Source: an uncultured Methanomicrobiales archaeon (GTDB lineage Archaea; Halobacteriota; Methanomicrobia; Methanomicrobiales; Methanospirillaceae). Taken from it: a stretch of 64,000 bases of DNA. Location: the NCBI GenBank assembly GCA_963758915.1, contig CAVWXH010000005.1, positions 32,001 through 96,000 on the forward strand, read 5' to 3'. Made by a program: the position numbers and the translations under genes. The notes under the pieces are model-generated. The model saw only the letters and a list, made by a program, of their open reading frames with translations, was not told the origin of the DNA and did no database searches. This document shows, piece after piece, positions 1 to 64,000 of the stretch (positions within the stretch are counted from its first letter, which is position 1; every line of letters starts with the position of its first letter).

Positions 1-219
1 GAAAAATATTGGTTTCTATCAGTTTTTTTGGAATGAAAACCCGGCATAAAGAGAAGTAGTCTGCTCCCTCCCGCTTGATCTCAATGTCAGGAAACCTTTT
101 TTTCCCACATTTCAAACTGAGTATATGTTTCCATATCGATAAATCCCTTTGATTAGGTTGTTATTGTCCATCGAATTAATAGGCAATTATATAATAGTAA
201 AAAAAGATCACATTAATAT

Positions 220-1494
220 ATGAAGAAAATACTTGCGCTGGTAGGCGCCGTGCTCATGCTTGCAATTCTACTCTCCGGTTGTACCAGTCAGCCGGTGACA
301 CCGGCACCAGCAACAACCGCGGGACCAACAGAAATTCCGACCGGGGTATCGGCAGCGACAGGGGCAACGGGTTCATCATCGTTTCCCACCGGGGTGAACT
401 GGCGGCTGTTTTCATATACTGATGGAAAAGGCGGGATGGCCAATGTAATCGGAGAACAGCCTGTTACTGCCCTCTTCAGGACGGACGGAACTGTGACCGG
501 CTCTTCGGGCTGTAACCAGTACACTGCGGGGTACACAACGAGCGGGTCATCGATAACGATTACCCCTGGGATTTCCACGCTGATGGCCTGTGCACCGGCA
601 GTTATGGACCAGGAATCACTGTACTTCTCATTAATGGCTGCTGCAACCACATACTCGGTAAATGGGGACACTATGTTGTTATTCGACAGTTCAGGGAAGG
701 CAATCCTCGCCTACAAGCGGCCCCTCGATATCCCTGTAACCCTTCCGGCACAGGCACCGGTGGTTGGCCCATGGGACCTGTTAACCTACTATAACGGGAA
801 TAATGCAATGGTTTCGGTCCTGTCAGGCAGTAATATTACGGCAATTTTCACTCCCGATGGAAGAATTAACGGATCTTCGGGATGCAATGGGTATTCTGCA
901 TTCTACTCGCTGAACGGCCAGACCCTGGGGATCAGCCAGGTTAAAAGTACAAAGATGGCATGCGGACCCGAAATTATGCAGCAGGAAAACCAGTACCTGG
1001 CACTGCTGGAGAAAGTGAATACCTACGAAATGAATGGTGACCAGATGGTCCTGTATACGGTGCTGGGACAGAAAGTCCTCCAGTATAAGAAGGGACAGGC
1101 CGGGACAATCACCGCTCCTCCGAAATCAACCCCCTCTACCTCCCCGCGAACCCTGGTCGGTACATGGGTCCTGAAATCATATACTGACGGAAAAGGCGGG
1201 GCTGTCCCGGTCATGGCGGCCGCCCCGGTCACTGCGAAATTCCAGTCAGACGGGAGTCTCTCCGGGTCTTCGGGGTGCAACCAGTACTCCACCACCTATT
1301 CAACGAGTGGCGAAAGCATCAGTATCAGCCATGCCGCCGCGACCACGCGAATGGCCTGTGAACCGGCTGTTATGGCACAGGAGACTGCATACCTCACACT
1401 CCTTCCGAAAGCAGGGATATTTGTGATCTTTGGCGAATCCATGACATTATACGATTCGACAGGGACTGCCCTGCTAAGTTATAAGGCGCCCTGA
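220..1494 (+). CDS. Lipoprotein with three tandem META (HslJ-like) domains
   Basis: Lipobox-like LSGC and a P/T-rich linker, then three repeats each carrying W-x-L, GSSGCN and T-x-MAC. Confidence 0.85.
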   Translation: MKKILALVGAVLMLAILLSGCTSQPVTPAPATTAGPTEIPTGVSAATGATGSSSFPTGVNWRLFSYTDGKGGMANVIGEQPVTALFRTDGTVTGSSGCNQYTAGYTTSGSSITITPGISTLMACAPAVMDQESLYFSLMAAATTYSVNGDTMLLFDSSGKAILAYKRPLDIPVTLPAQAPVVGPWDLLTYYNGNNAMVSVLSGSNITAIFTPDGRINGSSGCNGYSAFYSLNGQTLGISQVKSTKMACGPEIMQQENQYLALLEKVNTYEMNGDQMVLYTVLGQKVLQYKKGQAGTITAPPKSTPSTSPRTLVGTWVLKSYTDGKGGAVPVMAAAPVTAKFQSDGSLSGSSGCNQYSTTYSTSGESISISHAAATTRMACEPAVMAQETAYLTLLPKAGIFVIFGESMTLYDSTGTALLSYKAP

Positions 1495-1537
1495 TGATTT
1501 TTGTAACAATAAAAAATATTTTTTTTAATTGGAAATT

Positions 1538-2108
1538 GGCCCTGTTGAAAAGCTATTACAGGCCCCCCGTATCCTGATTATTCTAAAATTTATCTACGCT
1601 CCCGGGGCTCCGCCTCACCCCTGTGGGGCCCCGTTTGGGACAGGGACCGGACCTTGAATTTCTTAGTATGCCGCTCTGTAGAAACACACATGAACGGGAA
1701 GTTCATACCCGGGCTATGAAAATACCTCGTTCAAAATTTCCTATATATAGGGATCCGTTTTGTTATTGACATGGGAAATCCTCTCAAATCTATCCTGCAG
1801 ATTGGGAATTCCAAAATTTCGTCACGCTCCCGGGGCTCATGGCCCGCCGCTTTGGCGACCCCGGTTGGGATAGAGACGATTCCCCCAATACTCTGAATTT
1901 AATGGGCCTTCGGGATACCCTGCCCGAAGAATATCTTAATGGGGGTGGGGCAGGGAGGGAGTGAAACCCCCTCCTGTTTAAGTGACCATCGTACCTCTTT
2001 CTATACTACTGATGATTTCAACAAAGCGTGCTATGAGCCTCTGGCTCATAGATGGGCATGAAAAAATTGGCATTTTTGATTGTTTTGCCGGGGTTTTTCA
2101 TACCAGCC
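1538..2108. mobile_element. Outer MITE (IS5-like ends) containing a nested second MITE
   Basis: Ends GGCCCTGTTGAAAA and (rc) GGCTGGTATGAAAA. Flanked by TGGAAATT (1530-1537) and TGGAAATA (2109-2116), a 7/8 direct repeat. The left part is a diverged version of the inner element's core. Confidence 0.65.
1672..2028 (+). mobile_element. MITE copy 1 (~355 bp)
   Basis: TIRs CGCTCTGTAGAAA / TTTCAACAAAGCG; homologous along its length to copies at 37717, 41527 and 43982; no transposase. Confidence 0.85.
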
Positions 2109-2359
2109 TGGAAATAAAAAAAACCATATTCTGATCTCTGGATTATCGGGCATATGGCATACCGTGTCCTCTTAAATTCCGGGAATTGAATTCTTGCGGC
2201 CATTATCCCCGGAATCAGCATTGTCAGACTGGTTCAAGGTGGGCATAGAGGGTGAGGGCCTGAATATTTTTTGAGCCCTTGGTGGTCAGGGAATACATAA
2301 TTGACCCGGAATGGTAGAAATCTTAATTAACGTGTAAATGAAGTACTCACCGTATTACC

Positions 2360-2926
2360 ATGTCTGAAACAATGACCCCTTCACTGGATGTGACACCCGG
2401 GACGCATGTGTTCCCCTGGTGGCTTGTCCTCATCATGGGTTTCATCACCCTGATCCTGGGGATATTCCTGTTATACTACCCGTACGGGACACTCCTGGTG
2501 CTGGTCACCTTCCTCGGTGCCTACTGGTTTATCAGCGGCCTGATTGGCCTTTGCAGTCTTTTTGTTGACCGTACGAATGCAGGTTGGAAGATCCTCTTTG
2601 GTATCCTCGGTATTATTGCCGGTATCGCTATCCTGACGTACCCCCTGTACAGTACCTTCGTCGTCCCCTACATCTTCATCATCTTCGTTGGTGTGTGGGG
2701 CCTTATTATGGGATTCATGGGTCTTTTCGCAGCCTTTAAAGGGGGCGGGTGGGGTGCAGGTATTATCGGGATCCTCCTGATTATCTTCGGGTGTCTGATC
2801 CTTGCCAACCCGGTTGTAAGCACCTTAATGCTGCCGTTTATCCTCGGGGGTTTCGGTATTATCGGTGGAATTTTTGCAATTGTTGGCGCTTTCATGATCA
2901 AGGGCCAGACCGAAAAGGCCGCCTGA
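2360..2926 (+). CDS. HdeD/DUF308 family membrane protein (copy 1)
   Basis: WWLVLIMG...GI start, six Gly-rich TM segments in a repeated 2-TM pattern; near-identical to 25912..26469. Confidence 0.8.
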   Translation: MSETMTPSLDVTPGTHVFPWWLVLIMGFITLILGIFLLYYPYGTLLVLVTFLGAYWFISGLIGLCSLFVDRTNAGWKILFGILGIIAGIAILTYPLYSTFVVPYIFIIFVGVWGLIMGFMGLFAAFKGGGWGAGIIGILLIIFGCLILANPVVSTLMLPFILGGFGIIGGIFAIVGAFMIKGQTEKAA

Positions 2927-3524
2927 ACTCCGCTTCAGTTAATCTTTTTTTTAACCAGTGGTTCATCGAAACAGCCGTATAAAGGAAGTTACCGGGACTA
3001 TCCGCTCCCGGCTGTGACAGAGGCAATCTTACGACATTTTAATTCTGGTATGAACCACTCTCGAGGAGTGGTCGTGGAAAAACATGCCCTGTTGGTATTA
3101 CAATACCCTCCTTCCCGGGCATTCCCGGTGTGATTCATACATTATTTTATACCAGGCAGATATTTTAGGATTATTGCGCTTTTCATTGTTCCGGTTGCAA
3201 TTTTCACGCTCAGCTGTATCGGTACCTTTTTCTTTAGCCTTCAGAGTCCTCAAATGTTCCGGGTGCTCAGGATGTCGGGTGATGCCAATCCCCCCGGGGA
3301 TGTCCGTAACGCTGCCATGGTTACATTGGAATGAGCCGCATGGTGATGGAAAAGAGGGATCCGGGCGATAATACCTCCAAAGGTGGTCATGTACGTCATA
3401 ACTCATACAAAATGCCATTTAACGATCATACAACCCGATAATCCATTGGATAATACCAGGGGAAAAACCGGGGAGATCAATGGTCTTATAACCAATAAGT
3501 TATGATTGCTGTAACAGGAATATC

Positions 3525-3983
3525 ATGAAGGCAATACGCTGGTTATTACTCATATTTTTCATTGGAACTGTGATATGGGGTTTTGCAGGAGCGGAAACCT
3601 CCTCCAATGCCGCAGGATACCTCCAGGTTTCATCCACACCTTCCGGAGCATCAGTTTACCTGGATGAGGTGTACCAGGGGATCACCCCTGAATCGAACGG
3701 GTTTATCAATATTACTGTCCTGAACCCCCGGGAATACAGACTTGTTCTTAAGAAACCCGTTTACCTTGATTATATTTCAACGGTGAATATCGTTTCCGGA
3801 CAGACTGTGAAAGTCTCTGCAACCCTTCAGCCCGCTGATGTGAGCGCCCAGGAAAACCCCGGAAACTCCGTGATGACGGGTGTACTGGTAGTAATAGTTG
3901 TCCTAATCATTGTCGGGTTCCTTGTCCTGTATATCAGGCACCGCAGGAAACCAAAAGGACCCGCGAAGATTGAGCTGGATTGA
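3525..3983 (+). CDS. PEGA-domain surface protein with C-terminal TM anchor
   Basis: Signal peptide, GYLQVSSTPSGASVYLD..YQGITP PEGA motif, TM helix and basic tail. Confidence 0.85.
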   Translation: MKAIRWLLLIFFIGTVIWGFAGAETSSNAAGYLQVSSTPSGASVYLDEVYQGITPESNGFINITVLNPREYRLVLKKPVYLDYISTVNIVSGQTVKVSATLQPADVSAQENPGNSVMTGVLVVIVVLIIVGFLVLYIRHRRKPKGPAKIELD

Positions 3984-4041
3984 TTATAGTAATTGCACCA
4001 ACTTTTTTCCGGGAATGACCCCTATACTCGTTTATCCATAT

Positions 4042-5034
4042 TCACGATCTTCTGTCATTTCGCACGCTCCAGGAAAGCCTGGACTGAAGGTCATGCAACT
4101 GGTCCGGGCATTCCTCCTGGGGGACATGCCCGCAGTCGTTCAGTACCACCAGCTCAGATCCGGGTATTTCCCTGGATAGTTGAATACTCCGGGCAGCGGG
4201 TACAATCCGGTCGTCATCCCCGGTGATAACAAGCACCGGCATAGCCAGGTCCTTCAGGTGTCCGGAATAATTGACTGGATTGCCTGCGATGGTGAACTCG
4301 TAGAGTGCTTTATCCCAGTTATCCGCCCTGAGCGGCCTGCGATAGCCCTCATACACCGCCGGGTCTATCCTGGATGGATCATGCCATGCCATCCGGATGG
4401 TGTCATTTCCTAAATCCCCTGCGATAGTACGCACGAGCAATGGAGCCATGTTCCGTATTTGCGGTAACGTCATGAGAGGATATGCCCATTGTGGTAACGG
4501 ACCTTTATTCCCGTTTCCCACGGCTGGATCCACGAGTACTAATCCCTGCACGCGTTCCGGATGTTCCACGGCGTACGCAGCTGCGACTTCCCCACCCGCT
4601 GAATTCCCCACAAGGATGGCTTTCTCAATACGGAGTTCGTCCATCAGCCCGTCCAGCAGTTCCACGTTTCCCTGGACGCTGTAGGGATTTGTACCCGTCC
4701 AGTTCCCATCCATGGGGCGTTCAGTAAGACCAAATGCGGGACGGTCATATGCAATGACACGACCGGACTCCGAGAGGGGCCCCATCACTTCACGCCATGA
4801 ATACTCGCTGGCACCAAAACCATGAAGGAGGATAATCACCGGCCCCCCCTGTCCCATTTCCTTGTAATGAACGGTCGTTCCGTTCACATCCACAAAATGG
4901 CTGTCCGGGTCGGCAAGTTCATGTTCAGGAACGGTCCCGGCCAGGGGTGGGACCGGGTAAATGAGTGGAACAATGAGCAGGGTTACGGTAATGCCAAGAA
5001 TAACGATGCCGAGGATTTTCCAGAAGTGCTTCAC
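4042..5034 (-). CDS. Membrane-anchored alpha/beta hydrolase (C-terminus probably frameshifted)
   Basis: LHGFG, GNSAGG nucleophile elbow, GDDDRIVP, CGHVPQEE. Probable GTG start at 5034 after GGAGG, abutting the upstream stop. Confidence 0.85.
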   Translation of the reverse strand: MKHFWKILGIVILGITVTLLIVPLIYPVPPLAGTVPEHELADPDSHFVDVNGTTVHYKEMGQGGPVIILLHGFGASEYSWREVMGPLSESGRVIAYDRPAFGLTERPMDGNWTGTNPYSVQGNVELLDGLMDELRIEKAILVGNSAGGEVAAAYAVEHPERVQGLVLVDPAVGNGNKGPLPQWAYPLMTLPQIRNMAPLLVRTIAGDLGNDTIRMAWHDPSRIDPAVYEGYRRPLRADNWDKALYEFTIAGNPVNYSGHLKDLAMPVLVITGDDDRIVPAARSIQLSREIPGSELVVLNDCGHVPQEECPDQLHDLQSRLSWSVRNDRRS

Positions 5035-5035
5035 G

Positions 5036-5785
5036 TTATTCGCCCTCCACTGCCCGTACCAGCCGCACGGTAAGGTTAGTCGCCTGTGCCTGCTGGTCTT
5101 CAGCAGAGATCGTTGCGATGCCATCTCCCGGTTGCGGACCGTAATTACCAAACTGGGCATGGTTACCCCCTTCAATTACCTGTCTGATCGTCCCCGGCGG
5201 GAGCAGGACGAGCGTTGAATTGAAATTTTCCAAGTTTAGAACCATATCTTCCGACCCGTATGTTGAAAGACCCTTCAGGTCGGTTGCTGACAGGTCATCG
5301 CTCTCCGGAGGGTATGACGCCCATAAAAACAATCCCTGCACCCTGTAGGGGTGGCTCCTGGCATACGAAGCAGCCACTGACCCCCCGAGGGAGTGCCCCC
5401 CGATAACCCAGTACCTGATACCGGGAAATGCCGCAATCACCTCATCCGCCTTATTCACGCCAAAAACCGGCAGGGATAACGGCATCCTTACAATTGAGAC
5501 CATGTAACCACGGCTGGCAATCCGGCGTGCAACCGGGGCATACGAGCGATAATCGACATGCCCGCCGGGGTAGATAATGAGGGCTGTTATGGGCTGATTT
5601 GTGACCGGGGTAAATACCACGAAATTACCATTATCCACAACACTGACAACTCCCCCCGGCTCCATCGCTGCCAGGGCCTGGTCGGTTGGACCGAGAGGGG
5701 TCATCCCCCAGGCGATAAAAACGACGACGCCGAAGAGTAATGCGCCTGCCAGCACCATTAGGGCGTTTTTCAGGACGTTATTCAT
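5036..5785 (-). CDS. Alpha/beta hydrolase (Abhydrolase_5-like carboxylesterase)
   Basis: YPGG, GGHSLGG, IEGGNHAQFGNYGPQPGD motifs. Confidence 0.85.
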   Translation of the reverse strand: MNNVLKNALMVLAGALLFGVVVFIAWGMTPLGPTDQALAAMEPGGVVSVVDNGNFVVFTPVTNQPITALIIYPGGHVDYRSYAPVARRIASRGYMVSIVRMPLSLPVFGVNKADEVIAAFPGIRYWVIGGHSLGGSVAASYARSHPYRVQGLFLWASYPPESDDLSATDLKGLSTYGSEDMVLNLENFNSTLVLLPPGTIRQVIEGGNHAQFGNYGPQPGDGIATISAEDQQAQATNLTVRLVRAVEGE

Positions 5786-5812
5786 GTAATCCCCATACCA
5801 GAACTCCTTTAC

Positions 5813-7159
5813 TTATGAATGGCCTTTCAATTTCAGGACCAGGGCCTCAGCAGTACGGTGTATCGACATCCGGTCCTCTTCGATCAGGGAACCAGCCCCG
5901 CTCTCCCGCTGGATGAGGGTTACATGACGAAGCAGGCTCTGGCGTGCACCGTCGGATTTCGCATCATGGCTGATCACATCGATTATCTTCAGCATATGCA
6001 TGAGTACATTTGCGTTGTCGGAACTGGCATGCCGGAGCATATCGAAGGCAGCGCCGAGTAATTCGTCGAACGTAACCGGATCGAAAAGAAGGCGCAACCT
6101 GCCCTGGCTGTCATACACATCCGGGCTGACAGGCCCCTGCCTGGCAAACAACGCGAGGCCGTTACCAATATGGTCCAGGCATGTCATGGCAGTGAAGGGG
6201 TCGTTGATCGCAGGGGACATGGCACGGACTGCCATTTCGGTAAGCTGGTTAACGGCATATTCAACATCCTGCGTGGGTGTCCGCTGGTTTCCGAGATGGA
6301 ATGTGATCCTGATTATGTCATCCAGTTCTTTATCGATCCGTTCCCCGGGCCAGACCCGTGCAATGACCATGCCGTCCCGTACAAAGTTGCCTGGTTTGTT
6401 CACGATGCGGATCACAATATCATGTTTTTCGGCCAGGAGGAGGAGGGACTTCTGGTCAATGTATTTAATATACCCCGTCCTGCCAGCAACAACGAGGTGG
6501 GGATCTCCCACCATTGATGAATCCGGAAGATTTTTTTCGGTTTGAGGTGTATGTTCACCACCTGTTATTTCAGTTCGGTTCTCTTCGCTGACTACTTCCT
6601 GCAATTCTGCCCCCGCTGCGGCCGCGATGTTGGGTGCCTGAAGCATGATGCTGATATGCTGGATCATCAGTATAATCGATGCGAAAGAGGCAATTAACAG
6701 GTACAGTCCAACGGTAACAGTGATTTGAGGCGCATCAGGTTGTACTTCGGCAGACGGAATGGCCATTGCACCAATCACGCAGTAGGTAAAGGTAGCGACG
6801 AATATGCCCAGCACGAGCTGGGTCGTGCGATCACCGAGAAATATGCGCAACAGGCGTGATCCATACTGGGCGGCTACGGTAGAAAGAGGCAGGGTAAGGA
6901 GTGTGAAGACAACCCCGGCTGTCGTCAGCACAACCGTGGCCATACTAAACAAATAGCCACGTGCCTCGCCCACGCTCCCTGAAATGACGAAACTGCTGTT
7001 GTTCAGGACTTCATTTGGGACCTGACCATCCACCCAGAACATTAACCACGCCAGCAATACCGCACCAAGTGCCATGACTCCCGGAATAAACAGGAAGTTT
7101 ACCGCTATCCTGTCCCAGGTCTGACGACCTGCTATCCTGCGCTTCAATCGAATGATCAT
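5813..7159 (-). CDS. DUF2254 family membrane protein
   Basis: 4 TMs, QYGSRLLR, and QLTEMAVRAMSPAINDPFTA signature. Confidence 0.85.
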   Translation of the reverse strand: MIIRLKRRIAGRQTWDRIAVNFLFIPGVMALGAVLLAWLMFWVDGQVPNEVLNNSSFVISGSVGEARGYLFSMATVVLTTAGVVFTLLTLPLSTVAAQYGSRLLRIFLGDRTTQLVLGIFVATFTYCVIGAMAIPSAEVQPDAPQITVTVGLYLLIASFASIILMIQHISIMLQAPNIAAAAGAELQEVVSEENRTEITGGEHTPQTEKNLPDSSMVGDPHLVVAGRTGYIKYIDQKSLLLLAEKHDIVIRIVNKPGNFVRDGMVIARVWPGERIDKELDDIIRITFHLGNQRTPTQDVEYAVNQLTEMAVRAMSPAINDPFTAMTCLDHIGNGLALFARQGPVSPDVYDSQGRLRLLFDPVTFDELLGAAFDMLRHASSDNANVLMHMLKIIDVISHDAKSDGARQSLLRHVTLIQRESGAGSLIEEDRMSIHRTAEALVLKLKGHS

Positions 7160-7400
7160 GCAATCTCACCCCCGTTTAGATACTTCAATAGTCCAGTTAA
7201 GATTGATTGCGGCATCCGATAAATTGGTATGGATTCATCATCCTGCCTGAGCAGATCTTACCGGAGCCGGCTCTATACCCTGAAAGAGAATAAAGGGACG
7301 GATCCTATTTTATTTTTCGAGGCACTATCCGGACGGTGAAACAGGATAGAATTATATTGTACCAATCCAATTGGAAAAGGGTCAAAATGAGGGAAAAATC

Positions 7401-7499
7401 ATGAAAAAGATCTGGTGGATCATATTACTCGTGCTCCTTGGAGTGGTGATAATCGGTGGTGCATACCTGCGGTGGGAATTCTGGACCGGGCTTTTTTAA
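7401..7499 (+). CDS. Small single-TM protein, 32 aa (MKKIWWIILLVLLGVVIIGGAYLRWEFWTGLF)
   Basis: Translated by hand; GAGGG upstream; clean TM helix; below the ORF-track cutoff. Confidence 0.55.
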   Translation: MKKIWWIILLVLLGVVIIGGAYLRWEFWTGLF

Positions 7500-7670
7500 G
7501 TGTGAAGGACATGGTGTAGCTGCCGGTACCGGGTTGAATCATCAACATCAATTTTTACCAGTCTAAACATGCTTAACGCGTTCCTGGTTTTGATTCGTCA
7601 TTATCGGGAATATTTCTTTAATTATCTCTGTCCTGTTTTTGTGAATAAAACGCATAAAAGAAGAATGGTA

Positions 7671-9278
7671 TCAGGCCCCTTCTTCTGCTACCGCTTTTAC
7701 CGCAGGTAAACGCCGGGCCAGAAGATAGGCGACAAACGCCGAGAATGCCATAAACATCAACGTAATAATAAATGCATTCTGCCTGGAAGTATTGTAGATC
7801 CGTAATGCCTCAGCTTCGTATGCTCCGTTATCCTGGATTTTTTCCGAGACTACATCGGTTGATACCACCTCCATGCTTGTTTTCATGTCCTGGCTAATCT
7901 GCTCCTTTATTTCGCAGGGAAACACACTGCTTTGTTCCACCATCATCCCCACCCCGCCGGTTAACGCCACCACCAGGATAGTACCGATCACTGCGGTTCC
8001 AACCGAGCTCCCTAACGTCTCCAGGGTCGAAGCGATCCCCGATGCCTCCGCAGTCTGCCCGGGCTTCACTGCAGACATGATCAGGTTAACAACCTGCGAT
8101 ACCACTAGGCCCATCCCCAGACCGTACACAAATAAACCCGGCATCAAACCCGCGGGGGCATTTCCGATGAACAAATACACTATCATCATGAGGATCCCGG
8201 TAATAGCCGTTAAAAATCCCCACATGACCTTCTTTCTCGGTAAAATACCGAGTCCCCTTTTTGCCCCACCAAGGGCCGTCAACAAAAGGCCGGCAGTTAA
8301 CGCTATGAGAATAAACCCGGTTTCAAAAGCGCTGATACCATAGGTCACCTGTAAAAACAGGGGTACCGCAAAAGTTGTTCCGGCAATCAGGGCTACCTGG
8401 ATAAATCTCACATCCAGGCCGGTCACAAAATTCCTGATATTAAATATCGCCAGGTCTACCAACCGGTCCCTGCCGTTTTCTTCCAGGTGCCGCTCCCAAT
8501 GGACAAACTGGATTAAACATACCACTGCAGCTCCGTATAAAAATGGGACGATGGAAAGGCCTAACGGGGCGAACTCGTAACCAGCGATAATAAGCGGTTG
8601 CTTGGCGAAAATTAATCCGTAATCTGCTATCAGGAGCGTCCCCAAGACGAACATCACCATTGCCCCCGCCTGCCATAATACCCCCACTTTATCCAGTACC
8701 GGCCTCACGCTGCCCATTACATCCCGGGGTATTACTTTGCTCATCAGTAAGACCCCCAACAGCACCAGCACTTCCAGACGAAAAGCCCAGCGCCATGAAA
8801 AATACGTGGTTAAAAACCCGCCAATTAATGGCCCTACTGCCATGGCCATGGCATTCATTCCGCCCATTATCCCGTAAGCCCTGACCCGGTCCATCCCGGT
8901 AATATAAGCCCTGATAATGGTATTCACGTTTGGCAGCATCATGGCAGCTCCAAAGCCCTGGATAGCACACCACCCCAGAATAAAAACCGATAAATTATTA
9001 CTCACTGAGGCCAGCAGGCTGCCGGCGATATAAAAAAGGGCCCCGGTCAGAAAAGTTTTTTTCATCCCGATAATATCTGCGAGTTTCCCGCCCATCAGGA
9101 CAAACGCAGCCATCATCAAAGCGTTGAGTGCAATTGCGGCCTGTACTCCGGATGCGGTTGTCTGTAAATCGTTGACCAGCGCCGAAATGGATACATTCAT
9201 GATGGTATTGTCGAGGACCACCACAAATGTTCCCAGGGCCATTACAACAACCAGACTTTTTCCCACCGTCGAGGACAT
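7671..9278 (-). CDS. MFS transporter, DHA2/EmrB-like (14 TM)
   Basis: LDNTIMNVS, GKLADIIG, GPLIGGFLT..SWRWAF motifs. Confidence 0.9.
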   Translation of the reverse strand: MSSTVGKSLVVVMALGTFVVVLDNTIMNVSISALVNDLQTTASGVQAAIALNALMMAAFVLMGGKLADIIGMKKTFLTGALFYIAGSLLASVSNNLSVFILGWCAIQGFGAAMMLPNVNTIIRAYITGMDRVRAYGIMGGMNAMAMAVGPLIGGFLTTYFSWRWAFRLEVLVLLGVLLMSKVIPRDVMGSVRPVLDKVGVLWQAGAMVMFVLGTLLIADYGLIFAKQPLIIAGYEFAPLGLSIVPFLYGAAVVCLIQFVHWERHLEENGRDRLVDLAIFNIRNFVTGLDVRFIQVALIAGTTFAVPLFLQVTYGISAFETGFILIALTAGLLLTALGGAKRGLGILPRKKVMWGFLTAITGILMMIVYLFIGNAPAGLMPGLFVYGLGMGLVVSQVVNLIMSAVKPGQTAEASGIASTLETLGSSVGTAVIGTILVVALTGGVGMMVEQSSVFPCEIKEQISQDMKTSMEVVSTDVVSEKIQDNGAYEAEALRIYNTSRQNAFIITLMFMAFSAFVAYLLARRLPAVKAVAEEGA

Positions 9279-9559
9279 ACCTTCGCTCCTTCAATATCAC
9301 TATTTTTTTTAAGTTGTTATCATTTCCGGTCCAATGCGTAGGCCATGCCTGGGCGGAATTGCAGATTTTGTACGTGTTAAACGATGGTTTCTGCATGATA
9401 TCCAGCCACCATCAGTCGGGGACTGTCCCACCTGTGAGACTGGACTCCTTTTCAGACAGGAGTGCGGAATGCAACATTAGGGTCCATAATAACAATATTA
9501 AAAAAAAACCGTCAATTATGTACTTTTTTTAAAAAGAATAATTTTCCTGAATCACCATC

Positions 9560-10069
9560 TTACGGGTTAATCCCCTTGAACGCGACTATCTGGTCGTATG
9601 TCTTGACTTTTCCTACCGTCGGAGCAGTCACCCATATCTCTACCCTGTTCTGATACTCGCTGGACGGGAATGTTACATTTTGTCCGACATAGAACGGCGG
9701 TAACATGTAGCTCTGCTGTGATGTCCCGTCCGGTTTTGTGAAGGTCACATCAACGCGGGAATCGGTATTCATACCATTTCCTCCCCTGATTGATACGCCC
9801 ATGTAGGGGTTTGCGGTATTACCGTTACCCTGCACCATGAAATCAAGTTGGTAACTGGCGGGGAGTGTCTCTGTTGGCCCCGGAATACCCATTCCATCCT
9901 TCGTAACGGTTGCTGCCGGTGCCGTTGTCTGGGGTGGGACTGGTGTTGCAACGGGACTCGCAGCGGGAGTTGGTGTTACTACCGGGGGGGTTGCATTCTG
10001 GGTACATCCTGCTGTTACTACGAAAGCAACAGCGAGTACCAGGCATACTACAATCATTGAAAATTTCAT
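9560..10069 (-). CDS. Hypothetical lipoprotein
   Basis: AGCTQ lipobox, P/T-rich linker, beta-rich C-terminal domain. Confidence 0.7.
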   Translation of the reverse strand: MKFSMIVVCLVLAVAFVVTAGCTQNATPPVVTPTPAASPVATPVPPQTTAPAATVTKDGMGIPGPTETLPASYQLDFMVQGNGNTANPYMGVSIRGGNGMNTDSRVDVTFTKPDGTSQQSYMLPPFYVGQNVTFPSSEYQNRVEIWVTAPTVGKVKTYDQIVAFKGINP

Positions 10070-10442
10070 AACGGTGTTATCGTGTGAACATACCTATAAG
10101 AGTATCGTACCTGAGTTTTCAGCCAGACTGTCAGTAAGAAATCGTCTTAAACAGGTAAAATAGTAATGAAATCGTTAAATAAGCCTGAAAAACAATTCTC
10201 CGTAATAATTACCCTGATAAACAAGGATGACAATGCCCGTTTTTACATGGAACAGATAGTCTATTCGGGGGGCACTGATCAATTTAAAGCCCGGATATCA
10301 ATTGAACAGGTTCACCAAACAGGTAAAAAAGAGTTCGTGGGAATATCAACCCGGGAATACGGTTTATCCCGGAGATGAGGCGGGCATAAACGGTCCACCT
10401 GCCAGACTATCAATATATCCTCATTCAGGAGCCTTCGGGGCC

Positions 10443-11801
10443 TCACTCTTGCGGATCTGTTTGCCGAAATAAGATCAGCATGATCATACCGATTACCCCG
10501 GTTACCATTACCATAACAAGTATCGAATGGTCCGTGAACCCAAGAACTGCGATTACCCCGGCAATAGCAAGATTTCTCTGTGCTGTTCCGAATGCGAGGA
10601 CTTTTTTCATCCCGGGACTGCCTCCGAACAGCCAGCCGATACCGAAGGCCAGGAGAAGAAGGATTATCGCCGCGAACAACCCCTTCGTGCCGATTATCTG
10701 CTGCAATTCGTCGAAATAAACCCAGAAGACTGCCCCGAAACTGACAATAATGGCGGCATAGGATATTTTCGATAACCACGGACCGAATTTAACCGCGGCT
10801 TGTTCCTTCTTTGACCGTACCATGAGGCCAGCTGCAAGGGGGACAACCAGGAGCAGGAGCAGGACGAGGATGATGACCGGGAGATTCAAGTTCCCGGCGG
10901 GAACGAGTGCGTAGAGGATGAACGGGATATAGACGACACTCAGGACTGTCAGGAACAGGGCGATGACACCCGCTATGGAATAATTATCCCCGCCCACCTG
11001 AACGATCCGGGGAAGGAACGGTACACCCGCAGCGGCAGCCATGATGATAAGGCCAACAGCGATCCCGGGCGGAAGACTGAGAGTGGTTGCCAGGAGGTAT
11101 GCCACAAGCGGTAGCACGATAAAGTTGATGACCAGGACGAGGATTACAAGTTTTTTATCCGTCAGCGGACCGGGGAGAACTTTCCTTGGAATCGAGAAAC
11201 CCAGTGCGAGCATCCCGGTAATGGCAAAGATAATGATCCCGGTATACGATGCGAACAGGAGTATCTCGTTAATTTTCGATGCAAAGAACAGTACAAAGAA
11301 CGCTGCAATCAGGAACCCGGAAACGGTGAAGATGAGTGATGGCAACCGCTTCCATTTGAACACCCATGCGATGACGGGTGTCCCGTAGAGGCCGATACCC
11401 GGTATCCAGGCAATGAAACAGCAGGAAACAGCCCCATATTTCTTTATTAACGGGTGTTTATCAGAAATTTTTGATACCTTGTCGATCCAGTTCCTGACCT
11501 TTTCGGATGAGGCTGACAACCCGTCGCAGATCTCAAAAATTGCCATTACCATTCCAACAGCGAAACAGCCCATTATGACAAGGATTACAGCGGGGGATAA
11601 CCCCATGGCCATCCCGACAGGGGGTGCAGCAGCCTGGAGCAGTAATGTCGAGGTGACCATTGCCAGGATTTCTGCACTGCTCACCCCAATCACGGCACCA
11701 ATCAGCAGGGGGAGTACTACCGCAATCCCAATAAACAGCAGTAGCGCCTTTGATAACTTTTTTAACACAAGTCTTCCGGTACGGGGCCCTTTCTCATCCA
11801 T
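10443..11801 (-). CDS. Fusion: small-multidrug-export-like (COG2426-like) N-domain plus bile acid:Na+ symporter (BASS) domain
   Basis: N-half KKYG..C..IAWIPGIGLYG; C-half NFIVLPLVAY, AAAGVPF, GTAQRNLAIA. Confidence 0.65.
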   Translation of the reverse strand: MDEKGPRTGRLVLKKLSKALLLFIGIAVVLPLLIGAVIGVSSAEILAMVTSTLLLQAAAPPVGMAMGLSPAVILVIMGCFAVGMVMAIFEICDGLSASSEKVRNWIDKVSKISDKHPLIKKYGAVSCCFIAWIPGIGLYGTPVIAWVFKWKRLPSLIFTVSGFLIAAFFVLFFASKINEILLFASYTGIIIFAITGMLALGFSIPRKVLPGPLTDKKLVILVLVINFIVLPLVAYLLATTLSLPPGIAVGLIIMAAAAGVPFLPRIVQVGGDNYSIAGVIALFLTVLSVVYIPFILYALVPAGNLNLPVIILVLLLLLVVPLAAGLMVRSKKEQAAVKFGPWLSKISYAAIIVSFGAVFWVYFDELQQIIGTKGLFAAIILLLLAFGIGWLFGGSPGMKKVLAFGTAQRNLAIAGVIAVLGFTDHSILVMVMVTGVIGMIMLILFRQTDPQE

Positions 11802-12054
11802 GATATGTAGTCATTGTGATTCCAGATCTTAATAATAGATTCGAATATTCCTATAACTCCAGGAAGCGGGGACCGGGTCTTCCCACCAGGCCCACATGGG
11901 GCCGGTGTTATTCCTGCCGGATCCGAAATATGGGAAAAAAGTCCCTGGGGGTTTTGAAAAATGAACCCGATGATCGGGGAATAACCAGGTTAATGCTTTA
12001 CCTTCCAGCCCGGAATGATTTCAAATTCCCAGGAAAAGAATTTCCCCGGGTGTA

Positions 12055-12329
12055 TTAACCCAGGATCTTTTTCTTGGCAGCTGCGAACTCTTCGTCGGAT
12101 AAGACACCCGATGTATGAAGGTCTGCCAGTTGTTTCAGTTGGGCAATAGTAGCATCGCTCATACCACCAGCCGCCGGGGCAGGGGCTGCTGCCTGGGCCT
12201 GTGCTGCCCCATCCTGTCTTGCCTGTTCTACTGCTGCCTGCTGGTTGCTGCCTGTGCCTGCATCTGCTGCTGGGCCTTCTGCTCACCCATCTTCATCCCG
12301 GCTGCCATCATTAACATCCTTCCTCTCAT
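12055..12329 (-). CDS. SHOCT-domain Q/A-rich protein, one frameshift near 12247
   Basis: MRGRMLMMAAGMKMGEQKAQQQ.../...IAQLKQLADLHTSGVLSDEEFAAAKKKILG*. Span is 275 bp (one base short). Starts 1 bp after the DUF6325 stop. Confidence 0.8.
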
Positions 12330-12330
12330 T

Positions 12331-12795
12331 TCAAACCCCTCCTTGTCCAAACAATACTTTTTCTGCGTACGTCACAATTTCGGGTGGAATGCGTCCCATG
12401 TCGACAAGCTCTGCATCTGCCTCAAGTAATGCCTTTTTAAACCCGATAGCCCAGACGTTTTCAAACAACAGGAGCGCCGCAGCGCTGTTCTTTGGTAATG
12501 ACTCCGCGATTACTTCGATATCCGGCTCAGTGAACCATTCGCTCGTATTCTTGACCAGTTCACGAAATGCGTTGCCAACCTCTCCTTCGAGGTTCTTCGG
12601 CTCAACCGTTCCGAGTTTTCCATTTGCGTCCCTTATAAGAAAGACGAGATCAATCACGCGGACGATTCCTGCTTTTTCCAGTCGCAGGAGTTCAGGGGCA
12701 ATCTTTCCGGTAAATTTATTGCCCGGAAACCTGACCATCAGGTAGTCTACCGGACCGTTAACCCGCCCCGGTTTTTTGGTATCCATTTGTGTCAT
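12331..12795 (-). CDS. DUF6325 family protein (DUF1269-related)
   Basis: GPVDYLMVRFPGNKFTGKIAPEL...VRVIDLVF...SAAALLLFENVWA...GRIP; start moved to the ATG at 12795 after GAGG. Confidence 0.8.
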   Translation of the reverse strand: MTQMDTKKPGRVNGPVDYLMVRFPGNKFTGKIAPELLRLEKAGIVRVIDLVFLIRDANGKLGTVEPKNLEGEVGNAFRELVKNTSEWFTEPDIEVIAESLPKNSAAALLLFENVWAIGFKKALLEADAELVDMGRIPPEIVTYAEKVLFGQGGV

Positions 12796-13079
12796 AGTCA
12801 AACCTCTACTATCCTCAATGTTGAGTGTAGTTATTGGAGAGAGCACTTCTCGTATAAAATTTTCTATGATGGATCCGGATCAAAAGCAATATTCTGAATT
12901 ATTGCGGAAGTTACCACCTCTGCTTGGCGGTTCACATCTTGAAATCACGGGTTGTTCAATCCACCCTTGGTATGCGAAACGGGTTTTTTGACCAGTAATA
13001 AAAAATCCTGCATCATAACCTTGTGTGTCGTTAAGAAAGCCCGGGTATTAAAAGTTACACATTTTCCAATTAAAAAAGG

Positions 13080-13910
13080 TTAGGTCCTGACCATCCTGGT
13101 TCTAAGCCTGAACCCGTTAACCGAGAGCATAAGCCCCAGTAAAAGGGCGATGACACCGACAATTGCCATGAGCGTCAGCAATACGCTCACCGGGTCTATG
13201 AATATCAGGACCCCGATCAGCAGTGAGAGGACTGCGATGATTACCCTGCTGGTAAAACCTTCAGGAATTGCAGCACGACCTTTTCCCGCCCTGATCAGCA
13301 GGATAATGGCGCTCGCAAACATCCATAGTGCAAGTATCCCGAGGAGTACAACAATCCACAGGGCAAGGGGCAGGTAAAATGCGATAATTCCAACCACCAT
13401 GATCCCGATCCCGTGATACAGGAGACTGCCGGGAAGTACCCTGAAGGGACTGAATGCTATCCCCTGGCCTGCGGTAATGATGCCGAGGGAAATAATTGCC
13501 AGCGGGACCATGAGATTCATGAGGCCTTTGAACGACAGCATCGGGTTGACAACAATGAATATCCCGATGAGCATGAGAAGGGCCCCTACAAGGACCTGCT
13601 CTTTCCAGGAACGTTTCTGGTCTTCCAGGATTTCCTTTTCGTTACCCGTCTTTTTCCTGGTCCCGGCAATCAGGGTTATCACGGTATCCCCGATCATCAG
13701 GAGAAGCGGGGCATCGTCAATGAGATGGAGGTAGGGGTGGACCTTCGGGTCATGGTTGTCGAGGTGAACGTGCCATTCTGCCTGCTGTTCATGGACATGG
13801 AACTGCCCCTTCCGGTAACTTGCGATGGTCCCCGGGGTGGGGACATTTATCGGGGATTTGACCCAGCCGGCATCGAGCGGTTCGGTGACCGATTCTTTCA
13901 GCACGATCAC
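13080..13910 (-). CDS. HdeD/DUF308 membrane protein with His-rich soluble N-terminal domain
   Basis: N-terminal YRKGQFHVHE...HVHLDNHDPKVHPYLHLIDDAP followed by six TMs; start uncertain (frame stays open upstream). Confidence 0.7.
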   Translation of the reverse strand: MIVLKESVTEPLDAGWVKSPINVPTPGTIASYRKGQFHVHEQQAEWHVHLDNHDPKVHPYLHLIDDAPLLLMIGDTVITLIAGTRKKTGNEKEILEDQKRSWKEQVLVGALLMLIGIFIVVNPMLSFKGLMNLMVPLAIISLGIITAGQGIAFSPFRVLPGSLLYHGIGIMVVGIIAFYLPLALWIVVLLGILALWMFASAIILLIRAGKGRAAIPEGFTSRVIIAVLSLLIGVLIFIDPVSVLLTLMAIVGVIALLLGLMLSVNGFRLRTRMVRT

Positions 13911-14162
13911 CTCCCATACCCCGTCATTCAGCGGACCCAGGAATTCGTCTAATGTTGTCAGGATCTCTGTCTCCTGTTCGTAATAATGATAGAGATTTGC
14001 CCTCTATTAATAGCCTCATGTTATAATTCCTGTGAACCCGGGAACAACAATGTGCCTCCTGAAACAGGGATAGCGAACATATTTTTTCCTTCACTGCAGG
14101 TTCACAAAACTATAAATTCTCGCAGGAGTCATTAGGCGAACGTAATATCTGGAGGAATTAAC

Positions 14163-14693
14163 ATGGTAGAATTTGGACCGATATCACTGTTAGCGATTGG
14201 ATTCCCGGAAATCAAGAACCTGGATGGAGCATTGATCAAGGAATTATTCGCACTGAGTGATGCAAGGATAATTAGTATCATCGGACTTATGGCAATTGTA
14301 AAGGATGATAAAGGAAAAATTGCATCTGTCCAGCTTACCGAATATTCTGATGAAGACAGGATTCGCCTGGGAGCTGCAATCGGAGCACTCATCGGCTATG
14401 GTGCCGCCGGTGAAAAGGGTGCCATAGCGGGTGCAAATGCCGGTGCTGAGGCTGCGTATTACAAGGAATTTGGACTGAGCCACGAACAGATTAAGGACAT
14501 TGCAAAGGATATGCCGAAAGGTACTGCTGCCGGCTTCCTGCTCATCGAGCACCTGTGGGCCAAGAAATTCAAGGAGATCGCCATGGAAAAGCACGGGGTT
14601 GTTCTCGCCAACGGTTTCGTATCTCCGCTGGCATTCGTTGCGCTCGGTGCAGAACTTGCTGAAGGGAAAAAGACCGCAGCAAAATTAAAGTAA
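14163..14693 (+). CDS. DUF1269/DUF6325-like protein with glycine-zipper insert (copy 1)
   Basis: FGPISLLAIGF, LGAAIGALIGYGAAG, AAGFLLIEHLWA; GGAGG RBS. Confidence 0.8.
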   Translation: MVEFGPISLLAIGFPEIKNLDGALIKELFALSDARIISIIGLMAIVKDDKGKIASVQLTEYSDEDRIRLGAAIGALIGYGAAGEKGAIAGANAGAEAAYYKEFGLSHEQIKDIAKDMPKGTAAGFLLIEHLWAKKFKEIAMEKHGVVLANGFVSPLAFVALGAELAEGKKTAAKLK

Positions 14694-15029
14694 CTGGGGT
14701 GGTATCCACTCACACCCGGATTTTTTCCGGTTTTAACCTTTACAGCAGAACAATTTTTTAGAATTCCCAAAAGTTATTACCCAATGGTTGCCGTTCTGGA
14801 AAACGAAGTATTTTTGCGGAAACTGGCCTAATTGTGTGAAATTAATCAGTATGTTACCGTTTTTTATTGACAGATCCCTGTCCGTTTCGTTTCCTTTCAT
14901 CCTGCCAGGAGGAAGGAGATCCTTTTTCGTCAATGAAAACCTCTATCAGTTGAGAATCGGCGGGAAACCTGCGAAAGGTATATCCAACGTCATCTGAATA
15001 CTACACTAGATATAAGACCCCGGTGTGAC

Positions 15030-16748
15030 ATGGCCGACCCTGACCGACCCTCCCCCGTTCCCGAATCAAAGCTCACCCGGGCGATTCCGATCCTGAAATG
15101 GCTTCCCTTATATAACCGCAGGTGGCTGAAATTTGACCTGGTTGCCGGTCTTACCCTTGCCATGTTCGCCATCCCGGACAACATGGCATATGCAACGCTT
15201 GCAGGCCTGCCCCCTGAATATGGCCTCTATGCGGGGATCATGGCCCCGCTGGGATATTTTATATTTGCCTCCTCCCGCCAGGCATCCGTCGGGCCCAGTT
15301 CATCCGAAGCATTAATGGTCGGGTCTTTCCTCGGTGTCCTTGCAATCACCAGTTTCACGCAGTACGCAGCACTTGCCGGCCTGACGGCAATCCTCGTCGG
15401 GATCATCGCAATTATCGCCTGGGCGCTCCGGATGGGGTTTTTAGTAAACCTGATCTCCGGGCCGGTCCTGAAGGGATTCCTTGCCGGGGCAGGGATAGTA
15501 ATCATCGCTTCACAGATCCCGAAACTTCTTGGTATTTCCGGTGCCCCATCTGATTTCTTCCCGAAAATCGTATATGTCCTCCAGAACCTGGACCAGACAA
15601 ATATCTACTCACTCACTCTTGGTATTCTCGCAATCGTCGCCATACTGGCAATTGAAAAGAAGTACCCCCGGGTGCCCGGCTCACTCATCATTGTTATCGC
15701 GGCCATCATTTTCATGACGTATTCGAGTTTTGTGGAGAAAGGAGTTGAGATACTGGGGTATATCCCCCCCGGTCTTCCAACAATTGGCATCCCTGAGTTC
15801 ACCGCCGCAGATGTAGGGACCGTGTTTCCTCTTGCGGTAGCGTTATTTATCCTGTCGTACGTGGAGCTCAGCACCATCGCCAAGACCTATGCCCAGAAAA
15901 ACAGGTACCAGGTCGATATGAACCAGGAACTTCTGGCCCTTGGTGCAGGCAGTGTTGCTGCAGGTGCGGGACAGGGTTTTCCTGTTGCCGGAAGTTTCAG
16001 CAAGTCGGCAGTAAATGACCGCAGCGGGGCAAAAACCCCCATGGCCGGGGCAATTGCCGCAGGTGTCACGATAATCGTCGTCCTGTTCTTCACCAGTTTT
16101 TTTTACAACCTCCCGGAGTGTGTCATTGCCGCTCTTATCATCGTTGCCGTGGTAAACATGGTAAATATCTTTGAACTTCAACGGATCCGGTCACTCGACA
16201 GGACTGAATTTTCAATTGCGATTGTGACCCTGCTCAGTGTGCTGGTTTTTGGAATCCTGCAGGGTGTCATCATCGGAACAGGGCTTTCACTCGTTGCCCT
16301 CCTGTACAGAATTGCATTTCCCCATATGGCGGTAATGGGGAGAGTTCCCGGTACTGAAATATTCGGGGATATCGAGAGGAAACCGGCGAAGGACCAGGTC
16401 CCGGGAGTACTGATATTCAGGGTGGATTCCCCGGTGTTGTTTGCGAATGCAAACGTGATCAGGGAACAACTCGATGAACTCATGGGAACAACAGTCCCGG
16501 CGGTGAAACTGGTAATTCTCGATTTCTATTCCTCCCCGATGCTTGACGTCACGGGAGCAGATATGATACGGGACCTGCTTACTGACTTTTCCCGGAAAGG
16601 GATCGAACTCCGGCTTGCCAATACAACCGGCCAGGTCAGGGACCTGATCAGGAAAGCAGGCCTCGTAGAAAAACTTGGAGGATTAACTGCAACAGATACG
16701 ATTTCAACAGTCCTTGATGAATGGGAGGGCAAAAATCATAGGAAATAG
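15030..16748 (+). CDS. sulP: SulP/SLC26 anion transporter with STAS domain
   Basis: DLVAGLTLA, AYATLAGLPPEYGLY, NQELLALGA, C-terminal STAS (FANA, LDVTG). Confidence 0.92.
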   Translation: MADPDRPSPVPESKLTRAIPILKWLPLYNRRWLKFDLVAGLTLAMFAIPDNMAYATLAGLPPEYGLYAGIMAPLGYFIFASSRQASVGPSSSEALMVGSFLGVLAITSFTQYAALAGLTAILVGIIAIIAWALRMGFLVNLISGPVLKGFLAGAGIVIIASQIPKLLGISGAPSDFFPKIVYVLQNLDQTNIYSLTLGILAIVAILAIEKKYPRVPGSLIIVIAAIIFMTYSSFVEKGVEILGYIPPGLPTIGIPEFTAADVGTVFPLAVALFILSYVELSTIAKTYAQKNRYQVDMNQELLALGAGSVAAGAGQGFPVAGSFSKSAVNDRSGAKTPMAGAIAAGVTIIVVLFFTSFFYNLPECVIAALIIVAVVNMVNIFELQRIRSLDRTEFSIAIVTLLSVLVFGILQGVIIGTGLSLVALLYRIAFPHMAVMGRVPGTEIFGDIERKPAKDQVPGVLIFRVDSPVLFANANVIREQLDELMGTTVPAVKLVILDFYSSPMLDVTGADMIRDLLTDFSRKGIELRLANTTGQVRDLIRKAGLVEKLGGLTATDTISTVLDEWEGKNHRK

Positions 16749-16864
16749 AATTCTGGATTTAATTATATTTTTTTAAAGATTATTCATCCTGGCACGTGCT
16801 CAATTATTTATGCAGGAACGGGAAATAGCACATTCATAATTTATTGTCTTTACGGTGATCAACA

Positions 16865-17611
16865 ATGGAAAAAACATCCGGTAAGCCTAACGTCACAATT
16901 TCAAACAGCGGCTGTGAAATGAACGAACAGGACAAAGCGACCATGGTCATGATGACATTTTCAAACCTGCGTCGTGTCAGTTTCTGCGAAGTCATACTGT
17001 GGTGCGGTTTTGGCGGGACGTACGGTACAACCGGGCTGAATGACCCGAAAGATTCATGCCCGGAAGCCCTTTACAAGGGCCTCAGTAATGAGACGCTGGC
17101 TGCACAGTACCAGGTAAAGAGTGCCTCCCTCAACCCTCCCCGGGGCCGCAGGATCTGGTTATTGGACATATTGGAGATACCTGCGTCGACGACGGTGCGG
17201 GATTTCAACGGCCTCAAGGCACATTACTGGGGCCAGGTGGGGCCGGGACCCGACGGCGAACCATTGAAACTCGATCCCAGGAAACTCCAGTATAAGCCAC
17301 TGTATTTTGAACGTAATTCGGTCATCACCTTTGAAAAAGGGAAACCGGTCTTCCTGCTGGAGGACAATGAGGGCACAACATGGGTCTATAAGAACTACAC
17401 GACCGCCATGGACCCGACCATTACCTATGAGGACCTTCCGAACCTCGACAAAAGACTTAAGGACCTCCCTGCAGGGTTTAAATTCCGGACTAAAACCCTT
17501 GATAAGGATCTCGTCATAAAAGCAGTTGACGGGAAGGCACGGATCATGTGGGACGAACTGGGTGGTTCCTGGGACGCACTGGACCCCGGCGTGGCAAATT
17601 ATGTGCCCTAG
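16865..17611 (+). CDS. Hypothetical soluble protein, paralog of 19163..19837
   Basis: Shared motifs FCE, TTGLND..CP, F..G..VF.L, DLP.L..RL...GF/W.F..KTLDKDLVI. Confidence 0.75.
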   Translation: MEKTSGKPNVTISNSGCEMNEQDKATMVMMTFSNLRRVSFCEVILWCGFGGTYGTTGLNDPKDSCPEALYKGLSNETLAAQYQVKSASLNPPRGRRIWLLDILEIPASTTVRDFNGLKAHYWGQVGPGPDGEPLKLDPRKLQYKPLYFERNSVITFEKGKPVFLLEDNEGTTWVYKNYTTAMDPTITYEDLPNLDKRLKDLPAGFKFRTKTLDKDLVIKAVDGKARIMWDELGGSWDALDPGVANYVP

Positions 17612-17732
17612 AATGGGATCCCCTTCTATTTTTTTGGTAGTTATACCTTGAAGACCGGGTATTTGTTGTAAAAAAATGAAGAATATCTGATGAAGGTCTT
17701 ATAAGACCGGATGAAACTGGTTAAGTACTACG

Positions 17733-19132
17733 TTGGTGATGTTTGAAATGGAAAACAGTTCGAAACGACCGGGAGATACAATCAGCCTCGCTGATGCCCG
17801 TGAGATTGCCAGGGAGGCCTATATTTTCGGTTACCCGATGGTAGCCAACAACCGTGTCCAGTATACCTACTTTGTCAACCGGCAGAGCCCCGAATTTAAG
17901 GCGCCCTGGAACCATATCTGCAATATCCCCCGGGTTTATACGCCGGATGACCGGGCAACGGTGGCACCGAACTCGGACACGCCGTACTCCTTCCTCGGCA
18001 TGGACCTGCGGGCTGAACCGATCGTGCTTACCGTGCCCCACGTCGATGAGGGGCGTTATTTCAGTATCCAGCTCGTTGATTTATTCACGTTCAACTTCGA
18101 CTATATCAGCAGCCGGATGACGGGGAACGATGGGGGCCATTTCCTGGTTGCCGGTCCGGGATGGAAAGGGACAATCCCCGATGGGATCAGGAAGGTGTTT
18201 CACTCGGAGACCGAACTGGCGATGGCAATGTTCCGGACGCAGCTCTTTGGCCCTGACGATCTGAATAATGTAAAGAAAATCCAGGAGGGCTACAACGTAC
18301 AGACATTGTCAGAATTCCATGGGTAAGCCCGCACCCCGGGACGCTCCCAAAATCAATTTTATTGAACCATTAACCCCCGAACAACAAAAGACATCTGCCG
18401 AATTTTTCTCGGCCTTAAACTTTGTCCTTAACGTTCTGCCCGGTCCATCCTTCGGAGAAGGGGCTCATGGACCGGTTTGCACAAATCGGTGTAGGGGCTG
18501 GCAGGGATTTTAATGCAGGGGCCCTCTCTCCTGAAATGAGGGGGGCCATCGAACAGGGAATTGCCGGTGCCTGGGCCGAGTTCGCTGACCTCAAAAAGAA
18601 CCGTTTCGACACCCATGAAGTGGTCTTCGGGGATGTCTACGGTACACGGGAGTACCTGAAGAATAACTATCTCTACCGTATGGCAGGTGTCGTCATGGGC
18701 CTCTTCGGGGCATCGAAAGAGGAGGCGATGTACCCGTTATATGCCGTTGATTCAGACGGGGGTGCACTGGACGGGGCTAACCATTACTCACTGCGGTTTG
18801 AGCCGGGCGACCTTCCGCCCGTGAATGCCTTCTGGTCGCTGACGATGTACGGGTTGCCTGAGTTCCTCCTGGTAGCCAATCCCATCAACCGGTACCTGAT
18901 CAACTCCCCGATGCTGCCACAGCTCAGGCGGGATCCCGATGGCGGACTGACCCTGGTTATCAGTCACGATCCCCCGGGCAGGGACTGGGAGACAAACTGG
19001 CTTCCCGCACCAAAGGGGGCCTTTATCATGGCGTTGCGTCTCTACTGGCCGAAAGAAGAGGCGATAAACGCCACCTGGACCGCCCCGGAACTCGTGAAGG
19101 ATGATCCGGTGAAGGCTGCGAAGAATAAATAA
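17733..19132 (+). CDS. DUF1254/DUF1214 protein split by two frameshifts (~18318, ~18430)
   Basis: AREAYIFGYPMV, PNSDTPYS, DLRAEPIVLTVP; C-part PPVNAFWSLTMY, NWLPAPKG, LRLYWPK; three consecutive ORFs join up. Confidence 0.85.
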
Positions 19133-19162
19133 GTCAGGTCGCCCATTAAGAAAAAAGAGTGG

Positions 19163-19837
19163 ATGATTATGAGCAAAACTGAAAATACTCTCTATGTTGA
19201 AAAGGCCCGTGGCTATGCCCAGTGCGAGATATTCCTGATGAAAAACGAGGCCGGGAACCTGGAAGCCCTGGTCTATAACACCACCGGGTTAAACGACTGT
19301 CCCCCGGCCAAGTATGATCCGATGGATGCAAAGGTGCTGGCACAAAAGACCCAGTCTGATGTGGTATGGAAGAACCCACGGCGCTTCTGGATGATGGACC
19401 ACCTGACGTTTTCCATTATCGGCGATCCCCGTGATTTCGACGGTCTCTCGTTTAATTTAGCCGCTAAAATGCAGATGCCCCCGGGATTCGACACATCGAA
19501 AGACCAGTCCTCACAGGCATATTCGCCGATGAAGATCCACCGTGTCTCCACGTACGAGTTCCTGGCAGGACGGATGGTCTTTATGCTGCGGTCGCCGGAT
19601 AACCACACCTTTGTCATGCAGACCTACACGAACCACGTTGACCACAGCCTGACCGAGGACGAACTCCCGGACCTGGGGAAACGGCTGAAACTTGCTGCCG
19701 GCTGGCAGTTCAAGGCAAAGACGCTCGACAAGAACCTGGTCATCAATACGACCGGCCTGGCCAACATCGTCCCGGACGACCTTGCGAACATGTACCAGGG
19801 CTGCATTGACGGCGTCAACAACTATGACCCCTGGTAG
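19163..19837 (+). CDS. Hypothetical soluble protein, paralog of 16865..17611
   Basis: CEIFL, VYNTTGLNDCP, NPRRFWMMD, FVMQTY, LPDLGKRLKL..GWQF, DDLANMYQ. Confidence 0.8.
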   Translation: MIMSKTENTLYVEKARGYAQCEIFLMKNEAGNLEALVYNTTGLNDCPPAKYDPMDAKVLAQKTQSDVVWKNPRRFWMMDHLTFSIIGDPRDFDGLSFNLAAKMQMPPGFDTSKDQSSQAYSPMKIHRVSTYEFLAGRMVFMLRSPDNHTFVMQTYTNHVDHSLTEDELPDLGKRLKLAAGWQFKAKTLDKNLVINTTGLANIVPDDLANMYQGCIDGVNNYDPW

Positions 19838-19989
19838 AGGTTTTGATATAAACATTTAGTCTGTAACGGGATGAAAAAAATACGAAGAATTGAATAGTAA
19901 TACATCTCCCGTCTCTTTTTATTGTTACCGGATACCGGTTTGGATTTAGTTCCCCATCATCATCTGTTCGGGGAATGGACCCGGGTTTT

Positions 19990-20683
19990 CTATGCCTTCA
20001 TATCTCCAGCATCCTGGTCGCGTGGCGGGTTGTGCAGGTTTCGGACAAGTATATACCCGCTGACCCCGAGCACCCATACCGGAAAGATCAGGGTTATCCA
20101 GGGGGAAATATCGATACTCAGCAACAGCACCAGCGCCAGCACGTATGTCAGGTAAGCCCAGCGACGGCGCATCGTACCGGTCCGGAGCCATATACTCGCC
20201 AGTGATATCATGAACACTCCTGCCATGCGGATGGCGTAGATATTGAAGATCTGGTACAGAATCGCCCTGTTGTAGACCAGTAAACCGCTTTGAAAGATAA
20301 TGTTCGAATCGATCGCATAACTGCTGAGCACACCTGCGGACAAGGCTGACCCGATGAAGGTTAATGCAAGAAATAACAGGCCACTGCCAAGGAAAACGGT
20401 TGCGAAGAGCCTGTCCTCCAGGTCACTGAGCCGGTCGCGGATCACCCCGATGAACCATAAAAATGCAATCCCTGAGTAAGGGATCAGGTTAAAGGCCAGG
20501 GCAACTGTTCCTGCAGCTTCTGATATTCATCCTGGTAAAGCCAGATACGGACTCGCTGGTAAGAGAGAGATTGATGAGCACCATGCTGGTACCGTAGAGC
20601 AGGGCAAAGATGATGCCGGCCAGAGCCGCAGACCGGGGTGTCTTGAGCGACTCCCGGTTGAAGGAAATTTTTGTCTCTGTCAT
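19990..20683 (-). CDS. Conserved-looking multi-TM hypothetical protein, frameshifted near 20525
   Basis: LKTPRSAALAGIIF.../...NLIPYSGIAFLWFIGVIRDRL..EDRLFATVFLGSGLLF; the two ORFs join by a frame change. Confidence 0.7.
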
Positions 20684-21121
20684 ACTGTTACTCTCTCAAT
20701 GTAGTTACATGGGGCGATGAATGACTCCCCTGACCTGAAGAATTTGTTTCTTGGAAAGAGTTCTCCTTAAAGTATATAAAACAATAATGGCAGGTAAGTT
20801 ACGAGTAGGCCCTCTTTTTGCCCGGCTTGTAACGAAATTTTCCTTTTCCGTAAAGGTACATGCAGGGGTCATGCCAAATGTATCCTGTTTCTGATATTCA
20901 CGGTGAAAATAAAAACCCACTAAATGACACCGTGAAAGAACTGATCGGGCAACATTCCAAAGCAGGTAACAACCGCCACGCTACTGACATAACTGACTGC
21001 TGGCGATAACGCAGCGGATCGGGTAGTCTGCAGGAAGGTCAGGCAGATCGGTTAACGTCACCGGGTGTCCCGCGAAAACATCCTGGCCGCAAGCAACACA
21101 AATCCGGAGAAAACAATAATC

Positions 21122-21662
21122 ATGACAACGAAAGGATCAGACTCTCAACCGGGCAACGAGCTGCCTGAACATAAGCGGACAAGCCTGGGACTCTACGTTA
21201 CCTCAAAAGAGGCATACGAGATGTGGAGGACCGAAGCCCGGGGAGGTCCACGTCGTCGATGTCCGTACCCCGGAAGAATACATATTTGTCGGCCACCCGG
21301 AGATGGCAAGGAACATTCCCCTCCTCTTTGTAAAACACCAGTGGGACACAGACAGGAAAGAGCCAGTAGTGGAACCCAATCCCGATTTCATCCGCCAGGT
21401 GAAAGGCTTGTATGCTCCCACCGATACGCTCCTTGTCATGTGCCGGTCAGGGGGCCGTAGTGCCATTGCGGTCAACCAACTGGCAAAAGCCGGGTTTTTG
21501 AACGTTTACAACATCACGGATGGTATGGAAGGGGACAAGGTGGACGACCCGGGCAGCGTATATTATGGGAAGCGGATGCGGAATGGCTGGAAAAATTCCG
21601 GGTTGCCCTGGACGTATGATATCAACCCCGGGATGTTATGGCCTGCCAGCGTTAATAGATAA
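21122..21662 (+). CDS. Rhodanese-like sulfurtransferase, frameshifted near 21235
   Basis: T.LGLYVTSKEAY.../VVDVRTPEEY.FVGHP...MCRSGGRS...GMEG...NGWK..GLPW. Confidence 0.85.
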
Positions 21663-22238
21663 CATCGCCAGGACCCCGGTGAAGAACGGATTTCCGACAA
21701 TGCCATTGTATGCCGATGACAAGGCGGCCATGTCAAATCCCAGTTGTTTTGCAGCTGATCCCCGGGCGATGCGGAATTTGTCCCGGATCCATGAAGAGAT
21801 CTGGGGGACCAGGATGTTGAGCGTCCCCTCAGGTCCGACACTCGCACCGGAGATGAGTGTGATGATGGAAGAGAGGAAAGCGCCAGGAAAGACACGGTAG
21901 TTGGTTACCAGTTTTTGTTCCTTCATGTTTTCCACGAAACCGCCATTGATCACGGTTGGTGCATGCAGGTATTTCTGGCAAAGCCCGACCAGGAGCGAGA
22001 AAAAGAGCACTCCCACGGGTATCGTCCACCGGTTGGCCAGGACAAATTCATTCTCGACCCAGATTGCCTTGGTAAGAAACGCGTACAGGGCCATGAACCC
22101 CGCGGTAAAGGCAATGGCAATGAGCGCAATGATGATGATTGCCAGAAAGAACGTGCCTGTCCACTGGAATGGCTGATCATCATCAATCCGTGGCTCCGGT
22201 GGTACCGGGTTACCTGGTGTGTCTTCCTGAACTGGCAT
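21636..22238 (-). pseudogene. Truncated ClC chloride channel/transporter (N-terminal third)
   Basis: SGASVGPEG gating motif; the ORF ends just after helix H (AYNGIVGNPF) and runs into the rhodanese 3' end. Confidence 0.75.
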
Positions 22239-22622
22239 ATTTGTTCTACTCTTCTTTTCTTCTTCCCTGATTTATAAGAACCGATTCATATATTTGGTCG
22301 ATTCCTGGTTACTATTCCCATCATATTGTTGGGGCCACGGGTCCCTGCCATGATGTTTCAGGGTTACATTTCAACAGCCACCAATGGAATCCTGATTGTA
22401 TGTCTGATATTCGCCATCTGGCGATAATTAATGCAATCGTATCTGTTCTAAGTAGTTGTGTCCAAAGGTCAGATTGAGAAAAAACCCTGGAGATTCACGG
22501 ATCTGTTCTGAAATAAAACCTTGTCCAGAAAAAAAGAAAATCACCAGGAGACGATTAAAAAAATATGAACAGATAAATACTAAAAAATCAATTAAACCAG
22601 ATTGCATAAGGAGGAATAAAAA

Positions 22623-23204
22623 TTGGTAGAATACGGCCCGATACAGATGATTGCGATTGGATTTCCAGACATTGAGAAACTTGATGGTGCACTTCTCAAA
22701 GAGATTTTCCAGCTGAGTGAAGCAAGGCTGATACGAGTACTGGGGCTTCTCGCGGTTGTAAAGGATGAAAAAGGAAAAATTGCATCAGTCCAGATTACGG
22801 AACTTTCGGATGAAGACAGGGTAAAACTGGGTGCCGCAGTCGGAGCACTAATCGGTTTTGGTGCTGCCGGCGGGGAAGGTGCAATCGCCGGTGCACAAGC
22901 CGGAGCGGAACGGGCTGCCCATAAGGATTTTGGACTTACCAGGAACCAGATTAATGATATTGCAAAGAATATACCCAATAACACAGCCGCCGGTCTCCTG
23001 CTCATCGAGCACCTGTGGGCGAAGAAATTCAAGGAAATAGCCATGAAAAAGCACGGGGTCGTCCTTGCCAACAGCTTCATATCGCCCCTGGAACTCGTTG
23101 AACTCGGTGCAGAACTTGCAGACGGAGCCAGAGCCGCTGAAAAAGCACTCGATCAGTTACGAATTACAAGGCGGCCCATGTGGTTAAAAAGATTCTCAAC
23201 ATAG
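22623..23204 (+). CDS. DUF1269/DUF6325-like protein with glycine zipper (copy 2)
   Basis: Highly similar to 14163..14693; TTG start after GAGG; C-terminus may be frameshifted. Confidence 0.8.
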   Translation: MVEYGPIQMIAIGFPDIEKLDGALLKEIFQLSEARLIRVLGLLAVVKDEKGKIASVQITELSDEDRVKLGAAVGALIGFGAAGGEGAIAGAQAGAERAAHKDFGLTRNQINDIAKNIPNNTAAGLLLIEHLWAKKFKEIAMKKHGVVLANSFISPLELVELGAELADGARAAEKALDQLRITRRPMWLKRFST

Positions 23205-23370
23205 TTCAACTCATCATACCTTTTTAACACCCGTTTTTTGGAAATTTTAGATTGATTGATTACAGGTTGTTACGTAAGATTTTCCTTGGTTTTTTCTATC
23301 GGTATCTTTTAAATGAATCTACCAATATGTACTGTTGTTACCCATTGAATGGGTTCAGGAGACGACATCT

Positions 23371-24093
23371 ATGATGGAAGCACCGATGAAGATTACAATG
23401 GATTATGCCCAGGCATCTGAAACCCTAAAAACCTCCCTGAAGTTGAAGGGATCCCCCGTTGCAGTGGGTTTTGCAACAACCGCGGATGAGATCCCACCCG
23501 GGATGCCTGAAATCGATAAAGCAATCAAGCACTGCATGATGGTCGGCCTTGCCAGGAACGAAGGGAAAATCTTCTATGCCACTGCAGAGAAGCACGAGTG
23601 CAATGGCGGTGCCTGGGCGTTGGGACTCAAAGACCTCTCCCCGACCCTGAAAACCGGCAAATTTTATTTTAAACTGGGAAAATATGCGAGTACACCAGCC
23701 TGTAAAAGGACGATGAACAGCATACCACACCTTGGCACGGGAGATATTTATGCAACCATGTATGCTCCGCTCGAAAAGACACCGTTCACCCCGCATGTCA
23801 TCCTTGTTATTACCACCCCATGGTCAATGCTGAAACTTGCACAATCTTCATTATTCAAGCTGGGCGGCCGGGCACATGCCGAGTTCTCAGGGATCCAGTC
23901 TGTCTGTTCGGACTCAGTTGCAAAAGTCTACCTCAGCGGAAAGCCGAACTTCTCCCTCGGTTGCGATGGTTCCAGGAAATTTTCCGGTATTAACGATGAT
24001 GAAATGGTAATGGGCTTCCCTGCTGAAATGCTGCCAGAGATGGTGGACGCTGTGAAAATTATCACCCAGGCGCCAGGGTCAAAGAAGATTTAA
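23371..24093 (+). CDS. DUF169 family protein
   Basis: LKLKGSPVAV, HCMMV..AR, C..GAWALG, QSVCSD, SLGCDGSR. Confidence 0.85.
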   Translation: MMEAPMKITMDYAQASETLKTSLKLKGSPVAVGFATTADEIPPGMPEIDKAIKHCMMVGLARNEGKIFYATAEKHECNGGAWALGLKDLSPTLKTGKFYFKLGKYASTPACKRTMNSIPHLGTGDIYATMYAPLEKTPFTPHVILVITTPWSMLKLAQSSLFKLGGRAHAEFSGIQSVCSDSVAKVYLSGKPNFSLGCDGSRKFSGINDDEMVMGFPAEMLPEMVDAVKIITQAPGSKKI

Positions 24094-24356
24094 TCCACAT
24101 AGTTTTTATTTTACCCGGTACCCATTCATCCAGGCTACTTCAGAAAGAGCAATTTCTCCCGTTTTTTTGAAAACAACACCTTTAAAGCGGGTATTGATGG
24201 TCATAGCGTCATCAGATCATAGTGCTTGGAAAAAATATTAAAATCAATAAGAACGACAATCATGAGTTCACACTAATACAGCCGGATTTTGAAGGAATCT
24301 ATCGAACAGTAACAAAAAAGAATATCCCGGAATAACCCCGGGTGTAATTCAGATAA

Positions 24357-24464
24357 TTATTTTTTCTCTTCCTTTTTTGCTTCTTCCTTCGCTTCTTTCT
24401 TGTCTTCTTTCCGTCCTTTCACTGCTTTAACCGCTGCTACTTTTCCAAGAAGTCCCATGTTCAT
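24357..24464 (-). CDS. 35-aa K/E-rich peptide (MNMGLLGKVAAVKAVKGRKEDKKEAKEEAKKEEKK)
   Basis: Translated by hand; AGGAGAG RBS; coding-like composition. Confidence 0.6.
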   Translation of the reverse strand: MNMGLLGKVAAVKAVKGRKEDKKEAKEEAKKEEKK

Positions 24465-25034
24465 CTCTCCTGCCACAACTGGAACTCTTTTGATCAGTTA
24501 TCTTTCCGTTGGGCTAAAGGTAAACTGTTCTTTATACGGTTTAAACCTTTGGGTGTTACAACGCTAAATTAGTGTTAATCCTGCGAAAATCAATACGCAA
24601 ATCGAAGTTGTCCAGGGAAACGATTCAGAGGTCCGGGGGGTGGAGACCGTATGGTGCTATGGATCCGGAATGGCACATGTGGGAAATAAAGGCAATTTTC
24701 AGGTATTTTAGTCCTAAATCCCTCTTAAACAGGCCTGTTGAATATTGACTCAAAAGGGACATAATTCGGGCTTTTTATAGGTGTAAGGGGGGGTGAAATT
24801 CCTTGAGGATGATGAATCCCTTCTTGGGTAGTTACATCAGGGGGTTATTGCCCGCTAATTCGGTCATACTTCAGGTATTTGCTCCAACAACCCTGCGGAA
24901 TTCAGGGCTGGAATTTGTTGAGCCGGATCAAACGTTACTGGCATCGGACCGTGCCTGAATTAATATAAGTGGCTGGATCACTATACCCTATACCACAGGT
25001 ACGTCTGTACGGCGTAGTTCCCGGGTGTGTCGGT

Positions 25035-25604
25035 ATGAAAGAGATAAAAATCGCAAAAACTCTGACAAATGGAAAGATCGCGATTGATATGTGGTTTAAA
25101 ACGCTTGACCAGCTGTTTGATGCATCAGATCCGTTTCCGTTTCCGGAAAAGGAATTAACAGACCTTGCAGAAGACTCGATATTTGAGTCGGTCATCGATC
25201 TGTACCTCCGGAAGGATTTCGATCTGGTATTACACATCCCGAGTGGCAGTGTTTCACCTGCAGATGAAGACCAGCTTGCGAATGCCGTGAGACGCCATTT
25301 TTCTTTCCGCCTGGACGACCTTGCACGCGAAAAAAAATCTTCATGGAGAGAGGGGCAGGTAAGTGTCCTTCTCGCCATAATGAACGCATTTATTGGCGTC
25401 TTTGTGTTCTATTATCTCTATTATGTCAATTCCGCTACATCGTTTATCTCAAGTCTCGTTGTCGGGGTCTTTGTGATCATCAACTGGGTGACAATCTGGG
25501 ACACGTATGAGTATTTTGTCTATGACTGGCGAAAACTCTGGAGAAAATACCGGGTATATGAAAAACTGACCCGGGTGAACGTGATCATACGACAGACATA
25601 CTAG
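25035..25604 (+). CDS. Hypothetical 2-TM protein, family copy 1
   Basis: LDQLFD.SDPFPFPEKEL, AVRRHF, W..IW..YEYFVYD; paralog of 27530 fixes the start at 25035. Confidence 0.8.
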   Translation: MKEIKIAKTLTNGKIAIDMWFKTLDQLFDASDPFPFPEKELTDLAEDSIFESVIDLYLRKDFDLVLHIPSGSVSPADEDQLANAVRRHFSFRLDDLAREKKSSWREGQVSVLLAIMNAFIGVFVFYYLYYVNSATSFISSLVVGVFVIINWVTIWDTYEYFVYDWRKLWRKYRVYEKLTRVNVIIRQTY

Positions 25605-25911
25605 TGTCTCACCATTAGCCTATAAAGGAGCCCAACCACCTGGTTTCCAGGGGTTCCATTGGTGTGGGTGTGGCAGTGATACCGGTGGGCAGCAATGAAA
25701 AGGCCCGCCGTACCTCACCTTACCATCTGATGGTGACCCTGAAACGGGGCTTATCAACCCAAAACCCGTTATCATTCCGGATGGCCCAACCGAAAAAATA
25801 ACAGCGGGCAATTAAAAAAATTCACCTGGGTGAAGAGGTCGGCGATGAACGGGGACCTGATAATCAGAAATCTTAATCAGGATGGCAGATGAAGATACTG
25901 CTGGTATTACT

Positions 25912-26469
25912 ATGTCTGAAAACATGACCCCGTCGCTCAATGTGACACCGGGAACACACCTGTTCCCCTGGTGGCTTGTCCTTATCCAGGGTATTATTAC
26001 CCTTATCCTTGGGATATTCCTGCTTTACTACCCGTATGGGACTCTCCTGGTGCTGGTCACCTTCCTCGGTGCCTACTGGTTCGTCAGTGGCCTGTTTGGT
26101 CTCATAAGCCTGTTCGTCGATCGAACGAATGCTGGTTGGAAAATTCTGTTTGGTATCCTCGGTATTATTGCCGGTATCGCTATCCTGACCTACCCGTTGT
26201 ACAGTACGTTCGTCGTCCCCTATATTTTCATTATCTTCGTTGGTATTTGGGGACTCATTATGGGATTCATGGGCATCTTTGCAGCCTTTAAGGGTGGCGG
26301 ATGGGGTGCCGGTATTATCGGTATCCTCCTGATTATCTTCGGTTGCATAATCCTTGCCAACCCGGTTGTAACCGTCCTGATGCTGCCGTATATCCTCGGG
26401 GGTTTCGGGATTATCGGTGGAATAGCTGCCATTATCGGCGCTTTCATGCTCAAGGGCCAGACCGCATAA
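25912..26469 (+). CDS. HdeD/DUF308 family membrane protein (copy 2)
   Basis: Near-identical to 2360..2926. Confidence 0.8.
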   Translation: MSENMTPSLNVTPGTHLFPWWLVLIQGIITLILGIFLLYYPYGTLLVLVTFLGAYWFVSGLFGLISLFVDRTNAGWKILFGILGIIAGIAILTYPLYSTFVVPYIFIIFVGIWGLIMGFMGIFAAFKGGGWGAGIIGILLIIFGCIILANPVVTVLMLPYILGGFGIIGGIAAIIGAFMLKGQTA

Positions 26470-26733
26470 ATTGCCCGGAAACCCGGGCCTGTTTAATCTT
26501 TTTTATTTAAGTGTTTGAAAACCGTCCTATAACCCGGTCAAATTTCTTAATCCTGCCAACAGGAGATCCTCACGAATAGTGAAGAACCGGCTTGCCGGCA
26601 GAGAGAAAAAAGATCTATGGTAATCTGTTTTGAATTCTTTCCCTGGTTGATAAGGGATCTAACTATGAATAAACGTCTGATAATTTTTGGGAAATGAAAA
26701 ACAGGTCCCTCCTGCAGGATAAAAAAATTCCCC

Positions 26734-27309
26734 TTATTCTCCTGAACTTCTCTCCATCAGCCCCACGATAACACTGAGGACTCCGAGGAAAACCAGGTAT
26801 ATCCCGAATACCTGCAGGAGAAGAACGGCAGAAGAAAGTGGCGGATAGAACAGGATAAGTAATCCGAAAATTGTGGATATTATCCCTTTCAATGCAAGAA
26901 GGCCCTTTCGCGTTTCAGCGTAGGTAATGGACAGGATCATGTTCTGGAAACCCATTACAATTGCCCAGATGGCAATTACATACACGACGATTGTGGCGGA
27001 CTCCTGTGGAAAGATGATAATGATACAACCAAGTACGAGTAACAAAATTCCAATGATCATTAACGGCCACTGGAGATAGGAATCCTCCTCAGAAACGCTG
27101 TATCCGGATATGATAAGGCCGATAGAGGTGACTATCACCACGAATGAAACAAGGAGGAGCAGGAAGGGACCTGCAATGGATGGGAACAGCAGGGCAAAAA
27201 ACCCGACAATTACTGCGAATAACCCGGTAAGAATACTGGTCTTCCAGTTCAGGCTTCCGAGTCCAGGGATCATGTAATCCACCTTGAATGAACTGCCATA
27301 GTAAACCAC
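26734..27309 (-). CDS. HdeD/DUF308 family membrane protein (divergent)
   Basis: W...LTGLFAVIVG..ALLFP, IAIWAIVMG, GIISTIFGLLILFYP; start may be 27273. Confidence 0.75.
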   Translation of the reverse strand: MVYYGSSFKVDYMIPGLGSLNWKTSILTGLFAVIVGFFALLFPSIAGPFLLLLVSFVVIVTSIGLIISGYSVSEEDSYLQWPLMIIGILLLVLGCIIIIFPQESATIVVYVIAIWAIVMGFQNMILSITYAETRKGLLALKGIISTIFGLLILFYPPLSSAVLLLQVFGIYLVFLGVLSVIVGLMERSSGE

Positions 27310-27529
27310 CAGTTAATCAGGGAGATATGAATACCTGTACCAGCCCTGATTTGTCCTTAATTGATCACGTCAATATTTAATACTCGTTATATCAGGAATA
27401 CCTGACGGAACGGTGGGAGCCTTGACAAACTTGTCCGGGACTTTTGTGTACTTCAATTGATATAGGTAACGAAATTATCATAGTATACGCAATAATTATG
27501 TCCGTACGTTATTACTCACAGGTGTTGGA

Positions 27530-28096
27530 ATGAAAGAGATCAAAATTACCCAGACCACGACCGATGGCAGGGGAGCTGTTGAGATGTGGTTTAAATCGCT
27601 GGACCAGCTCTTCGATACATCCGATCCCTTTCCGTTCCCGGAAAAGGAGTTGACGGATATGGCCGAGGATGCAATATTCGAGTCGTTCATCGATTTATCT
27701 CTCCGGAAAGATGTTGATTTGGTAGTACATATACCAAAAGGGAGTGTGTCTCCAGGTGAAGAAGACCAGCTGGCTAATGCCGTGAGACGCCATTTCTCGT
27801 TCCGCCTGGATGACCTTGCCCGGGAAAAAAAATCATCCTGGAGAGAGGGAAAGGTAAGCGTCCAAATCGCCATCCTCACCCTGGCATTAAGCATTGTTGT
27901 GTTTTATTTCTATTATCTCTCTCCGGTGGTCGGTTTTGCCTTCCAACTGCTGATTGGAGTCTTCATTATTGTCAACTGGGTAGCAATCTGGCATACCTAC
28001 GAGTATTTTGTGTATGATTACCGGAAACTGTGGAGAAAATTCCGGGTATATGACAACCTGACCCGGGTGAACGTGGTCATCCGGCAGACGATATAA
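27530..28096 (+). CDS. Hypothetical 2-TM protein, family copy 2
   Basis: Paralog of 25035..25604. Confidence 0.8.
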   Translation: MKEIKITQTTTDGRGAVEMWFKSLDQLFDTSDPFPFPEKELTDMAEDAIFESFIDLSLRKDVDLVVHIPKGSVSPGEEDQLANAVRRHFSFRLDDLAREKKSSWREGKVSVQIAILTLALSIVVFYFYYLSPVVGFAFQLLIGVFIIVNWVAIWHTYEYFVYDYRKLWRKFRVYDNLTRVNVVIRQTI

Positions 28097-28230
28097 GAAG
28101 GTAGGCGGAATCCCTGCCTTAATTACTGTTTTCCCTTCTGCCAGCCCCAGCTTTCGGGCCCAATCAGGAACATACGTGGGTACCGGTTCACGGCACCAGC
28201 GAATCCCTAAAAAAAGCACCTGCCCGGGGG

Positions 28231-31047
28231 TTATACCTGGGCGGGCACTGCGACGGGAGGAGTTGCCGGATTGTGCTTGCGACGGCTGCGCAGGAAGACC
28301 TTCATGATCTCGTAGACCAGGAGCAGGGCGATTGCTAACCCGATGCAGAGCAGCCACTGGCTTCCGTTCAGCGAGGTCAGGCCAAGTCCTGCCTGCAGGA
28401 AATTCAACTGGGTCGGCAGGAAGATGAGCAGCAGGGCCAGGCCGTTGAGCATCAGCTGGTGCCGATCGTCTAAGATATTCCGGTTGAATGCTGTCAGGGT
28501 TTCACTGTGGCAGCTGATACCACTCATAACAACGAAGAGTGAGAACATGACGAACGCCATGGTAGCGGCCACCGCGGCTCCCACCGGCGCAGCGACTGCT
28601 TCCACGACCAGGGTACCAGCCGCCATGAGTATCCCGATAAAGCCGATGCGGACCCATTGCGAACCCGAGAGAACGGGCTGGCTGATCGGGCGTGGCTTGC
28701 GGTCCATCAGCCCGGGTGCAGGCTTGTCGAAACCAAGGGAGACGGCGACCGGTACCTGGACCAGGAAGTTGATCCACAGGACGACGAATGGTGCAAACGG
28801 CACACCGCCGGCGATGTAGAAGAATGCTGCACCCAGGTATGCCACGATGTATGCCACCAGGTTTGTCATCTGGAAGCGAATGAAATTGGACAGGTTTTCG
28901 TAGATCCCCCTGCCAAACTCCACTGCTTTGACAATGGTGGCGAAGTTGTCGTCTGTCAGGATCATCACGGCGGCCCCTTTCGAGACCTCGGTCCCCGTGA
29001 TCCCCATTGCAACGCCAATGTCCGCCTTCTTGAGGGCCGGCGCATCGTTGACGCCGTCCCCGGTCATGGCGACGATGTTCTGCTGGCGCTGCAGGAGGTC
29101 CACCAGGCGGATCTTGTCCTCGGGGGCCACACGTGCCACCACACCGATTTCCGGCAGCTCTTTCATCAGCTGGTCATCACTCATGGCTTTGAACTCTGCG
29201 CCGGTGAGCGCCTTACCCCCGATACCCAGCTCATGCCCGATGGCTGCGGCCGTCACCGCATGGTCACCGGTGATCATCCGTACCTGGATGCCGGCGCTGT
29301 GGCACCTGGCGATAGCGTCCCGTGCCTCGGGACGTGGCGGGTCGACGATACCTACCATGGCCAGAAGCGTGAGGTCGGTCACCTGGTCGACCAGCTTAGC
29401 CGTCGGATCGAAGGTCTGCGGGTCGAAATCGCGACGTGCGACTACCATCACCCGTTCACCTGCCTGCGCCATGCGGTCGTTTTCCTCGTATGCAAGGGGA
29501 AGTTTCTCTTCAGTAGCCGGCATGACCTCCCCGCCTGGCATCCAGTACCAGTTGCTGCGGGCGATCAGTACATCCGGGGCACCTTTAACAAAGCAGCGGA
29601 CAACCGGCCTGCCCTGCTCATTGGTCATGTTGTGAAACGTCGCCATGAACTTGTAGTCAGAATCGAACGGCACCTCGGCCAGACGGGGGTACATTTCTCG
29701 TGCCCCATCCACGCTGATCCCGCCTTTCTCTGCCAGAACAATTAACGCACCCTCGGTAGGATCGCCGATTAAGGTACCGTTGTCGAGCCGGGCGTCGGCG
29801 CACAATGCCATGGGAAGGAGGATCGGATCGAGGTCAACCCTTGCTCCACCGGAGCTCAGCAGCTTGCCTTCAGTACTATAGGTCAGCGTATTCTTCTGCC
29901 AGGGTTGTAATCCTGCTATACCTCCGGCCAGGGCCATGGCCCCCTGTGTGCCGTAGCCTTCCCCGGTTACCCGGAAACGGTTCTGGCCGGGGATGGTAAA
30001 CTCGCGGGCTGTCATCTTGTTGAGGGTCAGGGTACCGGTCTTATCGGAGCAGATTGCCGATACCGAGCCCAGTGTCTCGACCGATGGCAGCCGTTTGACG
30101 ATGGCGCCAAGGCTTGCCAGTGCCCGCGTCCCCATGGAGTACATCGTGGTCACGACAGCAGGCAGGCCGGTGGGTATAGCCGCAATAGCGAGGGCAATGC
30201 CTGCGAGGAATATCGTCTCGAAGGAATCCCCGTGGCCCAGGCCCAGGATAACCATCAGGACAAATGCCAGACCGGCCATGCCGGCGATGATGATGATCAA
30301 CTTGTCCAGCTGTTTCTGCAATGGCGTCTTGTCGGATTTTGTCTTGTTGAGCAGGTCGGCGATGTGGCCCATCTCGGTGCCCATCCCGGTGGTGGTCACG
30401 ATCATCTCGCCGCGGCCGCGGGTCACTGCGGTGTTCATGAAGGCCATGCAAAGGCGGTCGCCGAGCGGGACATCAGGACTGGTAATTGCCCCGGTGTCCT
30501 TGGGAGAGGCAACGCTCTCGCCGGTCAGGGCCGCCTCCTCGATCTCGAGGGTCGCCGTAACGAACAGGCGCCCATCGGCCGGCACGCGGTTGCCTGCCTC
30601 CATCAGCACGATGTCGCCCGGGACCAGCCCCTCCGCTTCGATCTCAACCGCTACGCCGTCGCGGCGTACACGGGTGATGTTCTTCATCATCTTCTCGAGT
30701 GCGGCAAGGCTGGCCTCGGCCTTAGCCTCTCCGTGCAGCCCCAGTATTGCGTTGAAAACTGTCAGGCCCAGCAGCACCACGGTCGTGCCCGCTTCGCGGG
30801 TGACCACCAGGCTGATCAGGGCCACACCTACTAAGAGGATCTGCATGAAGTCCTTGTACTGGCGCAGGAAAGCCTGCCAGCCCTTCTCCTTCTTCTTGGC
30901 GGCCAGGACGTTGGGGCCGTACTGTTGCAGGCGCTGCCCGGCCTCGGCCGTGTCGAGCCCTTTTGCCGGATCAACCTTCAGTTGCTCTGCAACTGCCTCC
31001 GGTGTCATCGAATACCATTTCAGTTGTTCCTGTACCGTGTCTGCCAT
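28231..31047 (-). CDS. Type II-like P-type cation ATPase with non-canonical TM4 (PTGLP)
   Basis: LTGES, DKTGTLT, KGAPD, MITGD, TGDGVNDAPAL; high GC. Confidence 0.92.
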   Translation of the reverse strand: MADTVQEQLKWYSMTPEAVAEQLKVDPAKGLDTAEAGQRLQQYGPNVLAAKKKEKGWQAFLRQYKDFMQILLVGVALISLVVTREAGTTVVLLGLTVFNAILGLHGEAKAEASLAALEKMMKNITRVRRDGVAVEIEAEGLVPGDIVLMEAGNRVPADGRLFVTATLEIEEAALTGESVASPKDTGAITSPDVPLGDRLCMAFMNTAVTRGRGEMIVTTTGMGTEMGHIADLLNKTKSDKTPLQKQLDKLIIIIAGMAGLAFVLMVILGLGHGDSFETIFLAGIALAIAAIPTGLPAVVTTMYSMGTRALASLGAIVKRLPSVETLGSVSAICSDKTGTLTLNKMTAREFTIPGQNRFRVTGEGYGTQGAMALAGGIAGLQPWQKNTLTYSTEGKLLSSGGARVDLDPILLPMALCADARLDNGTLIGDPTEGALIVLAEKGGISVDGAREMYPRLAEVPFDSDYKFMATFHNMTNEQGRPVVRCFVKGAPDVLIARSNWYWMPGGEVMPATEEKLPLAYEENDRMAQAGERVMVVARRDFDPQTFDPTAKLVDQVTDLTLLAMVGIVDPPRPEARDAIARCHSAGIQVRMITGDHAVTAAAIGHELGIGGKALTGAEFKAMSDDQLMKELPEIGVVARVAPEDKIRLVDLLQRQQNIVAMTGDGVNDAPALKKADIGVAMGITGTEVSKGAAVMILTDDNFATIVKAVEFGRGIYENLSNFIRFQMTNLVAYIVAYLGAAFFYIAGGVPFAPFVVLWINFLVQVPVAVSLGFDKPAPGLMDRKPRPISQPVLSGSQWVRIGFIGILMAAGTLVVEAVAAPVGAAVAATMAFVMFSLFVVMSGISCHSETLTAFNRNILDDRHQLMLNGLALLLIFLPTQLNFLQAGLGLTSLNGSQWLLCIGLAIALLLVYEIMKVFLRSRRKHNPATPPVAVPAQV

Positions 31048-31064
31048 CTTGTGGGCCTCCTTTT

Positions 31065-31952
31065 TTAGTATTTCTCCGGAATCCGGCGGAATGGATAGTC
31101 CGGTTCGACGTAGTCGCCCTTCGGCTGGCGCTTGGGAAGTTTCACCTTCTCACGAGGGACTTCCTTGTAGGGGATCAGGCTTAACAGGTGGGCGATGCAG
31201 TTCAGTCGCCCGCGCCGCTGGTCGTGAGAATCCACAACATACCAGGGCGATTCAGGGGTATCAGTGGCAGCAAACATATCGTCGCGGGCCCGCGAGTAGT
31301 CGTACCAGCGGCGATGGCTCTCGAGGTCCATCGGGCTGAGCTTCCAGATCTTGCGGTAGTCATTGATACGTTCCTCGAAGCGTTCGGTCTGGTCTTCCAT
31401 GGTCTCTTCCAGCCAGTACTTCACCAGGATAATCCCGGATCCAATGATCGCCTGTTCGACCGGGGGCACCCAGTTCAGGAACTTTTCCACCTCTGCCTCC
31501 GGGGTAAATCCCATTACCCGCTCAACACCCGCCCGGTTGTACCAGCTGCGGTCGAAGAGTACCACTTCGCCGGCGGCCGGCAGGTGCGGAATGTAGCGCT
31601 GGATGTACATCTGGGACTTCTCCCGCTCTGTGGGTGACGGCAGGGCCACCAGCCGGAAGACTCGCGGGCTCGTGCGTTCGGTGATGCGTTTGATGACGCC
31701 GCCCTTGCCGGCTGCATCGCGGCCTTCGAAGAGCACGCAGACCTTGGCGCCGCTGACCTTCACCCATTCCTGCATCTTGACGAGCTCGATCTGGAGCTTC
31801 TCCAGCTCCTTTTCGAATTCCCTGCGACTCATCTTTGCCTGGGGTTCCACCGCGGCCTCAGTTGTCTGGCTGTCAGGTGCAGCCGGGATGCCGTCCCGCG
31901 GCCCGGCCTTTGCCTGGTGCTTCACTTTCTTCTTGTCTTTCTGCTTCGCCAT
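31065..31952 (-). CDS. ppk2: Polyphosphate kinase 2
   Basis: FEGRDAAGKGG, FDRSWYNRAGVERVMGF, WKLSPMDLES. Confidence 0.95.
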   Translation of the reverse strand: MAKQKDKKKVKHQAKAGPRDGIPAAPDSQTTEAAVEPQAKMSRREFEKELEKLQIELVKMQEWVKVSGAKVCVLFEGRDAAGKGGVIKRITERTSPRVFRLVALPSPTEREKSQMYIQRYIPHLPAAGEVVLFDRSWYNRAGVERVMGFTPEAEVEKFLNWVPPVEQAIIGSGIILVKYWLEETMEDQTERFEERINDYRKIWKLSPMDLESHRRWYDYSRARDDMFAATDTPESPWYVVDSHDQRRGRLNCIAHLLSLIPYKEVPREKVKLPKRQPKGDYVEPDYPFRRIPEKY

Positions 31953-32293
31953 AGTTACTTCTCCATGATCTTATAGTCTTAATAAATTCTGCCTTAACGA
32001 TCAGGAGCGATGGAGTGGGTAGTCTTATGGGCGAAAATGTAACGCGGCCGACAATGTAACCCCTCTCCAGAAGGTATTGCAATACTAAAGAAATTTCCCG
32101 GAACTCCTGATGGAAAGGAAACGATCTGTCAGCATTTTTCCACAATTTCCTGTCGGGCTGACGTTTCCCCCCGGGCTTTTTGATAGAATCAGGCGAACCT
32201 TACGGTAGTAAGAAGTAAACAGAGCAGACTAATCCATGATTCATCAATACTATGGCCTTTGATGAACGGCCAGGTTTTCACACATGTCCATGG

Positions 32294-32518
32294 TCAGATT
32301 TTTCCTAATTTACGGAGTAAAAGACCACATCCTCCATACAGTGCTATCGATACAACTATTATTGAACCCCACCAGAGGATAAAACCGGTATCCCCGGAAA
32401 CCAGTGCCCCCCAGAATTTCGTGATGATATAGAGTATCCCAATGGTGATGACGATTATTCCACCATAAATGATGATGACCGCACCGATGCCCTGGACGGA
32501 CATATCATCCATGTACAT
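32294..32518 (-). CDS. Small 2-TM membrane protein
   Basis: Two hydrophobic helices, basic C-terminus. Confidence 0.6.
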   Translation of the reverse strand: MYMDDMSVQGIGAVIIIYGGIIVITIGILYIITKFWGALVSGDTGFILWWGSIIVVSIALYGGCGLLLRKLGKI

Positions 32519-32575
32519 ACTGGGTAATCAGCCTATATGAACTCCGTCGTTTCCCTACAGACACTATAGTATCGT

Positions 32576-33664
32576 TTAATCAATATACTGTGCCAGGAGT
32601 TCGGTATAAAGACGTTCGACGTTCTCTTTGGTTTTGGGCATGGACGGAAACCCTTTACACTTCATGGCAAGAGGGATATCCTGCACCAGGTTGAGTTTAT
32701 ATTGGCTTTTCGAATAAAACCATCCGGCATTTTTGTAATAATACGAAAGATATTCCTGTTCAGGTTGTCCCGGTGTCGGAATGAAAAGCCCGTGATGTTT
32801 ATCGAGTTCCGCAAGTTCCATCATTGAGGTATAACCTGACCGGCAGATGACAAACTTCGCACGGTTCATCAGGTGCTCTTTTTCCCGGGTGGTTGCATAT
32901 GAAATTACCGTGCAGCGGCCTGAAACTGATCGTTCCGGAGTTTTTTGTGGACTCCCAAGCAGTGCTATAGTGGGCCCGTCAAGATCGGAAAGCATCGGCG
33001 TGAGGATCTCCTCAAGACAACTTCTCTGGGGTTCAGGCCCGGAGATCAGGACGAGGTAATCAAGGTCCTGTTCACTATCCGTTTTTTGTATGCTTGAAAG
33101 AATTCCTGAAAAGAAAACCTTTGAATCGGTCAGCCCCCGGACAGGACGGGACAATTTTCCTGCAATAGATGTCGCCCCCGGCGGGTTATCGAGGACAATG
33201 ACCCCGGTAAAATTATCAAACAGGAAGTAATTGGCAAGGATTGAGCCAAGTTCGAAGGGCCAGAACAAAAGCGGGAGGGGATAGTGGATCTGGTGAGTAA
33301 CAAAGAACGTGGGGATTTTTAATGAATACACCCCGGGCCGGTTATCACTGATGATGAGATCATACCGGTTTTTTTCAAGAATACGCTGCAGGTTCCGGCG
33401 TTCCTCTGCAAGAGCCTGCGCAATGGCTGGCAGTGATGCAATGAATTTCGGGGTAAAGAAACGGCTTGTGCTGTACGGAGCAGGATAATCTTTAAACTGG
33501 ATGAAGCTGCATTCCGGGAATTCATACTGGAGCACGGTGAGTGCGTTGCCGCTCGCCGCGATGGTTACATCGTGATGATGGTCCAGGAGGGTCCTGATAA
33601 TAGGAATATCCCTCGTGGCATGACCAAGACCCCAGCTGAGCGGAGAGAGCAGTACATGAGCCAT
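32576..33664 (-). CDS. GT-B glycosyltransferase (GT28/MurG-like)
   Basis: WGLGHATR, ISDNR, SGPEPQR, CRSGYTS, PTPGQPEQ. Confidence 0.88.
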   Translation of the reverse strand: MAHVLLSPLSWGLGHATRDIPIIRTLLDHHHDVTIAASGNALTVLQYEFPECSFIQFKDYPAPYSTSRFFTPKFIASLPAIAQALAEERRNLQRILEKNRYDLIISDNRPGVYSLKIPTFFVTHQIHYPLPLLFWPFELGSILANYFLFDNFTGVIVLDNPPGATSIAGKLSRPVRGLTDSKVFFSGILSSIQKTDSEQDLDYLVLISGPEPQRSCLEEILTPMLSDLDGPTIALLGSPQKTPERSVSGRCTVISYATTREKEHLMNRAKFVICRSGYTSMMELAELDKHHGLFIPTPGQPEQEYLSYYYKNAGWFYSKSQYKLNLVQDIPLAMKCKGFPSMPKTKENVERLYTELLAQYID

Positions 33665-33791
33665 TTATCACCCTGTTAATTATTCATAAGTTTAATGCTG
33701 CTTGAGTATTGAATGATTCGGAATTGAAATTACAGGAATCTGCTCAAAAATCTCATGGTATTCACTATTAATTTATCAGTTATTTAATCAA

Positions 33792-34674
33792 ATGACTAGT
33801 TAAGAAACATTCGGGAGGGTTCGTATCAACCCACTGGCAAGACTTCTGCGGTTCGGGGAATATGGGTTATTGTCCATCACTGTCGGATTGTTCGGAGCGT
33901 TTCTTGGGTCCTCGTCTGTTGATATCGCTCTCGTCTGGCTTGTAATTTTTATCATATCCTCGTCTGCGTTCGGATTTGTGGTAAACGATATTTCAGACCG
34001 CGAACTGGATGCACATACGCCATTTCCCAGAAACCCGCTTGCAGACGGTTCGATGTCGTTGAGCTTCGCAGTCCTCATCAGCGCCTTGCTCCTTCTCGTC
34101 ACCCTGGTAAGTATGGTGCTCCTGCCGGCAAAGCTGCTCTGGATAGAAGGCCTGATCCTTGTTATGTTTATCACGTATTCTTTTCTCATTGAAACGAAGA
34201 ACATAGCCGGGCTTGACCTTGCGTACCACGCCGTCCTCCCGATGCTCTGTGGTATGCTCGGATACCTCCTGTATTCCCCGGTAAACCTGACCGGTATCAT
34301 CTTTTTCGCTCTCCTTGCACTATTCGGGATCATCAGCGAACTCCTTAACGAGATCCGTGATATTGAAAAGGACCGGAATACACGGAGAAATTCGGTCATG
34401 ATCATGGGGGAGCAGGCTGCATTCAAGTGGACCATTGCCCTCATGGTCCTCGCATTAGGTACTCTGCGCCTACCTCGTTTCAGTTCAGATGGGTTATTAC
34501 TGGCTGCTCCCGTTGTTCCCGTTCGGCTTACTCCTCGTTAGACCGGTGATCAGGGCGATGAAGGATGCCAGTTACAAGTCGACATTTGTTGAGGAGATGA
34601 ATACCCAGACAATAAAAGTTGCCGGGATCTCCCTCCTGGTCTATTGTGCACTCCGGTTTACCGGGATCATGTGA
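33792..34674 (+). pseudogene. UbiA-family prenyltransferase, disrupted (TAA at codon 4; frameshift near 34460)
   Basis: NDISDRELD...RNPLADG and NEIRDIEKD Asp-rich motifs; the C-terminus continues in ORF 34489..34674. Confidence 0.75.
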
Positions 34675-34823
34675 AGATATCCCTTTTCCAGCGAAGCTGC
34701 CGGGTTACTGTACAACATTGGTTCTTGCATTGTACCCCGGCCCCGGTTTTCCCTAAGTTGCCCCGGAGAATCACAATTTTTTTGATGGTAAAAATGGTAA
34801 ATTTCTGAATTTAATTGTCGGAC

Positions 34824-36229
34824 CTAAATATCGGGTTGAGCCGTTATCTCACCCGATTGTATCGCATCGAGGAACCTTTCACAATCATGTTCGGCCTGGT
34901 ACGCATAGAGTCCCGCAAACGTCCCGATCGCCCTGTCAAATACATCAGTTTTCCCGAGGTATCCCGAGATCATCGCAGCATCCCCTGATCGTGCATGGGC
35001 ACGTGCGAGGGTCCACCCACATACTTCAGCATACCGGGAGAGCTGGAGGGGATGTCATAATGGTAACATCTAAGGAGAATTTCATATCCCGGAGCTGGCG
35101 CATATAAAAGTGGAGTCCCATTTTGCCCGTTGTCCACCCGAGCATCAGATCGCTCGCCGACTGCATCAGGCGCTGGCCGACAACGACCCGTTGCCCGGGG
35201 TTGTCTGAATTCACTTTTTCCTGCATACGGCTCAAGGACGGAAGTACGTGCTTCTTTCACCTGGAGAAGCAGGGCGTCATTCTCTTCTGCCATCAGGAGT
35301 ACAACACCACACCGCATACCTACGCTGCCAACACCTACGACCTTGTAGGCGAGGTCCTCAATGTGGTAACGGTCAAACAGTACCCGGCGTTCATGCGGCA
35401 GGGTTTCGCGATAGTTCTCCAGGGCTTTAATGAAAGATCCGGGGTCGACATCTTCAGCAGGGGGATGGTATATCAGCGGGAGTTCGTCTTTAATGAGCCG
35501 CTTTCCGTTCTGGACCTTGGTAATTTTTGGAAATACATATTCTGATATACTTGACCTTGCCTGCTGGGCAATCCTCTGCCGGTTTTTTTTCGCTTCGGCA
35601 TCCGGTGCCGATGCGATGATTGCATCCATATCAAGCCTGGCATACCACACATCGAGCACATTCATCGTGGAGAACTGCATCATCGCTTCACGATATGAGC
35701 GGACACAACTCCTCGTGATATTCCTGCCGTCCTTATCAGAAAAACCATTATTCAGGGCGGCGATACAAAAACTGGCTGCAAGGCGCTTGATATCATACTC
35801 AAAAGGTGCAGGGAGGGTCTCATCGAAATCATTGATATCGAAAATCAGGTTCCGCTCAGGCGTCGCGAAAAGGCCGAAATTGGAGAGGTGGCAATCCCCG
35901 CAAGCCTGGACTATGAGGTCCGTTGTCGGTGTCCCGGCAATATCCAGTGCATTCAGTGAAGCAGACCCACGGAAGAAGGCAAAGACATTTTTTGACATGC
36001 GCCCGTAGCGGATTGGGATCAGGTGTTCGAGCCTTCCTTTACTGGACTCTTTTATTACCTCAACCGGGTCCGGCCGGTCACCAGGTGGTTCAAATTCGGC
36101 GTGCGAAACCCGCGGAATTGTTTCCCTGATGGCTTTTCCTTCCTGCCGCCGCTGTTCAGATGTTTTATAATCCGTGATAAATCTTGTAATGCCAAATGCA
36201 TCGCGTTTTACGGTTGTCTTGTTTTTCAC
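34824..36229 (-). CDS. DUF2252 family kinase-like protein, several frameshifts in 34900-35220
   Basis: IRYGRM...FAFFRGSA, CGDCHLSNFG, FDINDFDET, KVVGVGSVG, QVKEA; tail GQR.MQSASD, RQLRDMK, ARAHARSGD in other frames. Confidence 0.88.
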
Positions 36230-36436
36230 CCATTCTCACCCTCGAAATGTACTGTGTCTTCTGTATCAACCATGACATTCATTAGTAAATAGACATATTC
36301 CTTGTGGGTTGCACCCATGGATTTCTATCTCTCCTTCTTATTCAATCAGTTGAACAAAGGGAAACTGACCCGATTCTATAGCAGAGGCAAAAAAATTCTT
36401 CGGACCTCAGGTACCCTAAAAAAGATAACTATGTGA

Positions 36437-36601
36437 CTAAAACATCGAGAATACCATTACAACACCTGCGGCTATAAAGGCCATAATCATTACCACCATC
36501 CCTATTTTCATCGTGGCCCCGGCGATACCCCTTGCGCCACATGCGGCGGCTATTACCCCGATAATAATCAGGATAAACGCAATCCAGAACAGACTGAACA
36601 T
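36437..36601 (-). CDS. DUF1328/UPF0391 (YtjA-like) small membrane protein, 54 aa
   Basis: MFSLFWIAFILIIIGVIAAACGARGIAGATMKIG...; AAGGAG RBS; not in the ORF track. Confidence 0.75.
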   Translation of the reverse strand: MFSLFWIAFILIIIGVIAAACGARGIAGATMKIGMVVMIMAFIAAGVVMVFSMF

Positions 36602-36823
36602 TTTTTTACATCTCCTTTAATGAATTAAAAGGGAAGATGATCTTAGTTTATATAAAGTCTCCTTTGACATTACCAATGGAATGATGGCTCCCCGGGAATG
36701 CGAAACAGGCTATTACCCGTTTCAAACTTCACATATAACAAATGTTCCCGGCCTGTCTTATCCAAAAACCAGTAATAATGTGCTTAAATGAGCTACCGGG
36801 ACTTTTCCATTGCAGATAAAAAA

Positions 36824-37522
36824 TCAGGTTAATATAACCGGGAGTGTGAAAACCCGTTGCAGGACAATCACCAGGAATATCACCGCAATCCCGATAAAAA
36901 CTAAGGTAACTACCGGCCATTTCCATTTCCCGGAGACCCCTGCGAAGAATAACACAAGTGCACCAAACACGGTGGTGAGGATATAGCTGTCGCTGTTCGC
37001 ATTCGCCTGCCGGACGTTATCAAGGTTTACTGACATGTTGAGCTTCAACTGCTCCAGTTCCCGGCTTGTCTTCAGTGAGTAACTCGGCAACGAAAAAGGG
37101 GTTCCCTGGGGTATCTCGCCTGGTTTTGCTGCCTGTAACCATTCATTAAAAGCCGGACGGAATTCATCACGGAAACGGTCTTCGAGAAAAACCATTCTCC
37201 CTGTCTGGTTTTCACTTGCCGCCTGTACCCATGAGAGGAACATATTGACATCAATGGTCCGGAGCGTGTTGTCGTCATTCGTAAGGCGGATTGATTGTGC
37301 CTGTAAGAGTGCAATAGCACCAACATTCTCCATCTGGACATTACCCCATGCAGAGGCCTCGTATACGCACCATGCTGAAGCAACGGTTGCTGTCGCAAGG
37401 AGTACGAGTATAACAATTTCAATTATCCTTTGAGTTTTCTTTTTCCCTTCATCGGGCTCTTTGCCGTTACTGTTATTATTGCTTCCGGCGCCTGATAATC
37501 TCAAGATTGATAATAGACCCAT
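36824..37522 (-). CDS. Hypothetical membrane protein (1+2 TM with helical loop)
   Basis: LLATATVASAWC.YEAS.W, FRDEFRPAF..W, TPF.LP.Y, VLFFAG. Confidence 0.75.
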   Translation of the reverse strand: MGLLSILRLSGAGSNNNSNGKEPDEGKKKTQRIIEIVILVLLATATVASAWCVYEASAWGNVQMENVGAIALLQAQSIRLTNDDNTLRTIDVNMFLSWVQAASENQTGRMVFLEDRFRDEFRPAFNEWLQAAKPGEIPQGTPFSLPSYSLKTSRELEQLKLNMSVNLDNVRQANANSDSYILTTVFGALVLFFAGVSGKWKWPVVTLVFIGIAVIFLVIVLQRVFTLPVILT

Positions 37523-37716
37523 GGGTACCCAAATCCAGTCGGTGTTATTCCATATGAAACATGGATTATTGAAATCTTGCGCTTCGAACGCTCCAGTTCA
37601 CATGCTCCCGAATCCCCCGCATACTATGAGAAATAGTTACATGAGATAGTAAAAAACCAATGAATTCCCTGTCATGGTGCAATAAATTGATTCCGGGGAT
37701 GAGGTACCAATAAATC

Positions 37717-38070
37717 GAATTTGTTGAAACCCTTCGGTGTCATAAAAAATAAGAGGGAAATACGAAGACAGGAGGGGGTTTCACCCCCTCCCTGCCCCAC
37801 CCCCATTAAGATATTCTTCGGGCAGGGTTTACCGAAGGCTCATTAAATTCAGTGTATTGGGGGATGGTCTCTATCCCAACCGGGGTCGCCAAAACGGCGG
37901 GGCGGAGCCCCGGGAGCGTGACGAAATTTTGGAATTACCAATCTGCAAGATAGACTTGAGAGGATTTCCCATGTAAATGCCTGAACGGCCACCAATATGA
38001 AGAGATTTTGAACGCGGCATTTTCATGGTTTGGGTGTGAACTTCCCGTTCATGCATGTTTCTACAGAGCC
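37717..38070 (-). mobile_element. MITE copy 2 (354 bp)
   Basis: Perfect 8-bp TSD AATAAATC (37709-37716 and 38071-38078); ends GAATTTGTTGAAA...TTTCTACAGAGCC. Confidence 0.9.
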
Positions 38071-38108
38071 AATAAATCAGATTTTGCTGATGGATGCCTG
38101 TCCCGGGC

Positions 38109-38774
38109 TTAAAAATTACCCGGGCAAATCCCGTCGGTAAAAAAATTTATTCTTTGAAGAAATGGACTTTCACCGATCATTTCCTGCATGATATTCTCTT
38201 TTCCATACTTCTTCACGTAGGTATAACAGATCAGAGCAACAATTACCCCGGAAATAAAGACAAAGATCATATCAGACATAGTATCCGTGTTGTTCGCCTG
38301 CATTGGCCCGGCAAGGCTACCACCAATAAAGGTGTCCACGGTGAACTCATAGATCTCCCAGAGGTATTCCATTATCATGCCAAACGCAACCGTGAAAAGC
38401 CCGATAAACAGGGCGTCCAGGCGATAATTCCTGACCTTGTCGAGAAACAGGATTGCAAGGAACCCTAACAGGGAGACGATGAACCCTGACACAAGGTGGG
38501 CGAGGTTATCCCAGTTGGGAATATTGTAATACCGTCCCTGTATGTATCCTGACAGGTGGATGAGGATTGCCAGGGAGATGAGGAAGTAAATGAACCACGG
38601 GAATTTAATGTTGGCATACTTTGTGATAACATAGGGTATCATACCCATGACGAACATGAGGATCCCGACTGATATACCCCCTGAATCACCGATTGCCACC
38701 GCATACAGGACATTCAGGCCTACCAGTGCCTGTACGAAGTAGGCGAGGTACATACCATACGAACGATTAGTCAT
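38109..38774 (-). CDS. Membrane protein (DUF2238/VanZ-like fold)
   Basis: H..G....Y...WDNLAH, WEIYEF..D, DTMSDM. Confidence 0.7.
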   Translation of the reverse strand: MTNRSYGMYLAYFVQALVGLNVLYAVAIGDSGGISVGILMFVMGMIPYVITKYANIKFPWFIYFLISLAILIHLSGYIQGRYYNIPNWDNLAHLVSGFIVSLLGFLAILFLDKVRNYRLDALFIGLFTVAFGMIMEYLWEIYEFTVDTFIGGSLAGPMQANNTDTMSDMIFVFISGVIVALICYTYVKKYGKENIMQEMIGESPFLQRINFFTDGICPGNF

Positions 38775-39024
38775 AGGGTGACAATTTATGGCTGACAGTA
38801 TATTTATTTTTGCGAGTAATCCATGATCTCCTCAATAACGGCGTAGCGATGGAATTCCGGATCGGAAATGAGGAGTATATGACACGGATGCCGCAATACA
38901 TACTTCAGGGAAATAATACAGCAACTTTTTCTATCCGCTTACAATCCGGGCAGATGTGTGCATGAGGGAATGTTTCCGTGAGAAAAAACCGGATTTCCAG
39001 CCAGGTATAAAAGAGGGCATCTCA

Positions 39025-39955
39025 TCAGCCCATCAGGGCTGTATTATCCGTGCCACCGTTTTGTGGCGGGGTGATATATACAATTTCGGGAGGCGATAAA
39101 AACCTGAGTTCTACATCCAGGTTGGACGTCCCTGTCCCCCGGGTTATATACGTGACGGTATCTCCCTCCATAATTTTCCCACTTAATGTGACCAGGCCGC
39201 CCGAAATGACCCGTTCGAAACCGGACGGGATAAACTGGCCACCGTGGGTATGTCCGGCCAGGATAAGGTCTGCATCCCAGTCAGTCCGGCATTCGGGTTC
39301 GTGGATCATGTAGATGACGAAAGAACCGGTCCTGGGCACTTCCGGTGGGTCCGCCATCCCCGCCCAGCCATCGTCCACGCCGACAATCACCACGCTCCTG
39401 CCGTCAATCGTGATCTCTTCATATTCATTCCGGAGTACCCTGACCCCGTTGGCAGTCAGCACGGCAGCCAGCCGGTCGGCGTATTCATAGTCAGCAGATG
39501 TATCCCGGAGACAGCTGGTGTTATAATTCCCCGGTTCCATCGGGGCGTTCTGTACCCCTATCATTTTGCGAAGGCCACTCGCTGCACTATTACCTGACAT
39601 GTAGTCATGGTTACCAAGTACTGCATACGCGGGTGCTTCCAGTCCGGACCATACCTCCTGGAGGGAAAGGTCTTCACCATCTTCGTACGTAAAGTCCCCC
39701 CCGATTAACACCACAGATGGATGTAGGTCATTGATTTGCCGGATAATTTCCCGGGTATGGTTGATATTACTCGCCCGGAGGTGAGGGTCCGCGATAAACA
39801 CGATACCTGCCGGGGCACCCTCAATTTCCAGCCGGGTGACCTCTGACGAGCCTGCCCTCCGTGTACATGTAGCCGACCGACGCGGGGAGAAGCACGGCGA
39901 GGAGCACAATGGTAAAATATAGTTTATAATTGGTATCAGGCAATCGAATGCTCAT
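39025..39955 (-). CDS. Membrane-anchored metallophosphoesterase (YkuE-like), frameshift near 39845
   Basis: DPH, GGDF, GNHD, HEP, GHTHGGQ; the N-terminal TM is in another frame from ATG 39955. Confidence 0.85.
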
Positions 39956-40191
39956 CAGGTTATCTACGATCGGGTGGTAGTTCTTCTTTCATATTGTTTC
40001 TGATCATGGCAAAGTTTCTCTGCCTGGATCTACCGTAATCCAGAACGTCCTAATTGTGAACTCAAAGGCAGGGTAAATAAAATCTCACCTCATCGTGTCC
40101 ACGAAATTTCTCACCGGTATTTGGCCGGCATTGTACCTGGGGTAGTTTAATCTGCTCGGGTAACGAAAAAATCTGTATACGGGAGTCTATA

Positions 40192-41064
40192 ATGGAAATT
40201 GAACTGCTAATTACCATCGGCATCTACCTGTTCATTCTTACATCAATGCTCTTTATCGGACTTGGGCATACCTACAGGGATTTTCTCGAACCTTTCAAGA
40301 ATATTAAGCTGGTATTGTTTGCGCTGCTTGTAAACCTCGTCCTTATCCCGGTTGCCGGCTACCTGGTTGCTACCGTGTTTGCCCTTTCCGGTGCGATGCT
40401 GGTCGGATTTCTCCTGATGACCAGTGCACCAGGTGCCTCCTACGGACCGAGACTTGCCGAGGTTTCGGGTGGCGATGTGCCGTTTGCTACCGGTCTCATG
40501 TTCCTCCTCTGTACGGTCGCATTGGTTTCAACACCGATCACCCTGATTCTCCTGATGCCGGAGGATTCGGTAATTAATATGTGGCCTGTCATCCGTACGC
40601 TTTTGCTCCTTATGGTAATCCCTATGGCAGCCGGGCTGCTGGTTCGTGCCAAATGGCCTGCCATTGCTAAAAAGCTGGAAGCACCTGTTGTATGGACTTC
40701 ATATATCATGATCCTGGTTGTAATGCTCCTGTTCCTCGCGACCGTGCTATTCTCGCCAGGTGCAGTCGGCGGGCTTACGAAACTGTTTGGGACCTTTGGA
40801 ATTGCTGCAATGGTAATTGTCGTTGGCATATCACTTGTTCTCGGATACCTTTGTGGTGGGCCAACGACCGGGACCCGAAGGTCGCTTGCCACAGGTTCTG
40901 CTATCAGGAACGCAGGGATGGCCATGCTTTTTGCTACCAGTATATTCGGTGAGAATGTGAGCGAGGTCCTCCCCGTTCTTATTGTCTACATTATCGTCCA
41001 GACCGTGATGGTCGGACTCGCTGCAGGGAAATGGAGAAAACAATCTGCTCCCGGAGCGGTATAG
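40192..41064 (+). CDS. Bile acid:sodium symporter (BASS) family protein
   Basis: NLVLIP, APGA, GGDV, IRNAG. Confidence 0.85.
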   Translation: MEIELLITIGIYLFILTSMLFIGLGHTYRDFLEPFKNIKLVLFALLVNLVLIPVAGYLVATVFALSGAMLVGFLLMTSAPGASYGPRLAEVSGGDVPFATGLMFLLCTVALVSTPITLILLMPEDSVINMWPVIRTLLLLMVIPMAAGLLVRAKWPAIAKKLEAPVVWTSYIMILVVMLLFLATVLFSPGAVGGLTKLFGTFGIAAMVIVVGISLVLGYLCGGPTTGTRRSLATGSAIRNAGMAMLFATSIFGENVSEVLPVLIVYIIVQTVMVGLAAGKWRKQSAPGAV

Positions 41065-41444
41065 CGCAACATAATCCCCCCTCATGGGGGGATGTACCTT
41101 TTTTCTGAACCTGTTATCCATGATACCAACCAATTGCAATTGTTAACAATTCAGATCCAAGGACGATGGTGCCGGGTTCTTCCTGCAGGAGAGACAACCC
41201 GTCTTCCCTCTTAAAAGACGGATTGTACCATACAAAGTATACTTATTAGCCTTAAAATGCTAATCCAGAGTTATTCCGCCCTCCGTGTTCCGGAGCCAGG
41301 ATGGAACTGTTGAACCAGGAGGAAAACATCATGGGATTATCAAAAAGGTTGTTACCGTAAAGAAAGTTAAAGAACACTCAAAATCCAGGGTAGAGCAAAA
41401 AGAAGAATTTGCGAAGGCTGATGAGAAGAAATAATGGTTATTTT

Positions 41445-41883
41445 GGCTGGTATGAAAAACTCCGGCAAAAACGATCTGAAACCCACCTTTTTTCGTGCTC
41501 ATCTATGAGCCAAAGGTTCAATAGCACGCTCTGTAGAAAAACACATGAACGGGAAGTTCACACCCGGGCTATGAAAATACCTCGTTCAAAATTTCTATAT
41601 ATGGGATTCGTTTTGTTATGTTCATGGGAAATGCTTTGCGAATCTCTGGCGACTTCGGGTTGTTCCAAAATTAACCCACGCCCCCGGGGCTCATGGCCCG
41701 CCGCTTTGGCGACCCCGGTTGGGATAGAGACCATCTCAAAAATACTCTGAATTTAATGAGCCTTCGCCGAAACCCTGCCTGAAGAATATCTTAATGGGAG
41801 TGGGGCAGGGAGGGGGTGAAACTCCCTCCCGTATTCGTATTTCCCTCTTCTTTTTTATGACCCCGCAGGGCTTCAACAAAGCC
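41445..41883 (+). mobile_element. Composite MITE: 82-bp outer-element arm plus MITE copy 3 (41527-41883)
   Basis: Begins GGCTGGTATGAAAAA, ends TTCAACAAAGCC; flanks GTTATTTT / GTTTTTTT (7/8); 41445-41526 is homologous to the rc of 2029-2108. Confidence 0.8.
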
Positions 41884-41917
41884 GTTTTTTTTAAAAAAAA
41901 ATAAATGAATTTCGGGA

Positions 41918-43402
41918 TTACAGGATAGGTGAGAACAGCCGGGAGAAAGAAGACCTTGCCTTGAAATAGCGTGAACGACTGGCATACCATGCAGGAGTTA
42001 GTTCGGTACAATTCGGAAGGTCATTGAGGTACGCCTGGTTAAATTCTCCGGCCACTTTTTCATCATAGATAATTGCATTTGTCTCGAAATTCAGCCGGAA
42101 ACTCCTGATATCCCAGTTGGCACTCCCAATTGATGCCGCCACCCCGTCGATCACGATGGTCTTGGCATGAAGGAACCCATTATCATACGTATAGACCTTG
42201 ACACCTGATTCAAGGAGCTCTTCCGCATAGGAATGGCTTGCCCAGTACACAAACATGTGATCCGGTTTACTCGGGATCATAATCCGCACGTCAATTCCTG
42301 ACAGGGCCGCAATATGGAGTGCATCCATCACACTCTGGTCGGGAATGAAATACGGTGTCTGTATATATACGGTATCCAAAGCGGTATTGATCATTTTCAG
42401 GTACGATTCCTTTACCGGGTTCCAACCCGTGTCAGGTCCGCCTGAAACGATCTGCATCGTGGAACCTTCCTGGTGGGGGCTCTGGTGGAAGTACCGCTCG
42501 CCAATACCCATTGTATCCTTGGAAGCGAAATTCCAGTCGAGATAGAACCGTATCTGGGCAACTAATGCACCCGTCCCCTTGATCCTTACGGCTGCATCCC
42601 GCCAGTACCCCCACCGCTTGTCCAGCCCGAGATAATCGTCACCGATATTAAAGCCGCCAATAAACGCGGTCTCCCCGTCGATGATCGCAATTTTCCGGTG
42701 ATTCCGGAAGTTCACCCGGTAATTGAAATAGGAAAATAAGGAGGGGAAAAAGACTGCATGTTTCCCGCCGGCAGCAGTAAATTCATCATAAAAATGCTTT
42801 GGCAGACCTCCGCTTCCCACCCCGTCAACGAGAAGCCGAACTTCGACTCCCGACCGGGCTTTCTCGGTAAGTGCCTTCATGATGTCCCGGCCGAGTCCGT
42901 CATCTTTCAGAATAAAATATTCCATGTGCACATGGTCGCGGGCATTGCTGATTTCCATGATTAAGTCAGCAAACTTGGCTTTCCCATCTGTATAGGGGGT
43001 GATCTGATTATTGGTCGTGATAAGAGCCCGGTTATTCTGGAGCAGCAGCAGTGCCATCCTGCGGATGGCCCCGGACCATCGACTGGTCATTTTCTCCTCC
43101 TTTTCTTTTACCTCCTTTATCTGGGCTGCCATCAGATCCGTCAATTTCTGATCGCTCTCTTTTTTAATGGAAAACAACTTTTCTTTCCGGTAATTCTGAC
43201 CAAAGACCAGGTACAGGAAAAAACCGATAAACGGCAGCAACAACAGTACCAGGATCCATGAAACTGCACGAGTCGGGTTTTTTCTCTCAACGAACACAAT
43301 TGTGATAGCGAAAAAAATATTTACGACAGTTAGTATCGGCAACAGGAAATAGTAAATCGCTTGCAGAAAATCAAATATCTGGACCAGAAGATCGGAAACC
43401 AT
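41918..43402 (-). CDS. cls: Cardiolipin synthase (PLD family, ClsA-type)
   Basis: PLDc_N 2-TM domain, two HKD motifs (RNHRKIAIIDG, FLHAKTIVIDG), GSANWDIRSFRLNFE. Confidence 0.93.
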   Translation of the reverse strand: MVSDLLVQIFDFLQAIYYFLLPILTVVNIFFAITIVFVERKNPTRAVSWILVLLLLPFIGFFLYLVFGQNYRKEKLFSIKKESDQKLTDLMAAQIKEVKEKEEKMTSRWSGAIRRMALLLLQNNRALITTNNQITPYTDGKAKFADLIMEISNARDHVHMEYFILKDDGLGRDIMKALTEKARSGVEVRLLVDGVGSGGLPKHFYDEFTAAGGKHAVFFPSLFSYFNYRVNFRNHRKIAIIDGETAFIGGFNIGDDYLGLDKRWGYWRDAAVRIKGTGALVAQIRFYLDWNFASKDTMGIGERYFHQSPHQEGSTMQIVSGGPDTGWNPVKESYLKMINTALDTVYIQTPYFIPDQSVMDALHIAALSGIDVRIMIPSKPDHMFVYWASHSYAEELLESGVKVYTYDNGFLHAKTIVIDGVAASIGSANWDIRSFRLNFETNAIIYDEKVAGEFNQAYLNDLPNCTELTPAWYASRSRYFKARSSFSRLFSPIL

Positions 43403-43590
43403 AATACACCTCAGAACGTTTTTTTTTCAAAAACCGTTGAGGGAAACTTGCATATCCAATCCTATATATTATCTTTGATTTTTTTTCTATATCCCCCAAA
43501 CCTTATAGCTCCCTTGGTTCGAACGAGTGTATCCAATTACTGGCAATTGTTTTCGACACATTCATATTTCCTCTCACCAATTTTCTAGCA

Positions 43591-43902
43591 ATGAGTTCCA
43601 AAGTAGTTAACCGATCATACAAACCAAAGGACTGGGTAATAACCGTTCTCGGGGCAGTTATTTTAGGTTTTAGCGTGGGAGCGTTATTATTTCCCCCCAT
43701 CGCAATTCAAAACGGACTTTCCAGCTATGTCTCTCCGTCGTTATTTTACCCCGTCACCCTCCTCATCAAGGGAATCTTAATAATTATAGGGCTGCTGATG
43801 TGGTACCAAATCCGGAGTAAGGCTCAATTAAACCGTGTTTTCTGGATAGTTACCGCTGTCTGCCTGGTTGCTGAGTTCCTTCTGGCAATACGCTACGTGT
43901 AG
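43591..43902 (+). CDS. Small 3-TM hypothetical protein
   Basis: ORF with three hydrophobic helices followed by a T-run. Confidence 0.6.
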   Translation: MSSKVVNRSYKPKDWVITVLGAVILGFSVGALLFPPIAIQNGLSSYVSPSLFYPVTLLIKGILIIIGLLMWYQIRSKAQLNRVFWIVTAVCLVAEFLLAIRYV

Positions 43903-43981
43903 AATCAGGCTACAATAATTTTTTTTTAATTGGTTAAACGCTATCAAGAACAGGTGAAAGGGTTACATCTTACCAAATAAC

Positions 43982-44242
43982 GGCTTTGTTGAAACCCTTC
44001 GGTGTCATAAAAAATAAGAGGGAAATACGAAGACAGGAGGGGGTTTCACCCCCTCCCTGCCCCACCCCCATTAAGATATTCTTCGGGCAGGGTTTACCGA
44101 AGGCTCATTAAATTCAGTGTATTGGGGGATGGTCTCTATCCCAACCGGGGTCGCCAAAACGGCGGGGCGGAGCCCCGTGAGCGTGACGAAATTTTGGAAT
44201 TACCAATCTGCAAGATAGATTTGAGAGGATTTCTACAGAGCC
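43982..44242 (-). mobile_element. MITE copy 4, internally deleted (261 bp)
   Basis: Perfect 8-bp TSD CAAATAAC (43974-43981 and 44243-44250); nearly identical to copy 2 but lacks ~93 bp between two TTTC micro-homologies. Confidence 0.9.
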
Positions 44243-44538
44243 CAAATAACCTGATCTCTTTTTTTTGTAAATATCTTCCAGGAAAATTTTCTCCATCCTG
44301 ATAAAACTGGTTAAATCCAAACATATTCAATTTCCATCTGAGATGCTGCCGGAAATGATGGGCGCAATTACAATTATTACCTGGAGAACCGAAAATTCGG
44401 AACCTCGGATCTCCAGTCCTTTCCGATTACAAGACCCCGTTTCGATTCAATAAGAAGGTTGCAATCGCTTGCGGAAAAAACACCGGTGCTAATTAATACT
44501 TAACAATTAAAGAATAACCACTCAAGGAGTGAGTACGT

Positions 44539-44928
44539 ATGGAAAAAGCACGACCAATTGGTGTACTATTTCTGGTCTTCCTGGCCATTCTTGGTGCGAT
44601 TAATGCGTTTATATACACGCTGCAGATGTTACATATCCTTCCGACCTACCTTGGACCGGTGGCATTCTACCAGTTCAGCCTCATCGGGGCTGCTTTCTGG
44701 GGATTCCTGGCCTTTATCTGGCTCGGTGTAGCCGGGGCGTTATGGATCATGCACCCGCAGGGCTGGATGTTCATGATGCTGATTGCGACATTTGACCTGA
44801 TATACGGGGTTATTTGTGTTCTTGGCGGGTCTTCATGGGAAGCAATGGCACCGATTATCATTATCAGCGGTCTGGTCCTGGTCTACTGCATGCTGCCCGG
44901 CACGAAAAAAGCCTTTGGAATCCTGTAG
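44539..44928 (+). CDS. 4-TM membrane protein (RPIGV...PGTKKAFG; DUF7144/DUF2127-like)
   Basis: AAGGAG RBS, four TMs, LW...PQGW motif. Confidence 0.7.
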   Translation: MEKARPIGVLFLVFLAILGAINAFIYTLQMLHILPTYLGPVAFYQFSLIGAAFWGFLAFIWLGVAGALWIMHPQGWMFMMLIATFDLIYGVICVLGGSSWEAMAPIIIISGLVLVYCMLPGTKKAFGIL

Positions 44929-45119
44929 TAGTGTGACTGATCTCTAAATCCCCTAATTTTTCGATTTTAAAATAGTTTCCGGGCAGTTATTCATCGTATT
45001 TCCGGTGGGTGTAAAACACTGTTCCCGGCTGTTATTTACCGGGATAATCCGGAAATTTTCAAAAATTTGAAATCACAATGATTAAATTTTAAGAGATTAA
45101 TCATTCTGGACGGAATACA

Positions 45120-45665
45120 ATGAATAAAGAGAATATAACTCCCCCCGAAAGTAACGGTGGATCGCAGGACAACTGCCAGGAAACAGGTGGCGTTCACTCC
45201 TTTGTCCAGTCCCTGGCGGTAAGCAGCAAATGGCTGTTCAGCCTTGCTGTGATCGGGACCGGGATCATTTGTGCCATCCTGTTCATATATGGTTTCCTCC
45301 TGAGTATTTCCTCTGTTTACTATGCAATAGTGGGTTTCAGCTTTGAAATGCATACGGTCCAGGAATTCCTCGCACGGGCAATTGAGATCATTGATATCTT
45401 CCTCGTTGCGACGGTCTTTTACCTCATATCAATGGGGTTGTATGAACTCTTTATCGCCAAAGCCCCGCTACCCGGGTGGGTGGAAATTCGCACCCTTGAT
45501 GATCTGAAAACAAAGCTTCTCGGGCTCATTGTCATTGCCTTAGCCGTTATTTTCCTTGGGGCTGCCCTTACACTCAGTAAAGGGTTAAGCATCCTTGAAT
45601 TCGGTGCTGCGGTGGCGGTTATAATTATCGCAATTTCAGCCTACCTGTGGGTAAAACATGAATAA
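45120..45665 (+). CDS. YqhA/UPF0114 family membrane protein
   Basis: IEIIDIFLVA, GLYELFI, LP.W..I..LDDLK.KL. Confidence 0.88.
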   Translation: MNKENITPPESNGGSQDNCQETGGVHSFVQSLAVSSKWLFSLAVIGTGIICAILFIYGFLLSISSVYYAIVGFSFEMHTVQEFLARAIEIIDIFLVATVFYLISMGLYELFIAKAPLPGWVEIRTLDDLKTKLLGLIVIALAVIFLGAALTLSKGLSILEFGAAVAVIIIAISAYLWVKHE

Positions 45666-45787
45666 TGCCTGGTAAATAGATGATATCCGGGTAATGCCCA
45701 TTTTTTTGACCCCGGATAATTCAACCGGGAATATTACCAATTATTATTCAGTCATTCCACTACATTATTAATTCAGGGGATTTTCCA

Positions 45788-46735
45788 ATGGTTCCAGAAG
45801 ACGAACTCAGTAATGAAAAAGGGTTTGGGTATGAAATATTCATTGCCCTTGTATCAATATTATCGGTTGTCAACCTCGCTCTGGTGTATATTCCGGGTGT
45901 GAACCCGGAAGCGGTCAACGTTGTAGAAATTATCAACGTTTTCCTGACGGTTATCTTCGTTCTTGATTTCGTGTACAGGTTCACTACCACGAAGTCAAAG
46001 TCCCATTATTTCTTCCGTGACTATGGATGGGCTGATTTACTCGCCTGTGCACCCCAGTTAAGATTTTTAAGGATTTTCCGTATTTTCAAGGCCTACCGGC
46101 TTATCAAAGAACACGGGGTCAAAGAAATTACCCATTATCTATCGTATAACCGGGCTGAAGCAGCGTTATACATCCTTGTTTTCTCGGTAATCATCATCCT
46201 TGAAGTGGGCTCATTTTTAGTATTGCGTGCAGAATACAGCGCACCCAATGCAAATATCACAACAGCTGGTGATGCCTTGTGGTGGGCATACGTGACCATC
46301 ACCACCGTCGGCTACGGTGATCAGTTCCCGGTTACCGGTGCCGGGAGACTGGTAGGTGTACTGGTAATGACAACCGGTGTGGGGATTTTTGCTACGTTTG
46401 CCGGGTTCATATCGAATAAACTCCTCACACCACCTGAAAAGAAAGATGAGGAAGTGGAGAAACCCAAGGAGGAGATGTCCGAATTTGAAAAGCAGGTCCT
46501 CGCACGAATTGCCGAATTAAAAAATTCCCTGTCGCAACAGGAAAGAAAAAACAACGAGATATCAGCCAAGCTCGAAAAACTGGAACGGGCTCTTGCAGAT
46601 ACTAAACCCTCTTTACCCGCAGATGCCGGAGAAAAGCCTCTGGAGGGTCCGGAACCTGGAGAAAAATATTTCAAAGAGGGAAAATCAAAAACAGATTATA
46701 AATCTTCGTTCTGGAAAAATATTTCCGATAAATAA
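45788..46735 (+). CDS. 6-TM voltage-gated-type potassium channel
   Basis: S4-like LRFLRIFRIFK, WWAYVTITTVGYGD filter, coiled-coil tail. Confidence 0.92.
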   Translation: MVPEDELSNEKGFGYEIFIALVSILSVVNLALVYIPGVNPEAVNVVEIINVFLTVIFVLDFVYRFTTTKSKSHYFFRDYGWADLLACAPQLRFLRIFRIFKAYRLIKEHGVKEITHYLSYNRAEAALYILVFSVIIILEVGSFLVLRAEYSAPNANITTAGDALWWAYVTITTVGYGDQFPVTGAGRLVGVLVMTTGVGIFATFAGFISNKLLTPPEKKDEEVEKPKEEMSEFEKQVLARIAELKNSLSQQERKNNEISAKLEKLERALADTKPSLPADAGEKPLEGPEPGEKYFKEGKSKTDYKSSFWKNISDK

Positions 46736-46980
46736 CCCGGTATGAACTAAAATTACCATTTTTCAGGTGGAATCCACAAACCCGGACTATCCGCAATTAC
46801 AATAATGCCAGATCACGATCTGAAACCATAAACACCATGTTCTCCATGGTCCTGAATAATTAAGAAAACCCGAGGGTCTGGAAAACTATACGATTTCTTC
46901 GTCTCACGCCATGTGGATGAAAAAATTTTACCGGTATTCCAAATTCATTAAATACGTTACATCCAAAGGATCAGGTTGGT

Positions 46981-48261
46981 ATGCTATCCCTGATACTCAT
47001 TGGTGCGATCATCTTTTCGATAGCAATTTTTATCTATTCCCTGGTCTCGCACCGTATCGAGGGGTCAATTATCACAGCTCCCATGATTTTTGTAGGGATT
47101 GGCCTGCTCGTAAGTCCGGACGGGCTTGATTTCATTTCCCTTGGAGTAAATAACCAGTTAGTATTGGTCTTTGCAGAAATCGCACTGGTCTTAATCCTTT
47201 TTTCTGACGCTGCGAGGATAGATTTCACCACCCTGAAAGGAAACCGGAATTTACCCGCCCGGTTGCTTGGGATCGGCCTTCCGCTTACGATTTTTGCGGG
47301 TGCTGTTACGGCGATACTCGTCTTCACCGATCTTGCACTGGCGGAAGCTGCGCTGATAGGGGCCATCCTTGCACCCACTGATGCGGGACTTGGCCAGGTA
47401 ATAGTGAACAGCCCGAAAGTCCCGGCGAGGATCCGCCAGGCCCTGAACGTGGAGAGCGGGCTGAACGATGGAGGCGCTATACCGTTTTTCGCTTTCTTCC
47501 TGGTCCTTGCAGATGCAGAGAAAGAGAACCTTCCCGCAAGCCAGTGGGTCCTGTTTGCAGCTGAACAAATCGGTCTTGGTATCCTCGTAGGGCTGATTGT
47601 TGGCCTGTTAGGGGGATACCTGGTCAACAAGGCCATTGATAAGGGACTCATGCAGGGAAGGTTCAGCTGGATCGGGTTCCTCGCTCTGGCAATAATATCT
47701 TTTATTGCGGCCGATGCAGTGGGCGGAAGCGGTTTCATCGCGGCTTTTGTAGGGGGCTTAGCCACGTCTGTTACCGGCAGACATGTGGGAGAGTCAGTAA
47801 TCGAGTTCACGGCAACAGGGGGAGAGATTTTCAGTCTTGCAGTGTTCTTCATTTTTGGCATCCTCGCTGCCAGTCTTCTGTCAGGATTGACCCTTGAAAT
47901 TTTAATCTATGCAGTCCTGAGCCTGACTCTTATCCGGATGCTCCCGGTCGCGATATCCCTGGTAAAAACCCGTTTACGACCAGAATCAGTGCTTTTCATT
48001 GGCTGGTTTGGTCCACGCGGGCTTGCATCGATTGTGCTGTTACTCATTACACTCAATGATGCCCCGGGTATCCCCGGGTTGCAGACGATAGCGATGGTTG
48101 TCAGTACTACTATCCTTATCAGTGTTTTTGCCCACGGCTTATCTGCAAACCCCCTCATCAACTGGTATGCAGGAAAAATTGCAACATTACCAGGGGATGC
48201 ACCTGAACTGAAAGTGGTGGTGGAGTCACCAACACGAATCCCGGCGAAGGGAAAAAAGTAG
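46981..48261 (+). CDS. CPA1/NhaP-type cation:proton antiporter
   Basis: ILFSDA, LAPTDAGLG, VESGLNDG, GWFGPRGLASIV. Confidence 0.92.
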   Translation: MLSLILIGAIIFSIAIFIYSLVSHRIEGSIITAPMIFVGIGLLVSPDGLDFISLGVNNQLVLVFAEIALVLILFSDAARIDFTTLKGNRNLPARLLGIGLPLTIFAGAVTAILVFTDLALAEAALIGAILAPTDAGLGQVIVNSPKVPARIRQALNVESGLNDGGAIPFFAFFLVLADAEKENLPASQWVLFAAEQIGLGILVGLIVGLLGGYLVNKAIDKGLMQGRFSWIGFLALAIISFIAADAVGGSGFIAAFVGGLATSVTGRHVGESVIEFTATGGEIFSLAVFFIFGILAASLLSGLTLEILIYAVLSLTLIRMLPVAISLVKTRLRPESVLFIGWFGPRGLASIVLLLITLNDAPGIPGLQTIAMVVSTTILISVFAHGLSANPLINWYAGKIATLPGDAPELKVVVESPTRIPAKGKK

Positions 48262-48459
48262 TTAAACTGAACCTGGCTCTCCTTACTTCTCGTTTCTGCA
48301 GTTGTTGCAATGATACCCGGGTGGTTGCTCTCAAAGTACTCAGGGAAAAACATGCAGCAAAACGAGGGATAACCGCAATAATCACGAGATCTCCGGACCG
48401 CTTAACATTTTTTTTAATATGGGTAATGCCCGGGTTTTCAGCCCGGTGCTGGCATCCCA

Positions 48460-49045
48460 TCCGGAAGGACCCCTGCTTTTTCTACCCTGATGGTACTGTT
48501 GATAATTCGTTTTGTACAGATTGCGATGGTTTTCTTTTCAAACAGGTACTGGTGAAGAAAAATATCAATCGGGTCCCATAAGGCAACCCAGCAGAAAATG
48601 ACAATGGCGCCAACCAGAATGTCTGCGAGGACCGGGTCGGTGGTAGTGGAATACAGGTAGATGCAGAATAGGAGCAGTACCTGCAGAAATACTCAGTCCA
48701 TAAATAAGTCCGTATTTTATTCTTTTCAACTGAACCCGCAACTTTCCTCCTTGCACCCTCACACCGATAGGTGAAATAGGTCCGCACTGCCTCCGGAAGG
48801 TCAGACTCTGACTTCATCTGTTACCTGCGGAGCAGGAAACCTGATCGTATAGTGGACCGGTTTTTTCGGTTCCCTGTCAATTATTGCCGTGATCATGGCA
48901 ATACAGCGCATCATCTGGAAAGGTCCCTGTTTTTTACGGGTGACGGGTCATCCGGATCGAAGAACTGGTCAACACGTTTGAAACCAAGTTCGACAACCAG
49001 CTGGTCTTCCTCTTCCCTAATATGTTCAATATAATTTGATCATGT
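48460..49045 (-). pseudogene. Third, multiply frameshifted member of the 25035/27530 family
   Basis: Frame-hopping gives VELGFKRVDQFFDPDDPSP / ESDLPEAVRTYFTYR / LVGAIVIFCWVALWDPIDIFL, collinear with the paralogs; boundaries approximate. Confidence 0.7.
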
Positions 49046-49257
49046 TGTTTGTAATCCTCCAGCCATCATCCGGGATGATTGCCGGATCCCGGGAATTCAC
49101 GTGAGTGTATTCTACTGCATTTTTCTGCTGTACTGTATTAATAACTGTTTTGTTTCCTGAAGCCAGGAATAATATTGCTTTTCCGGCTATTTTGTTTCGT
49201 ATTCTTTAAATTCGGGTAATTCCTACTATTTCCATAGTTCATTAACGAGGGGATTTT

Positions 49258-50280
49258 ATGGCTGAAGGAATTTTCGCAAGACTGAAAGAGGGTCGTTTTG
49301 ATCCGGACTATGTGCCGATCTTTGAAAGTAAGTTATTTTTTGAAGGAGAAAAAAGAGAGCGGCAGACGATCAACTTTGCAGTACTTCTGGCACTCGCCAC
49401 GGTTATTGCGACCTATGGTGTCATTACAGACTCTACTGCAACGGTGATTGGTGCAATGATTGTTGCACCGCTGATGACCCCGATAATGGCTACCGGGGCA
49501 GCCGTGTCAATGGGGGCTTCAAGGCGGGCGATGAGTTCCATTACCCTTGTCACTCTCGGCGTAATCGGGGTTATTATGCTGGCGATGATCCTTACTGCGG
49601 TAGTGCCTGGTCAGCTGGTATCGCTGACACAAAATCCGCAGATAACCTCCCGTGTCAGTCCGGGCCTGCTTGATTTGTTGATTGCCCTTGCAGCGGGTGC
49701 AGCAGGAGCTTTCGCAATAGGCCGGCAGGAGATAGCCGATTCCCTGGCAGGTGTCGCGATAGCAATCTCCCTTGTCCCCCCGCTGTGTGTTGTCGGAATA
49801 ACCCTGTTCCATGGAGGTTTTATCGAGGCAAGTGGTGCTTTTCTCTTGTTCCTCACTAATTTTATCGCAATTCTGGTGGCAGGAACCATCATGTTCGGCC
49901 TGATGGGGTTGCCGGGGGCGATAAAGATGGAAATGAAGGCTGAAACGCGGAAGAAAGCCATGGTTGCGATAATGATTGCAGGTATCTTGCTAATCGGAGT
50001 TCTTGCGGTAACGAGTTACCAGGCATACCAGGCGACAAATGACCAGATAGAAGCGAAGAACCTCGTAACAGAATGGGTTGGCCTCTCCCAGTACCAGGTA
50101 CAGAAAGTGGTTCTTACCAGGTCAGGTGTTAATGTAATTCTCGTTGGTGAAGGTCCGTTACCCCCCCTCGAAACCCTGTCAAAGGATATGGAAGAACAAT
50201 TTGGTCGGATGATGGTTATTCAACTGCATACAATCCCGGAAAAAAAAGTAACCTATCCGTCGGTTATGGCGGGGTTATAA
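49258..50280 (+). CDS. DUF389 / TIGR00341 family membrane protein
   Basis: DSTATVIGAMIVAPLMTPI, GVAIAISLVPPL, LFLTN. Confidence 0.9.
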   Translation: MAEGIFARLKEGRFDPDYVPIFESKLFFEGEKRERQTINFAVLLALATVIATYGVITDSTATVIGAMIVAPLMTPIMATGAAVSMGASRRAMSSITLVTLGVIGVIMLAMILTAVVPGQLVSLTQNPQITSRVSPGLLDLLIALAAGAAGAFAIGRQEIADSLAGVAIAISLVPPLCVVGITLFHGGFIEASGAFLLFLTNFIAILVAGTIMFGLMGLPGAIKMEMKAETRKKAMVAIMIAGILLIGVLAVTSYQAYQATNDQIEAKNLVTEWVGLSQYQVQKVVLTRSGVNVILVGEGPLPPLETLSKDMEEQFGRMMVIQLHTIPEKKVTYPSVMAGL

Positions 50281-50435
50281 AATATTTATGAAAAAACCCC
50301 CACAGCTTACCCCGTTCAATGAGGGATCCCGTGGAAAAAATGCCAACATATCCGGCAGCAATAATAATTGAACGTCCCGAACAACTATATCCACAGGGCA
50401 CTGAAATTACTAGAGCAAACCCATACCTTTGAAAA

Positions 50436-53066
50436 ATGAAAGAACCTGTTATAGTATCCCCGGAAGACCGGGCTCACCTTGAAATGAAGGGCGGTCTCCA
50501 GTCATCAGAAGTCCCTGAATATCGCAGTAAGTTCGGTGCAAATGTTATGACCCCCCCGGTACGGGAACCGTTATGGTTACAGTACCTGAAGAAATACGAT
50601 GACCCGATAATCAAAATCCTTATTATTGCTGTCGTAATCTCTCTCATCGTCTCGATAATCCAGGGGATCAGCTTTTATGATACCCTTGGAATTATTATCG
50701 CTATCCTGCTTGCAACCGGCATATCTTTTTTCAACGAATACCGGAGCAGCAGGGAATTCGATGTACTGAATGCTCACCGGGATGATGTGGGCGTTAAGGC
50801 AGTCCGCGATGGTCACCCGTCAATGATACCCTCGCGTGACATCGTTGTCGGGGACCTCATCATCCTCGAAGCGGGGGATGCAGTTCCGGCAGATGGCTGG
50901 CTGATCGCCTCAGATGCGTTCTCGAGTGACGAGTCCGCCTTTACAGGCGAGAGCGAACCGGTCGCAAAAGACAGGGAAGATCCGGTCCTGAAAGGCTCAT
51001 TTGTTACTGCCGGGAAAGGACGGATGATCACCGGGGCAGTTGGTGACTCGGCCCAGATGGGGGTAATTGCAGCATCGCTTGGTATCGACCATGCAACCGC
51101 AACCCCCCTTGAACAGAAACTGGAAGCCCTTGCAGGGATCATCAGTAAATTCGGGTATACCATGGGTATCCTGATCCTTGTCAGCCTCTCGATCCGTGGG
51201 ATATTACTCGGGGAACTGACCGGGCTGAACCTTGAAACCCTGAACCATGTCCTGCACTACCTCATGATAGCCGTCGCCATTATCGTCGTTGCAGTCCCTG
51301 AAGGGCTCCCGATGAGTGTTGCACTCTCTCTTTCCCTCGCAATGCGGAAAATGACCCGGGCCAACTGCCTGGTGAGGAAGCTGATTGCCTGTGAGACGAT
51401 TGGCTCTGCGACAACGATTTGCACAGATAAGACAGGGACGCTCACAAAAAACCAGATGGAAGTTGCTTCGGCATCAGGTGGAGAACCCGTACGACCTGAT
51501 AATACTCCCCATACCGCTTCTGAATGGATCACGCTGAATGCCGCACTAAATGGTACTGCCTACCTGGAAGAGCGGGATGGGCGGGTAATTGTCATTGGTA
51601 ATTCGACAGAGGGGGCTCTCCTCCGGTGGCTCCAGCTCCATTCAATCAATTACATGACTATCCGTTCAGAAATCCACGTCAGCAAACAATTCCTGTTCGA
51701 TGGCAACAGGAAACGGATGTCAACCGTTGTAACTATTGCCGGAAAACCCTATCTGCTGGTGAAAGGGGCGCCCGAGATCCTCGCCTCGCTCTGTCTGGTC
51801 CAGCCTGACATGGGCGGCATAAGTGAGCTTGCATCACGGGCTATGAGGACTCTTGCATTTGCCCATAAGGAAATTGTGGACGGTGACGACAGCGAGTCCG
51901 GTCTGCACTGGGACGGGTTTGTCGGTATACGTGACCCGTTGCGGGACAACATTGCTGAATCGGTTGCTACCTGCAGGGCCGCCGGAATAAAAGTCCGGAT
52001 GGTGACGGGTGATAACCGGGAAACGGCAAAGGCCATTGCAGCGGATTCAGGGATCATGGCGGGCGGGATTGTCGTGGACGGAAAGGAATTCCGGTCACTG
52101 ACACCTGACCAGCAGGTATCAGTTGCACAAAACCTTGATGTGATGGCGAGAGCTGAACCTATGGACAAGCTCCTCCTTGTCCAGGCGCTGCAGAAGAAAG
52201 GGGATGTTGTTGCAGTCACCGGTGACGGGACAAACGATGCCCCGGCCCTTAAAAATGCCGATGTCGGCCTGGCAATGGGTATTGCAGGGACCGAAGTAGC
52301 GAGGGAAGCCAGCGATATTATCCTGCTTGACGACTCTTTCGCATCGATCACCAGTGCCGTCTGGTGGGGCAGATCACTCTACGAGAATATCCAGCGTTTT
52401 GTGCTGTTCCAGCTCACACTCAATTTCTGCGCCTGTATTCTGGTATTTATTGCCCCGCTCCTTGGATATCCGGAGCCGTTTACCATTATCCAGATCCTCT
52501 GGGTTAACCTGATTATGGACACACTTGCCGCATTTGCACTCTGTTCGGAAGCGCCACACCGTGACCTGATGAACCGCCTTCCCATTGAGAGAAATACCCC
52601 GGTTATCACCCCGTTTATGTGGTTTTCAATTATCGTGACAGGTACGTTCTTTATCATCGGCGGATTGATCCAGATGAAAACAGGTTTCCTGGGGGGTACC
52701 ACGCCGGCTGAAATTACAACAGTGTTTTTCGCTGCATTTGTCATTGCTGCGATCTGGAATGGTATCAACTGCAGGGCACTTGACGGGAAGATGCCGCCAT
52801 TTTTTAAAGGCAACCCGACGTTTTTCGCAGTAATGGGATTCATTGTCCTCGCACAGATCCTGATTGTCCAGTACGGCGGGTCTGTTTTTGGCACAGTTCC
52901 ACTGACACTCAACGAGTGGCTAACAATTATCGTCGTGTCATCTTCTGTGCTGGTTGTCGGTTTTGTAATCCGGGTTGCGTATCACCGGTTCGGAGACCGG
53001 ATCAATTCTCTCATGCCAGGTGCAAAAGCAGGAAACAAGACCCGGTATCCTCCGGAGGTCCCATAA
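50436..53066 (+). CDS. Ca2+-translocating P-type ATPase, PMCA-like
   Basis: VAVPEGLP, DKTGTLT, FQLTLN, ILWVNLIMDT, TGDGTNDAPAL. Confidence 0.92.
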   Translation: MKEPVIVSPEDRAHLEMKGGLQSSEVPEYRSKFGANVMTPPVREPLWLQYLKKYDDPIIKILIIAVVISLIVSIIQGISFYDTLGIIIAILLATGISFFNEYRSSREFDVLNAHRDDVGVKAVRDGHPSMIPSRDIVVGDLIILEAGDAVPADGWLIASDAFSSDESAFTGESEPVAKDREDPVLKGSFVTAGKGRMITGAVGDSAQMGVIAASLGIDHATATPLEQKLEALAGIISKFGYTMGILILVSLSIRGILLGELTGLNLETLNHVLHYLMIAVAIIVVAVPEGLPMSVALSLSLAMRKMTRANCLVRKLIACETIGSATTICTDKTGTLTKNQMEVASASGGEPVRPDNTPHTASEWITLNAALNGTAYLEERDGRVIVIGNSTEGALLRWLQLHSINYMTIRSEIHVSKQFLFDGNRKRMSTVVTIAGKPYLLVKGAPEILASLCLVQPDMGGISELASRAMRTLAFAHKEIVDGDDSESGLHWDGFVGIRDPLRDNIAESVATCRAAGIKVRMVTGDNRETAKAIAADSGIMAGGIVVDGKEFRSLTPDQQVSVAQNLDVMARAEPMDKLLLVQALQKKGDVVAVTGDGTNDAPALKNADVGLAMGIAGTEVAREASDIILLDDSFASITSAVWWGRSLYENIQRFVLFQLTLNFCACILVFIAPLLGYPEPFTIIQILWVNLIMDTLAAFALCSEAPHRDLMNRLPIERNTPVITPFMWFSIIVTGTFFIIGGLIQMKTGFLGGTTPAEITTVFFAAFVIAAIWNGINCRALDGKMPPFFKGNPTFFAVMGFIVLAQILIVQYGGSVFGTVPLTLNEWLTIIVVSSSVLVVGFVIRVAYHRFGDRINSLMPGAKAGNKTRYPPEVP

Positions 53067-53256
53067 ATTTCCCGGGGAACGCAGTAATTTATTCCTGCCA
53101 TCAGGGATACCAGTTGGACCCACGTTGGCATCCTCCTATAAAAAAAAGTGATTTAACGGGCCAGCTGAACAGATACGACTCATGCAAATTCAGTCGTCTG
53201 CCGTCCTCTTTTTTTATCCTGGCCTGATCAGATATGCAGACCCTAAAAAAAAACGA

Positions 53257-53979
53257 TTATTCCCCTGCCTGCCTGTTTGAGAGGAATTTTCCCACCAGCC
53301 AGGAAACAAGAACCGCGATATACAGCGTACCGATAATCATCTCAAACATCGTCACCGTCCGTGCTGTCGATGTAAGTGCTGCGACATTGTAATTTCCCGT
53401 GGTCGTGAGGATTGAGAAACTGTACCCGATGTAATCAGATATGTACACCAGCTGGTCGGTTCTCTTTGTCACGATATCAAATGACGCTGGTGAAAAAATC
53501 TCCATTGCCATTATACCCATAGCCCATGTGAGGCCGAGGAGGAAGTAGACCGATATTGCCCCGAAAATTGTATCCCTCCGTATTTCACGTTCATGGATGA
53601 CAACTAAAAAAATTGCAATGCTGACCAGGATAAAAAATACCAGGGTGACTACAACTGCGGCATGGAAATAATGAGCAATCCCGGTCAGGTAATAGAAGGA
53701 ATATAAGATAATCGTGATTATCACAAGCACAACCCCGATGACCATGAGGTGCACGTTGCGACTTATAGCCTGGATTGCAAAGAATAATAAAATTACCAGC
53801 AGTATATCAGTGAAAATCCTTGCAGCTTCACTATCTTCGAGCAGGGGAAGGACAGAAAGGAAAACAATGAGTGCAATGAAATGGAATGTACATTTATTCT
53901 CATCCCTCCATTTCAGGAAAGCAGCAGTTTTGTTTTCTAATGAGCCCTTTATCATGTTTTTGCCGGGTGTGGAGGGCAT
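53257..53979 (-). CDS. Potassium-channel-like protein (Ion_trans_2) with degenerate filter
   Basis: I.GAISVY.LLG..W, YSFSILTTTGNYN in place of TLGYGD, E...G.LYIAVLV..LVG. Confidence 0.8.
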   Translation of the reverse strand: MPSTPGKNMIKGSLENKTAAFLKWRDENKCTFHFIALIVFLSVLPLLEDSEAARIFTDILLVILLFFAIQAISRNVHLMVIGVVLVIITIILYSFYYLTGIAHYFHAAVVVTLVFFILVSIAIFLVVIHEREIRRDTIFGAISVYFLLGLTWAMGIMAMEIFSPASFDIVTKRTDQLVYISDYIGYSFSILTTTGNYNVAALTSTARTVTMFEMIIGTLYIAVLVSWLVGKFLSNRQAGE

Positions 53980-54159
53980 ATACCAGATGTATCTGCGAAT
54001 AACAGATATTGTTTTATCTTTAAAATCCGGACCGGGAATATTCCCTGGACGAAGACTCCACCGTATCGTATATTAGAAATTTCCGGACGGTCCCGGAATC
54101 TGAAATGTCCCCCTGGTTTATCCGGAACCGTTACTTTCACCCTGCCCATGGCAAGATCG

Positions 54160-54166
54160 TTTATAT
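54160..54166 (+). promoter_or_regulatory. Putative TATA box for the candidate ncRNA
   Basis: TTTATAT about 30 nt before the start of the folded region. Confidence 0.45.
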
Positions 54167-54192
54167 GTCACTCATAGAGTGTCTAATCGTGT

Positions 54193-54613
54193 CAGGATCA
54201 TGCTACCGGGACGAATAGAGCGGACCGGTAACTATACTGGCTGCCATATCAGCCTGTGGTGGCGGCACCAGCCTTGTGCTCCTGGCACAAAGGGGAAACC
54301 AGTGATGAATGACCCCTCAAGACAACGGTCTGTGCCATAATCGTGATAGTTGCACCGTACCAACGACCCCGGCGCCACCAGGGATCGCATGATGCAGGTG
54401 AACAGACCTGTTGGAGATCGGGAAACCCGTTGGGCCGGTAACGCTCATCCGTTACCAGGCTGCCGGAAGAGGCCTGAGATAAACTGAACGTAAGGAGTGA
54501 TGTAACAGGATCAAGACCCGCCAAAACCCACCTTTACAATTGTAGCATACAACAGAGTCCGGTGTCCGGAATAACCTGAGCATGAGGGCCCGGTCCGGAA
54601 AATGGTAGATCTG
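54193..54613 (+). ncRNA. Candidate large structured non-coding RNA (~410 nt), family unknown
   Basis: No credible ORF; terminal helices 54203-07/54604-08 and 54221-28/54590-97 enclose about 10 nested or adjacent stems (see findings). Confidence 0.45.
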
Positions 54614-54763
54614 CAGGGGTATACGCAGGAAATGCGTTTGCGATCTCCCTATAACCAACACGATTTAATTAATATTCAATCTCTTCAATCCATCTTTTTA
54701 TTGATCACTGACGGTAACATTCCTAGAGAATTTCCTGACCGTGGCCAGGTATGCCCGGAACGT

Positions 54764-56701
54764 TCAAAGTCCCGGCTGCTGCTGGCTTGCACAGTGGAAG
54801 GTCCCGTACCCTTCAACCATTGCCCGGGCATTAATCCCGATTACCTCCCGGCCCGGGAAGAGTGACCTAAGAATATGTAAAGCCCGGCTATCCTTGGGAT
54901 CATTAAAAACCGGGACGATAACTACTGAATTACCAATATAGAAATTTGTGTAACTTGCCGGGTACCGGAGATCCCCGTTCGAGACGCTATCCGGCATCGG
55001 TAGTTTTACAACCGTTAGCGGCCCCCCGTCCTGGTCCGTGGATTTTAACAGGGTATTATAATTCTCCTGCAGGGTACGGTAATTTTCATCGGCCCTGTCC
55101 TCCTCACATGCACAGACAACGGTGGAAGGGCCGGTAAACCTCGCAAAATCGTCAATATGACCATCGGTGTCATCCCCTGCGATACCTTCCTCCAGCCATA
55201 GTACGTGGTCGACTCCAAGGTTCTCCTTAAGGAATGCCTCCAGGTCAGGTTCTGATAATCCTTTGTTCCTGTTCGGGTTAAGGAGGCATGAACGGCTGGT
55301 CATGACGGTCCCTCTCCCGTTCACATCGATCGAACCCCCTTCGAGGATAATACCCGGGCTGAATACGGGAAGTCCCAGCCAGTCGCTCATCAATTCCGGA
55401 ATTGTTCCATCCCTGATGAGGTTTTCATATTTTCCGCCCCACGCATTAAATTTCCACTGCACCATGGCAACCTGGGAAATGGCAGGATTGACAACGAAGG
55501 TGGGCCCGTAATCGCGGATCCAGACGTCCTGATAGTCAGTAACCCGGTACCGGACATGAGAATCGCCCGTCCCCTCCTTACAGAGACGTTCTTTGATCAT
55601 TTCCCTTGTGCCCGTGTCCCTGACAAGCAGTTCTACCGTTTCTGACCCGTGCATTGCAGAAATAAACCTGATATAGGCATCTTCAACTGCACCAATGTCA
55701 GGGAATGTCACGGTATTATGGGGCCACGAGAGCCATACTGCCTCGTGCCTCTCCCATTCTGCAGGCATGCAAAACCCCGTGTTTCGCGGGGTATCTCCCT
55801 TGCGGACGATAAAACGGAGCCCGGTATTGTCGGGCATGGTGACGATATTCCCGTATGTATCAGGACGCCGGTTGCGGAAAAAGCCCCATGAATCCTGAAT
55901 TGTCCGGTTCATCGAGAGATCCAGGTCCGCGATGATGATCTCCTCTGCATCTCCTGCACGGGCTATTACCCTGCCAAATGCATCGCTTACAAAAGAACCC
56001 CCGAAAAACCTGACTGCCCCTTCAGTTCCCACCCGGTTAACTGCTGCAACATGGATACTATTGGCAATCGCATGGCTCCGCTGGACCAGTTCCCATGATT
56101 CCTGCCAGTCACCTTCCAGGGGATCGAAGCTGAGAGGCTGGCCGATTGCCGTCGGGTAAAAAATTATCGATGCACCCATGAGAGCGGCGGAACGGGCCGC
56201 TTCAGGGAACCACTGGTCAAAACAGATTAAGACTGCAAAGCACCCGAAACGGGTGTGAAAGATCCGGTACTCATTACCCGGGTAAAAATATCCCTTCTCA
56301 TAAAAACCAGGGTCCTGGGGAATATGGACCTTATGGTACGGTGGATGCAGGCTGCCATCAGCATCGATCACAACCGCTGTATTGAAAAAACGGCCATCAG
56401 TTGCTCTTTCATATACCGGTACGATAATTACGACCTGGGAACGCTTCGCGATCGTTGAAAAGAGGTCCGTGGATTTCCCCGGGACGCTCTCAGCAAGAGC
56501 TGATGCATCTCTCCGGATGTATTGTGGGAAGTAGCGGGTACGGAACAGCTCGGGGAGGCAGATAATTTTTGCACCTTTGTCGATTGCGGACTCTACCTTC
56601 ATGACAGCACGCTGAAGGTTATCTTCAGGGTCTGGCCCCATTTCCATCTGGACCAGTCCGACTATAACGTTCCGTCCGTCTGCGATGGGTTGGCGCTCCA
56701 T
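54764..56701 (-). CDS. aguA: Fused N-carbamoylputrescine amidase (AguB) / agmatine deiminase (AguA)
   Basis: Nitrilase triad LPEL, YHKVHIP, ICFDQWFPE; then MPAEW, WIRDYGP, EGGSI, DDTDGHID, G.GTFHC.SQQQP. Confidence 0.93.
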   Translation of the reverse strand: MERQPIADGRNVIVGLVQMEMGPDPEDNLQRAVMKVESAIDKGAKIICLPELFRTRYFPQYIRRDASALAESVPGKSTDLFSTIAKRSQVVIIVPVYERATDGRFFNTAVVIDADGSLHPPYHKVHIPQDPGFYEKGYFYPGNEYRIFHTRFGCFAVLICFDQWFPEAARSAALMGASIIFYPTAIGQPLSFDPLEGDWQESWELVQRSHAIANSIHVAAVNRVGTEGAVRFFGGSFVSDAFGRVIARAGDAEEIIIADLDLSMNRTIQDSWGFFRNRRPDTYGNIVTMPDNTGLRFIVRKGDTPRNTGFCMPAEWERHEAVWLSWPHNTVTFPDIGAVEDAYIRFISAMHGSETVELLVRDTGTREMIKERLCKEGTGDSHVRYRVTDYQDVWIRDYGPTFVVNPAISQVAMVQWKFNAWGGKYENLIRDGTIPELMSDWLGLPVFSPGIILEGGSIDVNGRGTVMTSRSCLLNPNRNKGLSEPDLEAFLKENLGVDHVLWLEEGIAGDDTDGHIDDFARFTGPSTVVCACEEDRADENYRTLQENYNTLLKSTDQDGGPLTVVKLPMPDSVSNGDLRYPASYTNFYIGNSVVIVPVFNDPKDSRALHILRSLFPGREVIGINARAMVEGYGTFHCASQQQPGL

Positions 56702-56826
56702 TGTTGTGTCTTATAAATGTATGAACTGAAGAGACATAATTGACTTACCCTAAAATGCCGGGGTCTAAAAAAAATCACCGCTAAAAAAAAGATGCAGAAA
56801 AGGGGCCTGCTTTCAACGCATTGTGA

Positions 56827-58164
56827 CTATTGGGAATTCTTACGTTTCAGGTAACCTGACAGGTAATTCAATAACCCGTGGACGCCGTCAGTCTCGGGGT
56901 GGACTTCAAGGAATGAGGAGAAATCGTCTGCAGTGTACCCTTTCTGCATCAGGAATGCGATATAACTCGTGATAATCCCTGCTCCCGGGCCCGATGTTGA
57001 AACCCCCTGCAACAATCCCGTTTCAGGGTTAACGCTGACCTTCGCAAGACCCGTGGCATTGAAGGGGACTTTCCAGAACGTACCGGGACCTGCCGGCCCG
57101 GGGAGACTCACTGAGACTGTGCCGTCATTTGACGGGTTACAAAAAGCATGTTCGCTTGCAAGGCTGACCGACTGGGGAAAGTACTGGTAGTCCATCGTGG
57201 TCACCCTTCCAAGGATGTTCTCTGCGGCAACAATTCCTTCATGACGGGCGACAGGGGTAAGATACGGCGGGCCTGTAACATCCCCTGCAGCATACACCCC
57301 TTTTATGCTGGTCTCCATGTGACTGTCAACAAGCACCTCCCCACCAGGCCCCTTTTTCATGCCATGGAGGTTTTCAGATCGAGGGGAGAGCCCGGTGGCA
57401 ATAAAGAGTGCGTCACATTCAATCTCCTGTTGTGATGCATCCGGTGTCCGGACGGAAACAGAGCTCAGGTGCCGCTCACCGTTAACGGTCAGCAACGAGG
57501 TCCCGGAATGGATAGTAACCCCTTCGAGCTCTGGTAATGCGACCGCGCGCTGCCGGTCGTCAAGTACTTTCAGTACATCACTGCGGGCAACCATGCTTAC
57601 ATCGCACCCGAACGAAGAAAAAATAAAGGCAAATTCGGCAGCCATTACACCGCCGCCGAGGACAACCATCGTTCGGGGTAACCGGTCCATCTGTGCGAGT
57701 GTATGCGGGTTATATACCCCCTCCATCGAGATCCCCGGGACGTCCGGTATTACAGGGGAAGAACCGGTTGCTGCAATAACGGCATCAGGCCTGATGACCT
57801 CGCTACCCAGCCGGACTTCGTTTCCATGGAGAACCGCATCAGTACCGTACTGGATCTCAACCCCCGTACTGCGGGTCTCAGCATCGAGGATACGGGCAAT
57901 TTTTTTCTGGATTTCCAGCATTTCACAGATTAATGTTGGAAAATTTACTTGCGGTACCCGGTCGATGACACCGAGCCGCTGGAGGTCACGGGCATTCCGG
58001 ACAACCCGTGCCGCGTCATTCAGCGCACAGACTACCATGCAGCCGAAATTAAGGCACTGGCCCCCGATAGCACCACGCTCTGCAAGGAGGACCTCCTTTC
58101 CGGCATGTGAGAGGTGCATTGCGGCTATGCGGCCTGCCGGGCCACCACCAAGGACGACGATCAT
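56827..58164 (-). CDS. Pyridine nucleotide-disulfide oxidoreductase (dihydrolipoamide dehydrogenase-related)
   Basis: GGGPAG, GGQCLNFGC, ATGS, GGGVMAAEFA, YAAGDV, HPETD; start at MIVVLGGG. Confidence 0.88.
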   Translation of the reverse strand: MIVVLGGGPAGRIAAMHLSHAGKEVLLAERGAIGGQCLNFGCMVVCALNDAARVVRNARDLQRLGVIDRVPQVNFPTLICEMLEIQKKIARILDAETRSTGVEIQYGTDAVLHGNEVRLGSEVIRPDAVIAATGSSPVIPDVPGISMEGVYNPHTLAQMDRLPRTMVVLGGGVMAAEFAFIFSSFGCDVSMVARSDVLKVLDDRQRAVALPELEGVTIHSGTSLLTVNGERHLSSVSVRTPDASQQEIECDALFIATGLSPRSENLHGMKKGPGGEVLVDSHMETSIKGVYAAGDVTGPPYLTPVARHEGIVAAENILGRVTTMDYQYFPQSVSLASEHAFCNPSNDGTVSVSLPGPAGPGTFWKVPFNATGLAKVSVNPETGLLQGVSTSGPGAGIITSYIAFLMQKGYTADDFSSFLEVHPETDGVHGLLNYLSGYLKRKNSQ

Positions 58165-58171
58165 GGGATGA

Positions 58172-59140
58172 TCAGAGTATCTCGCACCCTTCATCCATCG
58201 GCTGGGAGAGGACTTCACCGGTGAATGCGTTCACTTCGACAATTTTTTTGCCCCTGACCTGCCAGACCGGGAAATGCACGAGGTCAATATCAATGCTGAT
58301 ATTCTTCTTTTCCGGCTTCATGACCTTTTCTTCGTAGAAGATGGTATCTCCCTTCACCTGCTTGATCCGCACACGCTGGGTGAGTTGCTCCACCAGTTCA
58401 CCAAATATCCTGGTATTCGCCTCATCCTTCGAAGTTTTAGGTCCGACTACCTCTGCGTCCCCCGGGATTTCGCCTTTATCGATTGTTTTCGGATCAATCT
58501 CGAGTTTTAACCCGTTAATCGCGTTGATTGCACCCCACCCTTCAGAATCGAATGGAATACGGTGGTCCTGGTAGACCTGTTCGCCGCTGCTCATGTAGTG
58601 GTACACCCAGTGAGGCATAAACTTCAGGATGGCCGCCCCCTGCGTTCCGGAAATCCGTTCTGCATTCTGTTTTGTTACCTTTACCGGCAGGTGCGGGATA
58701 CTGACCCCTGTACTTTCAGCTACGACCGGCTCTGGTGTGGTATCAGTTGCGCTATCTGGTATTGGCCCGGGTCCCGCTCCCGGGATGAGGGTGAGCGAGA
58801 GTTCGCGATCAAGGACCCTGGCAAGGGTTGCCTCCCCTGAAAGACGGACAAACTCCCTGACGCCCCAGATGATGCAATGCTCCGTATGAATCGTATTGTC
58901 AAGGGTAAACAGGAGTTTTTTACAGGGAACCTGCTCTCCCCCGATGATGATGTCATAGTTTGTCCTGTCAAACTCAGCAATGGTGTCAGCCTCCACAGAA
59001 CAGAGCACTGCCACATATTCATCATCCCTGACCGCCGAGAGGTCAAGGGGGTCATCCACTTCCTCTACCTCGAATCCTGCCGCTTCAAGGATAAGTTTCA
59101 CGGCATTTTTCGCCTTTTCCCGCGTCTCGTGTTCCATCAT
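58172..59140 (-). CDS. Conserved hypothetical archaeal protein (PD-(D/E)xK/Mrr-like N-terminus)
   Basis: ILEAAGFEV....DLSA N-terminus; repeated P.W and NA..G motifs. Confidence 0.65.
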   Translation of the reverse strand: MMEHETREKAKNAVKLILEAAGFEVEEVDDPLDLSAVRDDEYVAVLCSVEADTIAEFDRTNYDIIIGGEQVPCKKLLFTLDNTIHTEHCIIWGVREFVRLSGEATLARVLDRELSLTLIPGAGPGPIPDSATDTTPEPVVAESTGVSIPHLPVKVTKQNAERISGTQGAAILKFMPHWVYHYMSSGEQVYQDHRIPFDSEGWGAINAINGLKLEIDPKTIDKGEIPGDAEVVGPKTSKDEANTRIFGELVEQLTQRVRIKQVKGDTIFYEEKVMKPEKKNISIDIDLVHFPVWQVRGKKIVEVNAFTGEVLSQPMDEGCEIL

Positions 59141-59199
59141 GCATACATTTCCCCTGTCTTATAGAACAATTTTTCTCTTTCATGATGGAAAACTGTACA

Positions 59200-59946
59200 A
59201 TGACAAGCCCCCCGAAATTCATTAATCACCGGATAGAAGAATTTGCCATGCAGGTCACCTACAGTCCTGAGGAGAGGACCGGCACTCTTGTCTATAATCT
59301 TTCACTTATCCGGAGTGAAGACCTTGAATTTGCGATAAAGATTTTTAAAGATGCTTACAGGGCGGGTATAAGTGTGAGCGGACTTGTGCGGTTCCTGCAA
59401 CCTGGTGCAATGGTAGAAGATTACCAGGTGCCAGAGGGTTGCATTGGTATGGTATCCGTCTGCAGCTCCACCCTTGATGGCCTTCTGCTCAGGCGCGGGA
59501 TCCCCATGAACCCGATAGGCGGGGGTATTGTTGAGATTGATCACCGGGTCCCGAAACGGTTTATTCACATGATCCTGTACGAGCATACGACAATTGATCC
59601 TCTCCAGGTCCTTATATCGCAGGAGCTCACATCGGTAAATGCGGTCATGAGGCGGGGGAGCGGAAACCTCCTCGCAAATATCCGTGAATGCCACATGGAG
59701 GCGGAATCCCTTGTCGGGGAAGTGCTGGACAGTCTTACGGGAAGTGACCTGTCGGGCATCCTCGAGGTCGGCATGCCAAACACCCCCGCATTAGGTGTTA
59801 CGGTGGACCCGCAGTACCTAGGAATTGTTGCGGTGGGTGGAACGAACCCGATGGCTGCAATCCGGGAAGAAGGGCGGTGGGAGGTAATCAGGGCAATGAA
59901 AGGTCTTATGGACGCCGGTGAAATGACCCATATCAACGAATACTGA
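59200..59946 (+). CDS. nrpRII: NrpR regulatory-domain (DUF128) protein lacking HTH, NrpRII-like
   Basis: SVCSSTLDGLL...GIP.NPIGGG, TIDPL, LANIRE, VGGTNPMA. Confidence 0.8.
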   Translation: MTSPPKFINHRIEEFAMQVTYSPEERTGTLVYNLSLIRSEDLEFAIKIFKDAYRAGISVSGLVRFLQPGAMVEDYQVPEGCIGMVSVCSSTLDGLLLRRGIPMNPIGGGIVEIDHRVPKRFIHMILYEHTTIDPLQVLISQELTSVNAVMRRGSGNLLANIRECHMEAESLVGEVLDSLTGSDLSGILEVGMPNTPALGVTVDPQYLGIVAVGGTNPMAAIREEGRWEVIRAMKGLMDAGEMTHINEY

Positions 59947-59976
59947 TTTCCTCTCCTTTTTTCCTGACATCTGAAT

Positions 59977-60744
59977 TTACTCTTTTCCGGCCCATTCTCT
60001 GAAAAAACGCCAGTATGAACTGAAAAATCTGACAAACCCGTCAGATTCGGAATAGAGCCCTGTCAATCCCTCGTCCTGCGGGCCCATTATCACCATGACG
60101 CGATTGCAGTCAATTAAAAAGACCCCGCCCGCAACGGTTTTACCCTGAATTTCATGTCCGATTGGTGGTTTTTTGATAATCAGCTGAAGGTTCTGCGGGA
60201 CCTTTCCCGGCCACTGGTCGACAATAATTTCTATTGCCACGCTCTTACCAGCAGTTTCAAGCTGCTCTATCATGCCGGGGGTAAAAAAAGTGTTGCTGCT
60301 GATAATACGGATGTTCTGTTGTGCGTGACCGATAAGGTCTGAAATCCTGATATGGATATTTTCCAGGCCGTAGATACTCCATATCAGCTCCTGTGTCCCG
60401 CGTTCAACCCCGATCCTCTGGCTGAATATGTCAGAAAGGACTTTTTTGGCCTCCTGTGCATTCGCCTCAATACCTGAGAGGAGGTTGCTGATCCCTTCAT
60501 CAGGGGGCATTGCATCGAACCGTTTCGGTGAGGTGTTCGATACGGAAACAAGATTCTTCTGGATGAGCCGGTCGAGGACGGGGTACACCGATGCGCGAGG
60601 CACCCCCGATATCTCGTGGATCTCAGTTGCAGTTGCCCCGGCAACTTTTAACAGGGCAATATAGACGAGTGCCTCATACTTTGTGAGCCCTAGTGACTTC
60701 AGAGATTCGGCAATATTTGAGAGTTCATCCTGTGATTCGGCCAT
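59977..60744 (-). CDS. TrmB family transcriptional regulator
   Basis: LGLTKYEALVYIALL...ATEI...SGVPRASVYPVL..L. Confidence 0.9.
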   Translation of the reverse strand: MAESQDELSNIAESLKSLGLTKYEALVYIALLKVAGATATEIHEISGVPRASVYPVLDRLIQKNLVSVSNTSPKRFDAMPPDEGISNLLSGIEANAQEAKKVLSDIFSQRIGVERGTQELIWSIYGLENIHIRISDLIGHAQQNIRIISSNTFFTPGMIEQLETAGKSVAIEIIVDQWPGKVPQNLQLIIKKPPIGHEIQGKTVAGGVFLIDCNRVMVIMGPQDEGLTGLYSESDGFVRFFSSYWRFFREWAGKE

Positions 60745-60775
60745 TGAATACCTATATATACGGTTGAGTAATAAA

Positions 60776-60797
60776 TGTTGTTATAACAATAACAACA
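60776..60797. promoter_or_regulatory. Inverted-repeat operator between divergent trmB and S-layer genes
   Basis: TGTTGTTA-N6-TAACAACA, overlapping the perfect palindrome TTGTTATAACAA (60778-60789). Confidence 0.55.
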
Positions 60798-60808
60798 AGT
60801 GATTTCGA

Positions 60809-62089
60809 ATGGAAATACGGTATTTTCTGATAGCAATATTCATGGTTTTTTTAATGGCGCCGGCAATGGCCGGGACATTGTATATCTCCGATGGTCCGAC
60901 GTTCACCGCAACGGTTGCAGGGACTAACCAGTTTTCACCGGGTAAAGATCTGCAACTCCCGGTTAAAATTGAAAACAGCGGCCTTAACCGCCTTAAATTT
61001 GTGCAAACCGGCTATATCGAACGGGACGACCTACCCAATACAGCGAAATTTGTTACTGCATCACTTTCACCCGGGGGCTCCCCGGTGATAATAAAATCTG
61101 ATTCACAGGTAATGGGAGATCTTCCCGGTGGAAAAAGTGTCCAGGTGATCTATACTATCAAAATTCCGAAACAGGCAGCTGCTGGTGAATACTTACTGCC
61201 CCTGACCATCAGCTACCAGTTCCTTGCAGGAGCTGAGCAGAGTGCCGGCGATCTCATCGAGTACCAGTACAAGACAAAGAGTGTTGTGGTAACCCTGCCC
61301 CTGACAATCGAGCCGAACGTATTCCTTGACGTGTCACCTGTAACCAGCGGGGGGCTGAACGTCGGTACCGAGGGATATCTCGATCTGAATATTACGAACA
61401 GCGGGGGGGAGGATGCACATGCTGCCACCATAAAAATTTTGAGAAGTGGCAACAGCCCGGTAACACCAACTGACAGCAGCGTTTTTATTGGAGACTTCCC
61501 TGCCGGGAATTCAACGGTTGGCAGGTTTAAAGTGTCAGTCTCCCGCGATGCGGAAGCACAGGAGTACCCGGTTGATGTTATTGCCGTGTATAAAAATCAT
61601 GAAGGGGACACGGTTACATCTGCCCCGGTCACCGTGGGGATCCCGGTGAATGGAAGGATCGGGTTTGACGTCGTGAACGCGGACTCGGATATGAGTGCCG
61701 GTAAGAAAAAGGTTATTGAAGTCACCTACCGTAATTCGGGTGATGTTACAGCCTACAGCGCCCAGGCACGGATCAGTGTTGTGGACCCCTTCACCAGTAA
61801 CGATGATTCTGCCTACCTTGGGGATATTGCCCCTGGAAAAACCGCTGTTGCGCGATATGAAGTAGGCGTGAGTTCCGATGCAGTAGCAAAAGACTATGCG
61901 TTCGATTCCGAGGTGAGGTACCGTGACTCTCTTGACAACAGCCAGATATCAGATCCCGTGAAGGTGCCGGTCACCGTTGTCGAGGCAACGGCCATGGATG
62001 GCGTAATGGCCAACCTGGTATTGATAGTCGCAGGGATCGTAGTGGTCGGAGCGGCAGGGTATTATCTGCTTGTAATGCGAAAGAAATAA
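60809..62089 (+). CDS. COG1361 S-layer-domain protein
   Basis: Signal peptide, Ig-like repeats (GDL.GG, DSSVFIGD, ARISVVDPFTSNDDSAYLGD), C-terminal TM plus RKK. Confidence 0.85.
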   Translation: MEIRYFLIAIFMVFLMAPAMAGTLYISDGPTFTATVAGTNQFSPGKDLQLPVKIENSGLNRLKFVQTGYIERDDLPNTAKFVTASLSPGGSPVIIKSDSQVMGDLPGGKSVQVIYTIKIPKQAAAGEYLLPLTISYQFLAGAEQSAGDLIEYQYKTKSVVVTLPLTIEPNVFLDVSPVTSGGLNVGTEGYLDLNITNSGGEDAHAATIKILRSGNSPVTPTDSSVFIGDFPAGNSTVGRFKVSVSRDAEAQEYPVDVIAVYKNHEGDTVTSAPVTVGIPVNGRIGFDVVNADSDMSAGKKKVIEVTYRNSGDVTAYSAQARISVVDPFTSNDDSAYLGDIAPGKTAVARYEVGVSSDAVAKDYAFDSEVRYRDSLDNSQISDPVKVPVTVVEATAMDGVMANLVLIVAGIVVVGAAGYYLLVMRKK

Positions 62090-62213
62090 TCAATTATTGA
62101 TTTTTTTAATTTTAGACCTTTTTAATCAGGGTATCCGTTTTCCACTCCTGATCTGGTTCATGTCAGCACTGTCCGTGATATCCTTGGAATGAAAAAAGGA
62201 TGATGGTATTATT

Positions 62214-63335
62214 TTAAGGTAAGAGTGATAAACCGGACTGGTACGCCATTACCTTATTGAAGGCTGTAATCGTTCCCTGGGTAGATGCTGTTTCAGAATA
62301 GATAAGGTCCTCGGACTTTGAGGAATTTGTGCCACGGGCTTCCTGAATATGCGCCTTAATATATGCCATTGTCGAGCCACTTGCAGGGATTTGCCCCTGT
62401 GGTGTACCATATGGCTTGACATTTATTCCATAATTCAGGACAATGGGTGCAGTTGCGTCAGTGCCGATAAACCTGTCATTTGCACTAGATGTGACTGAAC
62501 CGATGGTAAGGTCGTACTTACTACCAGCCTGGACGATGTTGCAGTATGCCGGAATCACATTTGTTGTTGCAGCTGCAAATGGGCAGAGAATCTTATCGGA
62601 GAGGGTACCCCAGGTGCTCGAACCATCAAGCATGAGGTTTTCAGATCCTATTGCATTGCCACCGTTATCGGTTGCAACATAGGTAAGACCCGTTTCAGCC
62701 TTGATGTTCGACTCTCCCGTTACCTTGTTCCCGGTATTGATTATCAGGCTCTTTGTGAACACTGTATGTCCCGACTGTGCAATGACATCCGCATCATAAG
62801 CTGATGTATAGGTTGCCATTTCAGGATCCAGAGGTGATTGGGCTAATATTATGTGATTATTATCCCCTGTTGTTCCAAATCCTCCAGTTAAATCATATTT
62901 GATCCCTGGCAGGATTGATGTACCCCTTAACTCATCATAACGTCTCCAATTTGGAGAACTAACTGCTGGTTGCCAATGATTAAATGTATAAGTCCCAGGG
63001 GTAAGAATTGTATCGAGAATCCCCCCGTTTCCATTCCCACCAGCGGCGGGGACCTGACCTTGGCGTAACCCGGCAGTTCCCGATGAAACTGCTACATCCC
63101 TGCCTAAAATGTCAATTAAATGTAGTTCTGCATAATCCTTGCTCCTGACCGGTGTAGTGATCTGCCATGTGACATCAGAAGTGGTCGTTACCAACCCGAC
63201 AACGTCAATGGTGGTTGTAATATCAAACTGCTGGATCTCCGGCGTTGCGTTGATACCCGGATCCGCAATCACTGCATAGGTAAATATAAGGAATGCTGAC
63301 AGGGCAAGAATGCCCCAAAATCTCATATTATCCAT
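62214..63335 (-). CDS. Secreted hypothetical protein
   Basis: Signal peptide (ADPG), T/G-rich beta content, Cys pair CPF...AYCN; GGAGG RBS. Confidence 0.75.
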   Translation of the reverse strand: MDNMRFWGILALSAFLIFTYAVIADPGINATPEIQQFDITTTIDVVGLVTTTSDVTWQITTPVRSKDYAELHLIDILGRDVAVSSGTAGLRQGQVPAAGGNGNGGILDTILTPGTYTFNHWQPAVSSPNWRRYDELRGTSILPGIKYDLTGGFGTTGDNNHIILAQSPLDPEMATYTSAYDADVIAQSGHTVFTKSLIINTGNKVTGESNIKAETGLTYVATDNGGNAIGSENLMLDGSSTWGTLSDKILCPFAAATTNVIPAYCNIVQAGSKYDLTIGSVTSSANDRFIGTDATAPIVLNYGINVKPYGTPQGQIPASGSTMAYIKAHIQEARGTNSSKSEDLIYSETASTQGTITAFNKVMAYQSGLSLLP

Positions 63336-63785
63336 TTTTATGGTAAAACACCTCCATAAACTGAAAAATCCCCCCCCTATGAGTAGATTATCAGTTGTTG
63401 AATGTTATGATTAAGAATCCATAAAATTTTCGATAATATTAGTTCATTCACTTCATCTCTCAAAGTTCTATGATATCAGAGTTAAGCGTGTATTCCAAAT
63501 TATTATGAATTTCCTGATTACTCTGGAATCGAAAATACAAAAACTCTTGTTTGAGTTATGATCGACAAGATAAAATTAATTCATATTATAATTGGAGATC
63601 TTCTGCTGGCTTTGCCAGAAAGGAGAAGAATTATTTACCTCCCGGGATCGATTCTTAATAGTATTATTACAGGCCATCAACAGGCAAATTCCTGCAGACC
63701 GAAGGATAGTGAAGCATATTTTCGTTGTGTGGCAGTTGAAAAATGAGTCATAATAACATGGTCAACAGGGGTTTATCTGGTTAAA

Positions 63786-64000
63786 ATGAAAGAAAAAGTG
63801 ATGTTTACATGGGATGGGCCCCTGCCGGAACCGCAGGTGCGGATGGCAGAAGACCTCATGCAGGTGCTGGCTGACAGGAACTGCACCATGAAAGGCCCGG
63901 CTTATTTTATGTACCGGGACCTCGCCCGCTCGAATGTGGACAGGGAATGGCTCCGGGACCAGGAACTCAGGTACGATGTTACCGTTATCCCCCCGTCAGT
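63786..64000 (+). CDS. Cupin-type glucose-6-phosphate isomerase family, 5' part (runs off window)
   Basis: MKEKVMFTWDGPLPEP..R..DL...YFMYRDL...LRYDVTVIPP. Confidence 0.75.
   Translation, partial: MKEKVMFTWDGPLPEPQVRMAEDLMQVLADRNCTMKGPAYFMYRDLARSNVDREWLRDQELRYDVTVIPPS

What the first reader, a model, noticed from the sequence alone, without database searches (positions are those of the whole stretch)
54160..54655. Candidate new ~410-nt highly structured ncRNA with its own TATA box at the island/core border
Seen: the 780-bp gap between the K-channel gene and aguBA has no credible ORF. After TTTATAT (54160), the + strand forms a nested set of helices. Closing stems are CTACC/GGTAG (54203-07/54604-08), CGGACCGG/CCGGTCCG (54221-28/54590-97) and ATACTGG/CCGGTGT. 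A sub-domain is closed by TGGTGGCG/CGCCACCA (54257-64/54373-80); it holds TTGTGC/GCACAA, AGGGG/CCCCT (around a box-C-like GTGATGA) and ACGGT/ACCGT. Then come back-to-back hairpins CAGGT/ACCTG, CGGG-AAA-CCCG, GGTAACG/CGTTACC, AGGC/GCCT, GTAAGGAGTG/CACCTTTAC and TTGTA/TACAA. Knowledge: I see no RNase P (GAGGAAAGU), SRP, group I/II intron or intact riboswitch signature. Inference: a multi-domain RNA of unrecognised class, possibly also the island's integration landmark. Helices were found by eye.
Basis: partly seen in the sequence, partly recalled or inferred. Interest (0 to 1): 0.8.

Follow-up and report, generated by a model that had tools for sequence, protein, structure and literature searches.

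The report
Genus-specific archaeal non-coding RNA gene
The gap holds a real, separately transcribed RNA of about 510 bases, found in only one uncultured methanogen genus; it does not code for protein here, folds reliably only in its first fifth, and carries a small protein gene in a sister lineage.

Summary
The feature is real, but it is not a 410-nt "highly structured" RNA. Window 54189-54701 (+) is a separate unit of about 513 nt. It has a conserved upstream box (54133-52), a TATA box (54160-66) and an oligo-T stop (54695-700). It occurs in 13 of 13 genomes of one uncultured Methanoregulaceae genus and full-length in none of 215 other family genomes. It matches none of 4227 Rfam families. 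Metatranscriptome contigs from four studies lie on it.

In the window's clade it cannot code: every frame has stops, and 159 of 173 indels are not multiples of three.

Only the first ~100 nt form a conserved fold, a three-way junction (alignment z -6.1; helix P1 98% paired, with two compensatory pairs). The centre shows no conserved structure.

In the sister clade the same transcript carries an intact 83-codon ORF directly behind the 5' domain.

Best reading: a functional non-coding RNA, formerly coding or once dual-function, acting through its 5' domain and invariant blocks. It is probably co-regulated with DNA replication/repair genes through a shared promoter box. Function is untested. There is no island border here.

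The parts
54133..54152 (+). Conserved upstream promoter box ACTTTCACCCTGCCCATGGC
   Evidence: ACTTTCAC followed by GTTTATA was found in all 13 copies scanned. In the genome, a box match YTTCACNCNGC is followed by a TATA-like element 18-42 nt downstream at 8 of 56 sites, against 48 of 2349 for 60 permuted motifs; binomial 1.8e-5.
54160..54166 (+). TATA box TTTATAT; (C)GTTTATA is conserved
   Evidence: The spacing places the inferred start near 54189. The start has not been mapped.
54189..54701 (+). The RNA gene, about 513 nt, non-coding in this genome
   Evidence: Conserved at 67-96% identity in 9 genus genomes. Found by profile in the other 3. Flanks outside the unit cannot be aligned beyond the nearest relatives. 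No ORF is kept. RNA-library contigs cover 54221-54617.
54189..54288 (+). Helix P1: GUGUCAGG (54189-96) with CCUGGCAC (54281-88); it closes the 5' three-way junction
   Evidence: 98.2% of 112 cells paired in 14 distinct sequences. Two pairs change on both sides (U:A to C:G, A:U to G:C) in the 4 sister-clade copies. 0 of 500 shuffles reach the observed score.
54205..54229 (+). Hairpin P2 (54205-12 with 54223-29)
   Evidence: 75% of cells paired; two G-C pairs are 12 of 12. In most of the 13 sequences folded one by one, a hairpin forms at this place. The register varies.
54239..54254 (+). Hairpin P3: GGCUG/CAGCC
   Evidence: 98.3% paired in 12 sequences. A hairpin forms here in 13 of 13 single folds, with a different stem sequence in the sister clade, CCUGGUG/CAUCAGG.
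54253..54266 (+). Invariant block B, CCUGUGGUGGCGG, in the junction
   Evidence: CTGTGGTGGC is invariant in 16 of 16 sequences.
54373..54380 (+). Block D, CGCCACCA, complementary to block B; pairing would form a pseudoknot across P1
   Evidence: The six core pairs are 98.6% paired, but five never vary, so the pairing is untested. GCCACC is also present in the sister clade (read by eye).
54437..54456 (+). Hairpin P7: GGUAACG-CUCAUC-CGUUACC
   Evidence: 72.6% paired; 2 pairs change on both sides.
54457..54475 (+). Hairpin P8: AGGCU/GGCCU around the loop GCCGGAAGA
   Evidence: 71.7% paired; 4 of 5 pairs change on both sides.
54492..54551 (+). Blocks E (AAGGAGUGAUG) and F (CCCACCUUUACAAUUGUAGCAUAC), with helix AGG-GUG/CAC-CUU and hairpin UUGUA/UACAA
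   Evidence: Six E:F pairs are 12 of 12 and the hairpin is 96.7% paired. All are invariant or change on one side only. Block E resembles a Shine-Dalgarno site: duplex with the 16S tail -10.9 to -12.9 kcal/mol, against -22.1 for a perfect site.
54558..54570 (+). Hairpin UCCGG-UGU-CCGGA
   Evidence: 88.3% paired; 2 pairs change on both sides, e.g. U-A to C-G.
54600..54650 (+). 3' conserved block AAAUGGUAGAUCUGCAGGGGUA...GCGAUCUCCC, with an outer stem and inner hairpin ACGCA/UGCGU
   Evidence: Outer stem 88.0% paired with no double changes. Inner hairpin 88.3% with one. The sister clade has a different 3' hairpin.
54695..54700 (+). Oligo-T run in CTTTTTAT, the inferred archaeal terminator
   Evidence: CTTTTTA is invariant in the 10 copies of the window's clade; the sister clade has TTTT. 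That termination happens here is inferred.

Best explanation
Window 54189-54701 (+) is a functional RNA gene with its own promoter and terminator. It is confined to one uncultured genus of Methanoregulaceae and is non-coding in this genome.

Shown:
- The promoter box, TATA box and oligo-T are conserved.
- The unit evolves more slowly than four-fold degenerate sites.
- No reading frame is kept.
- RNA-library contigs lie on it.
- Its first ~100 nt fold into a three-way junction (P1 closing P2 and P3), supported by compensatory changes. A 10-nt core of junction block B (CUGUGGUGGC) is invariant.
- Further along, invariant blocks (D, E, F and the 3' block) alternate with fast-evolving linkers that carry a few covarying hairpins.

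Inferred:
- The RNA acts at the RNA level, most likely in trans as an abundant protein-bound or regulatory RNA.
- Its working parts are the 5' junction domain and the long-range pairings B:D and E:F.
- It is switched on together with DNA replication and repair genes (Mre11-like, Nre, primase/GINS), because it shares their upstream promoter box.
- It descends from, or once doubled as, the mRNA of an 83-residue basic protein, which the sister clade still appears to encode directly behind the same 5' domain.
For: Conservation:
- Full-length matches of 67-96% identity in 9 genus genomes. The other 3 were found by nhmmer, E 4.5e-18 to 3e-8 for the best hit.
- Flanks outside the unit cannot be aligned.
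- RNA identity to the window is 0.55-0.70, against 0.36-0.62 at four-fold sites of the two neighbouring genes.

Non-coding.

Not a known family: 0 Rfam matches at gathering score in the window. Only chance-level matches at E up to 10 in the gap, and none on the RNA in 8 homologous loci. RNase P RNA (200.5 bits) and SRP RNA (184.2 bits) lie elsewhere.

Structure:
- 5' domain alignment z -6.07, SCI 0.58, 0 of 100 column shuffles as good. Single-sequence z -3.88.
- P1 statistics.
- My 75-pair model is 84.1% paired, against 33.9-40.6% for slid controls. 17 cells change on both sides; 1 of 500 shuffles reaches this.

Expression:
- 15 of 24 listed runs are RNA libraries.
- Contigs from 4 RNA runs of 4 studies lie inside 54221-54617 with 0-10 differences.
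- In the other 2 kb laid, only one clean piece matched.

Promoter box.

Sister-clade ORF:
- Exactly 83 codons in 4 of 4 copies, with no indel over 252 nt at 13-28% divergence.
- Single-change codons are 44 synonymous to 38 non-synonymous in frame, against 27:76 and 21:81 in the shifted frames, for the same four pairs.
Against: - The whole RNA folds no better than shuffles.
- The central 54278-54529 has SCI about 0 on the MAFFT alignment.
- On the whole model, only 9 pairs change on both sides, and 136 of 500 shuffles reach that number.
- The best-conserved helices never vary, so they are uninformative.
- P1's two compensatory pairs stem from a single split between the clades.
- The RNA runs were picked because they hold this stretch. 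Contigs give no strand, ends or level, and DNA carry-over cannot be excluded.
- A scan for complementary 11-mers in the genome gave mostly near-chance counts; two blocks ran 4-5 times over the crude expectation but showed no common context. No target or partner is known.
- The link to a replication/repair regulon rests on a shared DNA motif at 8 promoters of one genome, and on 5 further promoters of one gene in relatives.
- The ORF in the sister clade could mean the unit is simply an mRNA whose reading frame decayed here.
Confidence: 0.55

Rival explanations
1. A decaying pseudogene. The unit was the mRNA of the 83-residue protein. The frame broke in the window's clade, and what remains is a transcribed relic with no function.
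For: - The sister clade has an intact ORF with signs of selection.
- In the window's clade the homologous centre has many indels and no consensus structure.
- Overall identity is only 0.1-0.2 above four-fold sites.
Against: - Within the window's clade, neutral sites are near saturation (four-fold identity 0.36-0.62). Yet the promoter box, TATA box, terminator, the 105-nt 5' domain and blocks of 10-24 nt stay invariant in 12 sequences.
- The RNA is assembled in small RNA libraries.
- tblastn with the four ORF products finds nothing at the locus, even at E up to 10.
Confidence: 0.12
2. A cis-acting sensor. The 5' three-way junction is a leader of the riboswitch or protein-binding kind that once controlled, and in the sister clade still controls, the ORF behind it. 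In the window's clade it controls the length or stability of its own transcript.
For: - In the sister clade P1 ends 10-14 nt before an SD-like AAGGAGGUG and the AUG.
- The junction nucleotides are invariant, as in ligand pockets.
- The 5' domain is the only part with a strongly conserved fold.
Against: - No Rfam riboswitch matches.
- There is one copy per genome (1 match in G000) and it occurs in one genus only. Known riboswitch classes are spread more widely.
- The window has no ORF downstream.
- No ligand is suggested by the neighbouring genes.
Confidence: 0.15
3. One reading: one multi-domain RNA of about 410 nt closed by long-range stems (54203-07/54604-08 and others), which also marks the integration site of an island.
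For: The strings exist. The closing stems are 70-75% paired in 12 sequences.
Against: - The closing stems show no covariation and compete with local hairpins P2 and UCCGG/CCGGA, which do covary.
- Four inner helices fail.
- Whole-RNA z is -0.5 to -1.2.
- Synteny continues on both sides, and there is no tRNA.
Confidence: 0.06
4. A DNA-level or antisense role. The conserved blocks are protein-binding sites for the divergent membrane-protein gene, or transcription of the unit reads into the convergent agmatine deiminase/amidase gene (aguBA) and tunes it.
For: The unit is convergent with aguBA in both clades, although the upstream neighbour differs in the sister clade.
Against: - 500 bp of ordered blocks with a covarying RNA helix and a conserved terminator are not needed for either role.
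- aguBA orthologues in 24 loci of 10 other genera have no such unit next to them.
Confidence: 0.05

Closest known systems
Large orphan structured RNAs of bacteria (OLE, GOLLD, ROOL, HEARO, raiA; named from memory, all in Rfam)
   Same: Hundreds of nucleotides long, with its own promoter and terminator, conserved blocks and no known function. Found by comparative reading of an intergenic gap.
   Different: No Rfam match. It is archaeal and confined to one genus. Only the first fifth has a demonstrably conserved fold.
Dual-function RNAs that both regulate and encode a small protein (SgrS/SgrT, RNAIII/hld, SR1/SR1P; recalled, not tested here)
   Same: One transcript with RNA-level conserved blocks that in part of the lineage also carries a short ORF. 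The blocks inside that ORF are invariant at third codon positions too (by eye).
   Different: Here the ORF is lost in 12 of 16 copies while the RNA is kept. No base-pairing target is known. The peptide has no relatives: Pfam gives none, and the only hit among 5.8 billion proteins is one of the query's own four sequences.
Riboswitch or leader aptamers built as three-way junctions (e.g. TPP and purine classes; recalled)
   Same: P1 closes two hairpins with invariant junction nucleotides. In the sister clade it sits directly before the ribosome-binding site.
   Different: It matches no known class, has one copy per genome and no downstream ORF in the window. The ligand is unknown.
Archaeal RNase P RNA and SRP RNA
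   Same: Stable RNAs of 300 nt or more with their own promoters.
   Different: Both were found elsewhere in this genome at 200.5 and 184.2 bits. Nothing at this locus matches either.

Membership tests
Any Rfam 15 family (4227 models) | A covariance-model score at or above the family's gathering score | tested here: not met
   0 matches in the 64-kb window. In the gap, the best are 15.7 and 13.8 bits at E 6-7. None on the RNA in 8 homologous loci at E up to 5.
Archaeal RNase P RNA (RF00373) | A match to the model, including the P4 core | tested here: not met
   The only match in the genome is C16:145082-145429, 200.5 bits.
Archaeal SRP RNA (RF01857) | A match to the model | tested here: not met
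   The only match in the genome is C10:97166-97477, 184.2 bits.
Box C/D sRNA | Conserved C box (RUGAUGA) and D box (CUGA) at fixed spacing | tested here: not met
   GTGATGA at 54302-08 is present only in the window and G011 among the 12 aligned copies. G006 has GTGATAA and the rest differ more. Box consensus recalled.
tRNA / tmRNA | An ARAGORN call | tested here: not met
   0 genes in 45000-64000.
Protein-coding gene | A reading frame kept open among homologues, with indels in threes and excess change at third positions | tested here: not met
   Window's clade: stops in all frames, phases 119/119/125, 159 of 173 indels not multiples of three. No conserved minus-strand ORF. The sister clade does meet it in part.
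Riboswitch (generic) | A conserved aptamer directly upstream of the regulated gene, recurring across genes or taxa | tested here: inconclusive
   The fold is conserved. There is no ORF downstream in the window, one copy per genome and one genus only. An ORF does lie downstream in the sister clade. Ligand binding cannot be tested with these tools.
Integration site or island border | Synteny breaks at the element; tRNA or integrase nearby | tested here: not met
   Collinear with L033 from about 48.4 kb and with L030 to at least 59.9 kb. The same four neighbours recur in the window's clade. No tRNA. Integrase genes were not searched for.

The most novel reading that the evidence does not exclude
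A switch between coding and non-coding in one genus. The transcript began as the mRNA of an 83-residue basic protein under a ligand- or protein-sensing three-way-junction leader. It belongs to a lineage-specific DNA replication/repair regulon marked by the box CACTTTCACCCYGC. In the larger clade the frame was lost, but the RNA was kept as an abundant riboregulator or RNP. The conserved blocks would then have served both the protein and the RNA in the ancestor.
Probability: 0.25. Interest if true: 0.7.

Novelty: new variant of a known kind. Interest (0 to 1): 0.55.

Why it matters
Few RNAs longer than 300 nt are known in archaea beyond rRNA, RNase P RNA and SRP RNA, and hardly any come from uncultured methanogens.

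This one is clearly under selection and visible in environmental RNA libraries from sediments, wetlands and lakes. It is tied by its promoter to replication and repair genes.

The pair of clades, one with an open 83-codon frame and one without, gives a natural experiment on how an mRNA turns into a non-coding RNA, or the reverse.

Its narrow range limits its general importance, and its function is still unknown.

Tried and rejected
- Pseudoknot between the P7 loop (54445-49) and 54304-08. It looked compensatory by eye between the clades, but only 43.3% of cells pair on the MAFFT alignment. Dropped.
- Brute-force listing of conserved complementary column runs on 16 sequences gave noise.
- RNAalifold on all 13 full-length sequences gave only 39 pairs, because the sister clade is misaligned in the centre.
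- CM R1 of the 5' domain was built from the window's clade only. It scores the sister clade at 16-21 bits, no better than antisense hits to the window's clade (16.7-19.5 bits), so it cannot reach distant relatives. Alignment A6 was spoiled by six antisense rows and not used.
- CCGG enrichment: 4-13 per copy, but the genome average is 9.96 per kb, so it is unremarkable.
- Target search with complementary 11-mers. Most blocks were near a crude equal-base expectation. The 5' end (9 against 2.3) and the inner-hairpin block (22 against 4.5) ran higher, but their hits showed no common context.
- Block E as a decoy for the 16S 3' tail: -10.9 to -12.9 kcal/mol, ordinary for a ribosome-binding site and not the best site in the RNA.
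- Phage and plasmid collections: no match.
- AlphaFold of the 83-residue product with 4 rows: mean pLDDT 47.7, uninformative.
- Profile search of 5.8 billion proteins: only one of the four query sequences itself came back.
- Literature: four searches (listings and abstract starts only) showed no paper on such an RNA or on the promoter box. Supplementary files were not consulted.
- Depth or absence of cover outside the RNA is not used as evidence.
- Integrase genes and a BLASTX-style search of the gap against all proteins were not run. The coding tests and the tblastn stand in for the latter.

Full report
WHAT IS THERE.
The gap between the 240-residue membrane-protein gene (53257-53979, minus strand) and the fused carbon-nitrogen hydrolase / agmatine deiminase gene, "aguBA" (54764-56701, minus strand), is 784 bp. 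The membrane protein gives only a weak Ion_trans_2 match, E 0.0047 and below the cut-off.

CONSERVATION AND LIMITS OF THE UNIT.
- BLAST of the gap against 40 relatives gave long matches in 9 genomes of the same genus, at 67-96% identity.
- The other 3 genus genomes had only a 26-nt match. A profile of the nine then found the whole element in them, E 4.5e-18 to 3e-8 for the best hit in each.
- The alignment shows where conservation begins and ends. It starts at a 20-nt box (54133-54152), followed by CGTTTATA. It then runs through a series of invariant blocks and stops at CTTTTTAT (54694-54701).
- The sequence before the box and after the T run cannot be aligned beyond the closest relatives.
- Box, TATA and T run all lie on the + strand. 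I infer a transcript from about 54189 to about 54701, 513 nt. The ends are inferred, not mapped.

DISTRIBUTION.
- Among 228 genomes of the family (19 genera, own genome included), full-length matches occur in 13 of 13 genomes of the genus. None occur in the other 215, of which 9 gave isolated hits of 21-41 nt.
- A covariance model of the 5' domain found 10 of 151 family genomes, all of the window's clade. This model is blind to the sister clade, so it says little about distant relatives.
- An exact pattern over blocks E and F hit 9 records among 185,579 species' genomes. All are MAGs titled Methanoregulaceae or Methanomicrobiales. It also hit 5 metagenome contigs.
- Next to aguBA orthologues in 24 loci from 10 other genera, nhmmer without filters found nothing.
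- No match in phage or plasmid collections.
- The copies fall into two clades. The window's clade has 10 genomes and 2 metagenome contigs. A sister clade has 3 genomes and 1 new contig, about 490 nt with a different 3' hairpin.

NOT CODING HERE, NOT A KNOWN RNA.
- In all 16 copies every frame on both strands has 1-13 stops. Variable sites fall 119/119/125 over the three phases. 159 of 173 indels against the window are not multiples of three. Minus-strand open frames differ in place and frame.
- Rfam gave no match at gathering score in the whole window, only chance-level matches in the gap, and none on the RNA in 8 homologous loci.
- RNase P RNA and SRP RNA are found elsewhere in the genome. 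No tRNA lies nearby.

SELECTION.
- Against the window, four-fold degenerate sites of the two neighbouring genes are 0.36-0.62 identical in the more distant members of the window's clade.
- The RNA is 0.55-0.70 identical, counting gaps as differences. Whole coding sequences are 0.73-0.84 identical.
- So the unit as a whole is under moderate constraint. It is made of invariant blocks and linkers that evolve almost freely.

STRUCTURE.
The same holds for the full unit, z -1.16. The first 103 nt do fold better, z -3.88, 0 of 200.
- On 9 non-redundant copies of the window's clade, I compared RNAalifold energies in 130-column windows with 100 column shuffles each. The result was z -6.07 and SCI 0.58 for 54189-54306. 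SCI was about 0 for 54278-54529. Towards the 3' end z was -1.0 to -2.4.
- The 5' domain is a three-way junction.
  - P1 (54189-96 with 54281-88) is 98.2% paired in 14 distinct sequences. U:A becomes C:G and A:U becomes G:C in the sister clade. That is one evolutionary event.
  - P3 forms in 13 of 13 single folds, with a different stem sequence in the sister clade. P2 forms in most.
- My 75-pair model is 84.1% paired on 12 sequences, against 33.9-40.6% when partners are slid. 17 cells change on both sides (1 of 500 shuffles). The number of pairs with such a change, 9, is not unusual (136 of 500).
- Double changes sit in P7, P8, the UCCGG/CCGGA hairpin and the inner 3' hairpin.
- B:D, E:F, P1 and P3 never vary within the window's clade, so within it they say nothing either way.
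Five helices hold, four fail, and TTGTGC/GCACAA competes with P1. The long-range closing stems are 70-75% paired through palindromic CCGG, without covariation.

EXPRESSION.
- Of the 24 runs listed as holding part of the stretch, 15 are recorded as RNA libraries.
- I laid four RNA runs from four studies on window 53200-55800. Five contigs of 151-261 nt lie inside 54221-54617 with 0-10 differences.
- Outside the RNA, only one clean piece matched, 54959-55173 in aguBA.
- This shows the sequence is present in RNA libraries, some of them very small. It does not give strand, ends or level, and the runs were chosen for holding the stretch.

PROMOTER BOX.
- The box YTTCACNCNGC is followed by a TATA-like element 18-42 nt downstream at 8 of its 56 matches in the genome. 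For 60 permuted motifs the figure is 48 of 2349, binomial 1.8e-5.
- The seven other sites precede the following:
  - an Mre11-like phosphoesterase, split into two ORFs;
  - an Nre_N/Nre_C protein;
  - an ORF with the end of DNA_primase_S, followed by a Gins51/Sld5 protein;
  - a RibD_C protein;
  - a Redoxin protein behind a 225-nt leader;
  - two proteins without a Pfam family.
- The box also stands before the same Nre paralogue in four other genomes of the genus and in one of a neighbouring genus.
- That the RNA is co-regulated with these genes is an inference from the shared motif.

THE SISTER-CLADE ORF.
- In all four sister-clade copies an AUG lies 6-8 nt after an SD-like sequence, itself just behind P1. 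It opens a frame of exactly 83 codons that ends inside block F.
- There is no indel over these 252 nt at 13-28% divergence, whereas the leader and the 3' part do have indels.
- For the same four pairs of sequences, codons with one change are 44 synonymous to 38 non-synonymous in frame, against 27:76 and 21:81 in the shifted frames. The pairs are not independent, and the excess at third positions is small.
- The product is basic. It has no Pfam family and no relative among 5.8 billion proteins other than itself. Its predicted fold has no confidence.
- tblastn with the four products finds nothing at the window's locus.
- I read this as probable, weakly constrained coding in the sister clade and loss, or never gain, of the frame in the window's clade. 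With no outgroup the direction cannot be told.

SURROUNDINGS.
- The order P-type ATPase, membrane protein, RNA, aguBA, pyridine-nucleotide oxidoreductase is the same in every locus of the window's clade long enough to show it.
- Collinearity with two longer contigs runs from about 48.4 kb to at least 59.9 kb.
- The sister clade keeps aguBA downstream at 58-64% protein identity.
- There is no island border at the RNA.

HOW IT MOST LIKELY WORKS, WITH ODDS.
- That this is a real, selected, non-coding transcription unit: about 0.9.
- That it acts at RNA level in trans, as a protein-bound or regulatory RNA centred on the 5' junction and the invariant blocks: about 0.4-0.5.
- That the 5' domain is, or was, a cis-acting sensor for the ORF behind it: about 0.15.
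- Functionless relic: about 0.1.
- Nothing here tests a function.

LIMITS.
- Metagenome and genome pattern scans were limited to one each.
- Papers were seen as search listings only.
- Names of known RNA classes and motif consensuses are recalled.

Noticed in passing
window 54133-54152; G000 C2:34188(-), C2:39163(-), C3:44420(+), C3:139783(-), C3:297581(-), C10:66339(+), C16:249462(+): A promoter-linked box CACTTTCAC(C/G)C(C/T)GC lies 21-25 nt before the TATA element at eight promoters. The genes behind include an Mre11-like phosphoesterase, Nre, primase-end/GINS, RibD_C and Redoxin. This looks like a lineage-specific regulon with an unknown factor.
   Followed up: partly
L018:1578-1829(-), L019:1215-1466(+), L020:1577-1828(-), L031:144-395(-): An 83-codon ORF for a basic orphan protein lies inside the sister-clade copies of the RNA. 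It shows a synonymous excess and has no indels.
   Followed up: yes
window 54764-56701 compared with L012 (G010): aguBA of G010 is 0.80 identical to the window at four-fold sites. The membrane gene 0.8 kb away is only 0.43 and the RNA 0.66. This suggests recombination or transfer of aguBA between lineages.
   Followed up: no
aguBA orthologues of G045, G057, G066 and G079 (genus g27); L062, L064, L065: Four of the five g27 genomes with an aguBA match have one in-frame TGA in aguBA. This could be recoding, selenocysteine or a shared defect.
   Followed up: no
G000 C2:32968-34132 and C2:38393-39098: The Mre11-like gene and the RibD_C gene each appear as two overlapping open frames. This could be a frameshift or an assembly error.
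   Followed up: no
window 54676-54704: An inverted repeat, TCAAT...ATTGA, brackets the oligo-T run. In relatives it is up to 7 bp, GATCAAT...ATTGATC. Its 3' arm lies beyond the inferred RNA end, so the true 3' end may lie further on, or the repeat acts in the DNA (read by eye).
   Followed up: no
G000 C10:66339-66592 (L076): A box-type promoter is followed by about 225 nt without an ORF before a Redoxin gene. This may be a second long leader or a small RNA.
   Followed up: no
window 54604-54619: The invariant 3' block holds two overlapping 6-nt palindromes, AGAUCU and CUGCAG. In the sister clade GAUCUG can pair with the loop of the following hairpin (CAGAUU, CAGGUU, AAGAUU), forming a possible pseudoknot (by eye).
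   Followed up: no
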